A stretch of DNA of 64,000 nt from an uncultured Actinomycetota bacterium (GTDB lineage Bacteria > Actinomycetota > Actinomycetes > JAHEKZ01): the NCBI GenBank assembly GCA_963743915.1, contig CAVURN010000003.1, positions 128,001 through 192,000 on the forward strand. The letters are read 5' to 3'. Below, piece by piece: positions 1 through 64,000 of the stretch. Under the pieces are notes generated by a model that was not told the origin of the DNA, ran no database searches, and saw nothing but the letters and a program-made list of their open reading frames with translations. Each line of letters starts with the position of its first letter. The stretch's first letter is position 1. A program made the translations under genes and the position numbers.

Positions 1-658
1 AGGTGAGGCCATGCGTGTCGGACGCGTGCCAGCCGAGCTTGTCGTAGGCGGGCTCGACGACCAGGCCGGGCGTGCCGGCGGGGACGATGATCGTGGAGAT
101 CTCGGGGCGGCCGTCGTCGCGGACGCCGGTGCGCGCGGTGACCGTGATGCACGACGTCAGCGGTGTGCCGCTGTTGGTGATGAACGCCTTGGCTCCGTTG
201 ATCACCCAGTCGCCGTCGTGCAGCTCGGCGTGGGTGCGGGTGGCGCCGGCGTCCGACCCGGCGTCCGGCTCGGTGAGTCCGAACGCGGCGAGCGCGCGCC
301 CGGCGACCAGGTCGGGCAACCAGCGGCGGCGTTGCGCTTCGGTGCCGAAGGTGAGGATCGGGTTGATACCGAGGCCCACGCCGGCCGACAGGGTGATCCC
401 GATCGACTGGTCGGCGCGGCCGAGCTCTTCGATCGCGATGCACAGCGAGGTGAAGTCGGCGCCCGCGCCGCCGTACTGCTCGGGGGCGGTGAGGCCGAAG
501 AGCCCGAGGTCGCCGAGCTTGGGCACGAGGTGGGCGGGGAAGGTGTGGGTGCGGTCCCACTCGGCGGCATGCGGCTCGATCTCGGACGCCGCGAAGTCGC
601 GCACCAGGTGGCGCAGCGCGTCGTGCTCGGTGGACTGCTCGACTGTCGGTGCCGTCAT
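1..658 (-). CDS. Acyl-CoA dehydrogenase (3' end runs off the window)
   Basis: Not in the ORF track. Minus-strand ATG at 658 with GGAGG RBS reads MTAPTVEQSTEHDALRHLVRDFAASEIEPHAAEWDRTHTFP...GLFGLTAPEQYGG...LAAFGLTEPDAGSD...INGAKAFITNSG, typical ACAD motifs. Confidence 0.9.
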   Translation of the reverse strand, partial: MTAPTVEQSTEHDALRHLVRDFAASEIEPHAAEWDRTHTFPAHLVPKLGDLGLFGLTAPEQYGGAGADFTSLCIAIEELGRADQSIGITLSAGVGLGINPILTFGTEAQRRRWLPDLVAGRALAAFGLTEPDAGSDAGATRTHAELHDGDWVINGAKAFITNSGTPLTSCITVTARTGVRDDGRPEISTIIVPAGTPGLVVEPAYDKLGWHASDTHGLT

Positions 659-717
659 GTCCTCACCTCCGCCCGCCGGGAGCCTTGTGGACTCCGTCGG
701 CCGATCGGGTCACGTGC

Positions 718-746
718 TTGACGTTTACGTCAACGTCAACCAGGCT
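718..746. promoter_or_regulatory. LiuR-type operator (two overlapping boxes) on the merR promoter
   Basis: TTGACGTTTACGTCAACGTCAA (718-739) contains two ACGT-N2-ACGT palindromes offset by 6 bp. TTGACG(-35), 17 bp, CAGGCT(-10), 6 nt, then ATG 753. Confidence 0.75.
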
Positions 747-752
747 AGCCCC

Positions 753-1187
753 ATGACCCCATCCGCTGGCAAGACCCTGGAGAGGGAATCTTCAGCGCAG
801 CACCAGTGGACGATCGGGGACCTGGCCGCTGAGCTCCAGGTGACGCCGCGCACGCTGCGGTTCTACGAAGCAGAGGGACTCATCGAGCCGATCCGCGGAC
901 CTGGCGGCTCTCGTAGATACACGAGGCGCGATCGTGCGCGAATGCAGCTGATCCTGCGCGGCAAGCGTTTCGGCATGACCCTGACCGAGATCGCCGAGAT
1001 CATCGACATGTACGACGACGCGGAGTCGAGCAGAATCCGCCAGCTCGAACGGGTGGTCGAGCGCGTGGACGAGATCAGCGTCGAACTGGCCCAGAAGCAG
1101 CGCGACATCGCGCGCACACTGGACGAGCTGGCGGACGTCTCGAAACAGTGCAAGGCCAAGCTGCGGCAGCTGCGGGCGAGCGGCTGA
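753..1187 (+). CDS. MerR-family regulator, LiuR-like
   Basis: WTIGDLAAELQVTPRTLRFYEAEGLIEP...RRYTRRDRARMQLILRGKRFGMTLTEIAEIIDMYD; divergent from an acyl-CoA dehydrogenase. Confidence 0.9.
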   Translation: MTPSAGKTLERESSAQHQWTIGDLAAELQVTPRTLRFYEAEGLIEPIRGPGGSRRYTRRDRARMQLILRGKRFGMTLTEIAEIIDMYDDAESSRIRQLERVVERVDEISVELAQKQRDIARTLDELADVSKQCKAKLRQLRASG

Positions 1188-1223
1188 CCGGACGCGGAAC
1201 GGATCGACAGGGCGGAGGTCGTC

Positions 1224-1706
1224 ATGACTGACGGGGCCGAGCGGGTCGTCGTCCAACGAGGCCTTTGGTACGAAGAACTCGAGGTGGGAGCGCGGTATCG
1301 CCACTCCCCTGGGCGCACGATCAGCGAGGCCGACAACGCATGGTTCAGCGCTCTGACCATGAATCAGCAGGCACTTCACGTGGACGCCGTGTTCTCGTCC
1401 GAGCAGGAATTCGGCAAGCCACTGGTGAACAGCCTGATGACGCTGGCGATGGTCGTGGGGCTCTCGGTGAACCAGCTGACCCAGGGGACGCTGGTAGCGA
1501 ACCTCGGTTTCGAGTCGGTGCGCTTCCCGGCTCCGCTGTTTCACGGAGACACCTTGCGTGCCGAAACCATCGTCATGTCGAAGCGCGAGTCGAAGAGTCG
1601 TACCGGTCAGGGCGTTGTCGCGCTTGAGCACACCGGCTTCAACCAGCACGGTGATGTCGTGGTCGAGGCGACTCGCAACGCCCTCTGGTTGATGGAGCCA
1701 CGATGA
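1224..1706 (+). CDS. MaoC-family (R)-specific enoyl-CoA hydratase/dehydratase
   Basis: QRGLWYEEL...RTISEADN..F..LTMNQQALHVD hot-dog fold motif; coupled to the CitE-like gene. Confidence 0.9.
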   Translation: MTDGAERVVVQRGLWYEELEVGARYRHSPGRTISEADNAWFSALTMNQQALHVDAVFSSEQEFGKPLVNSLMTLAMVVGLSVNQLTQGTLVANLGFESVRFPAPLFHGDTLRAETIVMSKRESKSRTGQGVVALEHTGFNQHGDVVVEATRNALWLMEPR

Positions 1707-2529
1707 AGCCGATCGCACCCGAGTCAGGGCCGGCCTACCTCTTCTGCCCCGCATCGCGTCCAGACCGGTACCAGAAGGCTTTGGACGCCGCCGACTTCGC
1801 CATCCTCGACCTCGAGGACGCCGTCGCCCCGGCCGACAAGGCAGCCGCGCGACAAGCACTGATCGACAACCCCGTCGACCCGGACGCCGTGATCGTGCGG
1901 GTCAATGCGATCGGGACGCCGGACCACGCGCTGGACCTGGAGGCGCTGGAGCAGACCCAGTACGGCCGGATCATGGTGCCGAAGGCCGAGGACCCCGAGG
2001 CCATCGCGAAGTTGGACCGGTTCGAGGTGATCGCGCTCTGCGAGACGGCACGAGGGGTGCTTAGAGCCCCGCAGATCGCCGAGGTGCCATGCGTGGTTGC
2101 GTTTGATGTGGGGCGCCGAGGACCTCATCGTCTCCGTTGGGTGGGCGATCCAGCCGCCGGACCGACGATTCCTATCGGGAGATCGCACTCCACGCGCGAT
2201 CGTCGGCTCTCCTCGCAGCCGGGGCGGCAACAAAACCTTGTATCGATGCCGTCCATCTTGACCTGCAGGACGACGATGGGCTTGAAGCCGAGGCTCGCGA
2301 TGCGGCGGCGTCTGGCTTCGTAGCCAAAGCGTGTGTGCACCCCCGCCAAGTTGATCGGGTCAGGTCGGCGTTCAGGCCCTCAACGGATGAGCTTGATTGG
2401 GCGCGACATGTGATTGCGGAAGCCGCGACTGCCGCCGTAACACAGATCGCCGGGGTCATGGTCGATGAGCCCGCACTACAAATGGCTCGCTCCATCATCC
2501 GTGCTGCCTCGGATGAGCGCGCCAGTTAG
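1703..2529 (+). CDS. CitE/HpcH-family CoA-ester lyase (frameshift near 2105)
   Basis: LFCPASRPDRYQKA..ILDLEDAVAP..MVPKAE..ALCETARG in one frame; IDAVHLDLQD..GF.AKACVHPRQV..MVDEP in the next. Confidence 0.85.
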
Positions 2530-2666
2530 GGCCTCCGACCGAAGGTCTGAGCGGCAACAAGATCGAGCTCACATCACGTCGGCGATCAACCTCTGGATCG
2601 AAGGACTGTGTGTTGAAAGGCCTTCGAGGCAGTGCTTGCTACCAGCTCGGTGACCCGGCGTCGCCT

Positions 2667-3530
2667 TCACCGGACCCAGATCTCGCCACGCCTGGCCTGC
2701 TCGTAGACAGCTGCGACCGTGCCCGCATCCAAGACCTGTGGTCGCTTCTTCAGCCAGCGACGTAGCTCACCGGCAGCGAGGACGGTGACGTCCTGAGGTT
2801 GTTCCTTGCGGTGGAGGTCGCCAGCGAAGATCACCAGCACGCCACTGACCATGACCGGGAATCCACAGGCGTCGCTGAGCAGACGTGACGCGCGAGTCGC
2901 CTCGTGCTCTGAGTTGCGCAGGTAGTGCTGTCGGTGGCCGCTCAGCCACACGCCCCGCGACGAGACGCTCACCCGCTTGCCTCGATGGTTCTTGGTGTTG
3001 ATGGTGAAGACACCGCCAGGACCGATGACGACGTGGTCGATGTCAGAGCCACGCTTGCCCACCGGGACCGAGTGGAGCGCGAACCAGCCACGTGAGACGA
3101 GCTTGGCGAGCGCAGCCCCCACTTCCTCCTCACCATCCGCGCCGCGGCGCCAGGCGCGCTCGTCGGTGTGCACGTCGAGGATTCGGCCGGCATAGGCCAG
3201 AAGGCGGGACTGCTGCTTACGCGCCTCCCACTCCCGTTCAGCTTGGACGCGCAGACCCTCGCCGGGTCGGCGTCCGGCCAAGTCGATGGGCGCCGCCGGT
3301 GTCGGATCTCCTTCCGGCGGCAGTGCTGGAAGTCCTGGAGGCGGGGGGACAGGCTGGTTCGCGACGAATGGCCTCAGCGCGGCCACGAAGGCTTCAGCGA
3401 GTTCTGCTCGCTCGATCGTGCTGACGCCGGTCTGCAGGTCATGCCATCCGACCCGACTGCCATCGGCGTCATTCACATACAGACGGTCCTTGCCGTAGCG
3501 CTTCCACGGCTGCACGGTGAGCTCCCCCAT
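2667..3530 (-). CDS. NERD (nuclease-related) domain protein
   Basis: WRRGADGEEEV...DIDHVVIGPGGVFTINTKNH; N-terminal WKRYGKDRLYVN domain and Pro-rich linker. Confidence 0.85.
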   Translation of the reverse strand: MGELTVQPWKRYGKDRLYVNDADGSRVGWHDLQTGVSTIERAELAEAFVAALRPFVANQPVPPPPGLPALPPEGDPTPAAPIDLAGRRPGEGLRVQAEREWEARKQQSRLLAYAGRILDVHTDERAWRRGADGEEEVGAALAKLVSRGWFALHSVPVGKRGSDIDHVVIGPGGVFTINTKNHRGKRVSVSSRGVWLSGHRQHYLRNSEHEATRASRLLSDACGFPVMVSGVLVIFAGDLHRKEQPQDVTVLAAGELRRWLKKRPQVLDAGTVAAVYEQARRGEIWVR

Positions 3531-3599
3531 ACATGGAGCTTCGGCCGCTGCGGGTCAGCGACTTGAGGCTTCCGCGTTGTCGGTGACTACGGCGGCGGC

Positions 3600-3613
3600 G
3601 GGTCTTTGGGCCC
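3600..3613. promoter_or_regulatory. Possible DosR/OsdR-like box
   Basis: GGGTCTTTGGGCCC fits GGGnC-N4-GnCCC, 65 bp upstream of ATG 3679. Confidence 0.35.
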
Positions 3614-3678
3614 TGGTCGCAGACAGCGAGTCCTGGCTGAATGTTCCCGGGCCCCCACGCTGAACAAGGGAGTCCTCT

Positions 3679-4720
3679 ATGTCCACGATGACCACCGGAT
3701 CCTCCACCGCGCACCACTCGGCGCCCGGAACTAGACAGGGTCCGTCCACGATTCGCAAAGTGGCGTCGCTGCTGGCCATCGCTGCCGGCGTCGTCCTGCT
3801 GGCGAGCACGTTCATCAACAACCTGTTCGCGGTCGGACCGGCGTTCGAAGACCTGATCGACGACTTCCGACCGGTCCTGTCTCAGGAGTCGATCGACACC
3901 GCCAAGGCCGATGTGGCCTCGCTCGGAGCAGTGTCCGACGAGTTCTCGGGCTCGATGGCACCGGCGGTGGCCGAGCAGCTCGGCATGACCCCCGAGGAAT
4001 TCTCCGCGATGGTCTCGGACCAGTTCCCGGCCGTCGGTGAGGGAATGGCCACCATCCCCGACGTCGCGACCACCTTCGACGGGCTGCTCACCACGCTCGA
4101 GACCCAGCAGCCGCTGTTCGAGTCGGCCGACGCGATCCCGACCGCAGGATCTGCCGGCGACGACCGTGCCGTGGATGATGCTGATCGCCGGGCTGCTGTC
4201 GATCGGCGTCGGCATCCTCATCTGGTTCTCGGCCAAGACCGGAGCGATCCTCGCGATCGTGCTGGGTGCGGCGCTCGTCGTCGTGCCGCTGCTGCTCAGC
4301 CTGCCGCAGAAAGCGGCCGACGCCGACCAGCTGAACGAGAACCTCAAGCCCGTCTACACCCAAGAGCTGGTCGACCAGGCCAGCGGTGCACTGGCGACCA
4401 TGGGTGCCATGGGTGAGGAGATGCAGTCGACGATGATGCCGGCGCTGGCCGAGCAGCTGGGCATGACGCCCGAGGAGCTGCAGGCCTTCCTCGGCGACAA
4501 CTTCCCGGCCGTCGCGGGTGCGCTGCAGAACCTGCCGGACGTCATGGCGCGCTTCCAGGGGCTGGTGACGGTGTTCGACGAGAACCTCGACAACTACCAG
4601 ACGATCACCGAGGTGTCGTTCGTCCCGATCATCTGGACGCTCATCGGCGCGGGAGGCGTCGTCCTTCTGGCCGGGCTGCTGGCGCTCGGCGGCAGGCGCC
4701 GCGAGGTGGCGGCAGCCTGA
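3679..4720 (+). CDS. Uncharacterised membrane protein with internal duplication (frameshift near 4140)
   Basis: Joins ORFs 3679..4416 and 4037..4720; about 4 TM helices and two homologous domains each containing AEQLGMTPEE..FPAV. Confidence 0.8.
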
Positions 4721-4922
4721 CCGACCATCGGACGCCCGGACCACAGTGAGGTCCGGGCGTCCGATGTTGCCCGATTGTTCGCGATCGCCCCGCGGCACGC
4801 TCAACCCGGCTGGCGGTCGCCTGCGGGCTGATGGGTGCTGGCGGGGGCGACGGCGTCCCCGACCGTGCCCTGCCGTCGAGCGATCGCCTGTGATTCGGAG
4901 CCACTGGCGCCAGAATGGCGCT

Positions 4923-5264
4923 ATACCAAGCATCCAGGTCAAGGACGCGCCGGGACGCCACCCACGCGGTGCTGCGCCGCCGGGCGGCTGCGGCCAATCA
5001 ATCGCTGCAGGAAGTACCTGCGCAGCTGGCTGATCCAGCAAGCAAGCTGGCCGACGCTGGATGAGGTGCTCGAGCGGGCCGGTGGGCGTGCGGGCGGTGC
5101 CCCGGGTGTGGGAGCTGCGCGCCAACCTCGGTGCGTCCGACGCCGCGGATGTCGCCCTTGCCGAGCTGCTCGACGCACCCCTCTACACGGCCGACCTGCG
5201 TCTCAGCCACGCCACCGCGGCGCGCTGCACCTTCGAGGTGCTGACCGAGCCGACGAGCGGCTGA
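4923..5264 (+). pseudogene. Decayed FitA-like antitoxin fused to a PIN/VapC toxin C-terminus
   Basis: IPSIQVKD / THAVLRRRAAAANQSLQ / YLRSWL..TLDEVLERA in shifting frames, then RVWELRANL..SDAADVALAELLDAPLYTADLRL; the toxin N-terminal half is missing. Confidence 0.7.
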
Positions 5265-6073
5265 GCAGGAGGTACTTGGGTGCAGTAAGTGGTGTCATGG
5301 CACCGCTTACTGCACCCAAACTCCGTGAGCGTGGCTAGCTGAACCGTCGCCGGGCGGAAGCCGCGCGCGATCATCCAGACCGCCAGCACCATCTCCTGCA
5401 GCGCCAGCGGCAGGTAGAGCAGGGTCTGCGTCGTCGAGTCCATCTCGACCACACCGAAAGCGGCCAGCAAGTAGGCGGCCACGTAGAGCGGAATGCCGAT
5501 GAGACCCCAGCCGGAGAGCCAGCGTGGGGCGATCCTCGACCAGAAGAGCGCGATGTAGAACAGGGCGGCACCGAGGCAGAACACGAGTGGCGTGATGATG
5601 GCCATCGCCTCGGAGTCGATCAGCACCCGGCCGATCCCGCGCAAGGTCTCGTCCGTACTGTCGAGCCCTCCGAGAGCTACCAGGGACAGCGCCGCAGCAG
5701 CGGCGACCACGTAGCAGGCGCTCTCCACCGCTCCCCGGATGACGAGGTAGCCGTAGGCCAGCACGTCGCTCACGGGACGAAGCACGGGCATCAGCACGAC
5801 AGGAATGAGTGCCAGCGACAGACCCATCGTCAGGATCAGGATCGCGCCGATGACCACCGCCGTCTCGTTCGCGGACGTCCATGCGACCGGGTCAGCAGCG
5901 TCGCTCACCGACGACAGGAACACCTTGCTGAGAATGCCCGCAGCGGTGCCGGCGATGAAGAGACAGCCCGCGGCGATCCCCGCGCCCCGGTGCTCTCGCG
6001 TACCGGTCTGTGCCGGGACGGTCGGCGTCACCTGCACCTCGAGCCTCCCATTGACCGTCAGTTGCTCAGTCAT
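5183..6073 (-). CDS. DUF4386-like multi-pass membrane protein
   Basis: AGCLFIAGTAAG..SRIAPRWLSGWGLIG..LPLALQEMVLAVWMIARGF; the true stop may be near 5335, before the palindrome. Confidence 0.75.
   Translation of the reverse strand: MTEQLTVNGRLEVQVTPTVPAQTGTREHRGAGIAAGCLFIAGTAAGILSKVFLSSVSDAADPVAWTSANETAVVIGAILILTMGLSLALIPVVLMPVLRPVSDVLAYGYLVIRGAVESACYVVAAAAALSLVALGGLDSTDETLRGIGRVLIDSEAMAIITPLVFCLGAALFYIALFWSRIAPRWLSGWGLIGIPLYVAAYLLAAFGVVEMDSTTQTLLYLPLALQEMVLAVWMIARGFRPATVQLATLTEFGCSKRCHDTTYCTQVPPAQPLVGSVSTSKVQRAAVAWLRRRSAV
5276..5319. repeat. 44-bp near-perfect palindrome (REP-like or bidirectional terminator)
   Basis: TTGGGTGCAGTAAGTGGTGTCA|TGGCACCGCTTACTGCACCCAA with 2 mismatches, between convergent genes. 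Confidence 0.8.
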
Positions 6074-6852
6074 GACGCACTCTCCTTTCGGCTCAGCTGC
6101 GCACTGCCGGCTCTCGCCCGCCTCGGCGTCCACGACCACCGGCATCCGACTCCGCCAGCGCAGCCACGTCGCGTCGTCTGTGACCAGCTCGCACATCAGG
6201 TGCGCGACGTTGGCCATCCGGGTGTGGTCCGGACGGAAGAGGCTGCTCACGATCGCCTCGTGGACGACGTACTCGCCGACATCGCCGTCCTCGAGGGTGT
6301 CGGGGCGCACCACGACCCATTGCAGGTGTGGATCGTTGGGCCCGACCTCGTGAGCGAGGAAGTCCGCCGCACGTTGGTTGTCACGGGACGGCGGAAGCAC
6401 GAGCCGCAGAGCCCCGAGGAAGGCGCGCTGCCCTGCACCGCGCTGCGCGTCCACGCTGCCCGGGCTGGTTCACCGAGACGCTGCCCATCAGGACCAGCCG
6501 CACCGGCGTTGGCGGCGGGCTCACCTCGATGGCTTCGCGTACCTGACGTACGGCGTGGCCGACCAGGTCATACGGAGGCCCGAGCACACCGCGGACGCTG
6601 ATGGAGTGGCCCAGGCACGAGATCACGGCGCCGCAGCCGTCGAGGTGTCCGACCAGGATCGGCAGTCGGCAGCGTGAGCAGGTCGGCCTCCACCACCTCC
6701 AGCAGCGGGTGACCGACGACTTCCGCGGGCAGCCGGTCGGCGGATCGCACGATCGCGCGGACGGCGACCCCACGATCGAGCAGCTGTGCGGTGACGCGTC
6801 CGCCGGTCCGACCGGTGGCGCCGAGGACCAGAACGTGACGTGTGGCGTCCAT
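6074..6852 (-). CDS. NAD(P)-binding oxidoreductase, atypical SDR/flavin-reductase-like (frameshifted)
   Basis: VLVLGATGRTGG Rossmann motif, AVISCLGH and WVVVRPDTL spread over three frames; the 3' end is uncertain. Confidence 0.75.
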
Positions 6853-6874
6853 GATGTGCTCCCTTACGAGTGGG

Positions 6875-7579
6875 TCAGCGGCTGGCGACCAGTGGCACGT
6901 CCGACGCGACCTCGCGCGGAGCCACGTGCTCGCGCAGCAGGCAGATGCCGAGGCCGGTGAACCAGACGATGACCAGCAGGCCGAACACGACTGCGACGGC
7001 AGCCAGACCCGGGACCGTCGAGATGATCCCCGCGGCGCCGGCGATGATGCCCGACCCAGCGTCAGCCACGTCGGCAGCGCGTGCCCGCGCAGCGCGACCA
7101 GGCTCACCAGCAGCACCCACGTGCCACCGAGAACCTCGCCGCCGGCTCCGCCGAGGCCCAGCGTCACGGGGTAGATGGCCTGCCAGGCACCGACAGCGGT
7201 CGCCGGATCGGTCTCGTGCAGGTCGATCACCGAGTTCATGCCGACGATGAAGACCATCCCGCTGGCCACGAGCACGCCGGCCCAGATCACGCCGATGGCG
7301 GCGGCGACCCGTGATGTCGCTGGTGCGATGCCGACCAGTCGCTCGTGCATTCCCAGCGCCAGGACGGCCAGCACCACGCCGAACGCCACATAGGCGATCA
7401 GGTACATGACGTGAAGGCCGAGCTGGTGGTCGATCAGCAGCTGAACCTGTTCGCCGGGATCGGTGACCGTCGGCATGTTGGTGCCGACCAGGAAGTAGAA
7501 CATCGCAGCGACCAAGGCCACTGCGAGGTAGAGAGCGGCGAAGCCTGAGGCTCGTCGCGCTGGAGTTCATGGTGGTCAT
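6875..7579 (-). CDS. DUF4386-like membrane protein (frameshifted)
   Basis: MYLIAYVAFGVVLAVLALG..GLGGAGGEVLGGTWVLLVS..FGLLVIVWFTGLG; AAGGAGG RBS before ATG 7579. Confidence 0.7.
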   Translation of the reverse strand: MTTMNSSATSLRLRRSLPRSGLGRCDVLLPGRHQHADGHRSRRTGSAADRPPARPSRHVPDRLCGVRRGAGRPGAGNARATGRHRTSDITGRRRHRRDLGRRARGQRDGLHRRHELGDRPARDRSGDRCRCLAGHLPRDAGPRRSRRRGSRWHVGAAGEPGRAARARAADVADAGSGIIAGAAGIISTVPGLAAVAVVFGLLVIVWFTGLGICLLREHVAPREVASDVPLVASR

Positions 7580-7867
7580 GGGAAACCTCCTTGGCGCGTC
7601 GTTGACGGCGCTCGTCCATGTCCTACCTGCAGTTTTGCGCGTTTCGAGGGCCGGCCAGAAGTGTCGAACGTCCCCGTTTTCGCGCAGCAGCTACGGCCTG
7701 TCGGTGGGGAGTGCCATGCTTCCGGCGGATCACGAAGACCGGTCAGCCCCTGGACATGACCGGCTGGCAACCTCGCGTCCGCGCAAGGTGCCCTCCAGGG
7801 AAGATCCGGCCACCCGATCCCGGGTGGCAAGGGCGGCTCTCCTCGGAGCCTGACGAAGGGACCCACC

Positions 7868-8302
7868 ATGCCCACCAGCGACCCGCGTGACTGGCATCCG
7901 GAGCTTGCCGGACCTCGTGATTCACAGCTCGCCGCTCAGTTCGCGGCCCTCATCGTCGGTGCGGACGGCGTCGGCGACGAGCCTGCGCCGGGCACCCGGT
8001 TGGAACGGGCGAACCGGGTGTGGGACGCACAGGAGTCCGGACAGATCACGGAAGCCGAGGCTTACCTGCAGATCCGCGAGCTGATGCTCGAGGCCATTGC
8101 AGAGGCCGAGGCGGGAAGAGGACGCGGGCTGATCGAACGCCGATTCCGGAGCACGTGGCTACCCGAGGCCGCTCAGGTGCGCATCAGCGCCGGATTGACG
8201 GCCGGGCCAATCAGTCCTCCATCAGGCGGGCGAACTGCTCCCACGACTTGCGGACGATGTTCTTACCTCGACCGGGACGCCAGTCGACCGTCCCCTTGCT
8301 GA
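7868..8302 (+). CDS. Hypothetical protein
   Basis: GAAGGGA RBS and a helical acidic N-terminal region; the 3' part overlaps the opposite-strand gene, so the end is doubtful. Confidence 0.35.
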   Translation: MPTSDPRDWHPELAGPRDSQLAAQFAALIVGADGVGDEPAPGTRLERANRVWDAQESGQITEAEAYLQIRELMLEAIAEAEAGRGRGLIERRFRSTWLPEAAQVRISAGLTAGPISPPSGGRTAPTTCGRCSYLDRDASRPSPC

Positions 8303-8408
8303 TGCGCAGCTCGCCCAGCTTCACGTCGTCGGAGTACACGAAGAACGTGAAGTCGCTGTTGATGACCTGCTTCGGAGGCTGAACGATCTCGACGCGGTGC
8401 TCCGGCAC
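8211..8408 (-). CDS. Small hypothetical protein (65 aa, beta-rich)
   Basis: GGAGG RBS, GTG start, VPEHRVEIVQPPKQVINSDFTFFVYSDDVKLGELRISKGTVDWRP..; strong GC3 bias. Confidence 0.7.
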   Translation of the reverse strand: MPEHRVEIVQPPKQVINSDFTFFVYSDDVKLGELRISKGTVDWRPGRGKNIVRKSWEQFARLMED

Positions 8409-8451
8409 GGTGACCTCCCTGGTGTGCGGACCCATTGTGACGGAGTAGGCA

Positions 8452-8478
8452 GGTTTGTGACCTCGATGTGCGGGGTAG
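8452..8478 (+). promoter_or_regulatory. SigF/SigB-type general-stress promoter
   Basis: GGTTT-N16-GGGTAG upstream of the PCD-like and SDR genes. Confidence 0.65.
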
Positions 8479-8513
8479 GTGTCGCGTCGCCACCACCACC
8501 AACGGAGGTCGTT

Positions 8514-8843
8514 GTGACACTGGATCCCGGACAAGTGAAGTCCGCTCTTGCAGGCTTGCAGGGCTGGCAGTACGAGGACGGCGCACTGGTCCGCGGGGTA
8601 CCGGTCGTGGAGGACAGCCGTCAGGGGCTGGTCGAAGCGGTGGCGCGGATCGCCGAGGAGTCCGTGGGGAGGCCCGAGGTTCACCTGCAGCCCGATCTTG
8701 TGGTGCTCCGGGTAGGAGACCCCGCCCTCGGTGGAGTCACCCCGGATGACGTCGAGCTCGCGGCACGCATAGACCAAGCGCTCGTGGGGTCGATACCGGA
8801 TCGCGGCGATTCTTCCGAGGGTCCAACTCCAGGCCGAGCGTGA
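8514..8843 (+). CDS. Pterin-4a-carbinolamine dehydratase-like protein (degenerate)
   Basis: L..LQGWQYEDGAL.R...GGVTPDDVELAARID; the usual HHP motif is replaced by GRP. Confidence 0.65.
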   Translation: MTLDPGQVKSALAGLQGWQYEDGALVRGVPVVEDSRQGLVEAVARIAEESVGRPEVHLQPDLVVLRVGDPALGGVTPDDVELAARIDQALVGSIPDRGDSSEGPTPGRA

Positions 8844-8855
8844 AGGGAGGCCATC

Positions 8856-9710
8856 GTGGCTCAGGGTGAACGCCCTCCCCAGCAGCAGGATCCACCCGGT
8901 CGGACCAGCGCCATGCGGCCCAGACCCCTGGACTCGATGAGCGACTACGTAGGTTCCGGTCTACTCGTGGGACGCAAAGCCCTGATTACCGGCGGGGACT
9001 CCGGGATCGGTCGAGCCGTGGCGGTGGCGTTCGCGAAGGAAGGTGCCGATGTCGCGATCGGCTACCTGTCTGAGCACGACGATGCACATGAGACCGAGCG
9101 ACTCGTGAAGGAGTCGGGTCGCCGCTGTGTGCTGCTGCCGGGCGACTTGTCGGATGAAGGGCACTGTCGTGCCATGGCGTCACTCGCGCTGTCGGACCTT
9201 GGCGGGATCGACCTCCTGGTGAACAACCTGGCAACCCAGCAGCCACAGGAGAGGTTCGAGGACATCACCACCGAGCAGTGGATGCGTACGTTCGACGTCA
9301 ACATCCACACGTACTTCTTCATGACCCGCGCCGTGCTCCCGCACCTGGAGCGCGGCGCCTCCATCATCAACACCGCGTCGATCAATGGTCTGCGGGGTAA
9401 CGGGCACCTCATTGACTACAGCGCGACGAAGGGGGCGATTCTCGCGTTCACGTACTCGCTGGCACAGGCGCTGATCGACCGCGGTATCCGGGTCAACAGC
9501 GTCGCGCCAGGACCGGTGTGGACGCCCCTGATTCCTTCCACCATGGATCCCGAACAGGTGGCGTCCTTCGGTCAGCAGGCGCCGCTGGGTCGAGCGGCGC
9601 AACCAGATGAGATCGCGCCGTCCTACGTCTTCTTCGCGTCGGGTCGCCTGTCCAGCTACTACAGCGGTGAGGTACTCGCGCCGATCGGCGGCGAGACGCT
9701 GCCCGGCTAG
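8856..9710 (+). CDS. SDR oxidoreductase, YdaD/YhdF general-stress type
   Basis: ALITGGDSGIGRAVA, DYSATKGA, IRVNSVAPGPVWTPLIP, GRAAQPDEIAPSYVF. Confidence 0.92.
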   Translation: MAQGERPPQQQDPPGRTSAMRPRPLDSMSDYVGSGLLVGRKALITGGDSGIGRAVAVAFAKEGADVAIGYLSEHDDAHETERLVKESGRRCVLLPGDLSDEGHCRAMASLALSDLGGIDLLVNNLATQQPQERFEDITTEQWMRTFDVNIHTYFFMTRAVLPHLERGASIINTASINGLRGNGHLIDYSATKGAILAFTYSLAQALIDRGIRVNSVAPGPVWTPLIPSTMDPEQVASFGQQAPLGRAAQPDEIAPSYVFFASGRLSSYYSGEVLAPIGGETLPG

Positions 9711-9723
9711 CCGACCGGCGCGG

Positions 9724-12211
9724 TCAGACGCCGACGCGCGCCGGCTCGTCCGGCTCGATGTCCTCGATCTCGGACGCGCCGGCCTCGATGTCCTCGTCGG
9801 ACTCGACGGAGACGTGCGGCAGCACCCGGTCCAGCCAGCCCGGCAGCCACCAGTTCGCCTTGCCCAGGATGGCCATCAGCGACGGCACCAGCACGAGACG
9901 CACGACGAACGCGTCCAGCAGCACCGCCGTCGACAGCGCGACTCCGAACAGCTTGATGATCGGGTCGTTGCCCAGGACGAACGCACCGAAGACGCTGGTC
10001 ATGATGGCGGCGGCGATCGCGACGACGCGTCCGGAGCCGGCCAGACCACGGCGGACCGCCTTGCGGTTGTCGCCGGTGTGCAGCCACTCCTCGTGCATCC
10101 GGCTGACCAGGAACACCTGGTAGTCGCAGGACAGCCCGAAGAGGATCGCGAACACCATGATCGGCAGGAACGGGAAGATCGGGCCGGTCGCCTGCAGGTT
10201 GATCAGGTCGCCGAACCAGCCCCACTGGAAGACCGCGACGGTGATGCCCATCGCCGCCGCCAGCGACAGCAGGCTCGACAGCGCCCCGGTCGCCGCCACC
10301 GTCACCGAGCGGAACAGCACCACGAGGGCCAGGAAGCCCAGGCCGACGACGATCAGCAGGAACCACGGCAGTGCGTCGGTCAGCACCTTGGTGAAGTCCA
10401 CCGTCACCGCCTGGAAGCCACCGACGTACGCCTGCGCACCGGTGTCGGCCTCGACGCGCCGGGATGATGTCGTCGCGGACGTGGAAGAGCAGATCCGTGG
10501 TCGCCTCGTCCTGCGGCGCGGTCGTCGGGTACAGCTGGATCGGCACGACGGTGGCGTCCTCGGCCACCGGCGGTGCCGCCGCGAGCGCCACACCCGGGTC
10601 GGCCATCAGCGCGTCGGTGAGCTGAGTCGACCGCGTCCTGGTTGCCTGCTTCGGGCAGCTCCACGGCGATGTAGAACGGTCCGTTGACGCCGGGGCCGAA
10701 TCCCTCGGCGGTCAGGTCGTAGGCGATGCGCGGCGGCGTGCCCGGCGCCGTGCCGCCGTCGTCGGAGAAGCCCAGGCGCAGCGACAGCATCGGGATGGCG
10801 ATCACCAGCATCACGATCAGCGCGATGCTGCCCAGCAGCCACGGACGCCCCTGCAGCCAGTTGCCGTAGCGCGCGAAGGCGCTCGGGTGGTGCAGCTCCG
10901 GAGCCTTGCCGCCCTTCACGAACCGGCGGTACAGCCAGCCGACGATGGTCACCGGCAGGACGAGCACCCAGCCGAGGTAGCGGAAGACGCGCCCGATCAC
11001 GTGCGGGACGCCGCTCAGGCGCTGACGCGGCACCGCCTCGCCGTCGGTGATCCACGCCATGCGTCCGGCGAAGGCCCAGGTGCCGAGCAGCGAGAGCACG
11101 GCCGGCAGGAGCAGCAGCGCGCCCGACCATCACCATGAACACGGTGGCTGCGGACGCGACCGCGATGCCGTTGAAGAAGTTGATCCGCATCACGAACAGG
11201 CCGAGCAGCGCGATGATCACCGTGGCTGCGGCGAACTGCACCGCGCGTCCGGACGTGCGGACGGACTCCAGCGCCGCCGCGCGCGGCTCGCGTCCGTGGA
11301 TGATCGCTTCGCGATAGCGGTTGATGACGAACAGCGAGTAGTCGATGCCGACACCGAGACCGATCATCGACGCCAGGATCGGCGCGAACAGGGCGACGTC
11401 GAGCTGGGCGGCGACCAGCGGCAGGACGAAACCGGTGCTGATCGCGACGGACACGGCCGCGGAGACGATCGGCAGCAGGGCCCCGGCCAGCGCACCGAAG
11501 GCGAAGAGCAGGATGACGAGCGCGACCGCGACACCGATGCTCTCCGACGACGGCTCCTCGCCCGAGACGAACGCGAAGACGCCGTTGGCGCCGACCTGCA
11601 GGCCGTCCTGACCGTTCTGCGCCTCGATGTGCTCGAGCGAGTCGAGAATGAGCTCGCTGTCGAGGTCGTCGAAGGTCTCGCCCTCGAAGGTGACCGTCGC
11701 GTAGGCGACATGGCCGTCGGGACTGACGCCGGCGGGGCCGAAGTGCGCCATGGCGCCCTGCGCGGCCTCCGACGGCTCCTCGGCGGGCTGCTCCTCCGCG
11801 GGAGGCTGTCCTCCCTGGTCGCCCTCGCCTGCGGTCGGCTGCTGCTCGGGGCAGTCGGTGCCGAGCGGGTCGCCGTAGGGACGCCACCACGCACAGGACG
11901 CCCTCGGACTTGGAGACCTCCGTCATCACCGCCGTCATCGGCTGCTGCACCGCGTCGTCGGTGACGGGGACGCTCTCGTCGTCCGGGCTCCAGACGATCT
12001 GGCCCTCCAGACCCGAGCCGGTGCCGGCCGAGCCGGACAGCTCGCTCAGCAGCTCCTGCGCGGTGGTCGACTCGGTGTCAGGCAGCTCGAAGTCGTCGTT
12101 GTACTCGCCGCCGAACTGGATGCTGAGGACGATGATCGCCGCCATCAGCGCGATCCAGGTGACCAGGGCCCACCATGGCTGGCGGACGGCCCATTGCGAG
12201 ATTCGGCCCAT
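9724..12211 (-). CDS. MMPL-family (RND) transporter (several frameshifts)
   Basis: MIGLGVGIDYSLF..RYRE, GFGPGVNGP, ILFGLSCDYQVFLVSRMHE, DAFVVRLVLVPSLM..ANWWLP. Confidence 0.9.
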
Positions 12212-12380
12212 GGAAGTGGCACTCCCCGAGGTGGTGGTGGTGGTGCGAACTGGCAGGTCGCGGTGACCAGTAGACCAGAAGTGCCGCTGAGCCCACCAGG
12301 GGTTTTTGATCTAGGTCGCGAGGAGCCCGGCTCCTGAGGCAGGCCGCCGCGAGATTCGGCCGATCCGCTAGGTTCGCGGG

Positions 12381-12473
12381 GTGGTCTACTACATCGGCGG
12401 CATCGCCATCGGCCTGGTTCTTCTCGTCGTGCTGATCATGGTCGGGGTCAAGGGGATGAAAGGCCGCCGTTAG
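12381..12473 (+). CDS. 30-aa single-TM small protein (leaderless)
   Basis: MVYYIGGIAIGLVLLVVLIMVGVKGMKGRR; TAGGTT -10 element 6 nt before GTG; a GGCCGCC hairpin overlaps the stop. Confidence 0.65.
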   Translation: MVYYIGGIAIGLVLLVVLIMVGVKGMKGRR

Positions 12474-12516
12474 GCGGCCAGACGCGTCGACAACCGAACC
12501 CCGCGGGGAGGGCTCC

Positions 12517-12723
12517 ATGCACCGGACTCGTTGGATCCTGGGCGCTGTCCTGCTCGCCGCCACCGCCGCAGCCGTGGCGCTGGCGCTGTCAGAGCTCCGC
12601 GAGAAGAAGCGTCAGGCCGACGTGGCCGTCCACGACATCGAGGCGCAGCTGGACGCCCTGGACCCGGTGACGCGGGCCGCCGTCATGGCCAGAGTGGGAG
12701 CGGACGCCGCACGCCGCCAGTGA
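12517..12723 (+). CDS. Small N-anchored membrane protein
   Basis: GGAGG RBS; N-terminal TM followed by a charged helix (IEAQLDALDPVTRAAV). Confidence 0.7.
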   Translation: MHRTRWILGAVLLAATAAAVALALSELREKKRQADVAVHDIEAQLDALDPVTRAAVMARVGADAARRQ

Positions 12724-12758
12724 CGATCGGCGCCGCCCACGGGCCAGGTTCGGCGCCC

Positions 12759-13259
12759 TCAGCCGTTCTGCGCCTTGATCTCCTTCTCGATCTCCTTGAA
12801 GGACGCGTCGACCTCACGCTTGGTCTCGCGGAGTGCGTGAAGCTCAGCCTTTTCGATGGCCTCGGAGATGGTCAGGTCACCGATCACCACGAGGGCGGCC
12901 TCGCCGGAGTCGATCAGCTCGCCGAGCTCCTTGACGTCGCTGCGCGACATGCCCTTCCAGAGGTGCCCACCGATGCCTCCGACCGCGCCACCGACGACGG
13001 CGGCACCGAGGATCGACGGCGGGAAGAGGATCCCGAGAACCGCGCCCACGCCCGCGCCGGCCCAGCCACCGGTGCGCGTGGCTGTCTCGTCCTTGGCCAC
13101 GTGCACCTTGCCCTTGTCGTCCTTGGTGACGACCGCGGCGTCGAAGCTGCCGACGGCGTCGACCATGTGCAGCGCCTTCACCACGTCGTAGTCAGCCTGC
13201 GCGGACGCCTCGTCGGCGTACACCGCGAGGTACAGGAACGTGCCGTCCTTCTCACTCAT
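12759..13259 (-). CDS. DUF1269-like glycine-zipper membrane protein
   Basis: DAAVVTKDDKGKVHV..GGWAGAGVGAVLGILFPPSILGAAVVGGAVGG..GEAALVV. Confidence 0.8.
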   Translation of the reverse strand: MSEKDGTFLYLAVYADEASAQADYDVVKALHMVDAVGSFDAAVVTKDDKGKVHVAKDETATRTGGWAGAGVGAVLGILFPPSILGAAVVGGAVGGIGGHLWKGMSRSDVKELGELIDSGEAALVVIGDLTISEAIEKAELHALRETKREVDASFKEIEKEIKAQNG

Positions 13260-13315
13260 CTGACTTCCTCTCACCCAGGGATGTATGTCCTATGACCAGC
13301 AATCTTGGCACTGAT

Positions 13316-14663
13316 TCAGTTCGAGGCGTCCCGCGGGTCGACCCGGGCCGGGTTGCGAGCGCGTCGTTCCCGGATCCAGCTCCAGAGGTACTCCAAGGCC
13401 GCGGCGAGGGCTAGGACACCCACCATGGCGACGAAGGTCTGCGGCTCCTCGCGCAGGGTCTGGATGGAGAACGCGATCAGAACCACGCTGGTGGCCAGGA
13501 TCGCGCTCCAGATCACCGACGTGCGCGATGAGGTCTCCTCACGTAGACGAAGCCCAGCCACTGCGACGACCAGGAAGATCGTGAGGGCCACGACACTGCC
13601 CAACGAGGCGATAGCGGAGAGGTCGACCAGGTTCGCCAGCAGCAACACCACGACGACCGAGATGGTCAGTCCCTTGGTGCTGCCAACCCGACCTGGTCGA
13701 GCGAAGACCGGAGGAAAGCTGCCGGCATCTGCGAGCGCTTGCGTCGAACCCACTGCGCCGTAGATGTTGGCGTTCACCGAAGAGGACGTCGCCAGCAGCG
13801 CGGCGACGCGCCATCATCGCGAAGCCCGCATGCCCCAAGCACGGGACGTGCCGCTTCGGCGAGAGCAGTCTCGCCGTTCGCGATGACTTCGTCGACCGAG
13901 AGGGTGCCGAAGACACCGATCGCCACCAGCACGTACAGAAGGGTGGTGATGCCAAGCGCCAGGTACATCGCCCCGGGCAGGTCGCGGGCCGGTCTCGGGA
14001 GGTCCCCCCCGGTGTAGCTGATCACCGCGAAACCAAGGAAAGCGAAGAAGGTCAGTGCGATGCTGGACAGGATGTCGGGTGCCGGCGGATACGTCGAACG
14101 AGCCAGCAGCTCCGGCTCGACCTGGGTCATCGTGGCGACCACGAAGACCGCGAACACGGCCAGCAGGACGATGACGATGACCGACTGGACGCGATCGATG
14201 AACGAGCTGCCCAGGATGTTCACCGCCGCCACCAGCAGCACGACCGTGGTGGTCATGACCGCGCGGCCACACCGTCCGAGGTGGAGTTCTCGAAGAAGAG
14301 CGCCGTTGCGTAGCTGCCGAAGGAGACGGCCACCATCGAGGTCACGATGATGGCGGCGAAGTACAGCAGCCAGGACACGATGCCAGTGAGCCGCCCGTTC
14401 CCGAAGCCCTGGAGCAAGAAGGTGACGATACCGCCCGACGAGGGGTAGCGAGCACCCAGCTTGGCCACGACGTACCCGAGCAATGCAGCCACCACGCCAC
14501 CGAGCAGGAAGGACAGCCAGACCGCAGATCCGGCGACCGCACCCGCTTCGCCGAGCAGCGCGAAGATACCGGCACCGACCATGGCACCCACGCCCATGAA
14601 GGCGGCACCACGAACGGTCATGCCACCACGCGGCCCCTCAGAGGCAGCGTCAGACGTCAGCAC
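13316..14663 (-). CDS. APC-family amino acid permease (frameshifted)
   Basis: GVGAMVGAGIFALLGEAG, YPSSGG, FFAFLGF, ALAEAARP across three frames. Confidence 0.85.
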
Positions 14664-16004
14664 CTGGACGGAGACCCTCGAGCAGCAGCACCTGGGCGAC
14701 CGTCATCCGCTCGATCTCGGTGGGATCGACCGACTCGTCGGACGCGTGGATGCGCGACTTGGCCACGTCCTCCGGTCCCCAGAGGATGAACTCCGCCCCC
14801 GGCGCGACATTCCTGCAGGGTCTTGAGCAGCGGGATGGACCCCCCAGAGCCCGCTTCGACCAGGAGCCTGTCCGTAGGCGGCCTCCAAGGCGGTCCGGGC
14901 GGCTGCATATGCAGGTCCGGTGGTGTCGCACCTGAAGGGCGGTGCCTCCTTGATGCGCTCGACGGTGACCTTCGCCCCCCATGGCGCATGCGACTCGACG
15001 TGCCTGACAAGCGCATCCAGCTCTCGCGTCGGTTCAGACCCAGGCACGATGCGCATCGAGATCTTCGCCTTCACCTCGGGGATCAGGACATTGGAGGATC
15101 CGGCGATGGACGTCATGTCGAGCCCGATGGCCGACACGGAGGGCTGCGACCACAGCATGCTGCCCACCGAGCCGCTTCCCGTGCTCTCGACTCCCGGCAG
15201 CATGTCGGCCGCCGCGGCGAGATCTGCCTTCGACATGTCGAGCCCGTCCCACTCGTAACGCGAGACACCCTCGACCGCGACGTTCCCCATCTCATCGTGC
15301 AACGTGGCCAGCAGGCGCGCCATGGCCACCATGGCGTCCGGAACCGGGCCACCAAAGACGCCCGAGTGCAGTGGGTGCTCGAGCGTGCTCACGGTCACGG
15401 TGCAGGCCACGTCACCTCGCAAGCTCGTGGTGAGCGTGGGCTCCCCGACTCGCAGGTTCCCCATATCGCAGACCACGAAGAGGTCGCACCGGAAGAGATC
15501 GGGGTTGGCCTCGACGAACGCCTCCAGGTTGCTGTTCGTCTCCTCCATTCCTTCGATGATCACCTTGATGGTGCATGGAGGCGAAGAGAGCGCCCGCAGC
15601 GTCCCCAGGTGGATCGCCAGCCCGCCCTTGTCGTCGGCCGCGCCGCGTCCGTAGATGCGACCGTCTTCCTTGGTCGTCGGAACCCAGGGGTCGCTCGTCC
15701 ACCCTTGCTCGGGGGGAGCCGGTTGGACGTCGTAGTGCGCATACAGCATCACCGTCGGCGAACCTTCTGGGCCCACGATCTCGCCGTAGATGGGCGGGTA
15801 GCCCGAGGGGACCTCCATGAGCCGAGCGTTGTCCACGCCGGCCGCACGCAGCAGATCGAGAGTGGTCTGCGCCATTTGGTGCACCGGCTCGGCCGGGTAG
15901 CCCGGGAACGCGATGGATGGGATCGCGACCAAGGCGCCCAGATCGTCCAGCACCTGTGGCATCAGCTCTGCAACTCGTTGCTGTACCTGGTCCAGCTCGC
16001 TCAT
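14650..16004 (-). CDS. M20-family metallopeptidase/dipeptidase (frameshift near 14850)
   Basis: LYAHYDVQP, YGRGAADDKG, IEGMEE, LHSGVFGG, GSGGSIP, IHASDES. Confidence 0.9.
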
Positions 16005-16026
16005 CGCAGCTCCTCCCTCGGTGGGA

Positions 16027-17365
16027 TCAGTAGAAGATCCCGGCGATCAGTGCACCGGTGATGATCGTCACTGCCGACATGATCAGCATCGGTACGAAGA
16101 ATGAGTGGTCGAGCATCTTCGTACCCAGCTTCGTGGTGCCGCTCTGGTCGAACTGCGCAGCGGCGATCTGGGTTCCGTTCGTCGGCAGAGCGTAGACACC
16201 GCCTAGGCCGCCGGCCCACAGGCCCGTGGCCATGGCCGGCGACAGCCCCGCGGCCAGACCGATCGGCACGATCGTTCTCGTCGCCGTCGATTGACTCGTC
16301 GTCAGGGCGGCCACCAGGAAGACGGCGAGAGCGAAGACGATTGTGTACTCGTTCACCCATCCGCCCACGGTCTCAACGATGTACTCCTCATGCGCCGCGA
16401 TGAAGGTCGCTGTCAACCAGGCGATTCCGAACAGGGCGATGGCTGCCACCATGCCTCCGGTGAAGACGGATGCACCGGGCACGTCGGACACCTTGGGCTT
16501 GCCGACAAGCAGGATGAGGACAGCCGCGGTGAACATGACCAGACCGATCGTCACGGTCATGTCGATCGGCACGACTTCGCCCTCCACCTTGAACGAGGGG
16601 CGGAGGTCTGGGAACAGGCCAAGCACGACGATCGCGAACACGCCGGCAAGGAACACGAGTGCCGAGTTGCGCCCCTCCTTGGTGCTGGTGAGCTCGATCT
16701 CCTCGCCCGCAGCACTCGGTGGCAGCAGCTCCCCGGAGGCGATCCGCGCCCGCACCTCGGATCGTCGTCCAGCTCCGGACCCATGCGTCCCACGATGAGC
16801 CCCGTGACGATGATTCCCACGACCACCGCCGGGATGGTGATTGACAGGATCTCGATGAGGTCGAAGTTGTACGGTGCCACCTCGGTGAGCGTCAACATTG
16901 CCGCCATCGCCGCAGAGACCGGCGATGCCGCCAACGCCATTCCCGACTGAACCACGGTGACGGTGAGGGGGCGCGAGGGGCGCACGTTGTTGCGGTAGGA
17001 CACGTCATAGATCACCGGTAGCAGTGGATACAGGATGTTGCCCGTTCCCGATCCGATGGTGAAGGCGAAAGCCGTGAGCGGGGCGATGGTCGTGATCTGT
17101 TTGGGGTGACGACGTATCACCGAGGCGGCAATCTTCACCATCCAGTCGATGCCGCCGGCCACTTGCATGAGTGCCGCCGCCGTGACCACCGTCAAGATGA
17201 TCAGCGGTGCGAGATGGGCGGCTCTCCCGGAGCCTCTCCGAAGACGAAGACCAGTACTGCGACCCCGAGGCCGCCCCAGACACCGATACCCACGCCACCG
17301 GCTCGGGTACCCATGACGATGCATCCGACGACGACAAGTGCCTCTAGAACGAATACGACGTCCAC
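16027..17365 (-). CDS. DcuA/B-family C4-dicarboxylate/aspartate transporter (frameshifted)
   Basis: GTRAGGVGIG, AGGIDWMV, GSGTGNILYPLLPVIYDV, ASPVSAA, FDQSGTTK..HSFFVP. Confidence 0.85.
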
Positions 17366-17400
17366 CTACGCTCCTCCGCTCCGGTATGGGCTACTGGTGC

Positions 17401-17817
17401 TCATCCGAGGTCGCACCCCGTCTGTAGGCGCTGCTCGAGGTTGGCGTAGGCAGTAGTCACGTCCGACCAGGTGTCCTCGATGAGCGGTCGAGCCGTCGCA
17501 AGATCTCCTTCATCGAGCTCGCTGAGCGAACGGCGGAGATCGTCCAATGCGGCCTGAAGGTCGGCAGCGGCTGTCTGCAGCGTCCCGTCGGCGGCGGCGC
17601 GCAACTGCTGGGTCTCGAGAATCACCGTCTCGACCCCATCGCGAATCTCGTCGGCAGTCGCCGTTGCCGGATCGAGATCACGCAGCTGGTCGACAGAAGC
17701 CTGCAGGTCGGCTGCTTGGTCGCACAGGGACTGGTCACGCGTGTCCGCGCAACCGGTCAGGGCGGCGGCGACGAGACATGCACCAGCGGCCCGGAGAACC
17801 AGTCTGCTGCTCGGCAT
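17401..17817 (-). CDS. Helical lipoprotein, hypothetical
   Basis: Lipobox LTGC; two further Cys (LC..GC) suggest a disulfide. Confidence 0.75.
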   Translation of the reverse strand: MPSSRLVLRAAGACLVAAALTGCADTRDQSLCDQAADLQASVDQLRDLDPATATADEIRDGVETVILETQQLRAAADGTLQTAAADLQAALDDLRRSLSELDEGDLATARPLIEDTWSDVTTAYANLEQRLQTGCDLG

Positions 17818-17921
17818 TGCTCCTCACGTCTCCTGTGTCGTGCTCACCGAGCGAATCTAGTCGGTCCCAGGCGAGCCAGTGCCACGATCGAAGGTCCCTG
17901 GCGGCACGTGTCGGATCCAGG

Positions 17922-18776
17922 TCAAGCCGTCGTGCCGTCGGTGGCTCGGCGTACCGATGCCCTGGCCGCCTCGACGGCCACTGTCCGCTGACGCTGCACA
18001 TCGGCTCCCACCTCAGCCCGTGCCGCCTCGACCAGCCCTAGCAGCGCGACGCGGAGCCCGTCCAGCGCGCCGCGGACGGTGTCCAGCCGCTGCTGTGCCG
18101 TCACGTTGGGAGCGGTGTCGCGAAGTAGGTACAGCTGTCGGTCCACGCTGCTGATCGTCGTCGACACTTGACTCCAGGCCTCGCTCATCTGGGCACTGGT
18201 CGGTGCCTCAAGGACGGAGCTGACCGGTTGTTCCACCAGCCACCGAGCCTCGGAGGTCGTGGCGTCGAAGTCGGACTGCCATGCGGCGACGCGACGACGC
18301 CTACCCAGCACCCACCAGATGACTCCACCCGCGATCGCCAGGACCAGGAGCAGCAACCACGGCCACCAGGGCGTCGACTCGGAGGGTTGGGCGGTCGGCT
18401 CTGTGGACCCGGACGGAGATGGCGCTGTCGACGGTTCGGTCGTCGTCGGCTCTGCCGTGGATTTGGTCGGCTCTGCCGTGGACTTGGTCGGCTCTGCCGT
18501 GGACTTGGTCGGCTCTGCCGTGGACTTGGTCGGCTCTGCCGTGGACTTGGTCGGCTCTGCCGTGGACTTGGTCGGCTCTGCCGTGGACTTGGTCGGCTCT
18601 GCCGTGCGCGAGGGCTCGATAGACGCGGAGGCACCCGGTCGCGAGGGGAGCTCGCTCGGTATCAGGCTGCGCGTCGGGGACCCGCTGGGTAGGTCGCCGA
18701 GATCTGGCGATTCTCCGTCGCCGCACCCGGTCAAGACGACAGCTGCCCCGATCAGGGCGATCGCGATCCGACGCAC
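17922..18776 (-). CDS. Lipoprotein with Thr/Pro/Ser repeat linker, internal TM and helical C-terminal domain
   Basis: Lipobox LTGC, (TAEPTKS)x7, WWPWLLLLVLAIAGGVIWWVLGRRRR; TATCCT -10 element 6 nt before GTG. Confidence 0.75.
   Translation of the reverse strand: MRRIAIALIGAAVVLTGCGDGESPDLGDLPSGSPTRSLIPSELPSRPGASASIEPSRTAEPTKSTAEPTKSTAEPTKSTAEPTKSTAEPTKSTAEPTKSTAEPTKSTAEPTTTEPSTAPSPSGSTEPTAQPSESTPWWPWLLLLVLAIAGGVIWWVLGRRRRVAAWQSDFDATTSEARWLVEQPVSSVLEAPTSAQMSEAWSQVSTTISSVDRQLYLLRDTAPNVTAQQRLDTVRGALDGLRVALLGLVEAARAEVGADVQRQRTVAVEAARASVRRATDGTTA
18445..18606. repeat. Coding tandem repeat, 21 bp x about 7.7
   Basis: Unit GTCGGCTCTGCCGTGGACTTG, nearly identical copies. Confidence 0.95.
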
Positions 18777-18880
18777 TGCCACAGGATAGCCCCGCGCCGC
18801 CGCTTCCCACTGGAGGCAGCGTCTCGCCACTAGCGTGGCATCGAGACCATGCACTGGGCCGGACAGAGAGTGGGTGGAGC

Positions 18881-20005
18881 GTGGCCGAAACGGTCGTCAC
18901 GGCCGACCCGAGCAGCGAGCGCACCCGCTCCACACGCGTGACGGGCTGGCTGCCGAGAGCGGGCGTGCTCGCTTGGAGCTTCATCGGCATCATCGTGGCT
19001 GCAGTGATCGTCACCTCTGCGTTGGCTGCGGTAAGCGAGATCGCTCTGCCCTTGACATTCGCTGCCGTATTGGCGGTCCTCTTCGAGCCGGCGGTCCGAA
19101 GACTGGTGCATCGTGGACTCCGACCGACCATTGCTTCTGGAACGGTCGTGCTGGCGCTGATCGCACTGATGGCGGGCGTGACCGTCGCCGTCGTCAACGG
19201 CGTGACTGCTCAAGCGGATCAGATCGGTGAGTCGGTGCAGGCGGCCATCGTGCGGGCGTCGGAGACCTTCAGTCTCGACACGTCCGCGCTCGAGTCGGCG
19301 CGAGCACAGTTCGAGAGTGCTGCCGCGGCCATGGGCGGCGGGTTCCTGACCCGGCTGGTCTCCGGCGTGAGCGGCGTCATCGGGTTCGCCAGCGGATGCA
19401 TCCTCGGTGCTCTGATCATGTACTACATGCTCAAGGACGGATCACGACTTCGGGGTGCACTAGTCCGCCTGTTCGACCCGGCTGCGCAACAGGATGTTGA
19501 CGACTTCGTCGGGGACGGGTGCCAGATCCTCCGCAGCTACGGGCGCGGCCGCACAGTGATGTCTGCCATCGTCTCCTTAGTCATCACGGCGATGAGTCTG
19601 ATCTTGGGACTCCCCTTGGTCTTCACTATCGCCGTCGTGAACTTCATCGGGGGGTACATCCCCTATATCGGTGCCTTCATCGGTGGTGGCTTGGCTGTGG
19701 TGATCGCCTTCGGCGAGGGTGGCTTGGCGGCGGCGGTCATCATGCTCGTCGTGGTCCTGACCGCCAATCTCCTGCTGGAGAACTTCGTCGAGCCGAAGGT
19801 CATGGGACGAACCCTCGACATCCACCCACTCGTCGTGCTGATCGTCACCGCGCTCGGCGGCCTGCTGGGCGGAATCGTCGGCCTGATCTTGGCCGTCCCG
19901 TTCACCCTGATCGCCGCCAACGCGGTCACGTATCTGCGCAGGAGCGGCGTCTTCGCACAGGTCGCGACTCGCGCAGAACCCGCCCTGGAGAAGATGCTCG
20001 ACTGA
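18881..20005 (+). CDS. AI-2E family transporter
   Basis: YYMLKDG, FIGGYIPYIGA, LLENFVEPKVMGRTLDIHPLVV, GLILAVP. Confidence 0.92.
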   Translation: MAETVVTADPSSERTRSTRVTGWLPRAGVLAWSFIGIIVAAVIVTSALAAVSEIALPLTFAAVLAVLFEPAVRRLVHRGLRPTIASGTVVLALIALMAGVTVAVVNGVTAQADQIGESVQAAIVRASETFSLDTSALESARAQFESAAAAMGGGFLTRLVSGVSGVIGFASGCILGALIMYYMLKDGSRLRGALVRLFDPAAQQDVDDFVGDGCQILRSYGRGRTVMSAIVSLVITAMSLILGLPLVFTIAVVNFIGGYIPYIGAFIGGGLAVVIAFGEGGLAAAVIMLVVVLTANLLLENFVEPKVMGRTLDIHPLVVLIVTALGGLLGGIVGLILAVPFTLIAANAVTYLRRSGVFAQVATRAEPALEKMLD

Positions 20006-20055
20006 CGGAACGGGCGTTCCGTGGGATGGACCCGGCGCATACGCGGGGCCGTTTC

Positions 20056-20481
20056 TCAGCCGCGTTCGGCGAGCGCCTGCTCGAGCAGATGGCGGTCCTC
20101 TGCGCCGAGCCACAGCTCGTCGAGCGGACGCCCGCCAGCACGGCCGATGGCGTCCACCAGCCCCTGCGCCCAGAGGTGCTCGAGCAGCACGACCACCGCC
20201 ACTCCGCCTTCCGGCACCGCATCGGCCAGCGACCACGAGTCCAGTGAGTCTGCCGTCGGCGTCGTGGTGCCGTCCGCACCCAGGAGCCGCCGAGCGACGG
20301 CGCCCTTCGGCAGGCCCTCGACCTCGAGGACGTCCAGGTCGCCGGAGGGGCCCCGCTTGACCACCAGCGCGTCGACGAGCCTCGCGATCCCGGCGTCCTC
20401 GAGCCGTCGGGCCTCAGCCAGTGCGTCGCCGGAGAACCGCGGCTCGTCGTACCCCAGGACGAGCACCTGCACCGGGCCCAT
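20056..20481 (-). CDS. DUF6325/DUF1269-like protein
   Basis: MGPVQVLVLGY..L..AGIARLVDALVVKR..VVVLLEHLWAQGLVDAIGRAGG. Confidence 0.75.
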   Translation of the reverse strand: MGPVQVLVLGYDEPRFSGDALAEARRLEDAGIARLVDALVVKRGPSGDLDVLEVEGLPKGAVARRLLGADGTTTPTADSLDSWSLADAVPEGGVAVVVLLEHLWAQGLVDAIGRAGGRPLDELWLGAEDRHLLEQALAERG

Positions 20482-20715
20482 CACTGTGCGATCCGGGCGC
20501 GAAGGGCCTCGTACTCGTCGTCGGTGACGGTGCCCTCGGCGTGCAGCGCATCGAGCATGGCGAGCCGCTCCTCCGCCGAGCGGAGCGGGCGCTTGCGCTG
20601 CCGGCCGCGCCGCGTGCTGCGCCGCGTACGCCTGACCGGGGGTGAGCCGACCGCCGTAGTAGGGCACGTCGCCGGTCATTCCCGACCGCATCAGCTGTCG
20701 TGGGACCAGGAGCAC
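20481..20715 (-). CDS. Small SHOCT-domain protein (frameshifted)
   Basis: C-terminus ERLAMLDALHAEGTVTDDEYEALRARI with stop at 20481-20483 overlapping the next ATG. Confidence 0.6.
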
Positions 20716-20742
20716 TGCGCACCTCCGTCCAGGTTCGTTCCT

Positions 20743-23190
20743 CTAGCTGCGGATCCTCGCAGACGTCGGGTCGTACATCGGGCGCAGTGACGCCGTCACG
20801 GTGTGCCGCTGGTCGGCGACCTCGATCTCGTAGCGTGCCGCTCTCGACCCACTCGCGGTCGACGATGTGGTCGGCAGCCGACGTACCCCAGCACCACGGA
20901 CGCCCCGAGCGTCCAGCCGTAGCTCGCGGACGCCACCTTGCCCACCTTCACGCCGTCGCGGTAGATCGGCTCGTCGTGGTACGCGAGCACCTCCGGGTCG
21001 TCGAAGCGCGAGCTGCACGAGCAGGCGGTCGACGCCCGCGTCGCGCTGACGCAGCAGCGCGTCCCGACCGATGAACCCGTCGGGCTTGTCCCACGCCACG
21101 GCGAAGCCGAGCCCTGCCTGCAGCGGCGTGTCCGCCCACCCGATGTCGTGGCCCCAGCTGCGGTACGCCTTCTCCATCCGCAGCGAGTTGAGCGCGTGGT
21201 ACCCGGCGTGCCGCAGCCCCACGGGGTGCACCGGCCTCGGCCAGCGTGCGGTAGACGTGCACGGCCTGGTCGGCCGGGACCAGCAGCTCCCAGCCGAGCT
21301 CACCGACGTAGGTCAGCCGGGTGGCGCGCACGAACGTCGCGCCCAGGTCGATCATCCGCGAGGCGCCGAAGCCGAACGACTCGTGCGAAAGGTCGGCGTC
21401 GGTCAGCCCCTGCAGCAGCTCGCGGGACCGCGGCCCCATCACCGACAGCATCGCCAGGCCCGCGCTGACGTCGGACACGGTGACGAAGGAGTCACCGATG
21501 TGCTTGCGCAACCGATCCATCTCGCGTCCGACGGTGGCGGCAGCGGTGAGCACCAGCCACTCCTGCTCCGCGACCCGCGTGACCGTGACGTCCGCCTCGA
21601 TGCCGCCCCGGTCGTTGAGCCACTGGGTGTAGACGGTGCGCCCTGGCTCGACGTCGACGTCGTTCGCCGACAGATGCTGCAGCAGCGTGCCGGCGTCCCG
21701 GCCCTGCACGGAGATCTTGCCGAAGGAGCTGAGGTCGAACAGCCCGACCTGCTCACGCACTGCGCGGTGTTCCGCCGCCCAGTGCTCGAACCACTTGGCC
21801 TTGCCGTAGGAGTGGTCGTAGCGCGGGTCGCACCGGCCGGCGCGAACCAGTTGGCGCGCTCCCACCCGGCCACTTCGCCGAACACCGCACCCGCGGCCGC
21901 CATCTCCTCGTGCAGCGGTGAGCGGCGGATGCCGCGCATCGTCTCGCGCTGCTGGTACGGCCAGTGCATCGCGTACGCGAGGTCGAGCGTCTCGACCACG
22001 CGCTCCTCGAGGTACCGCCGGTTCACCTGGAACGGCACCACGCGTCGCGGGTCGACCTCGGGAAGGTCCATCGGGGGGCGGCCGTCGACGATCCAGTCGG
22101 CCAGCACCTTGCCCGCACCCGGGCCGCTGAGGAACCCGACCGAGTTGAAGCCGCAGGCGGCGTAGTAGTTGGTGAGCTCGGGAACCTCACCCAGGTAGTA
22201 CAGGCCGTCCGGCGTGAAGCTCTCCGGACCGCAGAAGAAGAGTCGGATGCCCGCGTCGGCGAGCAGCGGGATGCGCTCGACCATCTGCTCGTAGAACGGG
22301 CCGAGGTGCTCCCAGTTCTCCGGAAGCGTCGCGAACTCGGCGTCCGCAGGGATGCCGCGCGACATCCAGGGCGTGCTGCCCGCCTCGAAGAAGCCGACCA
22401 TCAGCTTGCCCGCGTCGTCCTTGACGTAGGACGAGTCGTCCGAGCTCTTGATGGTCGGCATGTCGGACGGCAGGTCGGGGATGTCCTCGGTGACGACGTA
22501 GTAGTGCGCGAGCGCTTGCAAGGGCAAGGCAACCCCGGCCTTGCTGCCGAACTCGCGGCCCCACATGCCGGTGCAGTTGACGACGTACTCCGCCTCGATG
22601 TCACCGGCGTCGGTGCTCACCCCGATGACGCGGTCGCCACGAACGTTCACGTCGGTCACGAGCGTCTGCTCGAAGATCTGTGCGCCGCCGTCGCGGGCAC
22701 CCTTGGCGAGCGCCATGGTGGTGTCGGTCGCATTGCCGCGACCGTCCGCCGGGTAGTGCAGCGCTCCCGCGAGACCCTCCGGGCTCAGCAGCGGGAAGAG
22801 CTCGACCGCGCGTGCGGCGTCCACCACCTCGACCTCGACGTCGCTGGAGCGGTGCGCGGACGCCTGGCGCAGCAGCTCCTCCCACCGCACGTCGTTCATT
22901 GCCAGGTGAAGCGTCCCGGTGCGGCGGAACCCGGTGCCCAGTCCGGTCTCGGCCTCCAGCGACTGGAAGACCTCGAGGCTCTGCTGCACGATCGCGCGGG
23001 TGCCATGTGTGGGGCGCGCGAGCGTGATGAGGCCAGCGGCGTGCCACGTGGTGCCGGACGTCAGGGACTTGCGCTCGAGCAGCACCACGTCCTTCCACCC
23101 GCGCTTGGTCAGGTGGTACGCGACGCTCGCGCCGACGACACCTCCGCCGACCACGACGACCTGCGCGCGCGAAGGGAGTTCCCGTGCCAT
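20743..23190 (-). CDS. GcvT-family FAD-dependent amine dehydrogenase (sarcosine/dimethylglycine dehydrogenase-like), frameshifted
   Basis: VVVGGGVVG, SGTTWHAAG, GPESFTPDG, GWERANWF, LFDLSSFGK, TYVGELGWEL, SLRMEKAYR, PMYDP. Confidence 0.9.
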
Positions 23191-23320
23191 GCGTCCACTC
23201 CGTTCGTCGTCGCGGGGCCGATGGGTCGAACGGCAGCGTACGCCCGCCCATTTCCTACGGCAGGGCGCCACGATTACCCGTCCTGCGGCGTGACCGTGGC
23301 GCTCTGGCGTTGGAAAGCTG

Positions 23321-23948
23321 CTACCGCACGCCGGGCGGGCGGAACTGGATCGAGATCCGGGGGCCACACGGCTTGGCGGTCTTGGGGATCGCGTGCTCCC
23401 ACTCGCGCTGGCAGGCGCCCCCCATGACGAGCAGGTCGCCGTGGCCGAGCATGAAGCGCGCGGACGCCCCACCACCTCGTGGACGAAGCAGCAGCGCCCG
23501 GGGGGCACCGATCGAGAGGATCGCGACCAGCGTGTCCTCAGTGCGGCCGCGCCCGATCGTGTCGCCGTGCCACGCGACGCTGTCGCGTCCGTCCCGGTAC
23601 AGGCACATGCCTGCGGTGGCGAAGCCCTCGGGCAGCACGTCGCGGTAGTGCGCAGACAACCGGAAGCGGGCCTCGGACAGCACCGGGTGCGGCAGCTCGG
23701 CGTCGGCGTCGTACCAGCTGACCAGCCGCGGGACGTCGACGACGGTGTCGTACATCTGTCGCTTCTCGGCGCGCCACGGTGCGTGCGCGGCGACGGCGTC
23801 GAAGAGGGCGTCCGACCCCTGCACCCAGCCGAGCCGGTGGTCGACCCAGCTGCGGGCGTCCAGCTGCGTGCGAGTGAGTCCGAGCGGACAGCTGCTCGAG
23901 GGCGGGCTCGGTCGCTGTGTCGAACAGCGACGTCTGCAGCACAGCCAT
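23321..23948 (-). CDS. AlkB-family 2OG-Fe(II) dioxygenase (frameshift near 23880)
   Basis: RQMYDTVVDVPRL, LYRDGRDSVAWHGD, HGDLLVMGG.CQ..WEHAIPK, PRISIQFR. Confidence 0.9.
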
Positions 23949-23968
23949 GGAGCGACGCTAGCACTGGT

Positions 23969-23984
23969 TCGAACAGGTGTACGA
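23969..23984. promoter_or_regulatory. LexA (SOS) box upstream of the alkB-like gene
   Basis: TCGAAC-AGGT-GTACGA, one mismatch to TCGAAC-N4-GTTCGA, next to a leaderless TAGCGT -10 on the minus strand. Confidence 0.75.
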
Positions 23985-23995
23985 GAGATTGGTCG

Positions 23996-24012
23996 TGTCA
24001 ACGCTGTTGACA
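23996..24012. promoter_or_regulatory. TetR operator palindrome
   Basis: TGTCAAC-GCT-GTTGACA about 30 bp before the tetR start. Confidence 0.75.
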
Positions 24013-24043
24013 ACGTCGTGGACGCCGCGCCAGACTCCAGCCC

Positions 24044-24763
24044 GTGCCCACCGACACCGTCCGCCGCGCGGTCACTCCCGAGGGCGGTGAGGCCCTCCGC
24101 GCCGAGCTGTCGCGCGAGCGGATCCTGGACGCCGCCGAGACGCTGATCGACCGCGAGGGCGACGGTGCCCTCACCTTCCGGCGGCTCGGCGCCGAGCTCG
24201 GCGCCGACCCCACCGCCGCCTACCGCTACTTCCGCAACAAGGACGACCTGCTGCTCGCGCTCGGCGACCGCCTGCTCGGCGAGGCCATCACCGCCGGCAC
24301 CGACGGCCTCACGGCGGACGCTGACTGGCGCACCGCCTTCGGCACGATGGCTCGGGCACTGCGCAACACGCTGGTCCGTCACCCGCGCCTGGCCACGCTG
24401 GTGAGCGTGCGCATCACCCAGGGCGAGCACGAGGCGTACGGCATCGAGCGGGGGATGGCGGTCCTGGCCGGAACCGGTCTGTCGACACGCGACGTCGTCG
24501 GCATCCAGCGCGCCTTCGCCGACACCGTCCTCGCCTGGTGCGCGTACTCGGCGTCGTTTCTCGCCCTTCCGGACGGAGGCGAAGGCGCGGGACGAGGCCG
24601 CGTGGGCCACCACGTACGCACGACTGCCCGAGGACGAGTATCCCGCACATCCACGCCGCGCAGCCCGTACTTCGACGAGTTCGACGACGCCTTCGACCTC
24701 GCCCTCGAGCTGCTGCTCGACGGCATCGCTGCCCGTATCACTCGATCACAGGAGACCGCATGA
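24044..24763 (+). CDS. TetR-family regulator
   Basis: LSRERILDAA..LTFRRLGAELGADPTAAYRYFRNKDDLL; probable compensating indels at about 24580-24660. Confidence 0.9.
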   Translation: MPTDTVRRAVTPEGGEALRAELSRERILDAAETLIDREGDGALTFRRLGAELGADPTAAYRYFRNKDDLLLALGDRLLGEAITAGTDGLTADADWRTAFGTMARALRNTLVRHPRLATLVSVRITQGEHEAYGIERGMAVLAGTGLSTRDVVGIQRAFADTVLAWCAYSASFLALPDGGEGAGRGRVGHHVRTTARGRVSRTSTPRSPYFDEFDDAFDLALELLLDGIAARITRSQETA

Positions 24764-26662
24764 CCAACCTCAGCCGCCGTCACTTCCTCGGCGCATCGGC
24801 AGCTGCAGGCGCCGGTGCCGCAGCGGTCACCGTGCCCGCCTTCGCACAGAGTGCGGCCGCGTCCGGCACCAAGGCCGCGACGATCGTCCGCAACGCCCGC
24901 GTGTTCGTAGGAGACGACGCCAACACCATGGCCGACGCGGTGGCCATCGGCACCGACGGGCGGATCCTCGCGGTCGGCACGAACCGGCAGGTGGCCGCGT
25001 ACTCCGGGTACGGCACCGAGGTCGTCGACGCCAAGGGCGGCACGGTCATGTCGGGCATCCACGACGGCCACGTCCACCCCATGTACGCGGGACTGCGGGC
25101 CCTCAACCCGTCACTCGAGGACGCCGAGCTCACCGCCGTCGAGGTGCAGGACCTGGTCGCCACGTTCCTGGCTGACCCTGCGTTCGGCTCGGAGCCGGAC
25201 GCATGGCTCACCGTCGAGGCGTGGAACCCCGCCGGTACCCCGAGCGACACCCTGCCGCACAAGGACATCCTCGACTCGCTGGCCACGTCTCGCCCCATTG
25301 CCCTCAGCGGATCGGACGGGCACAACACGTGGGTCAACAGCAAGGCGCTCCAGATCGCGGGCATCGACCAGAACACCCCGGACCCGACCGGTGGTGAGAT
25401 CGTCCGCGACAACAACGGCGAGGCCACCGGCGTCCTCAAGGACGCCGCGCAGGGGCTGGTGACCCAGTACATCCCGGAGCCGACTCCTGAGGTGATGTAC
25501 GACGCCTTCGTCAGCGCGTTCGCGCAGATGGCCGCAGGCGGCATCACCACCGTCCTGGACGCGTACGTGGACCCGTGGCAGCTCGACTTCTACGCGGCGA
25601 TGGCCGAGAACGGCCACCTCACCACGCGGACCTTCCCCGCGCTGCTCGCTGCCGACCGGAACGTCAACCACCCGCACCGTTACCTGGCCAAGGTCAAGGA
25701 GCTCGCCGCCACATACGGCTCAGTACCCCGACTGCACTTCGGCAACATCAAGATCTTCATGGACGGCGTCATCGAGTACCCGGCGCAGACCGCCGCCCTG
25801 CTCAAGCCGTACCTGGACGCCAACGGCAACCCGACCAACAACTCCGGCGACCTGTACTTCGACGCCGAGGCGCTCGGTCGGTTCACCCGCGTCTTCGACG
25901 CCGCCGGGCTGGCAGGTGCACACCCACGCGATCGGCGACGGCGCCGTCCGCGCCGCCCTCGACGGGTTCGAGATCGCGCGGAAGGCCAACGGCAACCGGC
26001 GCAAGCGTCACACCATCGCGCACCTGCAGCTCGTCCACCCTGCCGACTACGGCCGGTTCGCCGAGCTGAACGTCGTGCCGACCATGCAGCTGCAGTGGGC
26101 CACCCGCAACGTCTGGACCATGGAGGCGCTGCTCCCGTTCATCGGCGAGAAGCGTCACGCCCGGATGTACCCGGCGAAGAGCATGCTCGACGCCGGCGCG
26201 CCGCTCGCCGGTGGATCCGACTGGCCGGTCGACCCGTTGTACCCCTGGAACCAGGTGCAGACCGCGATCGACCGCATGGGCCTCTACGGCGAGGAGTCAC
26301 CGCTCGGGATCCACGAGGCGATCTCGCGCCGCGCGTCGCTGCGGATGCACACCCGCGGCACGGCGTACCAGCTGCACCAGGACAAGAAGACCGGAACCGT
26401 GGAGGTGGGCAAGCTCGCCGACCTCGTCGTGCTCGACCGCGACGTGAGCACGTGCCCGGTGTCCGAGATCAAGGACTCGGTGCCGCAGCTCACTCTCGTC
26501 GGCGGGAAGGCCACGTTCGACATCACCACCGCCTCCGGACGCTCCGCCCGCCGCGCCCTCGACGCCGCCATGGCGACCAAGGGAGCGGTCGGACGCGTCC
26601 GTCACGACAAGCTCGGCGGACGTCACAACGGCTGTCCCTGCACCACGTCTCAGCCCAAGTAG
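24760..26662 (+). CDS. Tat-exported YtcJ-like amidohydrolase (frameshift near 25905)
   Basis: SRRHFLG Tat motif; DGHVHP, KIFMDG, HAIGD, IAHLQ, GSDWPV, GKLADLVVLD. Confidence 0.9.
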
Positions 26663-26673
26663 GCCGAGGAGCG

Positions 26674-27096
26674 TCAGCCCATCGGGCCGCGCTGCGTCAG
26701 CCTGGCGTTGTTGCCCGACGGGTCGCGGAACGCGCAGTCGATCCCGTAGGGCTGCTGCGTGGGCTTCTCGGTGAACTCGACGCCGCGCGAGGAGAGCTCT
26801 TCGTAGGTCTTCATCACGTCGTCAGTGGTGAGGAAGACCGTGCCCGAGAAGCCCATCGCGGTGAGCTCGGCCACCTTGGTGCGTGTCTCCTCGTCCATCA
26901 CCGGCGGGCCGGGGATGGCCATGAGCACGATGGCGATGTCGTCCTGGTCACGCGGACTCACGGTGAGCCAACGGAAGTTGCCCATCTCCGGCACGGTGAC
27001 GTCCTCACGGACCTCCATCCCGACCTTGTCGCGCCAGAACGCCAGCGCCTCGTCCTGGTCATGCACCCAGAGCTGCGTCGTGCTGATCCGCATCAC
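26674..27096 (-). CDS. VOC/glyoxalase-family protein
   Basis: VHDQDEALAFW..FRWLTV..RGVEF...PYGIDCAFRDPSGN. Confidence 0.92.
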   Translation of the reverse strand: MMRISTTQLWVHDQDEALAFWRDKVGMEVREDVTVPEMGNFRWLTVSPRDQDDIAIVLMAIPGPPVMDEETRTKVAELTAMGFSGTVFLTTDDVMKTYEELSSRGVEFTEKPTQQPYGIDCAFRDPSGNNARLTQRGPMG

Positions 27097-27148
27097 GGTG
27101 AGTCCTTCCGTCGTGGGGTCGTCGGTTCCTCGAACCTACGGAAGCGAC

Positions 27149-27583
27149 TCAACCGACGTCTTCTCCATTCGTGCTCTTCACCGGACGACCGTAGGCCTTC
27201 AGGACGCAGAGCGGGATCACCGCCAGGCTGGCCGCCGAGGGGAACGACTGCCGGTACTCGATCGGGGTCTGGCCGAAGACGCGACGGAAGCTCGATGTGA
27301 AGGAACCGACACTGGTCAGGCCGACCTGCATGCAGATGTCGGCCACCGAGTAGTCGGTGCCGCGCAGCAGGGTCGCCCCACGTTCAAGACGACGCGTCAA
27401 GAGATAGGCATGTGGCGTCTCGCCGAAGGCTCGACGAAACTCGCGGCTGAAATGCGCGCGTGACATGCACGCCGCGGCTGCAAGGTCGTCGACGGTGAGC
27501 GGCTCGGTGTACCGCGCGTCCGCGAGGTCGCGGGCACGGATGAGGTGCCGCACCGCCGGCACCATCGTCTGGAGAGCCGACAT
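27149..27583 (-). CDS. Short AraC-family regulator
   Basis: MSRAHFSREFRRAFGETPHAYLLTRRLER..SVGSFTSSFRRVFG; the usual partner of the VOC gene. Confidence 0.92.
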   Translation of the reverse strand: MSALQTMVPAVRHLIRARDLADARYTEPLTVDDLAAAACMSRAHFSREFRRAFGETPHAYLLTRRLERGATLLRGTDYSVADICMQVGLTSVGSFTSSFRRVFGQTPIEYRQSFPSAASLAVIPLCVLKAYGRPVKSTNGEDVG

Positions 27584-27623
27584 CCGGCCAGGGTAGACGG
27601 CTGATCGTCGCGGAGGGTAGGCC

Positions 27624-28130
27624 TCAGCCTCGCAGCAGCTCCGCGGCCTGCAGTGCGCCCACCCGCTCGGCCTCCTCCAGGGGTGTGGCGTCGTCATCGA
27701 CACCGGTGCGCGTCGCTCGACTTGCCCCCAGCTCCAGCAGGACGCGCACCAGGTCTGCGTCGTTCTGGCTGGCCGCCGCGTGCAACGCCGTCCAGCCGTT
27801 GATGCCCCGGCGTTCGAGATCCGCTCCGGCATCGACCAGGACGCGGACGAGCCCGACCCGGTCCTCGCGACCTGACATCACCGCTCCCAACAGCGCGGGG
27901 AAGCCGTCGGCTGCCTCGAAGTTCACGTCCCCGCCCTCATCGACGAGGTCTGCGACGACCACTGCGGGGGCCCATGAGATCGCCAGTGCCATGAGCGGAG
28001 TACCGGTGTAGGGCTCGTCCACGTTCGGGAAGCCCGGTTGCGTGAGCAGCGCCTCGGGCAGCTCGTCGAGGCGTCCGGAGCGCAAGGCACGCTCGGTCTG
28101 CAGGTGGCGGCGCATGGCGTCGTCGATCAC
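27624..28130 (-). CDS. Ankyrin-repeat protein
   Basis: GTPLMALAI, GGDVN, GADLE..GINGWTALHAAA, ATPLEEA. Confidence 0.85.
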   Translation of the reverse strand: MIDDAMRRHLQTERALRSGRLDELPEALLTQPGFPNVDEPYTGTPLMALAISWAPAVVVADLVDEGGDVNFEAADGFPALLGAVMSGREDRVGLVRVLVDAGADLERRGINGWTALHAAASQNDADLVRVLLELGASRATRTGVDDDATPLEEAERVGALQAAELLRG

Positions 28131-28177
28131 CGGGCCAGGCTAACCCCGCCTGTGGGGGGCCATTAGGCTCACCGGCC

Positions 28178-28480
28178 ATGGCCGAGTACCAGATCACCTC
28201 GTGGCGGGACCTGCCCTCGATGGTGGTCGCCCGTGAGGGCGACGCCGTGACCAAGGTGCAGCTCGCCGCGCGGTTCCAGGAGGCGATCGACGAGGCCGCC
28301 ATGCGCCTCGGCGAGACCGGCAGCGACGAGTACCTGGCGGGTTGGACGCGCTCGGAGTGGACGGCGATGGACGGAGACAACTCCCAGGTCGCGGCCGCAG
28401 TCTCGGCCCAGCTCGAGGAGTCATGGACGGCGGAGCGGCTGGCCGCGTACCTCGACGGATTGGGCCCTGCCTCCGCCTGA
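28178..28480 (+). CDS. 'Virulence factor' family small protein
   Basis: ITSWRDLPSMVVA..L.ARFQEAIDEAAM..G..GSDEYLAGW signature. Confidence 0.75.
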   Translation: MAEYQITSWRDLPSMVVAREGDAVTKVQLAARFQEAIDEAAMRLGETGSDEYLAGWTRSEWTAMDGDNSQVAAAVSAQLEESWTAERLAAYLDGLGPASA

Positions 28481-28541
28481 GGAGCGTCCTGAGGCCTCGT
28501 AAGGGTGTTCGGCGGTGGGCTCGGTCCGGTAGAACACCGTC

Positions 28542-30188
28542 ATGGCCCCGCGCTTGCTGCCTGAGTCGCCGACGTTCCAGTCGGCGGCTGAGGAGGCGGT
28601 CTGGACGGTGCTGCGCGACCAGCTGCCGGACGACGCGGTGCTCATCGCGAACCTGGGGTTGATGGATCGACGCGGCGACTGCGAGGCCGACCTCGCCGTC
28701 CTCTGGCCGGAGTTCGGGATCGTCGTCATCGAGGTCAAGGGCGGTCACATCGCCCGCAAGCCGGACGGCTCGTGGATCCAGGTGGGCACCAACGGCTACC
28801 GCGGCAAGGTCGATCCGATCCGTCAGGCGCATCGAGGTCGCTACGCACTCAGCGGCTTCATCCGCGAGCGCACGCATCTGCGCAACCTGCGGATCACCCA
28901 CATGGTGGCCTTCCCGTACACCAAGGTCGCTGACGACTTCGCCGCGTCCGACTGCCCACGGTGGCGCATCCTCGACCAGCTGGACGTCGAGCTGTACGCC
29001 GCCGAGAAGGTGGCGCGCACCCTGCGCGACCTCGACGGCCCGGCCGCCCCGGATGCGTCCGAGATCGACCTCATCGTCGACGCGCTCACCGCTCGTCCCG
29101 GAACCCAGCGCGAGCAGATCAGCCTCTTGGCCGAGAAGGAGAACGCGGTCGAGCGGCTGACGCAGAAGCAGGCCGGCGTCCTTCACATGCTGCGGGACGT
29201 GCCGCGTCTGCTGGTGCGCGGGGGTGCCGGCACCGGCAAGTCGTACCTTGCACTCGAGCAGGCACGGCGCCTCACGCGTGAGGGCCAGCGCGTCGGACTG
29301 GTCTGCTACAGCCGCGGCCTGGCGTCCTTCGTCGCCCGTCGCGTCGCGACGTTGCCCGAGGCCGAGCGCCCCGAGTACGTCGGCACGTTCCACAACCTCG
29401 GCGTGCGCTGGGGGGCGCGACCACTCGAGGGCGCCTCGCAGGAGTACTGGGACGACGAGCTGCCCGTCGAGATGCTGGGGCTGGCGGCGTACCTGACGGC
29501 GTCGGAGAAGTTCGACGCGTTCGTCGTGGACGAGGCCCAGGACTTCGCAGACTCGTGGTGGCCGGCGCTGCTGGCAGGGCTGCGTGATCCGGACGCCGGT
29601 GGGCTCGCGATCTTCCTGGACGAAGGGCAGCGCGTGTTCGGACGCCAGGGCGTCCCACCGGCCGACCTCACGCCGATCACGCTTGACGAGAACCTGCGGA
29701 ACACCCGTCAGATCGCGCAGACCTTCGGCTCGCTGGCGCCGCAGCAGATGAAGTACGGCGGACTGGACGGGCTTCCGGTGCAGTTCGTCCCCTGCAACGT
29801 GCACGACGCCATCGGCGTCGCCGACGACGTGGTGACGATGCTGATGGAGTCCGGATGGCCGGCCGAGTCGCTGGCGTTGCTGACCACCGGTCGACGCCAC
29901 CCGGTGCAGCTCGAGCGGGTGGCGGCACGCGGGACGGGGGGCTACTGGGACAGCTTCTGGGACACCGATGACGCGTTCTACGGCCACGTCCTGGGCTTCA
30001 AGGGGCTCGAACGGCCTGTCGTGGTGCTCGCCGTCAACGGCTTCCGTGAGGTGGAGCGGGCACGCGAGATGCTCTACGTCGGCATGTCACGGGCCCGCGA
30101 CCTGCTGGTGGTGTGCGGCGACCCGACGCTGCTGCGCGAGCACGCCGGCGAGGGCGTGATGCGACGCCTCGGCGTCCCGGCGTCCTGA
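28542..30188 (+). CDS. NERD nuclease fused to an SF1 helicase-like ATPase
   Basis: EADL..IEVKGG; GGAGTGKS; VVDEAQD; ENLRNT; FKGLE; LYVGMSRAR. Confidence 0.9.
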   Translation: MAPRLLPESPTFQSAAEEAVWTVLRDQLPDDAVLIANLGLMDRRGDCEADLAVLWPEFGIVVIEVKGGHIARKPDGSWIQVGTNGYRGKVDPIRQAHRGRYALSGFIRERTHLRNLRITHMVAFPYTKVADDFAASDCPRWRILDQLDVELYAAEKVARTLRDLDGPAAPDASEIDLIVDALTARPGTQREQISLLAEKENAVERLTQKQAGVLHMLRDVPRLLVRGGAGTGKSYLALEQARRLTREGQRVGLVCYSRGLASFVARRVATLPEAERPEYVGTFHNLGVRWGARPLEGASQEYWDDELPVEMLGLAAYLTASEKFDAFVVDEAQDFADSWWPALLAGLRDPDAGGLAIFLDEGQRVFGRQGVPPADLTPITLDENLRNTRQIAQTFGSLAPQQMKYGGLDGLPVQFVPCNVHDAIGVADDVVTMLMESGWPAESLALLTTGRRHPVQLERVAARGTGGYWDSFWDTDDAFYGHVLGFKGLERPVVVLAVNGFREVERAREMLYVGMSRARDLLVVCGDPTLLREHAGEGVMRRLGVPAS

Positions 30189-30192
30189 GCGG

Positions 30193-30452
30193 TCAGCCGT
30201 TGCCCGGCTCCACCCCGAGACCAGCCAGCCACCGGCGATAGGTGCGCACCACGAGGTACAGGAGACGACGATCACGGCATAGGTGATCTGCCCCTTGAGG
30301 TAGGTCAGCCACACCGCCTCCGACGAGGACAGGCCACCGCGGCTCTCGGCGTCCGCGTACGTGAGCTGGAACACCAGGGGTGCCGTGAGCACCCAGAACC
30401 AGATCCACGGGTGGCGGCGCGGGTGCAGGTGGCTCCGTTCGGTCGCGGTCAT
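30193..30452 (-). CDS. Small membrane hypothetical protein (frameshifted)
   Basis: Two hydrophobic segments (WIWFWVLTAPLV; YAVIVV/LYLVVR). Confidence 0.45.
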
Positions 30453-30500
30453 GTCGCACAGTATCCACATCCGACGGGCGGCCCGTCGGATCTCGACGAC

Positions 30501-30628
30501 GCCGAGTGCGGAGCTGGATGATGGCGGAGCCAGTCGAGGGTGCGCCAGCACACTCGATGCAGCGGAGCGTCATCCGACGCCGCACTCGGCAGGCCTTTAC
30601 GTCATCCGGCGCCGCACTCGGCAGGCCT
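30501..30628. repeat. REP-like element, copy A (hairpin plus extra right arm)
   Basis: GCCGAGTGCG...CGCACTCGGC, then a second CGTCATCC..CGCACTCGGC. Confidence 0.85.
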
Positions 30629-30632
30629 CGGC

Positions 30633-31918
30633 TCAGACCGCGGAGCGGTAGACGTCCAGCACCCGGCGCACCGCCGCACGGAGCACACCGTCAGCGGTCA
30701 GACCGTCAGCGATGCGGGCACCGGGGACCTCGTCGGGCGGCGAGCCACGGAAGGTACTGGCTGACCAGCTCGTCGGGGAGGCCGGTCGACCCCAGGTTGG
30801 TCAGCAGCTCCTCGACGCGCGTCCTGCACCGCCGCGACCGGCCAGTAGTAGCGCGACCGGTCACTGCGCGAGTACTTGCGCGCGTGCGCCGCACGATCCG
30901 GATCGTCGGGGTAGAAGGGCTGCCAGTGGCCGGGATCCTCACGCATCGCGCGGTCGAGCACGTCGCGGACGCCGGACGCGCGCGTCCCCGAGCAGCTCGT
31001 CCTCGACGAACGTCAGGGCGAACAGTGCCTCGCGGTACGCGAAGGTCAGGCCGGGGCCCACCTTGAGGATCGCGAAGTGGTCCTCGACCAGCGCCCGCAG
31101 GGCGGCGCGTGACTGGTAGTCGGTGCTGTGCGCCTCGAAGACCATCGACACATCCGGCGGCAGACAGCTGCGCAGGTGCGCGGCCTGACCGGGCACGTAC
31201 TCGTAGAGCTCGGCGTCGGAGAACTCGACGCCCGGCTGCGCCACCACCGCGCGCACCCGCTGCCATGCGTCCGCCACACCCGGCGGCGCTGAACGCCAGG
31301 CGCGTCACCTCGATCGTCTCCTCGACGTCGTCGACCTTGCTCACGTGGATGCCGTGCTCCCCCGCCGACTCGCCGCCCGGCACCGGGACCTCGGTGCCGA
31401 TGACGTAGCGCGGCTCTGCGCCGCTGTCGGACGCCACCCGCTCGGCCACCACCGCCAGCCGCGCCGCCCGCTCGGCCACCAGCGCCGGTGCCAGCGGCCC
31501 TGGTCGGTCGTCGGCACAGCGCATCGAGGTGTCAAGGTGGATCTTGCGTGAACCCGGTCCGCACGTAGGCCTCGACCAGGTCCTCCGACTTGGCCATCGC
31601 CGTCTCGGCCGACAGGTGCTTCCAGGGGTTCGGGCCGAGGTGGTCACCTCCGAGCACGAGCCGTTCCGCGGGCAGCGCGTACTGCTCGGCCAGCTGCTCG
31701 ACCTCCCTCCGGAAGTCGACCGGCCGCATGCCGGTGTACCCACCGTCCTGGTTCACCTGGTTGCACGTCGCCTCGATCAGCACGACGTGGTCACCGGACG
31801 CGCCGTGCCGCACGGTCTCGTCGAGCACCAGCGGGTGGGCCGAGCACACCGAGGCGACCCCGGGCGTCCCGCCCGTGCGGTGCGCCGTCGCCAGCGCGTC
31901 GAGCACGTGCTCGCTCAC
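30633..31918 (-). CDS. GatZ/KbaZ-family protein (probable tagatose-6-phosphate 4-epimerase), frameshifted
   Basis: SVCSAHP, LIEATCNQVNQDGGYTGM, GGDHLGPN, IHLDTSM, YVIGTEVPVPGG, FEAHSTDYQ, ILKVGP, YSRSDRSRYYW. Confidence 0.9.
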
Positions 31919-32882
31919 TCGTCCTCCTCGTCCACCGGCACCGAACGCAGCCAGCCCTCCACCTCGTCCAGCGCGGGCTGCCCGTCGGTGCCGCCCGACC
32001 GACCGGTCGACAGCGTCCCGGCGATCACCGCCATGGCCAAACAGGTGGCTGCGTCGCGCCCGAGCAGCCGTCCGGCCAGGAATGCCGCGTCGAAGGTGTC
32101 GCCCGCACCCACGGCATCGACGAAGTCGACCGGCGGCGTCCGCACCGCCCGGTACGTGCGCCCACCCACACGCGCCACGCCCCCGCGCTCGCCCCGCTTC
32201 ACCGCCGACGTCGCAGCCGAGCTCGGCGACCGTTGCGAGCGCGCGGTCGAGGATCGGCGAGCGGGTGATCGCGGTGAGCTCAGCCTCGTTCGGCAGGAAC
32301 ACGTCGGTCTCCCGCAGCAGGCTCTGGACGTCCCACCGCTCCGCAGGATCCCAGTTCGTGTCGACCGACGTGGTCGCACCTGCGGCCCGGAAGCGCCGGA
32401 AGGCGTCGGGAAGGGCCTCCCGGTACTCCGGAGTCATCAGGTGGTACGACGCCGCGTGCACGTGCCGGGCCGGGATGATCAGGCAGCGCCGCCAGGTCGT
32501 CCGGCGTCAGGGCGGAGATCGTGCCGGACGCCGTGAGCACCGCGCGGTCGTCCCCCCGGTTGAGGATCACCGACATCCCCGTGGGCCGGTACGCGTCGAC
32601 GACCAGGTGCTCGAGGTCGACGCCCGCCTCGGCGAGCTTCACCGTCATCAGCCGTCCGAGGTCGTCGTTGCCCACCACCGCGCACAGACCGACCCGCAGA
32701 CCGAGCCGGGCAGCCCCCATCGCGGTGATGGCGCCCGAGCCGCCCACCACCAGCGCCGCGGAGTCGACGAGCTGCTCCGCCTGCCCGAACCGCGGTTCGA
32801 GGTCGGGCGAGGAGACGATCACGTCGGGGTTGGCGTCCCCCACGACGAGGAGGTCGAGCTCGGCCACTCCGCTCTCGGCCAC
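31915..32882 (-). CDS. PfkB-family sugar kinase (frameshifted)
   Basis: GGSGAITA..ARLG, VGNDDLG, DTNWDP, PNEAE, DAVGAGDTF. Confidence 0.9.
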
Positions 32883-32904
32883 GGGGTCCTCTCGTCCAGG
32901 GCGG

Positions 32905-34212
32905 TCAGTGCAGATAGCTCGGAAGGTGCTCGCGCTGTGCGTCCACCATCTCGTCGAACATCTCACGGATCTGCTGCAGCTCGCACGCCGCTGCCGTCAG
33001 CGGGTCGAGCATCAGTGCGTGCACGGCCGCCTCACGGTCCCGCTCCAGGATCGAGGTCACCGCCAGGTCGTTGAACTCCTGGTGGCGCCGGACCAGGGAC
33101 GCCAGATGCGGCGGCAAGGAGCCGAACGGCTGCGGGTGGATGCCGTCGGCGTCCACCACTGCTGCGACCTCGACCGCGTTGTCAGGAAGCAGGTTGTCGA
33201 CCCAGCCCTCGTTGGGCGTGGTCACGTAGACCGTCGTGGGAGTCCCGGAGGTCATGGCCTCGACGATGTGCGAGGGGTACTCACCGCCGCGTTCCATCGG
33301 GAACTCGCGCGTGCCGTCCAGCACCGCGCGCAGCATCTCGTCGTTCTCGCGACGCCACGTCGGCCAGTTGTGCGCATAGAAGCCGGACTCGCCGATGTAC
33401 TCCTTGCCCGTCCACCGCTTCACGAGGTCGGGGTGGGTGCGGAAGTAGGGCAGGTACTCCGAGACGTGACCGCTGCTCTCGGTGGGGAACGCCCCGAGCT
33501 GGTACATCAGCTCGAACCGCACCGGGTCCTGCTCGAGCACCTCGGGGATGCGACCACGTTCGCGCAGCATCGGGTAGAGGTCCTCACCGTTGCGTGTCAG
33601 CTCGACCAGCCACGCCAGGTGGTTCACACCGGCGGCCCGGAACTCGATCTCCTTCTTGTCGAGCTGCAGGTAGTCGGCGAGGTTCTCGACGGTGTAGTGC
33701 ACCGAGTGGCACATGCCCCACACGGGGATCTGCGACGCCCGGGACGCCGCGAGCACCGTCATCGACATCGGGTTCGTGTGGTTGAGCACCATCGCGTCCG
33801 GGCAGAGCCGTTCGACGTCGGCGAGGATCTCCAGGAAGGTCGGGATCGTGCGGAGCGCCTTGAAGAGGCCCCCGGGGCCGATGGTGTCGCCGATGCACTG
33901 GTCGACGCCGTACTTCATCGGGATGTCGTAGTCGAAGCCCACCGTGGCCAGGCCGGCCACCTCGATGGTGCTGATGACGACGGTCGATCCGGGCAGCAGC
34001 TCGGTCCGGTCGACCGACGACTTCACCGTCCAGTCGCGGCCCGAGCGCTCGATCAGGTAGTCGGCGAACCGGTGAGCGAGCGCCAGACGTTCGGCGTCGA
34101 TGTCGACCAGACGGAACTCACCGGCGTCCAGCCCAGGGGCCGACAGGAAGTCGGTCATCAGCTCGGCGGCGAACACGGTGCTGCCGGCACCGATGATGGT
34201 GAGGACGGTCAT
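32905..34212 (-). CDS. GH4 NAD+/Mn2+-dependent glycosidase, MelA-like alpha-galactosidase
   Basis: IIGAGSTVF, IGDTIGPGG, NHTNPM, GMCHS, AGVNH, TESSGH.SEY. Confidence 0.9.
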   Translation of the reverse strand: MTVLTIIGAGSTVFAAELMTDFLSAPGLDAGEFRLVDIDAERLALAHRFADYLIERSGRDWTVKSSVDRTELLPGSTVVISTIEVAGLATVGFDYDIPMKYGVDQCIGDTIGPGGLFKALRTIPTFLEILADVERLCPDAMVLNHTNPMSMTVLAASRASQIPVWGMCHSVHYTVENLADYLQLDKKEIEFRAAGVNHLAWLVELTRNGEDLYPMLRERGRIPEVLEQDPVRFELMYQLGAFPTESSGHVSEYLPYFRTHPDLVKRWTGKEYIGESGFYAHNWPTWRRENDEMLRAVLDGTREFPMERGGEYPSHIVEAMTSGTPTTVYVTTPNEGWVDNLLPDNAVEVAAVVDADGIHPQPFGSLPPHLASLVRRHQEFNDLAVTSILERDREAAVHALMLDPLTAAACELQQIREMFDEMVDAQREHLPSYLH

Positions 34213-34213
34213 G

Positions 34214-35105
34214 TCACTTGCCTCCCGTCAGGGTCAGGCCGGTCACGATCCAGCGCTGAGTGGCGATGAAGAAGATGAGCACCGGAATCACCATCAGCAC
34301 CGAGGCCGCCATCACGAGGTTCGTCTGCGCCGAGTGCTGGGTGGAGTACCAGCTCAGGATCACCGGAATGGTGCGCTTCTCGTTCTCGGTGAGGACGATG
34401 AGCGGCCACAGGTAGGCATTCCAGTGGAACATGAAGGTGAGCAGCCCCAGCGTGGCCAGCGCCGGCTTGATCTGCGGCAGCACGACCGAGCGGTAGATCC
34501 GGAACTCCGACGCCCCGTCCACCCGGGCAGACTCGATCTGCTCGTCGGGCAGTGACCGGATGAACTGCCGCATGACCAGGATGGCGAAGGGGTCGATCGC
34601 TGCGGTGACGATCAAGCCCCAGAGGTTGTTGAGCAGCCCGATCTCGACTCAGGATCAGGTAGTTGGGGATCATCAGCACGCTGGCCGGCACCATCATCAA
34701 CGCCATCAGGTACCAGAACAGGATGTCGCGTCCCCGGAACACGTACTTGGCGAAGATGTAGCCGAGGACCGAGGAGGTGAAGAGCGTGATGACGACGTTG
34801 CTGACCGCTACGAAGAGAGAGTTCCGGTAGAAGGTCCACAGCGGCAGCGTCGGGTCTTCGAGGATCGTGGTGAAGTTCTCGAGCGTCCACTCCTGGGGGA
34901 GGAAGGTCGGGGGAATCTGCCGGATGTCCGGACCGGTCTTGAAGGCGCCGAAGATCATCCACAGGAACGGCAATGCCGCGATGACGGCACCCACGACCAG
35001 CACCACGTACATGACGATCCGGCCGACAGGAACCCGCTTGCGCGGCGGACGGACGACCGTGATGTCGGACTCGCGTGGCAGCTCTGCTGCAGAGACGACG
35101 GCCAT
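34214..35105 (-). CDS. Carbohydrate ABC permease, MalG-like (frameshifted)
   Basis: ESARVDGAS loop, WNAYLWPLI. Confidence 0.9.
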
Positions 35106-36121
35106 CAGTACGACCACTTCGTCCGGAGCAGCCGCGACTGCAGCAGAGTGATCAGCAGGACGATCGCCAGCAGCACGAGTGACTCGGCGGCTGCCCAGCC
35201 CATGGACTGGAAACGAAAGGCGTTCTCGTAGATGTCCAGCGACATCACCCGCGTCTGGTTGTCCGGGCCACCCAGCGTCATCACCTGGAACAGGTCGAAC
35301 ACCTGGAACGACGAGATCATCGTCAGGATCGCCACGAGCAGGATCGTGGGCTTCAGCAGCGGCAGCGTCACGTACCGGAACCGCTGCCAGGCGTTGGCAC
35401 CGTCGAGCAGCGAGGCCTCGTTCAGCTGACGTGGGATGCCCTGCAGCGCAGCGATGAAGATGACCAGGTTGTAGCCGATGTCCATCCACAGGTAGGTGAT
35501 GGTCACCGCGATCAGGGCGATGGGGACACCGAGCACGGTCAGGGTCGGGTCGTTCAACCACGAGATCACGGTCGTGTCGCCGGTGAACTTGGTGATGAGG
35601 CCGTTGAGCAGCCCGTACTGCGGGTTCAGCACGTACTGCCAGATCACTGCCACGGCGACGGCGGATGTCAGCACCGGCATGAAGAAGACGGTGCGAAGGA
35701 ACGGACGCAGGCGTCGGGCGGCCGACTCGATCATCACCGCCAGCGGCAGCGTGATGAGCAGGTTGAGCGGCAGCACCAGGAAGGCGAAGACCAGGGTGAC
35801 GATGACCGACGTCTGAAAGGTCTGCGTCAGCTGGGACGCCTGGTCGGAGAAGTCGAAGAGCTGCTGGAAGTTCTCGAGCCCGACGAACGGGTTGTCGCCC
35901 CCGAGGCCGCCGATCGTGGCGCCCTCACGTCGCGGACTGTAGTTGAAGAGCGAGAGCGCGAACACCCACACCAGCGGCAGCAGCGTGAAGAACGCAAGGT
36001 AGACCAGGATCGGCGAAAGGACGATCGTGCGGAACCGGCGCTGAGGTGCGTCCAACGCCCCCCGTGACCGACGCGACGGAGGCGGGGTCACGGGGGGGCG
36101 GACGGCTGTCTCGGCTGACAT
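35105..36121 (-). CDS. Carbohydrate ABC permease, MalF-like
   Basis: FVGLENF, ALQGIP..LNEASLLDGA..FRYVTLPLL, GGPDNQT. Confidence 0.92.
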   Translation of the reverse strand: MSAETAVRPPVTPPPSRRSRGALDAPQRRFRTIVLSPILVYLAFFTLLPLVWVFALSLFNYSPRREGATIGGLGGDNPFVGLENFQQLFDFSDQASQLTQTFQTSVIVTLVFAFLVLPLNLLITLPLAVMIESAARRLRPFLRTVFFMPVLTSAVAVAVIWQYVLNPQYGLLNGLITKFTGDTTVISWLNDPTLTVLGVPIALIAVTITYLWMDIGYNLVIFIAALQGIPRQLNEASLLDGANAWQRFRYVTLPLLKPTILLVAILTMISSFQVFDLFQVMTLGGPDNQTRVMSLDIYENAFRFQSMGWAAAESLVLLAIVLLITLLQSRLLRTKWSY

Positions 36122-36136
36122 GGTTCGGCGTCCTCG

Positions 36137-37426
36137 CTAGAGGGCGTTCGCCTCCTGCTCGATCGACGCCAGCGCGTCCGCGGTGCTCTTCTGCCCGTTC
36201 AGCACGTCGAGCACGTTGGGCACGATGATCTTGTAGAAGAGCCGGTCACGGTCAGGCAGGCTACCGAGGTACTGAGCGTCGCCGAGGATGTTGAGCCACG
36301 GCTCCATGAACGGCGGCGTTGGCGACGAGCTCGTCGCGCGCCGTCCCCTCCGCGTTCTCCTTGAGTGCGGGCAGCGTTCCGGTGCCGAGGTTCCATTGCA
36401 GGGCGTTGTCGGCGTTGTTGGCGACGTAGTTCACGAAGTCCCACGCCAGCTCCTGCTCCGGGCTGTTCGACGAGACGGTCAGGCCCCAGCCGGAGTCGGC
36501 GGCGAAGTTCCCGTTCTCGAGCGTCGGCAGTGCCACGTACTCGGTGACCGCCGCGACCTCGGGAAAGTCGGCTTCGTACTCGGGCACGACCCACGGCCCG
36601 ACCAGGCCCATGGCGCACAGCTCGGTGAAGAAGCAGTCGCCCACCCAGTTGGCGGTGTCGGTGTACAGCGTCGGGATCGACGATGCCCTCGTCGACGAAG
36701 CTCTTCATCAGGTCCATCGACGCGGTCGCTTCCGGCGTCTGGAAGGTGAAGGTGCCGTCGTCGGCCAGATAGCTGCCACCGTTCTGCAGGATCAGCGACA
36801 GGAAGGTGTACGAGATCCCGTCGTTGGTGGTGAAGTGGTAGCCGGCGCGCGTGATCTCGCCGTCCTCGGTGACGGTCATCGCCTTGGCGTCGGCCTTGAA
36901 GTCGTCGTAGGAGTCCCAGCCGTCGAGGGCCACGTCGGCGTCCTCGGCCATCGCGGTGTTGACCAGCGTGGCGCCGTACTCGACGTTGGACTCCTGCGGC
37001 ATCCCGTAGAGCGCGTCGTCGCACTGGTAGCCGCCGAGCGGGCCCGGGAAGAACGCGCTCCTCCGCATCGGCCGAGGAGAGCACGTCCTCGGGCACGGTG
37101 GACAGGTTCGACGAGTAGCTGCACGTCCAGCTGCCGAACATCTGCAGGATGTCAGCCTCGTTGCCGGCGGGCAGCGATGTCTGCAGCGTCTGGATGTAGG
37201 TGTCGTAGTCGAATGTCTCGAGCTCGATCTGCGCGTCAGGGTTCTCCGCCTCGTACGACGCGATGAGCGCCTCGTACGACTTGTTGAACGACTTGTTGAT
37301 GTGCGTCCAGATCGTGATGGTGCCGCCCGGAGCCGCAGCGTCCTCGTCGTCGTTGGAGGAAGAGCAGCCGGTCGCCAGCAAGGCGAGCGCCATCGCTCCC
37401 ACCGCAAGGGTTCGTGCGCTTCTCAT
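36137..37426 (-). CDS. Sugar ABC substrate-binding lipoprotein (frameshifted)
   Basis: Lipobox LATGC; FEAENPD-like start region, LYGMP, GWGLTV..AWDFV. Confidence 0.85.
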
Positions 37427-38455
37427 GCTTCCTCCTCGTTCAGGACGTCTCGGGCGAGCCGTCCAGGTGGATCACTGCTGTCAGGTGTCGGGGATGGTCG
37501 GGATCGAGCCCCTTGGCGAGCGAACGCTCGAGGGCGAGCAGCTGCAGGGGCAGCAGGTAGAGGGCCGGGGCGGCCCAGCTGGGGACCTGCGGGGGGATCT
37601 GGTCGGCCGAGCCGATGGTCACCAGGTGCGCCCCGAACGGCGCGATGTCGGTCGAGCACCGCCTGCTCGAGCGGTGCCCGCTCGCGTGAGAGCAGCGCGA
37701 TGACGACGGCCGAGGCGTCGCACATCGACATGGGCCCGTGCCGGAACTCCATGGAGTGGTAGGCCTCGGACGCCGTGAGCGACATCTCCTTGAGCTTGAG
37801 CATGCCCTCGGACGCGATGCCGAAGAGCGGTCCGGAGCCGAGGAAGTAGAACGCCTCGATCGAGGAGTCGCGCCGCGAGGGCAGCCATCGCGTCCCGCGA
37901 GTGGGTGAGGATTCCGGCGGCAGCTGAGGGAAGGGTGTCGAGCACCCCGAGGTCCGCTCCGCGCAGGGCGCCGGCCACCGCGGAGGCGATGACCTGCATC
38001 GAGGTGAACGAGCGCGTCTGCGCGACGGACTGCTCGGCCGCAGCCGGGGCTGCCCAGACGACGTCGGAGGCATCCGCCAGGGCCGAGTCGGGATAGCAGG
38101 TGACGGTGGCCACGCGGGCACCGCCGAGGCGTCGGAAGTGCTCGACCGCCCGCACCGTCTCCGTCGTCGTCCCCGATCGCGAGATGGCCAGCAGCAGGGT
38201 CCGCTGCGGGTCGACCAGCCGTGGCTGCGCCTGCTCGAGCAGCTCGGACGCCGGCAGCGCCCAGGCGCGACGACCGGCGTCCCGCAGCAGGGCGGCCGCG
38301 GTCATCGCCAGGTAGTGCGTGGACCCGCAGCCGGTCACGAGCACGTCGGTGATGCCGTCGAAGGCGGAGACGAACGAGAGGGGGTCGAGCGCGTCGAGCG
38401 TCTGCTGCCACACCTCGGGCTGCGACAGGATCTCCTTCTCGGTGTGCGTCGTCAT
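37423..38455 (-). CDS. SIS-domain sugar-phosphate isomerase/deaminase, AgaS/GlmS-C-like (frameshifted)
   Basis: EILSQP, GCGST, AISRSGTTTET, QTRSFTS, FLGSG..EGMLKLKEM..EFRHGP. Confidence 0.85.
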
Positions 38456-39234
38456 GGGGCCAGCTCCGCGACGACGACCTGGGTACCGGCGGCTCGCAGC
38501 TCGTCGATGACAGCGGGCGGAGCGCCGGGATCGGTGACCACGGTGTGTAGCGCGTCCAGCGGGACGACCTGCCGGGTGCTGACGCGCCCGAGCTTGGTGT
38601 GGTCGGCGAGCACGACGGTGCGTTGCGCCATGGCGATGAAGGCCGAGTCGGTGGCCGCCTCGACATCGCCGTCCGCGGTGAACCCGTGCTGGCTGTCGAG
38701 CGCGGGCACGCCGAGGAACGCGGTGCTGGCCCGGTAGGAGCGAATGCCGTCGACGGCACGCGGGCCGACGAGCGAGAGCTCGGGCGCACGCAGCGTGCCG
38801 CCGACCACGATCACCTGTCCGCGCTGACCCCGGGAGAGCTCGCTCGCCACCGGCAGCGAGTTGGTGACGACGGTGACGTCCGCGTCCACGCAGCAGCTCG
38901 GCCAGGCGCAGCGTGGTGGAGCCACCCCCGAGGAAGAGGGTGTCTCCCTGACCGACCATGGTGGCGGCGACCCGCGCGATCGCCTTCTTCTCCAGCACCT
39001 GCACGACTGCTGCGCGCCGGGAAAGGCAGCTCACGGACCTGGGTGGCGACCGCGCCGCCGTGCGTGCGCTGCACGACCCCGGAGCGCTGCAGGGCATCGA
39101 GGTCGCGGCGCACCGTGGCCTCGCTCACCCCGAGCCGGTCGGGTCAGCTCGCCGATGGTGACGGCGTCCGCACCCTCCAGCATCTGCTGGATCTGCGCCA
39201 GCCGGCTGACCCGCAGGGTGGATCGGCTCGCCAT
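38452..39234 (-). CDS. DeoR/GlpR-family regulator (frameshifted)
   Basis: VSEATVRRDL..RTHGGA, EKKAIA, GGGSTT, VVTNSL, LADHTK. Confidence 0.9.
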
Positions 39235-39270
39235 GCTCGGATCCTGCTCGTTTCTGCGTCGAATCTGTCA

Positions 39271-39289
39271 AGAACTTTCAGGAAGTTCT
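39271..39289. promoter_or_regulatory. Palindromic operator in the deoR/ATPase divergent region
   Basis: AGAACTT-TCAGG-AAGTTCT. Confidence 0.55.
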
Positions 39290-39374
39290 GGTCGAACTGG
39301 TACTTCGTGCGGCAGAATCACGGACGCCGTGAGCGTTTCGCTCACTGCTTCGGCCCCGGCCGTCAGGAGGTGAC

Positions 39375-40516
39375 ATGGCCCCGATCGTGCTCGAGGGCGT
39401 CACGAAGGTCTTCCCGGACGGCACCACCGCCGTGCGCGAGGTCGACCTGACCGTGGCGTCCGGGGAGTTCATGGTGCTCGTCGGACCGTCCGGCTGCGGC
39501 AAGTCGACGCTGCTGCGGATGATCGCCGGGCTCGAGCAGACCACCGAGGGACGCATCCTGATCGGCGACCGGGACGTCACGCAACGCCGCACCGCGGGAC
39601 CGCGACGTCGCGATGGTGTTCCAGAACTACGCGCTCTACCCGCACATGTCGGTGCGCGACAACCTCGGCTTCTCGCTCAAGGTCGGGGGCACCCCGAAGG
39701 CCGAGCTGCGCGAGCGGGTCGACGAGCGTGGCGTCCATGCTCGGACTGAGCGACTACCTGGACCGCAAGCCAGGACAGCTCTCCGGCGGTCAGCGGCAGC
39801 GCGTCGCGATGGGGCGCGCCATCGTCCGTCAGCCGACGGCGTACCTGATGGACGAGCCGCTCTCGAACCTCGACGCCAAGCTGCGCGTCTCGATGCGGGC
39901 CGAGCTGACCAACCTGCACAAGCGGCTCGGCGTCACCACGGTGTACGTCACGCACGACCAGATCGAGGCCATGACCCTCGGTCAGCGCGTCGCGGTGATC
40001 GAGGAAGGCACCGTGCAGCAGGTGGCACAGCCGCAGGAGCTCTACCGGCGTCCGGCCAACGTCTTCGTCGCCACCTTCATCGGTTCACCGTCGATGAACG
40101 TGGCGCAGGCCGAGGTCGTCGACGACACGCTCCGGTTCGGCGCTTTCACGCTGCCGATCCCCGAGCGGCTGCGCCCGGTCGTCGGCACCCGCTCGACGGT
40201 GATCGCCGGGCTCCGCCCAGAGGCGTTCAGCACCGCCGGCTCCGGCGTCCAGGTCACCGTCGACGCTGCCGCCGTCGAGAACCTCGGCACCGAGTCACAC
40301 GTCTTCTTCGGCGTCGACGCCCCGCCCGTGGGCGTCGCCACGCACCGCGTGGTCGACGACTCCGGTCCGGCGATCGTCGAAGGGACATCGACGGTGTTCA
40401 TCGCCCGGCTCGGGCCAGACTCCGAGGTGCAGCCTGGCTCCACGCTCACCCTCTGCGTCGACGCCGAGCGCCTCTACCTCTTCGACGCCGACACCGGCGT
40501 CACCCTGCTGGCCTGA
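39375..40516 (+). CDS. Sugar ABC ATPase, MalK/MsmK-like (frameshifted)
   Basis: [46 protein letters not shown]. Confidence 0.92.
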
Positions 40517-40520
40517 CAAC

Positions 40521-40605
40521 GCCGAGTGCGGTGCTGGTTGACGGCTCCGCCGTCAACCAGCACCGCACTCGGCAGGCTGTGACGTCAACCAGCACTGCAC
40601 TCGGC
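40521..40605. repeat. REP-like element, copy B (hairpin plus extra right arm)
   Basis: GCCGAGTGCGGTGCTGGTTGACGG-loop-CCGTCAACCAGCACCGCACTCGGC plus CGTCAACCAGCACTGCACTCGGC. Confidence 0.9.
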
Positions 40606-40612
40606 GGGCCCT

Positions 40613-40882
40613 TCAGCCGGCGAGGATCTTGGCCTTCTCCGACTCGAACTCGGCCTCGGTCAAGATGCCCTGAGCCTTCAGCTCACCAAGCTCCTTGAGC
40701 TTGGTCAGCTTGTCGTCGCCGCCGGACGCCGGAGCGGCCGCTGGCGGCGGAGGGGGCGGGGCCTGCTGCTGGTCCTGCTGTGCCCACTTGTTGGCCTGGC
40801 GGCGGGACACGTTGTTGGACACGTGGGTCGCGGTACCGGCGATGACCGCCGTGCGGGCGACGCCTCGGATGAGACCTGGCAT
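40613..40882 (-). CDS. SHOCT-domain protein
   Basis: [55 protein letters not shown]. Confidence 0.9.
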
Positions 40883-40900
40883 GAGCGGCTCCTTGTCAGT

Positions 40901-41344
40901 TCAGTCTTCGATGCCGAGCGCGGCGAGCAGCGCCTGGACCGGGATTCGTCCGGCGGCCACCAGCTGACCGCCGCCACGCCGCACCGCTGCCGCGAACGGC
41001 GCCGCCCAGCGGTTCTCGTACACCAGCAGGGCGGCCGAGCTGCCGCCCTCGACCGCCGCGGCGGCCTCGTTGATGTCGTCCTCGCCGAGGATGCCCGAGG
41101 ATGCGCCCTCGAAGATGGCCAGGTCGAGCGACCCGTCACCGTCGAAGTCGGCGATCTCGACGACCGCCACCGAGCCGTCCTCGGCCTTGGTGAAGAACAC
41201 CAGGTCGAGCAGCCGGATGATGCCGCGGTCGACCAGATCGACCAGGATCGGCAGTCCCTCCCCAGTCATCCTGTTGCCGGGGAACTCCACGACGATGTAG
41301 TCGATCGGTCCCAGCTCGTCCACGCTGACATCCGCGATGCTCAT
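40901..41344 (-). CDS. DUF6325-family protein
   Basis: LGPIDYIVVEFPG..LVDRGIIRLLDL..LLVYENRWAAPFA..GGQLVAAGRIP. Confidence 0.85.
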   Translation of the reverse strand: MSIADVSVDELGPIDYIVVEFPGNRMTGEGLPILVDLVDRGIIRLLDLVFFTKAEDGSVAVVEIADFDGDGSLDLAIFEGASSGILGEDDINEAAAAVEGGSSAALLVYENRWAAPFAAAVRRGGGQLVAAGRIPVQALLAALGIED

Positions 41345-41376
41345 CGAGGGCGCCTTCCTGTTCTCGAAGTGTGGTC

Positions 41377-41781
41377 CTAGACCTTGGTGATGTCGCGTCC
41401 GTGCGCCGTCACCGACCAGATGATGAAGACGTTGAGGATGATGATGATGATGCTCCACCACGGCTGGTAGGGCAGCCACAGGAAGTTCGCCACGGCACTG
41501 AGCGAGGCGATGATCACGGCCAGGGTGCGGGCCCAAATGGCACCCTGCAGCAACGCAAGGCCGGCCAGGAACAGGATCACGCCCATGAGCAGGTGGATCC
41601 AGCCCCACGTCGTGGTGTCGAACTTGAAGACGTACTCGGATCCGATGACGAAGGTCTCGTCGTTGACGAGAGCCGCGATACCGGCGAAGAACTGGAAGGA
41701 GCCGACGATCATCAGGATCACGCTGGCGAACATGCTGCCGGCGACTGCGGCGCCGCTGTACCCACTGCTTTCGGACGACAT
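41377..41781 (-). CDS. 4-TM membrane protein, DUF7144-like
   Basis: FASVILMIVG.FQ..GIAAL..TTWGWIHL..WAR..NFLWLPYQPWWS. Confidence 0.85.
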   Translation of the reverse strand: MSSESSGYSGAAVAGSMFASVILMIVGSFQFFAGIAALVNDETFVIGSEYVFKFDTTTWGWIHLLMGVILFLAGLALLQGAIWARTLAVIIASLSAVANFLWLPYQPWWSIIIIILNVFIIWSVTAHGRDITKV

Positions 41782-41863
41782 TTGTGCCTCCTCGAACGTC
41801 CGGCCCCCTACCGGTGGCCATGAGCCTGCCCTGTCATGGTCCAGCGACACAAGTACCGACACA

Positions 41864-41880
41864 TCACCCCGATGGGATCA
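41864..41880. promoter_or_regulatory. 17-bp TCACCC-N5-GGRTSA site 1
   Basis: TCACCC CGATG GGATCA, 83 bp upstream of ATG 41781. Confidence 0.6.
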
Positions 41881-41896
41881 ACAACCCGACGGCAGC

Positions 41897-44103
41897 TCAG
41901 ACGCTGGGCAGCAGGCCTCGCGCTCGCGCTCGTTCGACGGCGTCCCCCCGTGAGGTCGCACCCAGCTTGCGGTAGATGGAGATCGCCTGGCTCTTGACCG
42001 TGTGCCGGGACAGGAACAGTGCCTCGGCGATCTGCGGGAAGGACAGGTGGGTCGGCAGGTACTGGAGTACGCGCAGCTCTGCGGTGCTGAGGGTCTGACC
42101 CGCCTCGTCCGCCGCGTCCACGCCGAGAAGATCCTCCGTCTCCGCCAGAAGAGCCGTCAGCACGGCCGACCCCTGACCGTCGCCGAAGAGCTCCTTCGCC
42201 TCCTGCAGCAGGACGCGCGCTCTTCTCGGATCATCCAGATGCAGCCACACTTGCGCGAGCACCAGGCGACCCTGGATCGCGAACCAGGGGAGGCTCGGAC
42301 CGATCAGAGCGGTGAGGCGCAGGGCGTGGTCGGCCTCGGCCCGAGCCTGGTCCCGGCGTCCGGCAGCCAGGTGCACCCGGGCCAGGGTCGTGTGGATGAC
42401 CGCCCCCGGCGGCAGGTACTGCAGCTGGTGCGCGGCCTGGATCTTCGACGCCCGCGCCGCCAAGCCATCGGCCCGCATCCAGGGCCTCGGTCTGCAGCGC
42501 CAGCATCGCTTCACCGGCGAGGGCGAAGGCGAGCAGGTGCGGCACCGGCACCCGCTCGGACAGATCCCTGCACGAGACCAGGTCCGCGGCCGCCCGCTCC
42601 TGACGTCCGAGCAGGCTCTCCGCGCTCGCCCGCAGGTAGTACGCGACCGTGAGCCAGGGCTCCTGGTCGGAGAAGCCTGCGATCGCGCGGCTCGTCCTCT
42701 CGACCATGCCGTCGAGTCCGCCGACACCGAGGAAGGCCTCGAGGATCGCCAGGTCGAGGTGGTAGCGGCCGCCCGCCGTCCTCATGCGCGACCCGACGGC
42801 TCACCGCCGCCGCGTAGTGGGAGATGCGCTCGGCGTCCCCGACGTGCGAGGCAGTCCACGCAGCGGTGAGCGCTAGTCCGCACTGCGCCTCCAGCCGCTC
42901 TTCGGGGATCCCGTCGATGAGGCGCTGGACCACGGAGTACTTGCCGGAACCCAGGAGCAGCCCCGAGTGCTCCCAGACGAGGTCGCCGAGGAAGCGGTCG
43001 TCGGCACACTGGCGGGCGTGAGCGACAGCAGGCTCCAGCTCACCGGCGTCGGCGTACCACTCGGCGGCGGCTCGGTGCGCGGCGTGGAACCGCTCGGTGG
43101 AGCGGGCACGTAGCTCACTGCGGAGGAAGTCGGAGAACATCTGGTGAAGCCGGAACGACTCGCCGTCGCCACGGACATGCCCAATGAGCTGGTTGTGGGC
43201 GGCGAGGGTTCGGAGCCGAGCCAGCGACCCGGGGGACCCGGAGACAGAGTCGCAGATCGGTCCGGACAGCTCGTCGAGCACGGAGACCGACATGAGGAAC
43301 GCCGCGTCGGACTCGGAGAGGGCGGCGAAGAGCTCGTCACGGATGTAGTCCGACATCCAGCTCGGCGCCCAGGCCGAGGGGTGGGTCTCGGCAACGAGCT
43401 CCGGCGAGGTCAAGATGGCGCGTCCGAGAAGGTAGACGCCGATCGGCCAGCCCTCGGTGAGCTCGACCACCCGCTCCAGCTGATCTCCGGGCAGGTGCAC
43501 CCCGAGCTCGTCCAGCAACAGCTGCGTCTCGTCGTCGTCGAGCGCGAGATCGTCCGAAGCGAGCTCAAGTGTGCGGCCGGTGCTGCGCAGACGCCGGATC
43601 GCCTGCGGAGTCTCTTCGCGACTGGCGACCACGATCTGCGAGCCAGCGGGCAGAGCGGCAGCAAGCGACGCCAGCAGTGCGTCCGTCGTCGGGTCGGTGA
43701 CGTTCATGGCGTCGTCCAGCACCAGGACGAAGGGCTCGTCCTGGCTGGCGACCATCCGTTCGAGGGACGGCAGCACCACCGAGAACCAGAGCGCGGAGTC
43801 GTGCACCACGGGCAGGGCTGACAGCCCCGGCGCCGGCCCCGACAGCTCGACGGCCAGTCGCTCCGCCAGCATGGCGGCGTTCGTCCCCACGGGGAGGGCG
43901 AGCCAGATGACCCGTCGGGGCTGGCGCTGCGTCCACTGGGCCACGAGGGTCGACTTGCCGTAGCCACCGGGTGCACTGAGCGAGATGACCCGCGCGTCGG
44001 CCGCGGCGTCCAGCCGCTCGAGCAGCCTCGTCCTGGGGACGACAGCTGAGGGCGGAACGACCGGGGCCGATCCCGCCTGGACGGGGCCCGGGCCGAGACT
44101 CAC
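41897..44103 (-). CDS. MalT-like large LuxR regulator (frameshifted)
   Basis: VPRTRLLERL, APGGYGKST, LVLDD, TEGWP, FRLHQMF; C-terminal LSTAELRVLQYLPTHLSFPQIA..SRHTVKSQ..IYRKLG. Confidence 0.9.
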
Positions 44104-44191
44104 GCGCCAAAGGGTAGAGGAGCGGCGCTCGCGCTGCGCCTCGGCGTCAACGAGGTGTGCACTCACCGGGTCTCGGGTGTTGGATCGGGAG

Positions 44192-45113
44192 ATGCTGCTC
44201 GATCCTCGGGAGGTGCCCCTCGGCGGGCCGCGCGCGATGCTCGTGCGTCGCACCCTTCCGCACAAGGCCATCCGGACCATCGGCGCGTTCTGCTTCGTCG
44301 ACCACTACGGCCCGAACCGCGGTGAACCCATGGTCGTCCCGCCACACCCGCACACCGGCCTGCAGACCGTCTCGTGGCTGCTCTCGGGGACCATCGACCA
44401 CCGGGACAGCGTCGGCTCGGTGCAGCGGATCCACCCCGGTGAGCTGAACCTCATGACCGCCGGTAGCGGGCATCGCGCACTCGGAGTACTCCGTGGGCGA
44501 CGACGCCTTGCACGGCGTCCAGCTCTGGGTCGCGCTGCCTGAAGACACCAGGCACCAAGATCCCCACTTCGAGCACCATGCCGAACTGCCCACGACCGCT
44601 CGCGACGATCTCGAGGTGCGCGTGGTCATGGGTGATCTGCTCGGCCTGCGTTCGCCGGCCGCGACCTACTCGCCGCTGGTCTGTGCCGAGCTCCGCCTGC
44701 GGCCCGGAGACCATCGGCTGCCGGTCGAGTCGGAGTTCGAGCACGGGCTGTTGCTGATCGACGGTGATCTGGTGGTGGACGGGACCCCAGTCCCTCGCAC
44801 CGCGCTCCTGCACCGCTCGTCGGGGACCGATGCGCTTGACCTCGCGTCGTCCGGCGGCGCCACGGCTCTGCTGATCGGTGGCGAGCCGCTCGCCGAAGAC
44901 CTGCTCATGTGGTGGAACTTCGTGGGTCGGACGCACGAGGAGATCGTCGCCGCCCGGGACGCCTGGGCCTCCGGTCGCTTCGCCCCTGTGGTGGACGACG
45001 CGAGGGACCCGCTGCCGGCGCCGGACCTTCCCGGCGTCCGGCTGAAGCCACGGCCCAACCGGCCTGTCCGTCCGGAGGGAGTTGCCGACTCTATACCCCC
45101 TGGGGTATTCTGA
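44192..45113 (+). CDS. Pirin-family protein (frameshift near 44470)
   Basis: IGAFCFVDHYGP, PHPHTGLQTV, HRDS, MTAG, QLWVALP, MWWNFV. Confidence 0.9.
45093..45108. promoter_or_regulatory. CsoR/CstR-family operator
   Basis: ATACCCC-CT-GGGGTAT between TTGCCG (-35) and TATTCT (-10), upstream of a Cys-rich peptide. Confidence 0.75.
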
Positions 45114-45145
45114 CGCGACCTTCCGACGACCGAGGAGAGCGAAGC

Positions 45146-45262
45146 ATGTGCAGTCCTGCCCGATGCCGCGGATGCGGAAAGACCACCTGGTCCGGCTGCG
45201 GAAACCACGCCGACCAGGTCCTCAGCTCCGTCGCACCGAGTGACCGCTGCGGCTGCCGCTGA
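45146..45262 (+). CDS. 38-aa Cys/His-rich peptide
   Basis: MCSPARCRGCGKTTWSGCGNHADQVLSSVAPSDRCGCR; GAGGAG RBS. Confidence 0.8.
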   Translation: MCSPARCRGCGKTTWSGCGNHADQVLSSVAPSDRCGCR

Positions 45263-45272
45263 GCCGCCCAAT

Positions 45273-45323
45273 GCCGAGTGCGGGGCTGGATGACGTGGAG
45301 CGTCATCCAGCCCCGCACTCGGC
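45273..45323. repeat. REP-like element, copy C (perfect 23-bp stem)
   Basis: GCCGAGTGCGGGGCTGGATGACG-TGGAG-CGTCATCCAGCCCCGCACTCGGC between convergent genes. Confidence 0.9.
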
Positions 45324-45347
45324 GGGCTTTTCCGGTCTTTGGTGTGG

Positions 45348-45722
45348 CTAGCTGAGGGCCTTCGCCTTGATCGAGTCGAACTCGGCCTGGCTGATGGCGC
45401 CGGAGTCGAGCAGCTCCTTGGCGCGCGCGATCTGGTCAGCAGGTGAGCTGCCGGCCGCCTCGCGGATGTAGGCGTCCTGGGCCTGCTTCATCTCGGTGGC
45501 TGCGGCCGCGTTGCGCTCGGCCATGCCGTGGCCCCGGACGATCAGGTAGATCAGCGCGGTGAGGAACGGGATGAAGATCAGAGCGAAGACCCAGATCGCC
45601 TTGACGAAGCCATTGGTCTCCTTGTCGCGGAACAGGTCGCTCAGGATCGAGAAGAGCACCATCAGCCACGCGAAGAACAGGAACGAGATGGCGATGAACC
45701 AGACGATGTCCCAGAAGCTCAC
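45348..45722 (-). CDS. PLDc_N-like TM hairpin plus SHOCT domain protein
   Basis: DLFRD...KAIW..LIFIPFLTALIYLIVRG.GMAER..SPADQIARAKELLDSGAISQAEF. Confidence 0.88.
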   Translation of the reverse strand: MSFWDIVWFIAISFLFFAWLMVLFSILSDLFRDKETNGFVKAIWVFALIFIPFLTALIYLIVRGHGMAERNAAAATEMKQAQDAYIREAAGSSPADQIARAKELLDSGAISQAEFDSIKAKALS

Positions 45723-45805
45723 AGGACTACCTTTCTGACAGCGACGGACACCCCGACGGCACCCGATCGGGGCTCATGCTCCCACAGGAGCCGCGCCATA
45801 CCCCA

Positions 45806-45822
45806 TCACCCCGGCGGCATGA
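45806..45822. promoter_or_regulatory. 17-bp site 2
   Basis: TCACCC CGGCG GCATGA, 84 bp upstream of GTG 45722. Confidence 0.6.
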
Positions 45823-45832
45823 AGCGCCCCGC

Positions 45833-47993
45833 TCAGCCCCGGGGCAGGTCCTGCCGGTGCCCGGCGGAAGGCAGGTCCTGCCGGTGCCCGAGGCGCTCCA
45901 GCCAGCGGACGAACTGCCGGTGGATGTTCTCCGCCCCCCAGATGCGCCCCGCTGGGTCGGTGAGGTCGGCGTCGACGGTCCACGCGGCCGGGTGCACCAC
46001 CATCGGGAAGGTCTGCCAGCCGCCGAGTCCGCCGTGGCAGCCCACGAGCTCCTCGAAGGCCGCGACCTCGTCGAGGCTCTCGTTGTAGAACGAGTTCAGG
46101 TAGACGTCGGGAGCGTCGGGGAACTCGGCGATCCGCAGCAGGTCCTCGCGGGCGTGGGCCTCGAAGCCGGACAAGCGGGTCGTCACCGGTCACCTCTCCG
46201 GTGCGCAGGTCCATCGAGCCGTGCTTCCCGATCACCACCGGACCACGCTCCGACATCACCGTGGCGAATCCGACTCCGGGGTGGGCGACCAGACCGGCGA
46301 CCAGACCCGGGTACGCCTCCTCGAGCTGGCCGAGGTGCTGCCTTCCCGGCAGGCGGGGAAACCAGACTCCCCCGAGGTTCCCCGACCCCACGACCACCAG
46401 GGCCGGACGTTCGGCGTCCGGGCCGCCTGCCGCCTGCTTCTGCTCGGCGACCGGTCCCAGGGCGCTGTCGGAGTCCCGCCTCTTGGTCACGCGTCGGGCG
46501 ACCTTGGCCGACACCGACTGCTGCTGGGCGAGCTGGCCGACGAGCACGTTGACCGGTCCCCACGCCTCGACGTCAGCCAACGCCTCCACGCCGGCGCCGC
46601 CGTCGTCCATCAGCGACTCCACCAGCTGCTGCAGCGTCATGCCGTACCGCTGCTTGAAGGTGGCGCCCTGGCTCTGCCCGTGGTCGGAGACGAGGACGAT
46701 CTCGTACGGACGCGGAGTGATCCCTGAGCTGGCGACCCGCTCGAGCGTGGACACGACGCGGTCGAGTCCGAAGAGCGCATCGGTGGCCTCGCGCCGCACC
46801 ACGCCGGCGTGGTGGGCGATCTCGTCGTAGTCGACGTAGTCGACGTAGATCGACTTCGCGCCGCGCATCATCGACTCGACCACGAGCGCGGTGTTGAGGT
46901 CACGCAGCAGCACGTTCGTGACGCCACGCAGCAGCACGTAGCTGCCGTGCCGGTCGATGCGGGGCTCGATCCCACGCCGCCGCTGCTGGCGAGCCTGGTA
47001 GAGCTCCTTGAGCATCTCGCCGATCGTCATCACGAACGCGCGCGCGAAGCCGGCCGGGTGCGTGAAGAAGGCCGCATACGACTGCGACGGGCCGAGCCCG
47101 GATCTCGGCTGCTTCATGCCGCTCATCGTCAACAGGGAGACCGGGGCGTCACCGGAGAAGAGGTTGCTGATGCTCACCCCGTCGTCGGCCAGCAGTCCTC
47201 GTCCGTCGCTGACCCGCGACTCGATGAGTGCGGCGTCCGGTGGGTGGTTGGCGACGACGAGCTCGCCCCGCTCCTTCTCGTACCAGCGGAACGCCGGGAT
47301 GTTGTCGTTGTTGCCGTGCAGGATCCCCGCCTGGCTGACCGGTGTCGTGCTCGGCAGCGCGGTGTTCCACGCGTCCATGCGGTGCGTGCCCGTCCGCAGC
47401 CAGCGACTGATCGTGGGCACGTTGCCGGCCAGCACGTGCCAACGCAGCACCGCTTCGGGTACGCCGTCGAGCTGCAGGAACAGCACCCCAGGCTGGTCGG
47501 TCGGCTCCTGCTGCTCGTTGCGCATGCTCATGCGGGCGGCGTGCACGATCAGATAGTTCTGGGTGTTCACCGAGAACAGCCAGCTGATCAGGGCCAGGAT
47601 GATGCCGTAGATCCAGGACGCCAGCAGCGTCTCCCAGAAGCTGCCCACCACCATGCCTGGGGTCAGGTTCAGGATGATGTCGATGACCACCGCGTTCGCG
47701 AAGATGGCGAGCAGGATCGCTCCCACCCAGCCGAGGAAGCTCGCCACCCACGCGAGCACGACCTGCGCGAAGGGGCTCAGCAGCGAGAACAACAGCGCCG
47801 CCAGCGGGATGGACCACCACTCGTCCGGGTAGATCCCCGGTGTGAGGGCGATGGTGAAGGCCAGCACCGCCCACGTCACGACGTAGTTGGCCACCATCTG
47901 CCGAAGCGTGGAGCGGCGGTCGGGGGTCGATCGGCCGGCCAGCGCCGCTGCGAGCTTCTGCTCGCGCCTCCGTCGCTCCCAGAAGCGGCTCAT
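45833..47993 (-). CDS. 4-TM holin-like domain fused to an alkaline-phosphatase-superfamily domain (frameshift near 46180)
   Basis: N-terminal 4 TM; FLQLDG, PSTTPVSQAGILHG, YVDYDEIAHH, VSDHGQSQG, AAFEELVGCHGGLGGWQ. Confidence 0.85.
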
Positions 47994-48067
47994 GAGTACG
48001 GCGATCCCTTCTTTCTACGGGATCCCTGTGACAGGGCACCCGAAGGGTTGAGCGGGGCGCGCCTCAC

Positions 48068-48133
48068 GGGGTCACTCGCATGGGGTCACTCGCATGGGTC
48101 ACTCGCCGGGCTCACTCGCATGGGGTCACTCGC
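48068..48133. repeat. Short tandem repeat (13-14 bp x about 5) containing two copies of the 17-bp site
   Basis: GGGGTCACTCGCAT units; TCACTC GCATG GGGTCA at 48072 and 48112. Confidence 0.85.
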
Positions 48134-48635
48134 CGCCTCGGCGGGAGAGGGCGTCGATGCAGACGGTGATCGCCAGCAGCAACGGGACGTTCTGCTCGCC
48201 CTCGACCTCGACCCCGTAGGTGTCCCTGACCCGGAACCACTTGCGCGAGACCTCGGCCACCTGGTCGCCGTCACGCTCGATCTCGTACTCGTGGTCGAGG
48301 AAGTTGCCCTTGGCCGTGTAGTCCTCGCCGTCCTCGAAGTCGACGACGTACCGGTCACGGATGCCGAGCAGACGCTTGTGCACCTTCGCCTCACGCCCAC
48401 CGATCTCGATCGTCATCGTGTCGCGGATCGCGAGCTTCTTCTCCTTGATGGTGGCGAGCTCCTTGCCGGACGCGTCCTCGAGGACGAACGTCTCTCGGAA
48501 ACGCACGGCCTTTCCGTCGACCTTGTACACCTTCTCGCCGTCGGAGTCCTCGACCCAGAAGTCGTTCCCGATGTCGAAGACCTTCTCGCGCATGCAGAAG
48601 GTGCGCTTGGTGGGCTTGTCGCGCCGTAGTCCCAT
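48126..48635 (-). CDS. LURP-one/scramblase-like (Tubby C-terminal fold) protein
   Basis: MREKVFDIGNDFWVED..YKVDGK..GNFLDHEYEI..VAEVSRKWFRVRDTYGVEV. Confidence 0.85.
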   Translation of the reverse strand: MGLRRDKPTKRTFCMREKVFDIGNDFWVEDSDGEKVYKVDGKAVRFRETFVLEDASGKELATIKEKKLAIRDTMTIEIGGREAKVHKRLLGIRDRYVVDFEDGEDYTAKGNFLDHEYEIERDGDQVAEVSRKWFRVRDTYGVEVEGEQNVPLLLAITVCIDALSRRGGE

Positions 48636-48689
48636 GGCTGTCCCTTCGGTTGCTACCGGGACCGTACCGGGGGTTGGGCGTGGCGCGAA

Positions 48690-48706
48690 TCACCCTGCCG
48701 GGGCGA
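48690..48706. promoter_or_regulatory. 17-bp site 4, central in a divergent promoter
   Basis: (A)TCACCC TGCCG GGGCGA(T); TACGGT 23 nt away on the minus strand and CAGGGT 22 nt away on the plus strand. Confidence 0.65.
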
Positions 48707-48767
48707 TGCCGGTGTGGTCGATCGGAGGCAGGGTATGGAGTAGGGCACTACTACCAAGGAGGACGAC

Positions 48768-48935
48768 ATGGCCGAGGCCACGACCGCAGACCGGCTCGAG
48801 ATCGTCGAGGTGCCCGAGCTTGCCGACCTCGAACAGGCCAAGAGCCGCGGGCTGCTCAAGGGGATCCTGATCGCGGCCGGAGTGGCTATCATCGCGGCGG
48901 CGATCGCCACCGTCTTCAGTCGGCGCTCCGGCTAA
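48768..48935 (+). CDS. 55-aa tail-anchored small membrane protein
   Basis: AAGGAGG RBS; MAEATTADRLEIVEVPELADLEQAKSRGLLKGILIAAGVAIIAAAIATVFSRRSG; below the ORF-track cutoff. Confidence 0.75.
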   Translation: MAEATTADRLEIVEVPELADLEQAKSRGLLKGILIAAGVAIIAAAIATVFSRRSG

Positions 48936-48969
48936 GCCCCTGGCGTCGTGAGACGCGAAGGAGGCGCGG

Positions 48970-50160
48970 GTGCCCGATCCGCTCACCAGCCTCTTCGTCG
49001 TCATGCTGGTGGCAGCAGCGGCACCGATCGTCACGCGACTGCTGCCGGACGCCGTGCCCCAGGTCCTCGTCCTGCTCATCGGCGGAGTCCTGATCGGGCC
49101 AGAGGTGCTCGGGTGGGCCGAACGCCCTGACATCGAGCTCATTGCCCAGGTCGGCCTCGGACTTCTCTTCCTGCTCGCGGGCTACGAGCTTCCGCCGTTG
49201 CTGCTCCGCCAGCGGACCGGACGCCTCGCCCTCTACGCCTGGCTCGTCTCCGTCGTGCTGGCGATGGCCATCGTGGGACTGCTCGAGCTGGCCGGCCTGG
49301 TCAAGACGTTCGTCCCGGTCTCCCTGGCCCTCACCACGACGGCGCTGGGGACGCTGCTGCCGATCCTCCGCGACAACGGGATGCTCACCGGACCGATCGG
49401 CTCCTACATCTTCGCCGCCGGAGCAGTCGGCGAGCTCGGTCCCGTTCTGGCCATCTCGATCTTCCTGGGCGCGAACGGGTCCTGGCAGTCTCTGCTGGCC
49501 ATCCTCGCCATCGCCGGCGTCGCCTACGTCCTCGCCCGACTCCCCCGCCACCTGGCGGGTACGCGACTCGGTGAGATCGTCGCGACCACGCAGGAGGCGA
49601 CGTCACAGTCGGTGCTCCGCGCCACCATCTGCCTGCTCCTCGGCGCCCTGCTGCTCACCCGGGACTTCGGCCTCGACATCGTGCTCGGCGCCTTCCTGGC
49701 CGGAATGATCCTCAAGGGCTCCAGCGACACCCCCGAGGCGCAGCACGAGCGCCTGCTCGACAAGCTGGACGCGGTCGCCTACGGCTTCTTCATCCCGGTC
49801 TTCTTCGTGTTCTCCGGGATGGGGCTCGACCTGGCGTCGCTGGCCGACAACCCGGTGCGCCTGCTCGTGTTCTTCGCCCTGATGCTGCTGGTCCGCGGCG
49901 GCCCTGCCCTGTGGGTCTACCGGAAGGACCTCCGGTTGCCCGAGCGGGTCGAGCTGATGCTGCTGTCGGCCACGGCGCTGCCGCTGATCATCGCCCTGGC
50001 CGAGATCGGGCTCGAGAACGGCACGATGCTCCCGGAGAACGCGGCCGCCCTGGTCGGCGCCGGCGCACTGACGGTCGCGGTGTTCCCGTGGGCCGCCACC
50101 TGGGTCCGCGATCGCCACCGACCCGAGACCGCTCCGGCCACCGCCTCTGACCTGCGATAA
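48970..50160 (+). CDS. CPA2 cation:proton antiporter
   Basis: GVLIGP..LG, GLLFLLAGYE, TTALGTLLPILRD, LGAFLAG, FFIPVFFV.SG, ATALP. Confidence 0.92.
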   Translation: MPDPLTSLFVVMLVAAAAPIVTRLLPDAVPQVLVLLIGGVLIGPEVLGWAERPDIELIAQVGLGLLFLLAGYELPPLLLRQRTGRLALYAWLVSVVLAMAIVGLLELAGLVKTFVPVSLALTTTALGTLLPILRDNGMLTGPIGSYIFAAGAVGELGPVLAISIFLGANGSWQSLLAILAIAGVAYVLARLPRHLAGTRLGEIVATTQEATSQSVLRATICLLLGALLLTRDFGLDIVLGAFLAGMILKGSSDTPEAQHERLLDKLDAVAYGFFIPVFFVFSGMGLDLASLADNPVRLLVFFALMLLVRGGPALWVYRKDLRLPERVELMLLSATALPLIIALAEIGLENGTMLPENAAALVGAGALTVAVFPWAATWVRDRHRPETAPATASDLR

Positions 50161-50168
50161 CTCCTGCT

Positions 50169-50211
50169 GCAAGCGGCATACAAGGGCACGACAAGGGGCC
50201 ACGGCGACGGT
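50169..50211 (+). promoter_or_regulatory. SARP-type heptamer repeats and -10 element
   Basis: GCAAGCG/ACAAGGG/ACAAGGG at 11-bp period; the last repeat is 8 nt before GACGGT. Confidence 0.65.
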
Positions 50212-50251
50212 GGGTGCACCCGAAAGGCACCACACCCAAGGAGCAGTCACC

Positions 50252-51640
50252 GTGACCACCACATCCACCCCCACCATCCTCGACGAGCACACCCTGGTCG
50301 AGGCTCTCCGCCGGGTCTGCGGCGGAGCCGTCCACGAGCCGGGCGACCCCGGCTACGACGACGCCCGGCAGCCCTGGGCGATCGAGGTCGACCAACGTCC
50401 GCGCGTCGTCGTCTACCCCGCAGACGCCGAAGAGGTGGCGGCCGTCGTCCGCCTCGCGGCCGCTGCTCGCGTACCCGTCGTGCCCCAGGGCACCGGACAC
50501 AACCCGGGCCCGATCGGTCCGATGCACGACGCGATCCTGCTGCGCACCGGCGCCATCCGGGATGTCGAGGTCGACGCGGAGAGCCGCATCGCGCGCGTCG
50601 GAGCCGGAGCGCTCTGGATCGACGTCGTCGAGACCGTGGCTCCGTACGGCCTGATGGCCCTGCACGGCTCCTCGCCCGACGTCGGCGTCACCGGCTACTC
50701 GCTCGGCGGCGGCATCGGTTGGTACGCCCGGTTCCACGGGATGCAGACGAACAACCTCACCGCGGTCGAGCTCGTGCTCCCGGACGGCACACCGACGCGT
50801 GCCAGTGCCGACGAGAACCCTGACCTGTTCTGGGCGCTCCGCGGCGGCGGCGGCAACTTCGGTGTCGTGACCGCGCTCGAGATGAAGCTGTTCCCGATCG
50901 AGACGGCCTACGCGGGCTGGCTCATCTGGGACTGGAGCCAGGCCGAGCGGGTGCTCACCGGCTGGGCCGAGTGGTCGCTCACCGCGCCGGACGAGATCTC
51001 GACGTCGTTCCGCATCCTGCAGCTGCCCGACATCGAGGACGTCCCCCCGCCCCTGCGCGGACGCCAGATCGTCGCGATCAACGGGGCCGTGCTCGGCACC
51101 GACGACGAGGCCGCGGCGATCATCGCGCCGCTCCGGGACATGCAGCCCGACATGGACACCTTCGAACGTCAGCCCGCCGCCGCGCTCTCGCGGCTGCACG
51201 CCGACCCCGAAGGCCCCACGCCGGCGGTGTCCGGCGCGTACATGCTCGGCAAGCTGGACGCTGCAGGCATCCGTGCCTTCGTCGAGCAGTTCGGTCACGA
51301 GTCCGGGTCGCACCTGCTGCTCGCCGAGCTGCGTCAGCTGGGTGGAGCACTGGCGCGTCCCCACGAAGGGGCCGGAGCGCTGCCCTCCCTCGACGGTGAG
51401 TACGCGTTCCTGGCGGTCGGCGTGCCGATGGACGAGGACACGGCCAAGCTGCAGCAGGCCGAGATCGAGCGCGCGCTGGACGCGCTGCGTCCCTGGGCGA
51501 ACGGTCGCGAGTACGGGAACTTCGCCGAGAACCCGACCGACCCGGCACGGTTCTACGCTCCGGGCGTCTACGAGCGCCTGCAGCGCATTCGCCGGCAGGT
51601 CGACCCGTTCCACCAGCTGCGGGCCAACCACCGCATCTGA
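50252..51640 (+). CDS. FAD-binding oxidoreductase, VAO/BBE family
   Basis: QGTGHN, VGVTGYSLGGGIG, DLFWALRGGGGNFGVVT, Y.NF, RL..I...VDP. Confidence 0.92.
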   Translation: MTTTSTPTILDEHTLVEALRRVCGGAVHEPGDPGYDDARQPWAIEVDQRPRVVVYPADAEEVAAVVRLAAAARVPVVPQGTGHNPGPIGPMHDAILLRTGAIRDVEVDAESRIARVGAGALWIDVVETVAPYGLMALHGSSPDVGVTGYSLGGGIGWYARFHGMQTNNLTAVELVLPDGTPTRASADENPDLFWALRGGGGNFGVVTALEMKLFPIETAYAGWLIWDWSQAERVLTGWAEWSLTAPDEISTSFRILQLPDIEDVPPPLRGRQIVAINGAVLGTDDEAAAIIAPLRDMQPDMDTFERQPAAALSRLHADPEGPTPAVSGAYMLGKLDAAGIRAFVEQFGHESGSHLLLAELRQLGGALARPHEGAGALPSLDGEYAFLAVGVPMDEDTAKLQQAEIERALDALRPWANGREYGNFAENPTDPARFYAPGVYERLQRIRRQVDPFHQLRANHRI

Positions 51641-51658
51641 CCGGCCCCCTCACGGGGG

Positions 51659-54600
51659 TCACAGCGCCAACGGCTCGGCGGGCTGGACGCCGAGCCGTTG
51701 GCGTGCCCCGGCCACCAGCACCTCGACGGTGCGGGGTGCGACGAACAGCGCCCGCGCGACGTCGTCCACGCAGGTGCCGGAGTCGAACAGCTGCAGTGCC
51801 CTCAGCTCCAGCTCTGTCACCGTCTCGCGAGGGGTCGGCGGTCGAGGTGGCGTGACACCGCTGGCGGCGAGCCTCTGCGCAACCTGTTCGCGAAGACCGC
51901 CTGCCCGGCACTCGTCCACGATCTCCAGTGCGCGTTGCAGCGACGTCGCCCGTTCGTCCGCGTCGGACGTCAGCTCGGCGAGCACGAGCAGGGCGCGCAC
52001 CTGCTCCAGTGGCCGAGGCTCGGTCACGGTCACCGAGTGCCGTGCCAGCTCGACGGAGGCGTCGAGCTCCGCGAGTCGTCGCTCGATCGACCCGGTGACC
52101 ACCGGTGCACCCCAGTGCTCGGCCCGCTGCAGCTCGACGCGCAGGATCGCGCGCGCGGCGTCCTTCTCCCCCTGCGCGGCGAGCGCGTCGGCCCGGAGCA
52201 GTCGAGAGGTGTCCCAGCCGGGGTTGTGCATGCCGATGACCTCCGGCAGGAAGGTGTCGATGACGTCCAACGCTCCGGACCGGTCACCTTCGGCGAGCAG
52301 CGACCGCCGCGTGCGCCACGTGCAGCAGCCTGCGTCCCGTCCCGATCCCGGGAGCGGCCAGTGCCCGGTCGAGCAGGTCACGCGCACCGGTGAGGTCGCC
52401 CAGGTCGAGAGCGATGAGGACGAGCACCGCGTCGCAGAGCGGCACACCGATGGCCGCAGACCCCCACTCCTCGGTCTCGTAGCGTGCGCTCAGCACCGCT
52501 TGCTGGGCCTCGCGCAGCTGACCACCGAGCCACAGCGCGACTCCGCGCCACAGGTGCAGACCCACCGTGGACGTGTCGCCTCGCGCCTGAGCGCTCGCCA
52601 TGGCCGCGCCCCAGTGCTCGGCGGTGTCCTCTCCGGCGATGATGAGGGCGATGCCGGCCACCTCGTAGAAGACGTCGGCGGCTCCGGTCTGCCAGGTCGG
52701 GTCGTCGAGGGCGCCCCGGAGCAGGTCGAGCATCCGTTGCCGGTCGGTGCCCCTCAGGCTCAGCTCGAACGCCTGCTCCACCGCGAGCATCCGAGCGCCG
52801 AATCCCGACGGCGTCACGTCCAGCTCGCCCATCCAGCGGTCCGGGGGCAGGTCGTGGATCCACCCGGACACCTTGGCCAACGCGATGAGTGCCTGACGCT
52901 GGTCGACGGCGTCCGCCGGCAGCTCGGTGACGGCCGACAGGGCGAATGAGGTCGCCTCACCCTCGGTGCCCACGAAGACCAGCGCGCTGGTCAGCCACAG
53001 GGCGATCTCGCCCCGCTGCTCGACGTCGGTGCAGAGTGCGTAGGCCCGTTCGAGCGTCTGCCGGGCGAAGACACCGTCACTCGTCCCGCCGAGGACTGCC
53101 GTGCGCACGAGCAGGTCCACGACATCGTCCTCCGGTGGAGGCTCCTCCAGGGCGCGACGCAGGAACGTGGTTGCGGCTTCGAGCGAGCCGCGCGACTCCG
53201 CCTGGTCGGCTGCGCGGAGGAGAAGATCCACCGTCTCGGGTCGTCCCCGCCGCGGGGCCTTCAGCAGATGCACTGCGACCTGCTCAGCAGGGTGACCGGA
53301 GTCGAGCAGCAGCTGTGCAGCGCTCTCGTGCAGGGAAGCCTGCTCCCCCGCGCCCAGTGACTGGTAGACCGCCTCTGCCACCAGAGGGTGCACGAAGCCG
53401 AGGGGGTACTCGTCGGTGAGCAGCTCGGCCCGCGCCAGCGCGGCCACGGCGTCCGCCACGTCCTGCTCGGAGGCGCCGACAAGAGCGGCGACGACGGGCA
53501 GCTCGGCCCGGTCACCGAGGACCGACACGGCTTTGGCCACTGCGCTCGCCTGCCCGGGAAGGCGTCGGAGTCGCAGCGTCACGAGGCTGCCGATCGCCCG
53601 CGAGCCGATGGCGATCACGGTCTCGGCGTGAGCCGCGTCCGGCTTCACCTTCTCCAGCGCGAGCGCTCGGAGCAGCTGGAGAAGCAGGAGGGGATTGCCG
53701 TCGGTCGCCCGGTGGCAGGCGTCGACAAAGGTCGGTGCGGCGTCCTTGCCGAGACGGCCCCGCACGAGCTCCGCCGAGGCCTGCGGCGACAGTCGGCCGG
53801 GACGGATGACGGTCGTATGCGGGTCGCCGGAGATCTCGGCGAGCAGCCGGTCGTCCGCGTGTGGCTCGCCGCTCCGGACGGTGCCCGCCACGACGACGCG
53901 CGAACCGGACAGCCGTTTCAGCACGAAGGTGAGGAACCGGAGGGAGCTCGTGTCGGCCTCGTGAAGGTCGTCGATCGAGAGCAGCACCGGTCGTTCCCCG
54001 GCTGCGGCCGCCACCAGTCGTGACAGACCCTGCAGCTGCCGGTACGAGTCGCCGGCCGTCGCCTCGTCCGCCCGGTCGAAGACGGCCCCGACGGAGGGTC
54101 CGAGCTCGACCAGGAGATGCTCGACCTCGGGCTCGTCGAGCAACGGTTCGAGCATCTGGCGCACCACTCCGAATCCGAACTCGTGCTCCATCGCGCTGCC
54201 CCGCGCCTCGAGCACCAGGAACCCCGCGTCCGCTGCCTGCGTCCGCATCTCGGCGAGGAGCCTGGACTTGCCGATCCCCGCGGGCCCCTCGACGACGACG
54301 AAGGCGCCCTGCCCGGCTGCGGCCCCGTCGAGGCAACCCCGCACCTGGGAGACCTCCGCGTCGCGGTCCACAAGGGGGTCGACCGCGGCCACCACCGCAG
54401 TCGGTCGAGCCATCGCTGGTGGAGGGGGTGGCGGCGGCGCGTCCAGATCGGACGCCTGCGCCAGCACGTCTGCCTCGAGCTGACGCAGGGCGGGGCCGGG
54501 GTCGACGCCGAGCTCGTCGGCGAGCAGCTCCCGTGCCCGACGGAGCGCGGCGAGGGCGTCGGCCTGCCGTGAGGAGCGGTAGAGCGCCAGGGCCAGGAGG

Positions 54601-55202
54601 CGCCAGTACTCCTCGTGCAGCGGGTCGTCGCTGGTGAGCCGCTCCAGCTCCGGGACCAGGACGCGGTGCTCTCCCGCGTCCAGGCGGGCGGCGAGCAGCT
54701 GATCGCGCGCGACCTGACGCAGCCCGTCCAGCCGGGCCGCCTCCGGTCGCGCCCAGTCCTCGTCCGGGTAGTCGACCAGGGCCGGTCCGCGCCAGAGGGC
54801 AAGAGCCTGCTCGAGGTGCGCCACCCGACGAGGCCCGGGAACCGATCCCGCCTCGTCGAGCAGTCGCTCGAAGCGCCACGCGTCCACCGCCTCCGATTCC
54901 GCGTCGAGCCGGTACCCGGTTCCCTGGCGGACGATCACCTGCGACTGCGCGGTCTTGAGCCGCCCGCGCAGACGGCTGATGTGCGAGTGCAGAGTCGAGG
55001 TGGCCGCGGGGGTGGGGCGGTCACCCCAGATCGCGTCCATCAACCGGTCTGCCGGGACAGCGTCCCCCCGGGCCAGCACGAGGAGCGCCAGGACGCTCCG
55101 CGGTTGGAGTCCCCCGAGGTCGATGGGGTCCCCGCCACGCGTCGCCACGACGGGGCCGAGGATGCCGATCTCGAGCCGAGCAGTGTCTGCCGTGACGGAC
55201 AC
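51659..55202 (-). CDS. AfsR/SARP-type regulator (wHTH-BTAD-AAA-TPR-LuxR), frameshift near 52350
   Basis: ILGPV..LALL, VDAWRF, ALALWRGPAL, PLHE, LGVDPGPAL, GPAGIGKS, IDDLH, TDGNP; C-terminal VARALFVAPRTVE. Confidence 0.9.
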
Positions 55203-55308
55203 CTGGCCTCCTCCGGACAACCGCACCTCGCCGAATGGCGGCAGCCTACGTCTGCACGTCGAGTGCACCAAGGTGTCGAGTGCGGAGCTGATGGACGTCA
55301 CAGCCTGG

Positions 55309-56166
55309 TCAGTTCTGGGGCTGTTCCTCGCAGGAGGTGGCCTGGTCGCCGCTGTCGTAGTGGCAGGTGTCGGTGCCCGCCTGCCCGTCGACCACGTCGG
55401 CCGTGAGGTCCTGGTCATAGGTCTCGAGGGAGTCCCAGCCGGCACCGCCGCGCACCACGTCGGTGTCGTTGCCGACAGTGTCGAGGATCTGGTCGCTCCC
55501 GGCCCCACCGATGAGTCTGTCGTCGCCACCGACGAAGTCCCCGACGTAGAGGCTGGGACGGAAAGGGTCACCCGTGCCGCGCCCCCCGGCGCCCGAGAAC
55601 ACGTCGTCACCCATCGCTCCCTCGAAGGCGACCTGCTCGACGCTCCTCAGCCGCACATCGGCGTCCACGCCCGTGGTCTCGGTCGGGTTCAGGTTGAGCA
55701 GATGATCGCCCTGCTTGGTGCCGGCGCGGACGGTGCTGCCGGCGTCGTAGGCACGGATCTCGAAGTAGTCCGATCCTTCACCGAGAGCGACGTCGAACTC
55801 GATCTCGTCCGAGCCTCCTGGCTCCGCACCTCGTCCAGGAGTGAACGGTCCGCCGTCGAAGTCGATGACGACCGCCTGCTCGGACGACCCACCGCGGACG
55901 ACGACCTTCGAGATGTTGGACAGGTCGGCAACCTTTCCGCCGGGGGACGTGCACAGGTCCGCATTGACGAGGAGCTCCTCGTCCATCGAACGCTCGAAGG
56001 CCACAGAGGCCTCGATGCCCTTGACGTCGACACGGACGACGCCGGTGTCGGCGGCGTATGAGCACGTGACGACGGAGGCAGCGTCGGCTGTGCCGACGAG
56101 GATGGGGAGGGTGAGCAGCGACGCGGCCACCAGGGCAGTCCGGCGCCGAAGGGTGGACATGTTCAT
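55309..56166 (-). CDS. Secreted protein with RTX/hemolysin-type Ca-binding repeats
   Basis: Signal peptide ending ADA; GGDDRLIGGAGSDQI, GGAGWD, GQAGTD. Confidence 0.8.
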   Translation of the reverse strand: MNMSTLRRRTALVAASLLTLPILVGTADAASVVTCSYAADTGVVRVDVKGIEASVAFERSMDEELLVNADLCTSPGGKVADLSNISKVVVRGGSSEQAVVIDFDGGPFTPGRGAEPGGSDEIEFDVALGEGSDYFEIRAYDAGSTVRAGTKQGDHLLNLNPTETTGVDADVRLRSVEQVAFEGAMGDDVFSGAGGRGTGDPFRPSLYVGDFVGGDDRLIGGAGSDQILDTVGNDTDVVRGGAGWDSLETYDQDLTADVVDGQAGTDTCHYDSGDQATSCEEQPQN

Positions 56167-56196
56167 CAGGGTTCCTCTGTCTCGAAGGTCAGGAGC

Positions 56197-56469
56197 TCAG
56201 GCGGAGATCGCCACGGCCGCGTGGGACTGCTGATCCGTGACGGCAGCCACTCGGCGGATCAGCCGCGCGACCGCTCGCTCACGTACCGCCTCGGGCGCGG
56301 ACGGGTCGAGCGCGACCTGGCAGAGCACCGGCGAGATGCCCAGGCCTCGGGCCGAGCGGACCAACGCGCGCACCTGCGTCAGGTGTGCTGCCAGGCCGTG
56401 CTCGTCGATCGCGCGGCCCAGGTCGGCCAGGTCGTGGGAGCCGGGGAGGGTGAGGGTGGTCGTGATCAT
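56197..56469 (-). CDS. Small hypothetical protein
   Basis: AAGGA RBS; ARGLGISPVL..VALDPSAPEAVRERA. Confidence 0.7.
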   Translation of the reverse strand: MITTTLTLPGSHDLADLGRAIDEHGLAAHLTQVRALVRSARGLGISPVLCQVALDPSAPEAVRERAVARLIRRVAAVTDQQSHAAVAISA

Positions 56470-56528
56470 GGAAGGGTCCTTTCGGGAGTTGCTGACCCCA
56501 TGAGTCAAGGGCCGATCCTCGGGCCGGG

Positions 56529-56549
56529 ATTGAGTAGTCGATGCTCAAT
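56529..56549. promoter_or_regulatory. Palindromic operator in the luxR divergent region
   Basis: ATTGAGTA-GTCGA-TGCTCAAT, with an extra half-site TTGAGTA at 56567. Confidence 0.65.
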
Positions 56550-56640
56550 TCCCGCCCGCGCCGCCCTTGAGTACCTCCCGAACCCCCGCATGAAGGGCGC
56601 GCTGGGTGCGAGAGTGGGGCGCACGGCGGCGGGAGGTGAC

Positions 56641-59274
56641 GTGGCGGCACGCTCGGCGGACGACTGGCCCCTCACGGGTCGGGACGCGGTGGTCGACGCG
56701 GCGTGGGCTGCCCTCACGACGGGTCCGGCCGTCGTGCTCGCCGGAGAGGCCGGCATCGGCAAGTCCCGCGTGGCCGCCGCGTTGAGCGAACGGGCCCAGA
56801 CGGCGGGATGGGTCGTGCGACGCGCGACCGCGTCCACCTCGGCCTCGACGATCCCGTTCGGAGCGCTCGCCGCGCTGCTGCCCCGCGTTGCCGGTGACGG
56901 GGGCCCCTTGGCCTTGCTGCAGGAGGCGCAGGAGTCACTGACGACGATTGCAGGCGATGCGCCGTTGCTGCTGTGGCTCGATGACGCCCACCTGCTCGAT
57001 GCCGGGTCAGCCTCCTTGGTCCTGCAGCTCGCGGACGCGGGGACCGCACGGCTGCTCGCCACCGTGCGCAGTGGTGAGGCGGCGCCCGATGCCGTCGAAC
57101 AGCTGTGGCGGGACGACCGCGGCAGGCGTCTTGACCTCGAAACCCTGGACGCGCGCGACACCGAGCGCCTGCTCGAGGCCGCCCTGGGGCCGCCGGTCGC
57201 CGCCGGTACCGCGCACCGCCTCTGGCGTCGCTCGGGGGGCAACCCACTCATGCTCCGCGAGCTCGTGCGTGCCTGCCTGCACTCGGAGACCCTCACGGAC
57301 GCCTCCGGAGCCTGGCTGCTGGACGACAGCGACGTCGAGTCCCCGGCTCTGACCGATCTCGTCGCGCGTCGGATCGGGACGCTCGATCCGGCGTCCCAGC
57401 AGGCGGTCGAGATGCTGGCACTCTCCGACGTCCTCTCGGTCCCCCTGCTGCAGGAACTGGTGCCGGACGCCGACCTCGTGGGGCTCGAGGAGCGGGCGCT
57501 GGTCGACATCGACCAGGACGGGCAGCGGGTGGAGGCACGCCTCGCCCATCCGCTCTACGGCGAGGTCATTCGGCGGGGACTGTCGACTCTCCGACGCCGG
57601 CGCGACCACGGCCGTCTCATCGACGCACTGGTGGCGACCGGCACACGTCGACGCGAGGACCCGCTCAGGATCGGCTCCTGGTCCCTCGACAGCGACCACA
57701 GTCCCGACGCAAGTCTGCTGGCGGACGCCGCCAAGCAGGCGTTGGCGCGCTTCGACCTCGCGCTCGGCGAACGCCTGGCTCAGGCAGCGGTCGACACCGG
57801 TGGTGGCGTTCCCGCACTGGTGACCCTCGGGGACATCACCTGGCGGCGGGGTCGCTACGAGGATGCCATCGGCGTCCTCGAGCGTGCTGCCGAGCTCGCG
57901 GTGTCCGAGGACGAGATCGCCGACGTCGCCAACAGCCGCTCGTACGTGCTCGAGCTCGCAGGGCGACCCGGAGATGCCTGGCAGGTCCTGGTGGAGGCAG
58001 CCGACCGCGTCGGTCCCGATCGGCACGACCTGCTCGACTCCCAGGCGGCGATCCTCAGCCTGCTTGCCGGGCGCTCCCGCGAGGCGCAGGAGGCCGTTGC
58101 CCGCGTGCTGGCGGCGCACGAGGGTGACCGAGACTCGCTGGAGCTGCTCGTCAGGTTCCGCGTCGACTACGCGGAGGTCTTCGCCCTCGCCATGCTCGGG
58201 CGGTTCGACGACGCGACCCGGATCGCCACCGACGCGTCCACCTTCATCGCTGACCATCCCGAGGCACACATGCCCCCCGAACTCGCCCTGCTCGGGCGCG
58301 TTCTCGCCGACACGTGGTCCGGTCACCTCGACCGGGCACAGGCGGACGCGGTCCTCATCGAGCAGGCAGCCCTCGCACTGGGAGACCGTGATGCGGAATG
58401 GACCGCGGCGCTGTACCGGGGTCGGGTCGCTCTCGCGCGTGGCGAGCTTCCCGATGCGCTCCAGCACTTCGAGCGCGCGACGGCCCTCGCGCGCGAGCTC
58501 GGTGACCCCGCGGGCATCCGATGGACCGTGGGGGGTCAGGCACTCTGCCTGAGCATGCTGGGCCGGGTCGACGACTGCGCCCCAGTGGGCGAGGAGCTGG
58601 CGACGCTGCCGGCTCCCGGCGGTCTGTTCGACATCGACCTGCTGCATCGCGGGCGGGCCTGGGCGCACGTCTGCGCGGGAGGGCTCTCGACCGCGCGCGA
58701 GATCTTGCGTGAGGCGGCGCACGACGCGTCTGCCTTGGGCCAGCCGTCCGTGGAGGTGATCGTCCGGCATGACCTCGTCCGGCTCGGGGACGGCGACCAG
58801 GAGGCAGCCCTCGCTGCGCTGGCCGAGGAGTGCAACGGCCCGTGGCCGACGGCCGCGGCCGCGCACGCGGCCGCACGTCGATCGGGAAGCGGTGACGAGC
58901 TCATGGGTGCGGCGCAGCTGCTGGCTGCCTGCGGTGCCCGGCTGGACGCCGCCGAGTGCGCCACTGCGGCGGCCGAGGCCCACCGACGTTCCGGGCGACC
59001 TCGGGACGCAACCGCCGCGCTACGGGCCGCGGCCACCTGGCTGGAGGTCGCCCCCGGAGCGCGGACGCCCGCGTTGGTGGCGACACCCGACGCGACGCCG
59101 CTGACCAACCGCGAGCGTGAGATCGCGGCACTCGCCGCCCAGCAGATGTCGGCCGCTGACATCGCCGCGCAGCTGCACCTGTCCCGGCGCACCGTCGAGA
59201 ACCATCTGCAGCGCATCTACACCAAGCTCGGGATCGGCAGCCGCGCCGAGCTGGCTGACGCCCTGGACCGCTGA
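56641..59274 (+). CDS. Large ATP-binding LuxR (LAL) regulator
   Basis: WPLTGR, GEAGIGKS, LDDAHLLD, SGGNPL, LAHPL; LTNREREIA..LSRRTVENHLQRIYTKLG. Confidence 0.93.
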   Translation: MAARSADDWPLTGRDAVVDAAWAALTTGPAVVLAGEAGIGKSRVAAALSERAQTAGWVVRRATASTSASTIPFGALAALLPRVAGDGGPLALLQEAQESLTTIAGDAPLLLWLDDAHLLDAGSASLVLQLADAGTARLLATVRSGEAAPDAVEQLWRDDRGRRLDLETLDARDTERLLEAALGPPVAAGTAHRLWRRSGGNPLMLRELVRACLHSETLTDASGAWLLDDSDVESPALTDLVARRIGTLDPASQQAVEMLALSDVLSVPLLQELVPDADLVGLEERALVDIDQDGQRVEARLAHPLYGEVIRRGLSTLRRRRDHGRLIDALVATGTRRREDPLRIGSWSLDSDHSPDASLLADAAKQALARFDLALGERLAQAAVDTGGGVPALVTLGDITWRRGRYEDAIGVLERAAELAVSEDEIADVANSRSYVLELAGRPGDAWQVLVEAADRVGPDRHDLLDSQAAILSLLAGRSREAQEAVARVLAAHEGDRDSLELLVRFRVDYAEVFALAMLGRFDDATRIATDASTFIADHPEAHMPPELALLGRVLADTWSGHLDRAQADAVLIEQAALALGDRDAEWTAALYRGRVALARGELPDALQHFERATALARELGDPAGIRWTVGGQALCLSMLGRVDDCAPVGEELATLPAPGGLFDIDLLHRGRAWAHVCAGGLSTAREILREAAHDASALGQPSVEVIVRHDLVRLGDGDQEAALAALAEECNGPWPTAAAAHAAARRSGSGDELMGAAQLLAACGARLDAAECATAAAEAHRRSGRPRDATAALRAAATWLEVAPGARTPALVATPDATPLTNREREIAALAAQQMSAADIAAQLHLSRRTVENHLQRIYTKLGIGSRAELADALDR

Positions 59275-59338
59275 CCGATCCCCCTGCGCCGAGGTCACTA
59301 CAGTTGTGGTCTCGCCGGACTCACCTCGAGGACTGACC

Positions 59339-60220
59339 ATGAACCGCGTCACTGCTCTGCTCGATGGCCGCACCCCTGTCGTCTTCGACGGCGCCATGGG
59401 CACGTTCCTTCAGGAGCGTGGGCTCAGCGGAGGTGACGCGGGCGAGCTCTGGAATGTCGACAACCCGGATGCCGTGCGCCAGATCCACGAGGACTACGCA
59501 GCGGCCGGGGCCACCATCCTGACGACGAACACGTTCGGTGGCACCCGCCCCCGCCTCGACATGCACGGCCTCGGTGACCGCGTTCACGAGCTGAACCGAG
59601 CCGCTGCCGCGATCGCCTCCGACGTCGCCCAGCGCCATGGTCTGCTCGTCGCCGGTGATCTGGGTCCCACAGGTGAGCTCTTCGAGCCGATGGGGGCGCT
59701 GACCGAGGACGAGGCCCAGGCCTTCTTCGCCGAGCAGCTGCAGGGACTGGTCGCCGGTGGGATCGACCTGGTGCTGATCGAGACCCTCAGCGACCTCTCC
59801 GAGGTGCGCGCAGCGATCGCCGCCGCCAAGAACGTGTGCCCCGACAAGCCGGTGGTCGTCACGATGAGCTTCGACACCAACCTGCACACGATGATGGGCG
59901 TCTCCCCCGAGTCAGCGGTGCGGGCGATGGCCGACGCCGGCGCGGACGCCGTGGGCGCGAACTGCGGACGTGGGCCACAGGAGATGGAGGCCATCATGGC
60001 CAAGATGGCCGAGGCCCGACCGGACGGCGTCCTGCTCGTCGCGCAGTCGAACGCCGGCCTGCCTCACCTGGTCGGGGACCACTTCGAGTACGACTGCCCG
60101 CCGGAGGAGATGGCCAAGCACGCGCTCTCCCTGCGCGACCTCGGCGTCGAGCTGATCGGTGCCTGTTGCGGCTCGAGCCCGGAGCACATCGCTCAGATGC
60201 ACTCGGCACTGGCGCAGTAA
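59339..60220 (+). CDS. Stand-alone homocysteine S-methyltransferase domain protein
   Basis: FDGAMGT, TNTFG, AGDLGPTG, IET, GANC, SNAGLP, IGACCGSSPEHI. Confidence 0.92.
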   Translation: MNRVTALLDGRTPVVFDGAMGTFLQERGLSGGDAGELWNVDNPDAVRQIHEDYAAAGATILTTNTFGGTRPRLDMHGLGDRVHELNRAAAAIASDVAQRHGLLVAGDLGPTGELFEPMGALTEDEAQAFFAEQLQGLVAGGIDLVLIETLSDLSEVRAAIAAAKNVCPDKPVVVTMSFDTNLHTMMGVSPESAVRAMADAGADAVGANCGRGPQEMEAIMAKMAEARPDGVLLVAQSNAGLPHLVGDHFEYDCPPEEMAKHALSLRDLGVELIGACCGSSPEHIAQMHSALAQ

Positions 60221-60225
60221 CCACC

Positions 60226-60239
60226 GGGCCCATCGCCCC
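60226..60239. promoter_or_regulatory. Possible DosR/OsdR-like box
   Basis: GGGCCCATCGCCCC(T); TAGTGT -10 element about 24 nt downstream; precedes the flavodoxin gene. Confidence 0.4.
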
Positions 60240-60296
60240 TGCCCGAGACCCGGGTTGCGTTCCTAGTGTTACTCGAAGAGAGCACTGGAGGTACCC

Positions 60297-60797
60297 ATGC
60301 GTAAAGCACTGGTCGTCTACGAATCCATGTTCGGCAACACCCACGCGGTGGCCGACGCCGTCGCCGAAGGTCTGCGCCAGTCACTTGACGTCGAAGTCCT
60401 CGAGGTCGAGAAGGCTCCACTGCAGGTGGCCGACGACGTCGACCTGGTCGTGGTCGGCGGACCCACGCATGCGTTCAGCATGAGCCGACCCTCGACCCGG
60501 CAGTCCGCCGGCGAACAGGGCGCCGACCCCGAAGCCGCGTCACACTCCGGCATCCGCGAATGGATCTCCGGGGTCGCGGCCCCCAAGGGGCTGGCGACCG
60601 CCGCCTTCGACACCCGGATCGCCAAGCCGCACCTTCCCGGCTCGGCCGCCAAGAGCGCCGAGCGCAAGCTGAAGCGTCGCGGCTTCACCGAGCTCGCGCA
60701 CCCGGAGAGCTTCTACGTCACGGACACCAGCGGCGGACTGGTCGAGGGAGAGCTGGAGCGCGCACAGGCTTGGGGTGCCGAGCTGGCGCACCACTGA
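60297..60797 (+). CDS. Flavodoxin-family protein
   Basis: VVYESMFGNT, VVGGPTH, AAFDTR, GELERA..WG. Confidence 0.92.
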   Translation: MRKALVVYESMFGNTHAVADAVAEGLRQSLDVEVLEVEKAPLQVADDVDLVVVGGPTHAFSMSRPSTRQSAGEQGADPEAASHSGIREWISGVAAPKGLATAAFDTRIAKPHLPGSAAKSAERKLKRRGFTELAHPESFYVTDTSGGLVEGELERAQAWGAELAHH

Positions 60798-60808
60798 GCC
60801 CGGACGCG

Positions 60809-61147
60809 TCAGCCGTCGGTGACCACGAGCACCAGGACGAATCGGCAGGGCGTCTCGGCCACCAACGCGTGGCGGGCGTCCGGGGCGAGGTACACGACGT
60901 CACCGCCGGCGAGCCGTTGCTCGTCGCCGTCCACGGTGAAGCGCAGTGTCCCCTCGACCATCTGCACCACCACTGCACGGGGTGAGGAGTGGTCGGTCAG
61001 CTCCTGCCCGGCGTCCATCGCGAAGGCAACGACGCGCAGCAGGGCGTTGTTGACCACCACGCGTGAGGTGGTCGCCGACGAAGAGATGGGCAGCGCTGTC
61101 GCAAGGTCGGCGCTGACGAGGGACTCGGTGATCGCGGTGGTCGTCAT
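60809..61147 (-). CDS. Cupin-domain protein
   Basis: VVAFAMDAGQELTDHSS..VEG..F..HAL. Confidence 0.88.
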   Translation of the reverse strand: MTTTAITESLVSADLATALPISSSATTSRVVVNNALLRVVAFAMDAGQELTDHSSPRAVVVQMVEGTLRFTVDGDEQRLAGGDVVYLAPDARHALVAETPCRFVLVLVVTDG

Positions 61148-61219
61148 ACGTTGATCCAACGGCCCAGCCGGTGGGACGTCAACGTCGGGGTCACGTCCTC
61201 GGTGCGGAACGATGGCTCC

Positions 61220-62461
61220 ATGACGCAGCGAGTGGCCGTGGTCGGTGCCGGCATGGCCGGACTGGCAACGGCCTGGTTCCTGCAGGAGCACGGCATCGCC
61301 GTGACCGTCCTAGAGCGTGAACGGGTCGCTGCAGGGGCGTCCTGGGGCAATGCGGGCTGGCTGATGGCCGGCGACTCCACTCCTCTCCCGCACCCGGACG
61401 TCCTGCGCTACGGCCTGCGCGCCTGGGTCGACCCCTCATCGTCGTTCTCAGTGCCCTGGCGGGCGGACCTCGGTCTCTACCGGTTCCTGCTGCAGTTCGC
61501 GCGGCACTGCACCCGACGGCACTGGGAGGACGGCATGCGGGCGTTCGCCCCGCTGGCCAATGGCGCGCTGGCCGCGTACGACGTGCTCGAACAGGGGGGC
61601 GTCGCTCCTGCCTCACGCAGCACCAACCACCTGGCCTGCTTCACCGATCTCTCGCGCCGCGACGAGTACGCGACGCATCTGGAGCACCTCCAGCACTTCG
61701 GGCTCACCACCGAGTTCGAGGTGCTGGACGCCGGCGCGGCCAGAGACGCGACGCCGATCGCGTCAGCGGCGGTCCGGGGCGCGGTGGCCCTGCGCGGGCA
61801 GCGGTTCCTCGACCCCATGCTCGTCGTGCCCTCCTTGGCCGAGAGCGTCGTCGCCCGCGGCGGTGAGCTGCGGGTGGGAGTAGAGGTGAAAGGCGTTCGG
61901 GCAGGGGCTAGTGGCGTCGACGTGCTGGTCGCCGGTTCTCCCCCTCGCGTCGAGCGGTATGACGCTGTCGTGGTCTGCACCGGTGCCTGGTTGAGCGCGT
62001 TGGTGCAGCGACACGGCGTCCGCGTGCGGGTGCGGGCTGGACGCGGCTACAGCTTCACCGCGCGGCTCGATGTGCCCGTCGCCGACCCTCTCTATCTGCC
62101 GGAGCAGCACGTGGCCTGCACCCCGATGCGCGGGCGGCTGCGGCTTGCCGGGTTGATGGAGTTCCGTCGGCCAGGCGACCCGCTCGACCCTCGCCGAATC
62201 CGCACTCTGATCGAGGCTGCGCGTCCGATGCTCGAGGGCGTCGACCTGGACGACCGCGCTGAGGAGTGGGTGGGGCCGCGTCCCGTGGCGGCCGACGGAT
62301 TGCCGCTCGCCGGACCGACATCCACGCCGGGAGTCTGGTGCGTGGGCGGGCATGCCATGGAGGGCATGGTGCTGGGGCCGGTCACCGCACGGCTGGTGGC
62401 GGAGGGTGTGGCATCCGGTTCGGTGCCCGACGTGCTCAGGCCGTTCGACCCCCGGCGCTGA
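61220..62461 (+). CDS. DadA-like FAD-dependent D-amino acid dehydrogenase
   Basis: VVGAGMAGL, ASWGNAG, TGAW, GRGYS, W.GPRP...DGLP..G, GH...G..LGPVT. Confidence 0.9.
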   Translation: MTQRVAVVGAGMAGLATAWFLQEHGIAVTVLERERVAAGASWGNAGWLMAGDSTPLPHPDVLRYGLRAWVDPSSSFSVPWRADLGLYRFLLQFARHCTRRHWEDGMRAFAPLANGALAAYDVLEQGGVAPASRSTNHLACFTDLSRRDEYATHLEHLQHFGLTTEFEVLDAGAARDATPIASAAVRGAVALRGQRFLDPMLVVPSLAESVVARGGELRVGVEVKGVRAGASGVDVLVAGSPPRVERYDAVVVCTGAWLSALVQRHGVRVRVRAGRGYSFTARLDVPVADPLYLPEQHVACTPMRGRLRLAGLMEFRRPGDPLDPRRIRTLIEAARPMLEGVDLDDRAEEWVGPRPVAADGLPLAGPTSTPGVWCVGGHAMEGMVLGPVTARLVAEGVASGSVPDVLRPFDPRR

Positions 62462-62472
62462 CGCCGAGCGCC

Positions 62473-62543
62473 GCCGAGTGGCGCGCTCCATGCATTCTGG
62501 AGCTGATGTGGTCCCGCATTCTGCGCGCTGCGCACCACTCGGC
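62473..62543. repeat. Divergent REP-like inverted repeat, copy D
   Basis: GCCGAGTGG...CCACTCGGC termini between convergent genes. Confidence 0.55.
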
Positions 62544-62556
62544 GCGCTGAAGGTCG

Positions 62557-62871
62557 TCAGTCGCTCGAGGTGGTGGTGGCGAGGACGGTACGCAGCCGGG
62601 CACGGTTCGCCTCAGGCCCGGTCAGCTGGAGCCAGAGCACGCGTTCGTCGTCGGCGACGATGCCCACGTAGAGGGGGTAGGCGCCGGGACAGTCACACAT
62701 CGGCGGCACGATCAGCGCGCCCTTGGCGCCACCGACCCGCAGCGGGCTGACCACGCTGGGGCCGCCGAAGAACGGGTCGGGGTTGTTCGCCAGGTAGTCG
62801 GCGAAGCGCGCCGCGCCCGCTGACGTGGTGAACACGAGCACCCGGCTCTCCGCACCGGTGATCTCGGGCAT
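62557..62871 (-). pseudogene. 3' fragment of a hypothetical gene
   Basis: Coding-like MPEITGAESRVLVF..WLQLTGP; upstream it runs directly into the antisense strand of the aldolase fragment. Confidence 0.45.
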
Positions 62872-63202
62872 CGCGCTCAACCTCGACGAGCAGCAGCGAC
62901 TCGTGGCCGACCTCGGAGACCACCACGCCTTGATCCTGCGCAACCACGGATTGCTGACGGTCGGAGAGACGGCGGCCCGGGCGTTCCTGCGGATGTTCTA
63001 CCTCGACCGCGCCTGTGAGATCCAGCTGTCGGCGGCCGCTGCCGGTCCGCTGCGGCTCCCCTCACCGGAGGTCTGCGAGTACACGGCCGGCCAGTTCGAG
63101 GGCACCGTGGTCGGAGACTACGGCGACCCCGAGGGGATGGACCTGGCGTGGCAGGCGCTGCTGCGTCTCGTCGAGCGCGTCGCCCCCGACTACGCCGACT
63201 GA
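62867..63202 (+). pseudogene. C-terminal half of a class II aldolase/adducin-family protein
   Basis: GIALNLDEQQRLVADLG..LILRNHGLLTVG..YLDRACEIQ; the N-terminal half with the HxH motif is absent. Confidence 0.8.
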
Positions 63203-63849
63203 TGACACGGCCGCCGACCCTGGCCCAGCCCTATCTCGAGGCAGCCGCGAGCGCTCTTGAGCTGGTCGGGCACCCCGAGGTGGAACGCTCGTGGACGGAG
63301 CCGAGCGCCCTAGCCGACCTGAGCATCGGCGCCCTTGCCGCCCACCTCACCAGTCAGGTGGGCAGCACGGAGCTCACCCTCGACCATGAGGTGCGCGCCG
63401 ACGGGCCGGTGTCGACCCAGGAGCACTACGCAAGGGTGGCGTGGCGCGGGGCACCACTGGACGAGGAGACGAATCTCTCTATCCGTTCGAGCTCGGAGCG
63501 GCAAGCTGCTGCTGGTCGCGGCACGCTGCTGCACGAGGCCGAGAAAGCTCTGGAACGGCTCACTGCGCGGCTGCACGCAACGGATGGCGACACGGTCGTC
63601 CAACCGCCGTGGACGAGGTGGTCCTTGCGTCTCGACGACTTCTTGCTGACCAGACTCGTCGAGATCAGCGTGCACGCCGACGACCTCGCCGTGAGTGTCG
63701 GCGTCCAGGCTCCGGGACTGCCGGACGTCGTGCGGTCACCGGTGCGCCACCTGCTCATCGATCTTGCCGCGCAACGGCACGGTGACACCGCGGTGCTCCG
63801 AGCACTGAGCCGGTCCGAACGTGCTCCCGGGACGATCGCAGCCATCTGA
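63202..63849 (+). CDS. MDMPI-N (DinB-superfamily, mycothiol-dependent) protein
   Basis: W..PSAL..LSIGALAAHL..LLTRLVEI.VH.DDLA.S; start overlaps the upstream stop. Confidence 0.85.
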   Translation: MTRPPTLAQPYLEAAASALELVGHPEVERSWTEPSALADLSIGALAAHLTSQVGSTELTLDHEVRADGPVSTQEHYARVAWRGAPLDEETNLSIRSSSERQAAAGRGTLLHEAEKALERLTARLHATDGDTVVQPPWTRWSLRLDDFLLTRLVEISVHADDLAVSVGVQAPGLPDVVRSPVRHLLIDLAAQRHGDTAVLRALSRSERAPGTIAAI

Positions 63850-63852
63850 CCG

Positions 63853-64000
63853 TCACCGCAGGACGCTTACCACCGACGAGTAGTCGTCGGTCCACAGAGG
63901 ACCCTCGCGACCCGCCAGTGACTGCCATCCATCCGCCAGCAAACCCTCCACCCGGCTGTCCGCGCGGGAGAGAACGATCCAGGTGGACGAGGTCGCACTG
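63853..64000 (-). CDS. 3' end of a fused MFS/spermidine-synthase-like protein
   Basis: STWIVLSR..GWQSL..PLWTDDYSSVVSVLR*. Confidence 0.65.
   Translation of the reverse strand, partial: SATSSTWIVLSRADSRVEGLLADGWQSLAGREGPLWTDDYSSVVSVLR

Follow-up and report, generated by a model that had tools for sequence, protein, structure and literature searches.

A palindromic regulon of this type is already published from Actinoplanes sp. SE50/110, in which the MRLGR island carries a box, TCATCC-5nt-GGATGA, that overlaps the -35 region, and encodes a MalT-type activator (Droste et al. 2020, PMC7567727). Of 23 start sites, 17 are preceded by the box at a distance of 34.4 +/- 1.0 nt, and deletion of the malT gene brought 42 of 51 genes down while its overexpression brought 39 up (PMC7567727). 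Targets in table S3 of that study include SHOCT, DUF1269, AI-2E, DAG kinase, class II GATase, MFS, YihY and DUF308 proteins. No function has been agreed for this regulon since 2020, and it was thought to be confined to Micromonosporaceae. Related half-sites are known from E. coli MalT, whose box is GGA(T/G)GA (box positions as cited in PMC7567727), and from the group I box of BldM in Streptomyces venezuelae, TCACcCgnncGgGTGA, which has TCACCC/GGGTGA half-sites in 16 bp with a 4-nt spacer (PMC4125116). No binding site is given in the consulted part of a Streptomyces LAL paper (PMC3282765).

We analyzed a 64,000-nucleotide stretch (the window) of the genome of a sediment actinomycete (G000), the assembly of which is 90% complete. 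The original prediction proposed an undescribed regulon here, with a MalT-like LuxR protein acting on four promoters of membrane-protein genes. “Undescribed” does not hold, because this box and geometry, this regulator family and several of the target families are already in print for Actinoplanes, together with results from deletion and overexpression. All four proposed 17-mers were located, and their distances of 83, 84 and 79 bp to the start codons of three genes, as well as the five -10-like hexamers 22-24 nt from the sites, match the description. The similarity of the 79-84 bp distances means little, because box-to-start-codon distances in other genomes range from ~30 to 250 nt (mode 60-80). 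Pfam searches agreed with the target domains SHOCT, DUF6325, DUF7144, PLDc_N with SHOCT, holin_4_2 with phosphodiesterase, LOR and Na_H_Exchanger, with holin_4_2 at 27.3 bits slightly below its 28.8 cut-off. The features are as follows.

40613..40882, minus strand: SHOCT protein, 89 aa (Pfam PF09851)
40901..41344, minus strand: DUF6325 protein, 147 aa (Pfam PF19850, 53 bits)
41377..41781, minus strand: DUF7144 membrane protein, 134 aa (Pfam PF23636, 149 bits)
41836..41841, minus strand: predicted -10 element GACCAT, 22 nt after box 1, the modal spacing in 178 oriented sites
41864..41880, minus strand: box 1, TGATCC-CATCG-GGGTGA then TG, heading the DUF7144-DUF6325-SHOCT operon; score 15.9
41897..44103, minus strand: MalT-type STAND regulator (NTPase, TPR-like sensor, LuxR HTH), short clade, ~734 aa, two frameshifts
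45348..45722, minus strand: PLDc_N + SHOCT membrane protein, 124 aa (Pfam)
45776..45781, minus strand: possible -10 element GAGCAT; its 24-nt distance from box 2 exceeds the modal spacing by two nt
45806..45822, minus strand: box 2, TCATGC-CGCCG-GGGTGA then TG, heading PLDc_N-SHOCT; score 18.9
45833..47993, minus strand: fusion of a Holin_4_2-like membrane domain with a phosphodiesterase domain (Pfam), one frameshift at 46175
48072..48088, minus strand: proposed site, not accepted as a full box; it belongs to a tandem repeat located at the stop codon of LURP
48126..48635, minus strand: LURP-one-related (LOR) protein, 169 aa (Pfam PF04525, 83 bits)
48690..48706, between divergent LURP and peptide-CPA2 genes: box 3, TCACCC-TGCCG-GGGCGA; score 18.4
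48768..48935, plus strand: 55-aa peptide with a C-terminal hydrophobic segment, without a family match
48970..50160, plus strand: cation/proton antiporter, CPA2-like (Na_H_Exchanger; Pfam), below the TIGR00932 cut-off

Three of the four proposed boxes, at 41864, 45806 and 48690, fit the pattern aTCAYCC-N5-GGRTGAtg. Scoring used a weight matrix derived from other genomes and run over 2,917,622 positions of G000, of which 7, 2 and 4, respectively, score as high or higher, placing all three among the top seven. The boxes are degenerate, with 2-3 differences from the published TCATCC-5nt-GGATGA consensus, and two of the three have no A/T centre; no exact match to TCAYCCNNWNNGGRTGA was found in G000. 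Judged by sequence, -10-like hexamers lie 22, 24 and 22/23 nt downstream of boxes 1, 2 and 3, which would agree with the box-to-start-site distance in Actinoplanes, and two of the three boxes combine TG with the modal -10 spacing. Box 2 is intergenic once the frameshift at 46175, missing from 4/4 short-read runs, is accounted for. The best fit of box 3 is to the plus strand, with TG and then CAGGGT at 48729-48734; on its minus-strand side is TACGGT at 48661-48666. The 20-kb bin of the window is the sole one of 144 with three sites scoring at least 14, and 135 bins have none. A count of the originally proposed pattern in the window (4 matches vs 0.89 expected) was a circular test and was discarded.

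The fourth proposed box, at 48072, was rejected. It scores 7.0, as do or exceed 196 genome positions, and sits within a 14-bp tandem repeat (48068-48133), 42 nt of which are skipped by contigs of 4/4 related short-read runs, leaving a 4-nt spacer. Direct control of the holin-phosphodiesterase gene from this site found no support in its homologues, none of which (0/5) has an upstream site; its transcription more probably comes by read-through from the promoter of LURP. The pirin gene, the holin-phosphodiesterase gene and other genes of the window assembly are frameshifted, like the regulator gene.

The boxes of G000, those of the window included, lie on contigs C2 and C3 in at least five places. 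Further ones precede DUF2252, SulP-DAGK-PAP2 and a 436-aa membrane protein, with a weaker one before gadB, and all of these families are targets in other genomes too. Homologues of target families without a box in G000 are two DUF1269 genes, AI-2E, ClC and cydAB. For a second DUF6325/AI-2E/DUF1269/dipeptidase cluster (window 12.7-20.5 kb), a box was sought and rejected, the only match being in coding sequence at 17093.

The regulator had been taken as a single gene frame at 41897-44103, which it is not: frameshifts lie near 42790 and 42460. These are probably assembly insertion errors, because short-read contigs across the gene, which are low in depth and inform on indels through gap counts only, lack 2 nt in three runs and 1 nt in a fourth, which covers only one break. 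A pseudogene is disfavoured, since other genes are frameshifted too and the extra bases are absent from the short-read contigs. The protein has a STAND architecture, namely a P-loop NTPase with a winged helix, a repeat sensor and a C-terminal LuxR HTH, with Walker A G..GKST and EGWP motifs and AAA_16, TPR_MalT and GerE domains; the TPR_MalT match is partial (30.4 bits, below the 45 cut-off). An intact relative, L036, matches the MalT structure 8bob with an E value of 5.7e-22. The regulator belongs to a short clade (~730 aa) that is distinct from a long clade with support of 0.997. Relative to a ~890-aa orthologue of ACSP50_3915, assigned through gene order in other genomes rather than from the strain's own sequence, identity is 27-28% over the NTPase portion and 44% over the HTH, and the recognition helix reads RHTVKSQA vs VNTVKTHV in this long-clade protein. 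The region upstream of the regulator gene has no box (best score -7.4).

Across genomes, we observed the same motif with conserved sequence, orientation and spacing, co-occurring with the regulator. The N5 palindrome is enriched ~20-fold in the surroundings of 120 homologous regulators: TCACCC-N5-GGGTGA with at most one mismatch has a density of 97/Mb across 80 regulator loci and of 71/Mb across a further 40, vs 4/Mb in G000. Spacers of 1-4 and 6-11 nt yielded 0-13/Mb in both locus sets. A zero-spacer (N0) variant, which we did not find in print, reached 16-29/Mb in both; the idea that it is tied to two-component genes of the islands was rejected (3/12 vs 22/128, p 0.45). Seed sites were intergenic in 134 of 150 cases, though 82% of that DNA is coding. 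Of 178 oriented sites, 127 have ANNNT at +23..25 toward the gene and 13 have it on the opposite side; for TG after the box the corresponding numbers are 121 and 15. The modal distance to the -10 element is 22-23 nt on the gene side, the far half-site is as strongly conserved as the near one, and the 5-nt spacer is strict. The original reading of the palindrome as a site in activator position is supported, and the site is conserved. No site scoring at least 14 was found at 14/80 and 8/40 regulator loci. Among 400 genomes of the phylum, in which kin are not independent, two or more copies of the exact pattern are present in 18/23 genomes with a short-clade HTH vs 28/377 others, and DUF6325 is present in 15/23 vs 25/377.

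The window boxes recur before homologous genes in part. Upstream of DUF7144, sites score 23.1 (L036), 20.7 (L035) and 23.0 (L043); the other 16 of 19 homologues have no upstream site, several being internal to operons or having the N0 variant. PLDc_N-SHOCT homologues have sites of 14.6 (L036) and 22.5 (L035), with none upstream of four others. The 55-aa peptide has homologues in L049 and L050 (53-57% identity) with upstream sites of 15.9 and 16.7, the former shared with a divergent gadB. LURP is part of a site-headed operon in 3/6 loci, and the CPA2-like antiporter gene has gadB directly after it in relatives L034, L036 and L038. Islands with MRLGR gene order contain DUF6325-SHOCT, DUF7144 and holin-phosphodiesterase genes, and PLDc_N was found in one island (G474); LURP, the 55-aa peptide and CPA2 are unnamed in the published Actinoplanes target table (S3).

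Our combined findings suggest that this region is, with good probability, a satellite part of a regulon of MRLGR type, the boxes of which are bound, and the promoters activated, by the short-clade MalT-type STAND protein. This MalT-like LuxR is the likely reader of the palindrome, as originally proposed, and we infer direct binding. The protein would bind an inverted pair of MalT-like half-sites, TCAYCC-N5-GGRTGA, with the gene-side half-site at roughly -40 to -35 in a promoter of housekeeping type that has a poor -35, retaining TG alone, and a TANNNT-like -10 22-23 nt on. From this position the bound protein would activate transcription, presumably by multimerising in response to ligand and ATP, like E. 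coli MalT.

Could the reader of the boxes instead be a long-clade MalT paralogue that the assembly lacks, or a long/short hetero-oligomer, with the short-clade protein accessory or acting at another site? We consider this improbable. The sole experimentally tested activator maps to the long clade by synteny, both clades occur within one island at 11/99 loci, and deletion of the second Actinoplanes MalT-like gene had only slight effects (unpublished data mentioned in PMC7567727). Moreover, the same-genus genomes G003 and G006 carry a long-clade gene, which could be absent from G000 through incompleteness of the assembly. However, when 15 genomes were searched with the long-clade protein, 9, including G000, yielded one MalT-like gene each, and 7 of these, within the phylum sample and 94-100% complete, have 1-4 exact boxes apiece with the short-clade gene only. 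We did not find in print this separate clade as the sole MalT-like gene of several box-bearing genomes. In addition, 60/69 short-only loci have a site, and the site centre is A/T in 208/240 sites at short-only loci vs 25/71 at long-only loci. It is very improbable that the reader is a response regulator of BldM type, or another of the NarL family, with its gene elsewhere, even though the BldM box has the same half-site (PMC4125116) and NarL-type regulators are present at 24/120 loci, with five in G000: the BldM spacer is wrong, spacer 4 not being enriched (7.8 and 11.1/Mb vs 97 and 71/Mb for spacer 5), presence of the box follows that of MalT-type genes across genomes, and the Actinoplanes island falls silent once MalT is deleted (PMC7567727). 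We give little credence to GGRTGA-TG being the -35 of an alternative sigma factor, with the palindrome incidental; the fixed distance to the -10-like element and the extra conservation (TG) on the gene side only would fit, but the equally conserved far half-site, the strict spacer and the housekeeping-like -10 do not, and no sigma factor was found among 75 recurring-cluster representatives scanned. Chance matches in 70% GC DNA explain site 48072, and 30 G000 positions score at least 12, many before unrelated genes or within genes, but for the three remaining boxes chance is scarcely credible and is refuted by their score ranks in the genome and their clustering in one bin; two of them also have TG and the modal -10 spacing.

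Recurring targets across loci include glutamate decarboxylase, GadC, arginine deiminase (arcABC), ClC and DUF308, a set that we did not find in print and that suggests a role in acid or stationary-phase fitness. GadB and/or ClC were present at 25/120 loci only. The originally proposed ion/pH programme gains comparative support from these targets, but stays hypothetical because the Actinoplanes island rose in growth at controlled pH 6.7 (PMC7567727). An envelope and ion-balance programme for acid or stationary phase is the most likely purpose, a tentative choice. The system extends to Thermoleophilia, Acidimicrobiia, Chloroflexia and Acidobacteriota, a spread also not found in print. A doubtful but broader possibility is that MRLGR is one example of a regulon for acid or stationary-phase fitness that is widespread among bacteria of soils and sediments (Actinomycetota, Chloroflexia, Acidobacteriota), in which several ligand-sensing STAND clades would use one half-site in differing promoter layouts, with DUF7144, DUF6325, DUF1269 and SHOCT as the membrane core and a signal other than maltotriose for the short-clade sensor. 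The short clade would read N5 centred on A/T and the long clade N5 with no such preference, whereas proteins with an ENTVR[TS]HRR helix, and others, would read a palindrome of zero spacer together with a third half-site. One regulon now links the DUF7144, DUF6325, DUF1269, DUF2252 and SHOCT families of unknown function, and the weight matrix with its orientation rules, a second clade that is apparently sufficient alone and the target list make the sensor ligands and acid protection by the island testable questions.

In E. coli, the LuxR-type activator GadE is associated with gadB, gadC, DUF308/HdeD-like and ClC genes in glutamate-dependent acid resistance. The resemblance to that system is functional only, as regulator architecture and site are unrelated and most targets here are uncharacterised membrane proteins. 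BldM shares the half-site and a LuxR/NarL-type HTH reader, but has a 4-nt spacer, is an orphan response regulator and has developmental targets. With E. coli MalT the STAND architecture and a similar half-site are shared, as is the 22-nt distance to the -10 at malP, where the promoter reads GGATGA-22 nt-CAAACT and we take CAAACT to be the -10. Window-type regulators are nevertheless only ~23% identical to MalT and ~170 aa shorter, L036 reaches 183 bits against the MalT equivalog (PRK04841; cut-off 537), and the repeated boxes of MalT are replaced by an inverted pair with no maltose genes among the targets. Relative to Actinoplanes MRLGR, the window regulator falls in a separate clade and is not the ACSP50_3915 orthologue, and a single 51-gene island, whose regulator gene lies in an operon headed by a box, contrasts with scattered loci in G000 and an unboxed regulator gene; the two systems share the box, a MalT-like LuxR among the targets and the SHOCT, DUF6325, DUF7144 and holin-phosphodiesterase families.

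The original prediction held that a MalT-like LuxR regulator in the window acts on a recurrent 17-bp palindromic box (two 6-nt half-sites, 5-nt spacer; N5) at four promoters of membrane-protein genes. On re-reading the sequence, the four 17-mers, their start-codon distances and the -10-like hexamers were all as described, and Pfam upheld the gene families. The features lie in G000, an actinomycete genome of 2.9 Mb (70% GC, 90% complete):

41864, box
41897-44103 (-), MalT-type STAND/LuxR regulator
44190-45113 (+), pirin gene between regulator and PLDc_N-SHOCT, with a frameshift (44465) in the assembly only
45806, box
46175, break in the holin-phosphodiesterase gene
48072, claimed site within a tandem repeat
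48690, box

Near-identical DNA occurs in 14 DNA data sets, 13 of them sediment metagenomes. Two frameshifts interrupt the regulator reading frame; contigs from three short-read runs are 2 nt shorter over this region, and those from a fourth run, which spans one break only, are shorter by 1 nt. One base is likewise missing in contigs of four short-read runs at both the pirin and the holin-phosphodiesterase breaks. We read the frameshift bases as assembly insertions, so that the intact regulator is predicted to have about 734 aa. Contigs from these four runs also pass over 42 nt of the tandem repeat in which site 48072 lies.

The box was evaluated in 80 loci around regulator homologues (the best 80 of 513) and in 40 loci drawn from 400 sampled genomes of the phylum, with at least two loci common to both sets. 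With at most one mismatch, TCACCC-Nx-GGGTGA peaks at x = 5, with 97 and 71 sites per Mb, respectively, versus 4 per Mb in G000; across both sets, spacers 1-4 and 6-11 gave 0-13 per Mb and spacer 0 gave 16-29. Run without a seed, a search for inverted 5-mer pairs placed TCACC-7 and CACCC-5 in its top ten, the remaining top-ranked pairs being taken to come from coding sequence. A simple gene caller put 134 of the 150 seed sites between genes. With the trained weight matrix, aTCAYCC-nnWnn-GGRTGAt, the density of intergenic sites is 1173 per Mb in the second set versus 35 in G000. Sites scoring at least 14 occur at 66/80 and 32/40 loci; these include one Acidobacteriota locus and two of the three from Chloroflexia. 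The seven best matrix positions in G000 include 41864, 45806 and 48690 but exclude 48072; of the four predicted sites, three are valid.

Among 178 sites flanked by a gene on a single side, TG comes after the box on the gene side in 121 and on the far side in 15, while the -10 pattern ANNNT starts at +23 to +25 downstream of the box in 127 versus 13, most often at +24 (87). This places the end of the gene-side half-site near -35. Sites 41864 and 48690(+) fit this layout exactly; 48690(-) deviates from it by one base and 45806 by two. In the E. coli malP promoter, GGATGA lies 22 nt ahead of CAAACT, which we take to be its -10.

A zero-spacer variant, TCACCCGGGTGA (N0), is found intergenically before the same target families at 11 of 184 loci; this layout precedes DUF7144, PLDc_N, DUF6325 and SHOCT genes at L033, L041, L047, L083, L182, L185, L186 and L201. 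Five N0-rich loci (L033, L041, L047, L186, L201) have no N5 site. ANNNT starts here at +40 to +42 in 22 of 29 oriented cases, the -10 standing at +40/41, and in 10 cases a third half-site (GGRYGA, 11 nt on) stands at +12, so that the 22-23 nt distance to the -10 is kept. All three loci whose regulators carry the helix ENTVR[TS]HRR have the variant, as do some with other regulators; all of these counts are small.

A regulator HTH of at least 57 bits (a threshold placed where the scores show a gap, with up to 13 candidates scored per genome) was found in 23 of the 400 sampled genomes. One or more exact copies of TCAYCCNNWNNGGRTGA are present in 22 of these versus 96 of the 377 others, and two or more in 18 versus 28; DUF6325 is present in 15 versus 25. 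Related genomes are not independent in these counts, so that Fisher values exaggerate the association. The reversed control pattern occurs at least twice in 6 of 400 genomes. These denominators include six unpublished genomes, three of which contribute one match each, and our claims are independent of them. G000 itself has no exact TCAYCCNNWNNGGRTGA. Twenty loci centred on DUF6325 genes or boxes came mostly from genomes other than the 23; six of them have a longer MalT-like gene beside the boxes. In a tree of 74 of 154 regulator proteins, the window protein belongs to a short clade (about 670-770 aa, one member 880 aa; support 0.997), apart from a long group whose members mostly have 800-920 aa. 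The window gene is the only MalT-like gene found in G000, and a short-clade gene is the sole one recovered in seven other box-carrying genomes; its congeners G003 and G006 (same genus as G000) have a long-clade gene. Separately, genomes G119, G324 and G427 carry 15, 5 and 5 exact boxes, respectively, without a short-clade HTH above the cut-off.

The target census covered 120 loci, where 424 of 2120 called genes stand in box-headed operons.

Gene families (loci with the family in a box-headed operon/loci with the family)
DUF7144, 24/42
DUF1269, 19/31
DUF6325, 17/22
SHOCT, 15/32
arylsulfatase, 13/29
DUF2252, 11/28
DAG kinase, 10/15
PLDc_N-SHOCT, 10/18
glutamate decarboxylase, 8/12
ClC, 7/15
SulP, 6/9
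cytochrome bd, 4/12
holin-PDE, 3/9
LURP, 3/6
SDR, 1/14
ABC, 0/9
MIP, 0/7

Boxes of G000 outside the window (contigs C2 and C3)
C2:48542, before DUF2252
C2:576182, before a 436-aa membrane protein
C3:206782, before gadB-YrhK-GATase
C3:281782, before SulP-DAGK-PAP2

The target decarboxylase scores above the GAD equivalog cut-off. In same-genus relatives, gadB follows a homologue of the window's CPA2 gene at three loci (in one case after an intervening MFS gene), and at two loci lies beside the counterpart of the window's 55-aa peptide and its box. The G000 gadB, 15 kb past the window, has a half-good box, TG and TAGGTT, and its promoter looks leaderless.

GAD/GadC and arginine deiminase are proton-neutralising systems. 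The permease at the position of ACSP50_3946, in islands of the Actinoplanes MRLGR type, exceeds the GadC cut-off (692 vs 640 bits), and the island of genome G474 holds arcA, arcB, arcC and a basic-amino-acid antiporter-like gene. Acid or stationary-phase fitness is a possible purpose of the regulon, though we put it at somewhat short of an even chance. Against the acid reading, GadB or ClC occurs in just 25 of 120 loci, single queries placed GadC, ADI and DUF308 in 0 of 120, and most targets have no known pH link. In addition, the Actinoplanes island is described in PMC7567727 as maltose-responsive and as rising while cultures grew in reactors controlled at pH 6.7.

MRLGR-type "amino acid permease" genes above the GadC equivalog cut-off lie at L271:3054-4448 and L253:13280-14671, in islands with no gadB called. 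The window itself has a second cluster of MRLGR-type families (12759-20481), without an intergenic box:

12759-13259, DUF1269
amino-acid permease
M20 dipeptidase
DcuA/B transporter
AI-2E
20056-20481, DUF6325

With the MalT activation model, as outlined in the accessible part of PMC4381067, as template, a small ligand would bind the repeat sensor of the regulator, and the NTPase module would then open and multimerise. Two HTH domains would bind the inverted half-sites, with the gene-side one overlapping the -35 and recruiting polymerase. Our observations cover the DNA anatomy and the co-occurrence only.

Other features were observed in the window:

18301-18790, ORF with about seven 21-bp repeats (PTKSTAE-like), a hydrophobic tail and a weak CsbD match
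40521-40607 and 45275-45326, REP-like hairpins beginning GCCGAGTGCGG (arm pattern, 16 matches in G000)
45093-45262, palindrome ATACCCCCTGGGGTAT before a 38-aa peptide (6 strand-matches in G000)
51659-55610, downstream of an FAD oxidase gene, second large regulator (Trans_reg_C, BTAD, AAA_16) and weak LuxR-HTH ORF

ATACCCCCTGGGGTAT resembles CsoR/RicR-type operators; the peptide after it has six cysteines and no NCBIfam match, and is possibly metal-binding. As far as tested by Pfam scan, the pair at 51659-55610 has no relation to the boxes.

The regulon had been proposed as undescribed, but a system of this type is already in print. According to the accessible text of PMC7567727, Actinoplanes sp. 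SE50/110 has a 51-gene island, the MRLGR, in which TCATCC-5nt-GGATGA precedes 17 of 23 start sites at 34.4 +/- 1.0 nt. Deletion of the MalT-like ACSP50_3915 lowered 42 genes, many at least 100-fold, and its overexpression raised 39; the published comparison spans four Micromonosporaceae. Our literature search, which reached few subscription journals, found no paper on the short clade, the range beyond Micromonosporaceae or the acid-resistance reading. We identified genomes with islands in the published gene order, running from SHOCT, DUF6325, DUF1269, AI-2E, DUF7144, DUF1269, glucosidase, alpha-amylase, regulator, second regulator and YihY to GATase, metallophosphoesterase, MFS, DAG kinase, M48, DUF308, dipeptidase, permease, DUF2231, ThrE, MFS and M24, and also containing holin-phosphodiesterase. 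The regulator at the ACSP50_3915 position (887-890 aa) is long-clade, and its identity to the window protein is 27-28% over about 400 aa (HTH 44%). Thus, the window shares box, geometry and target families with the MRLGR, whereas its regulator is a paralogue. The type of system is published; what is new is the regulator clade, the range, the candidate function and the site variant.
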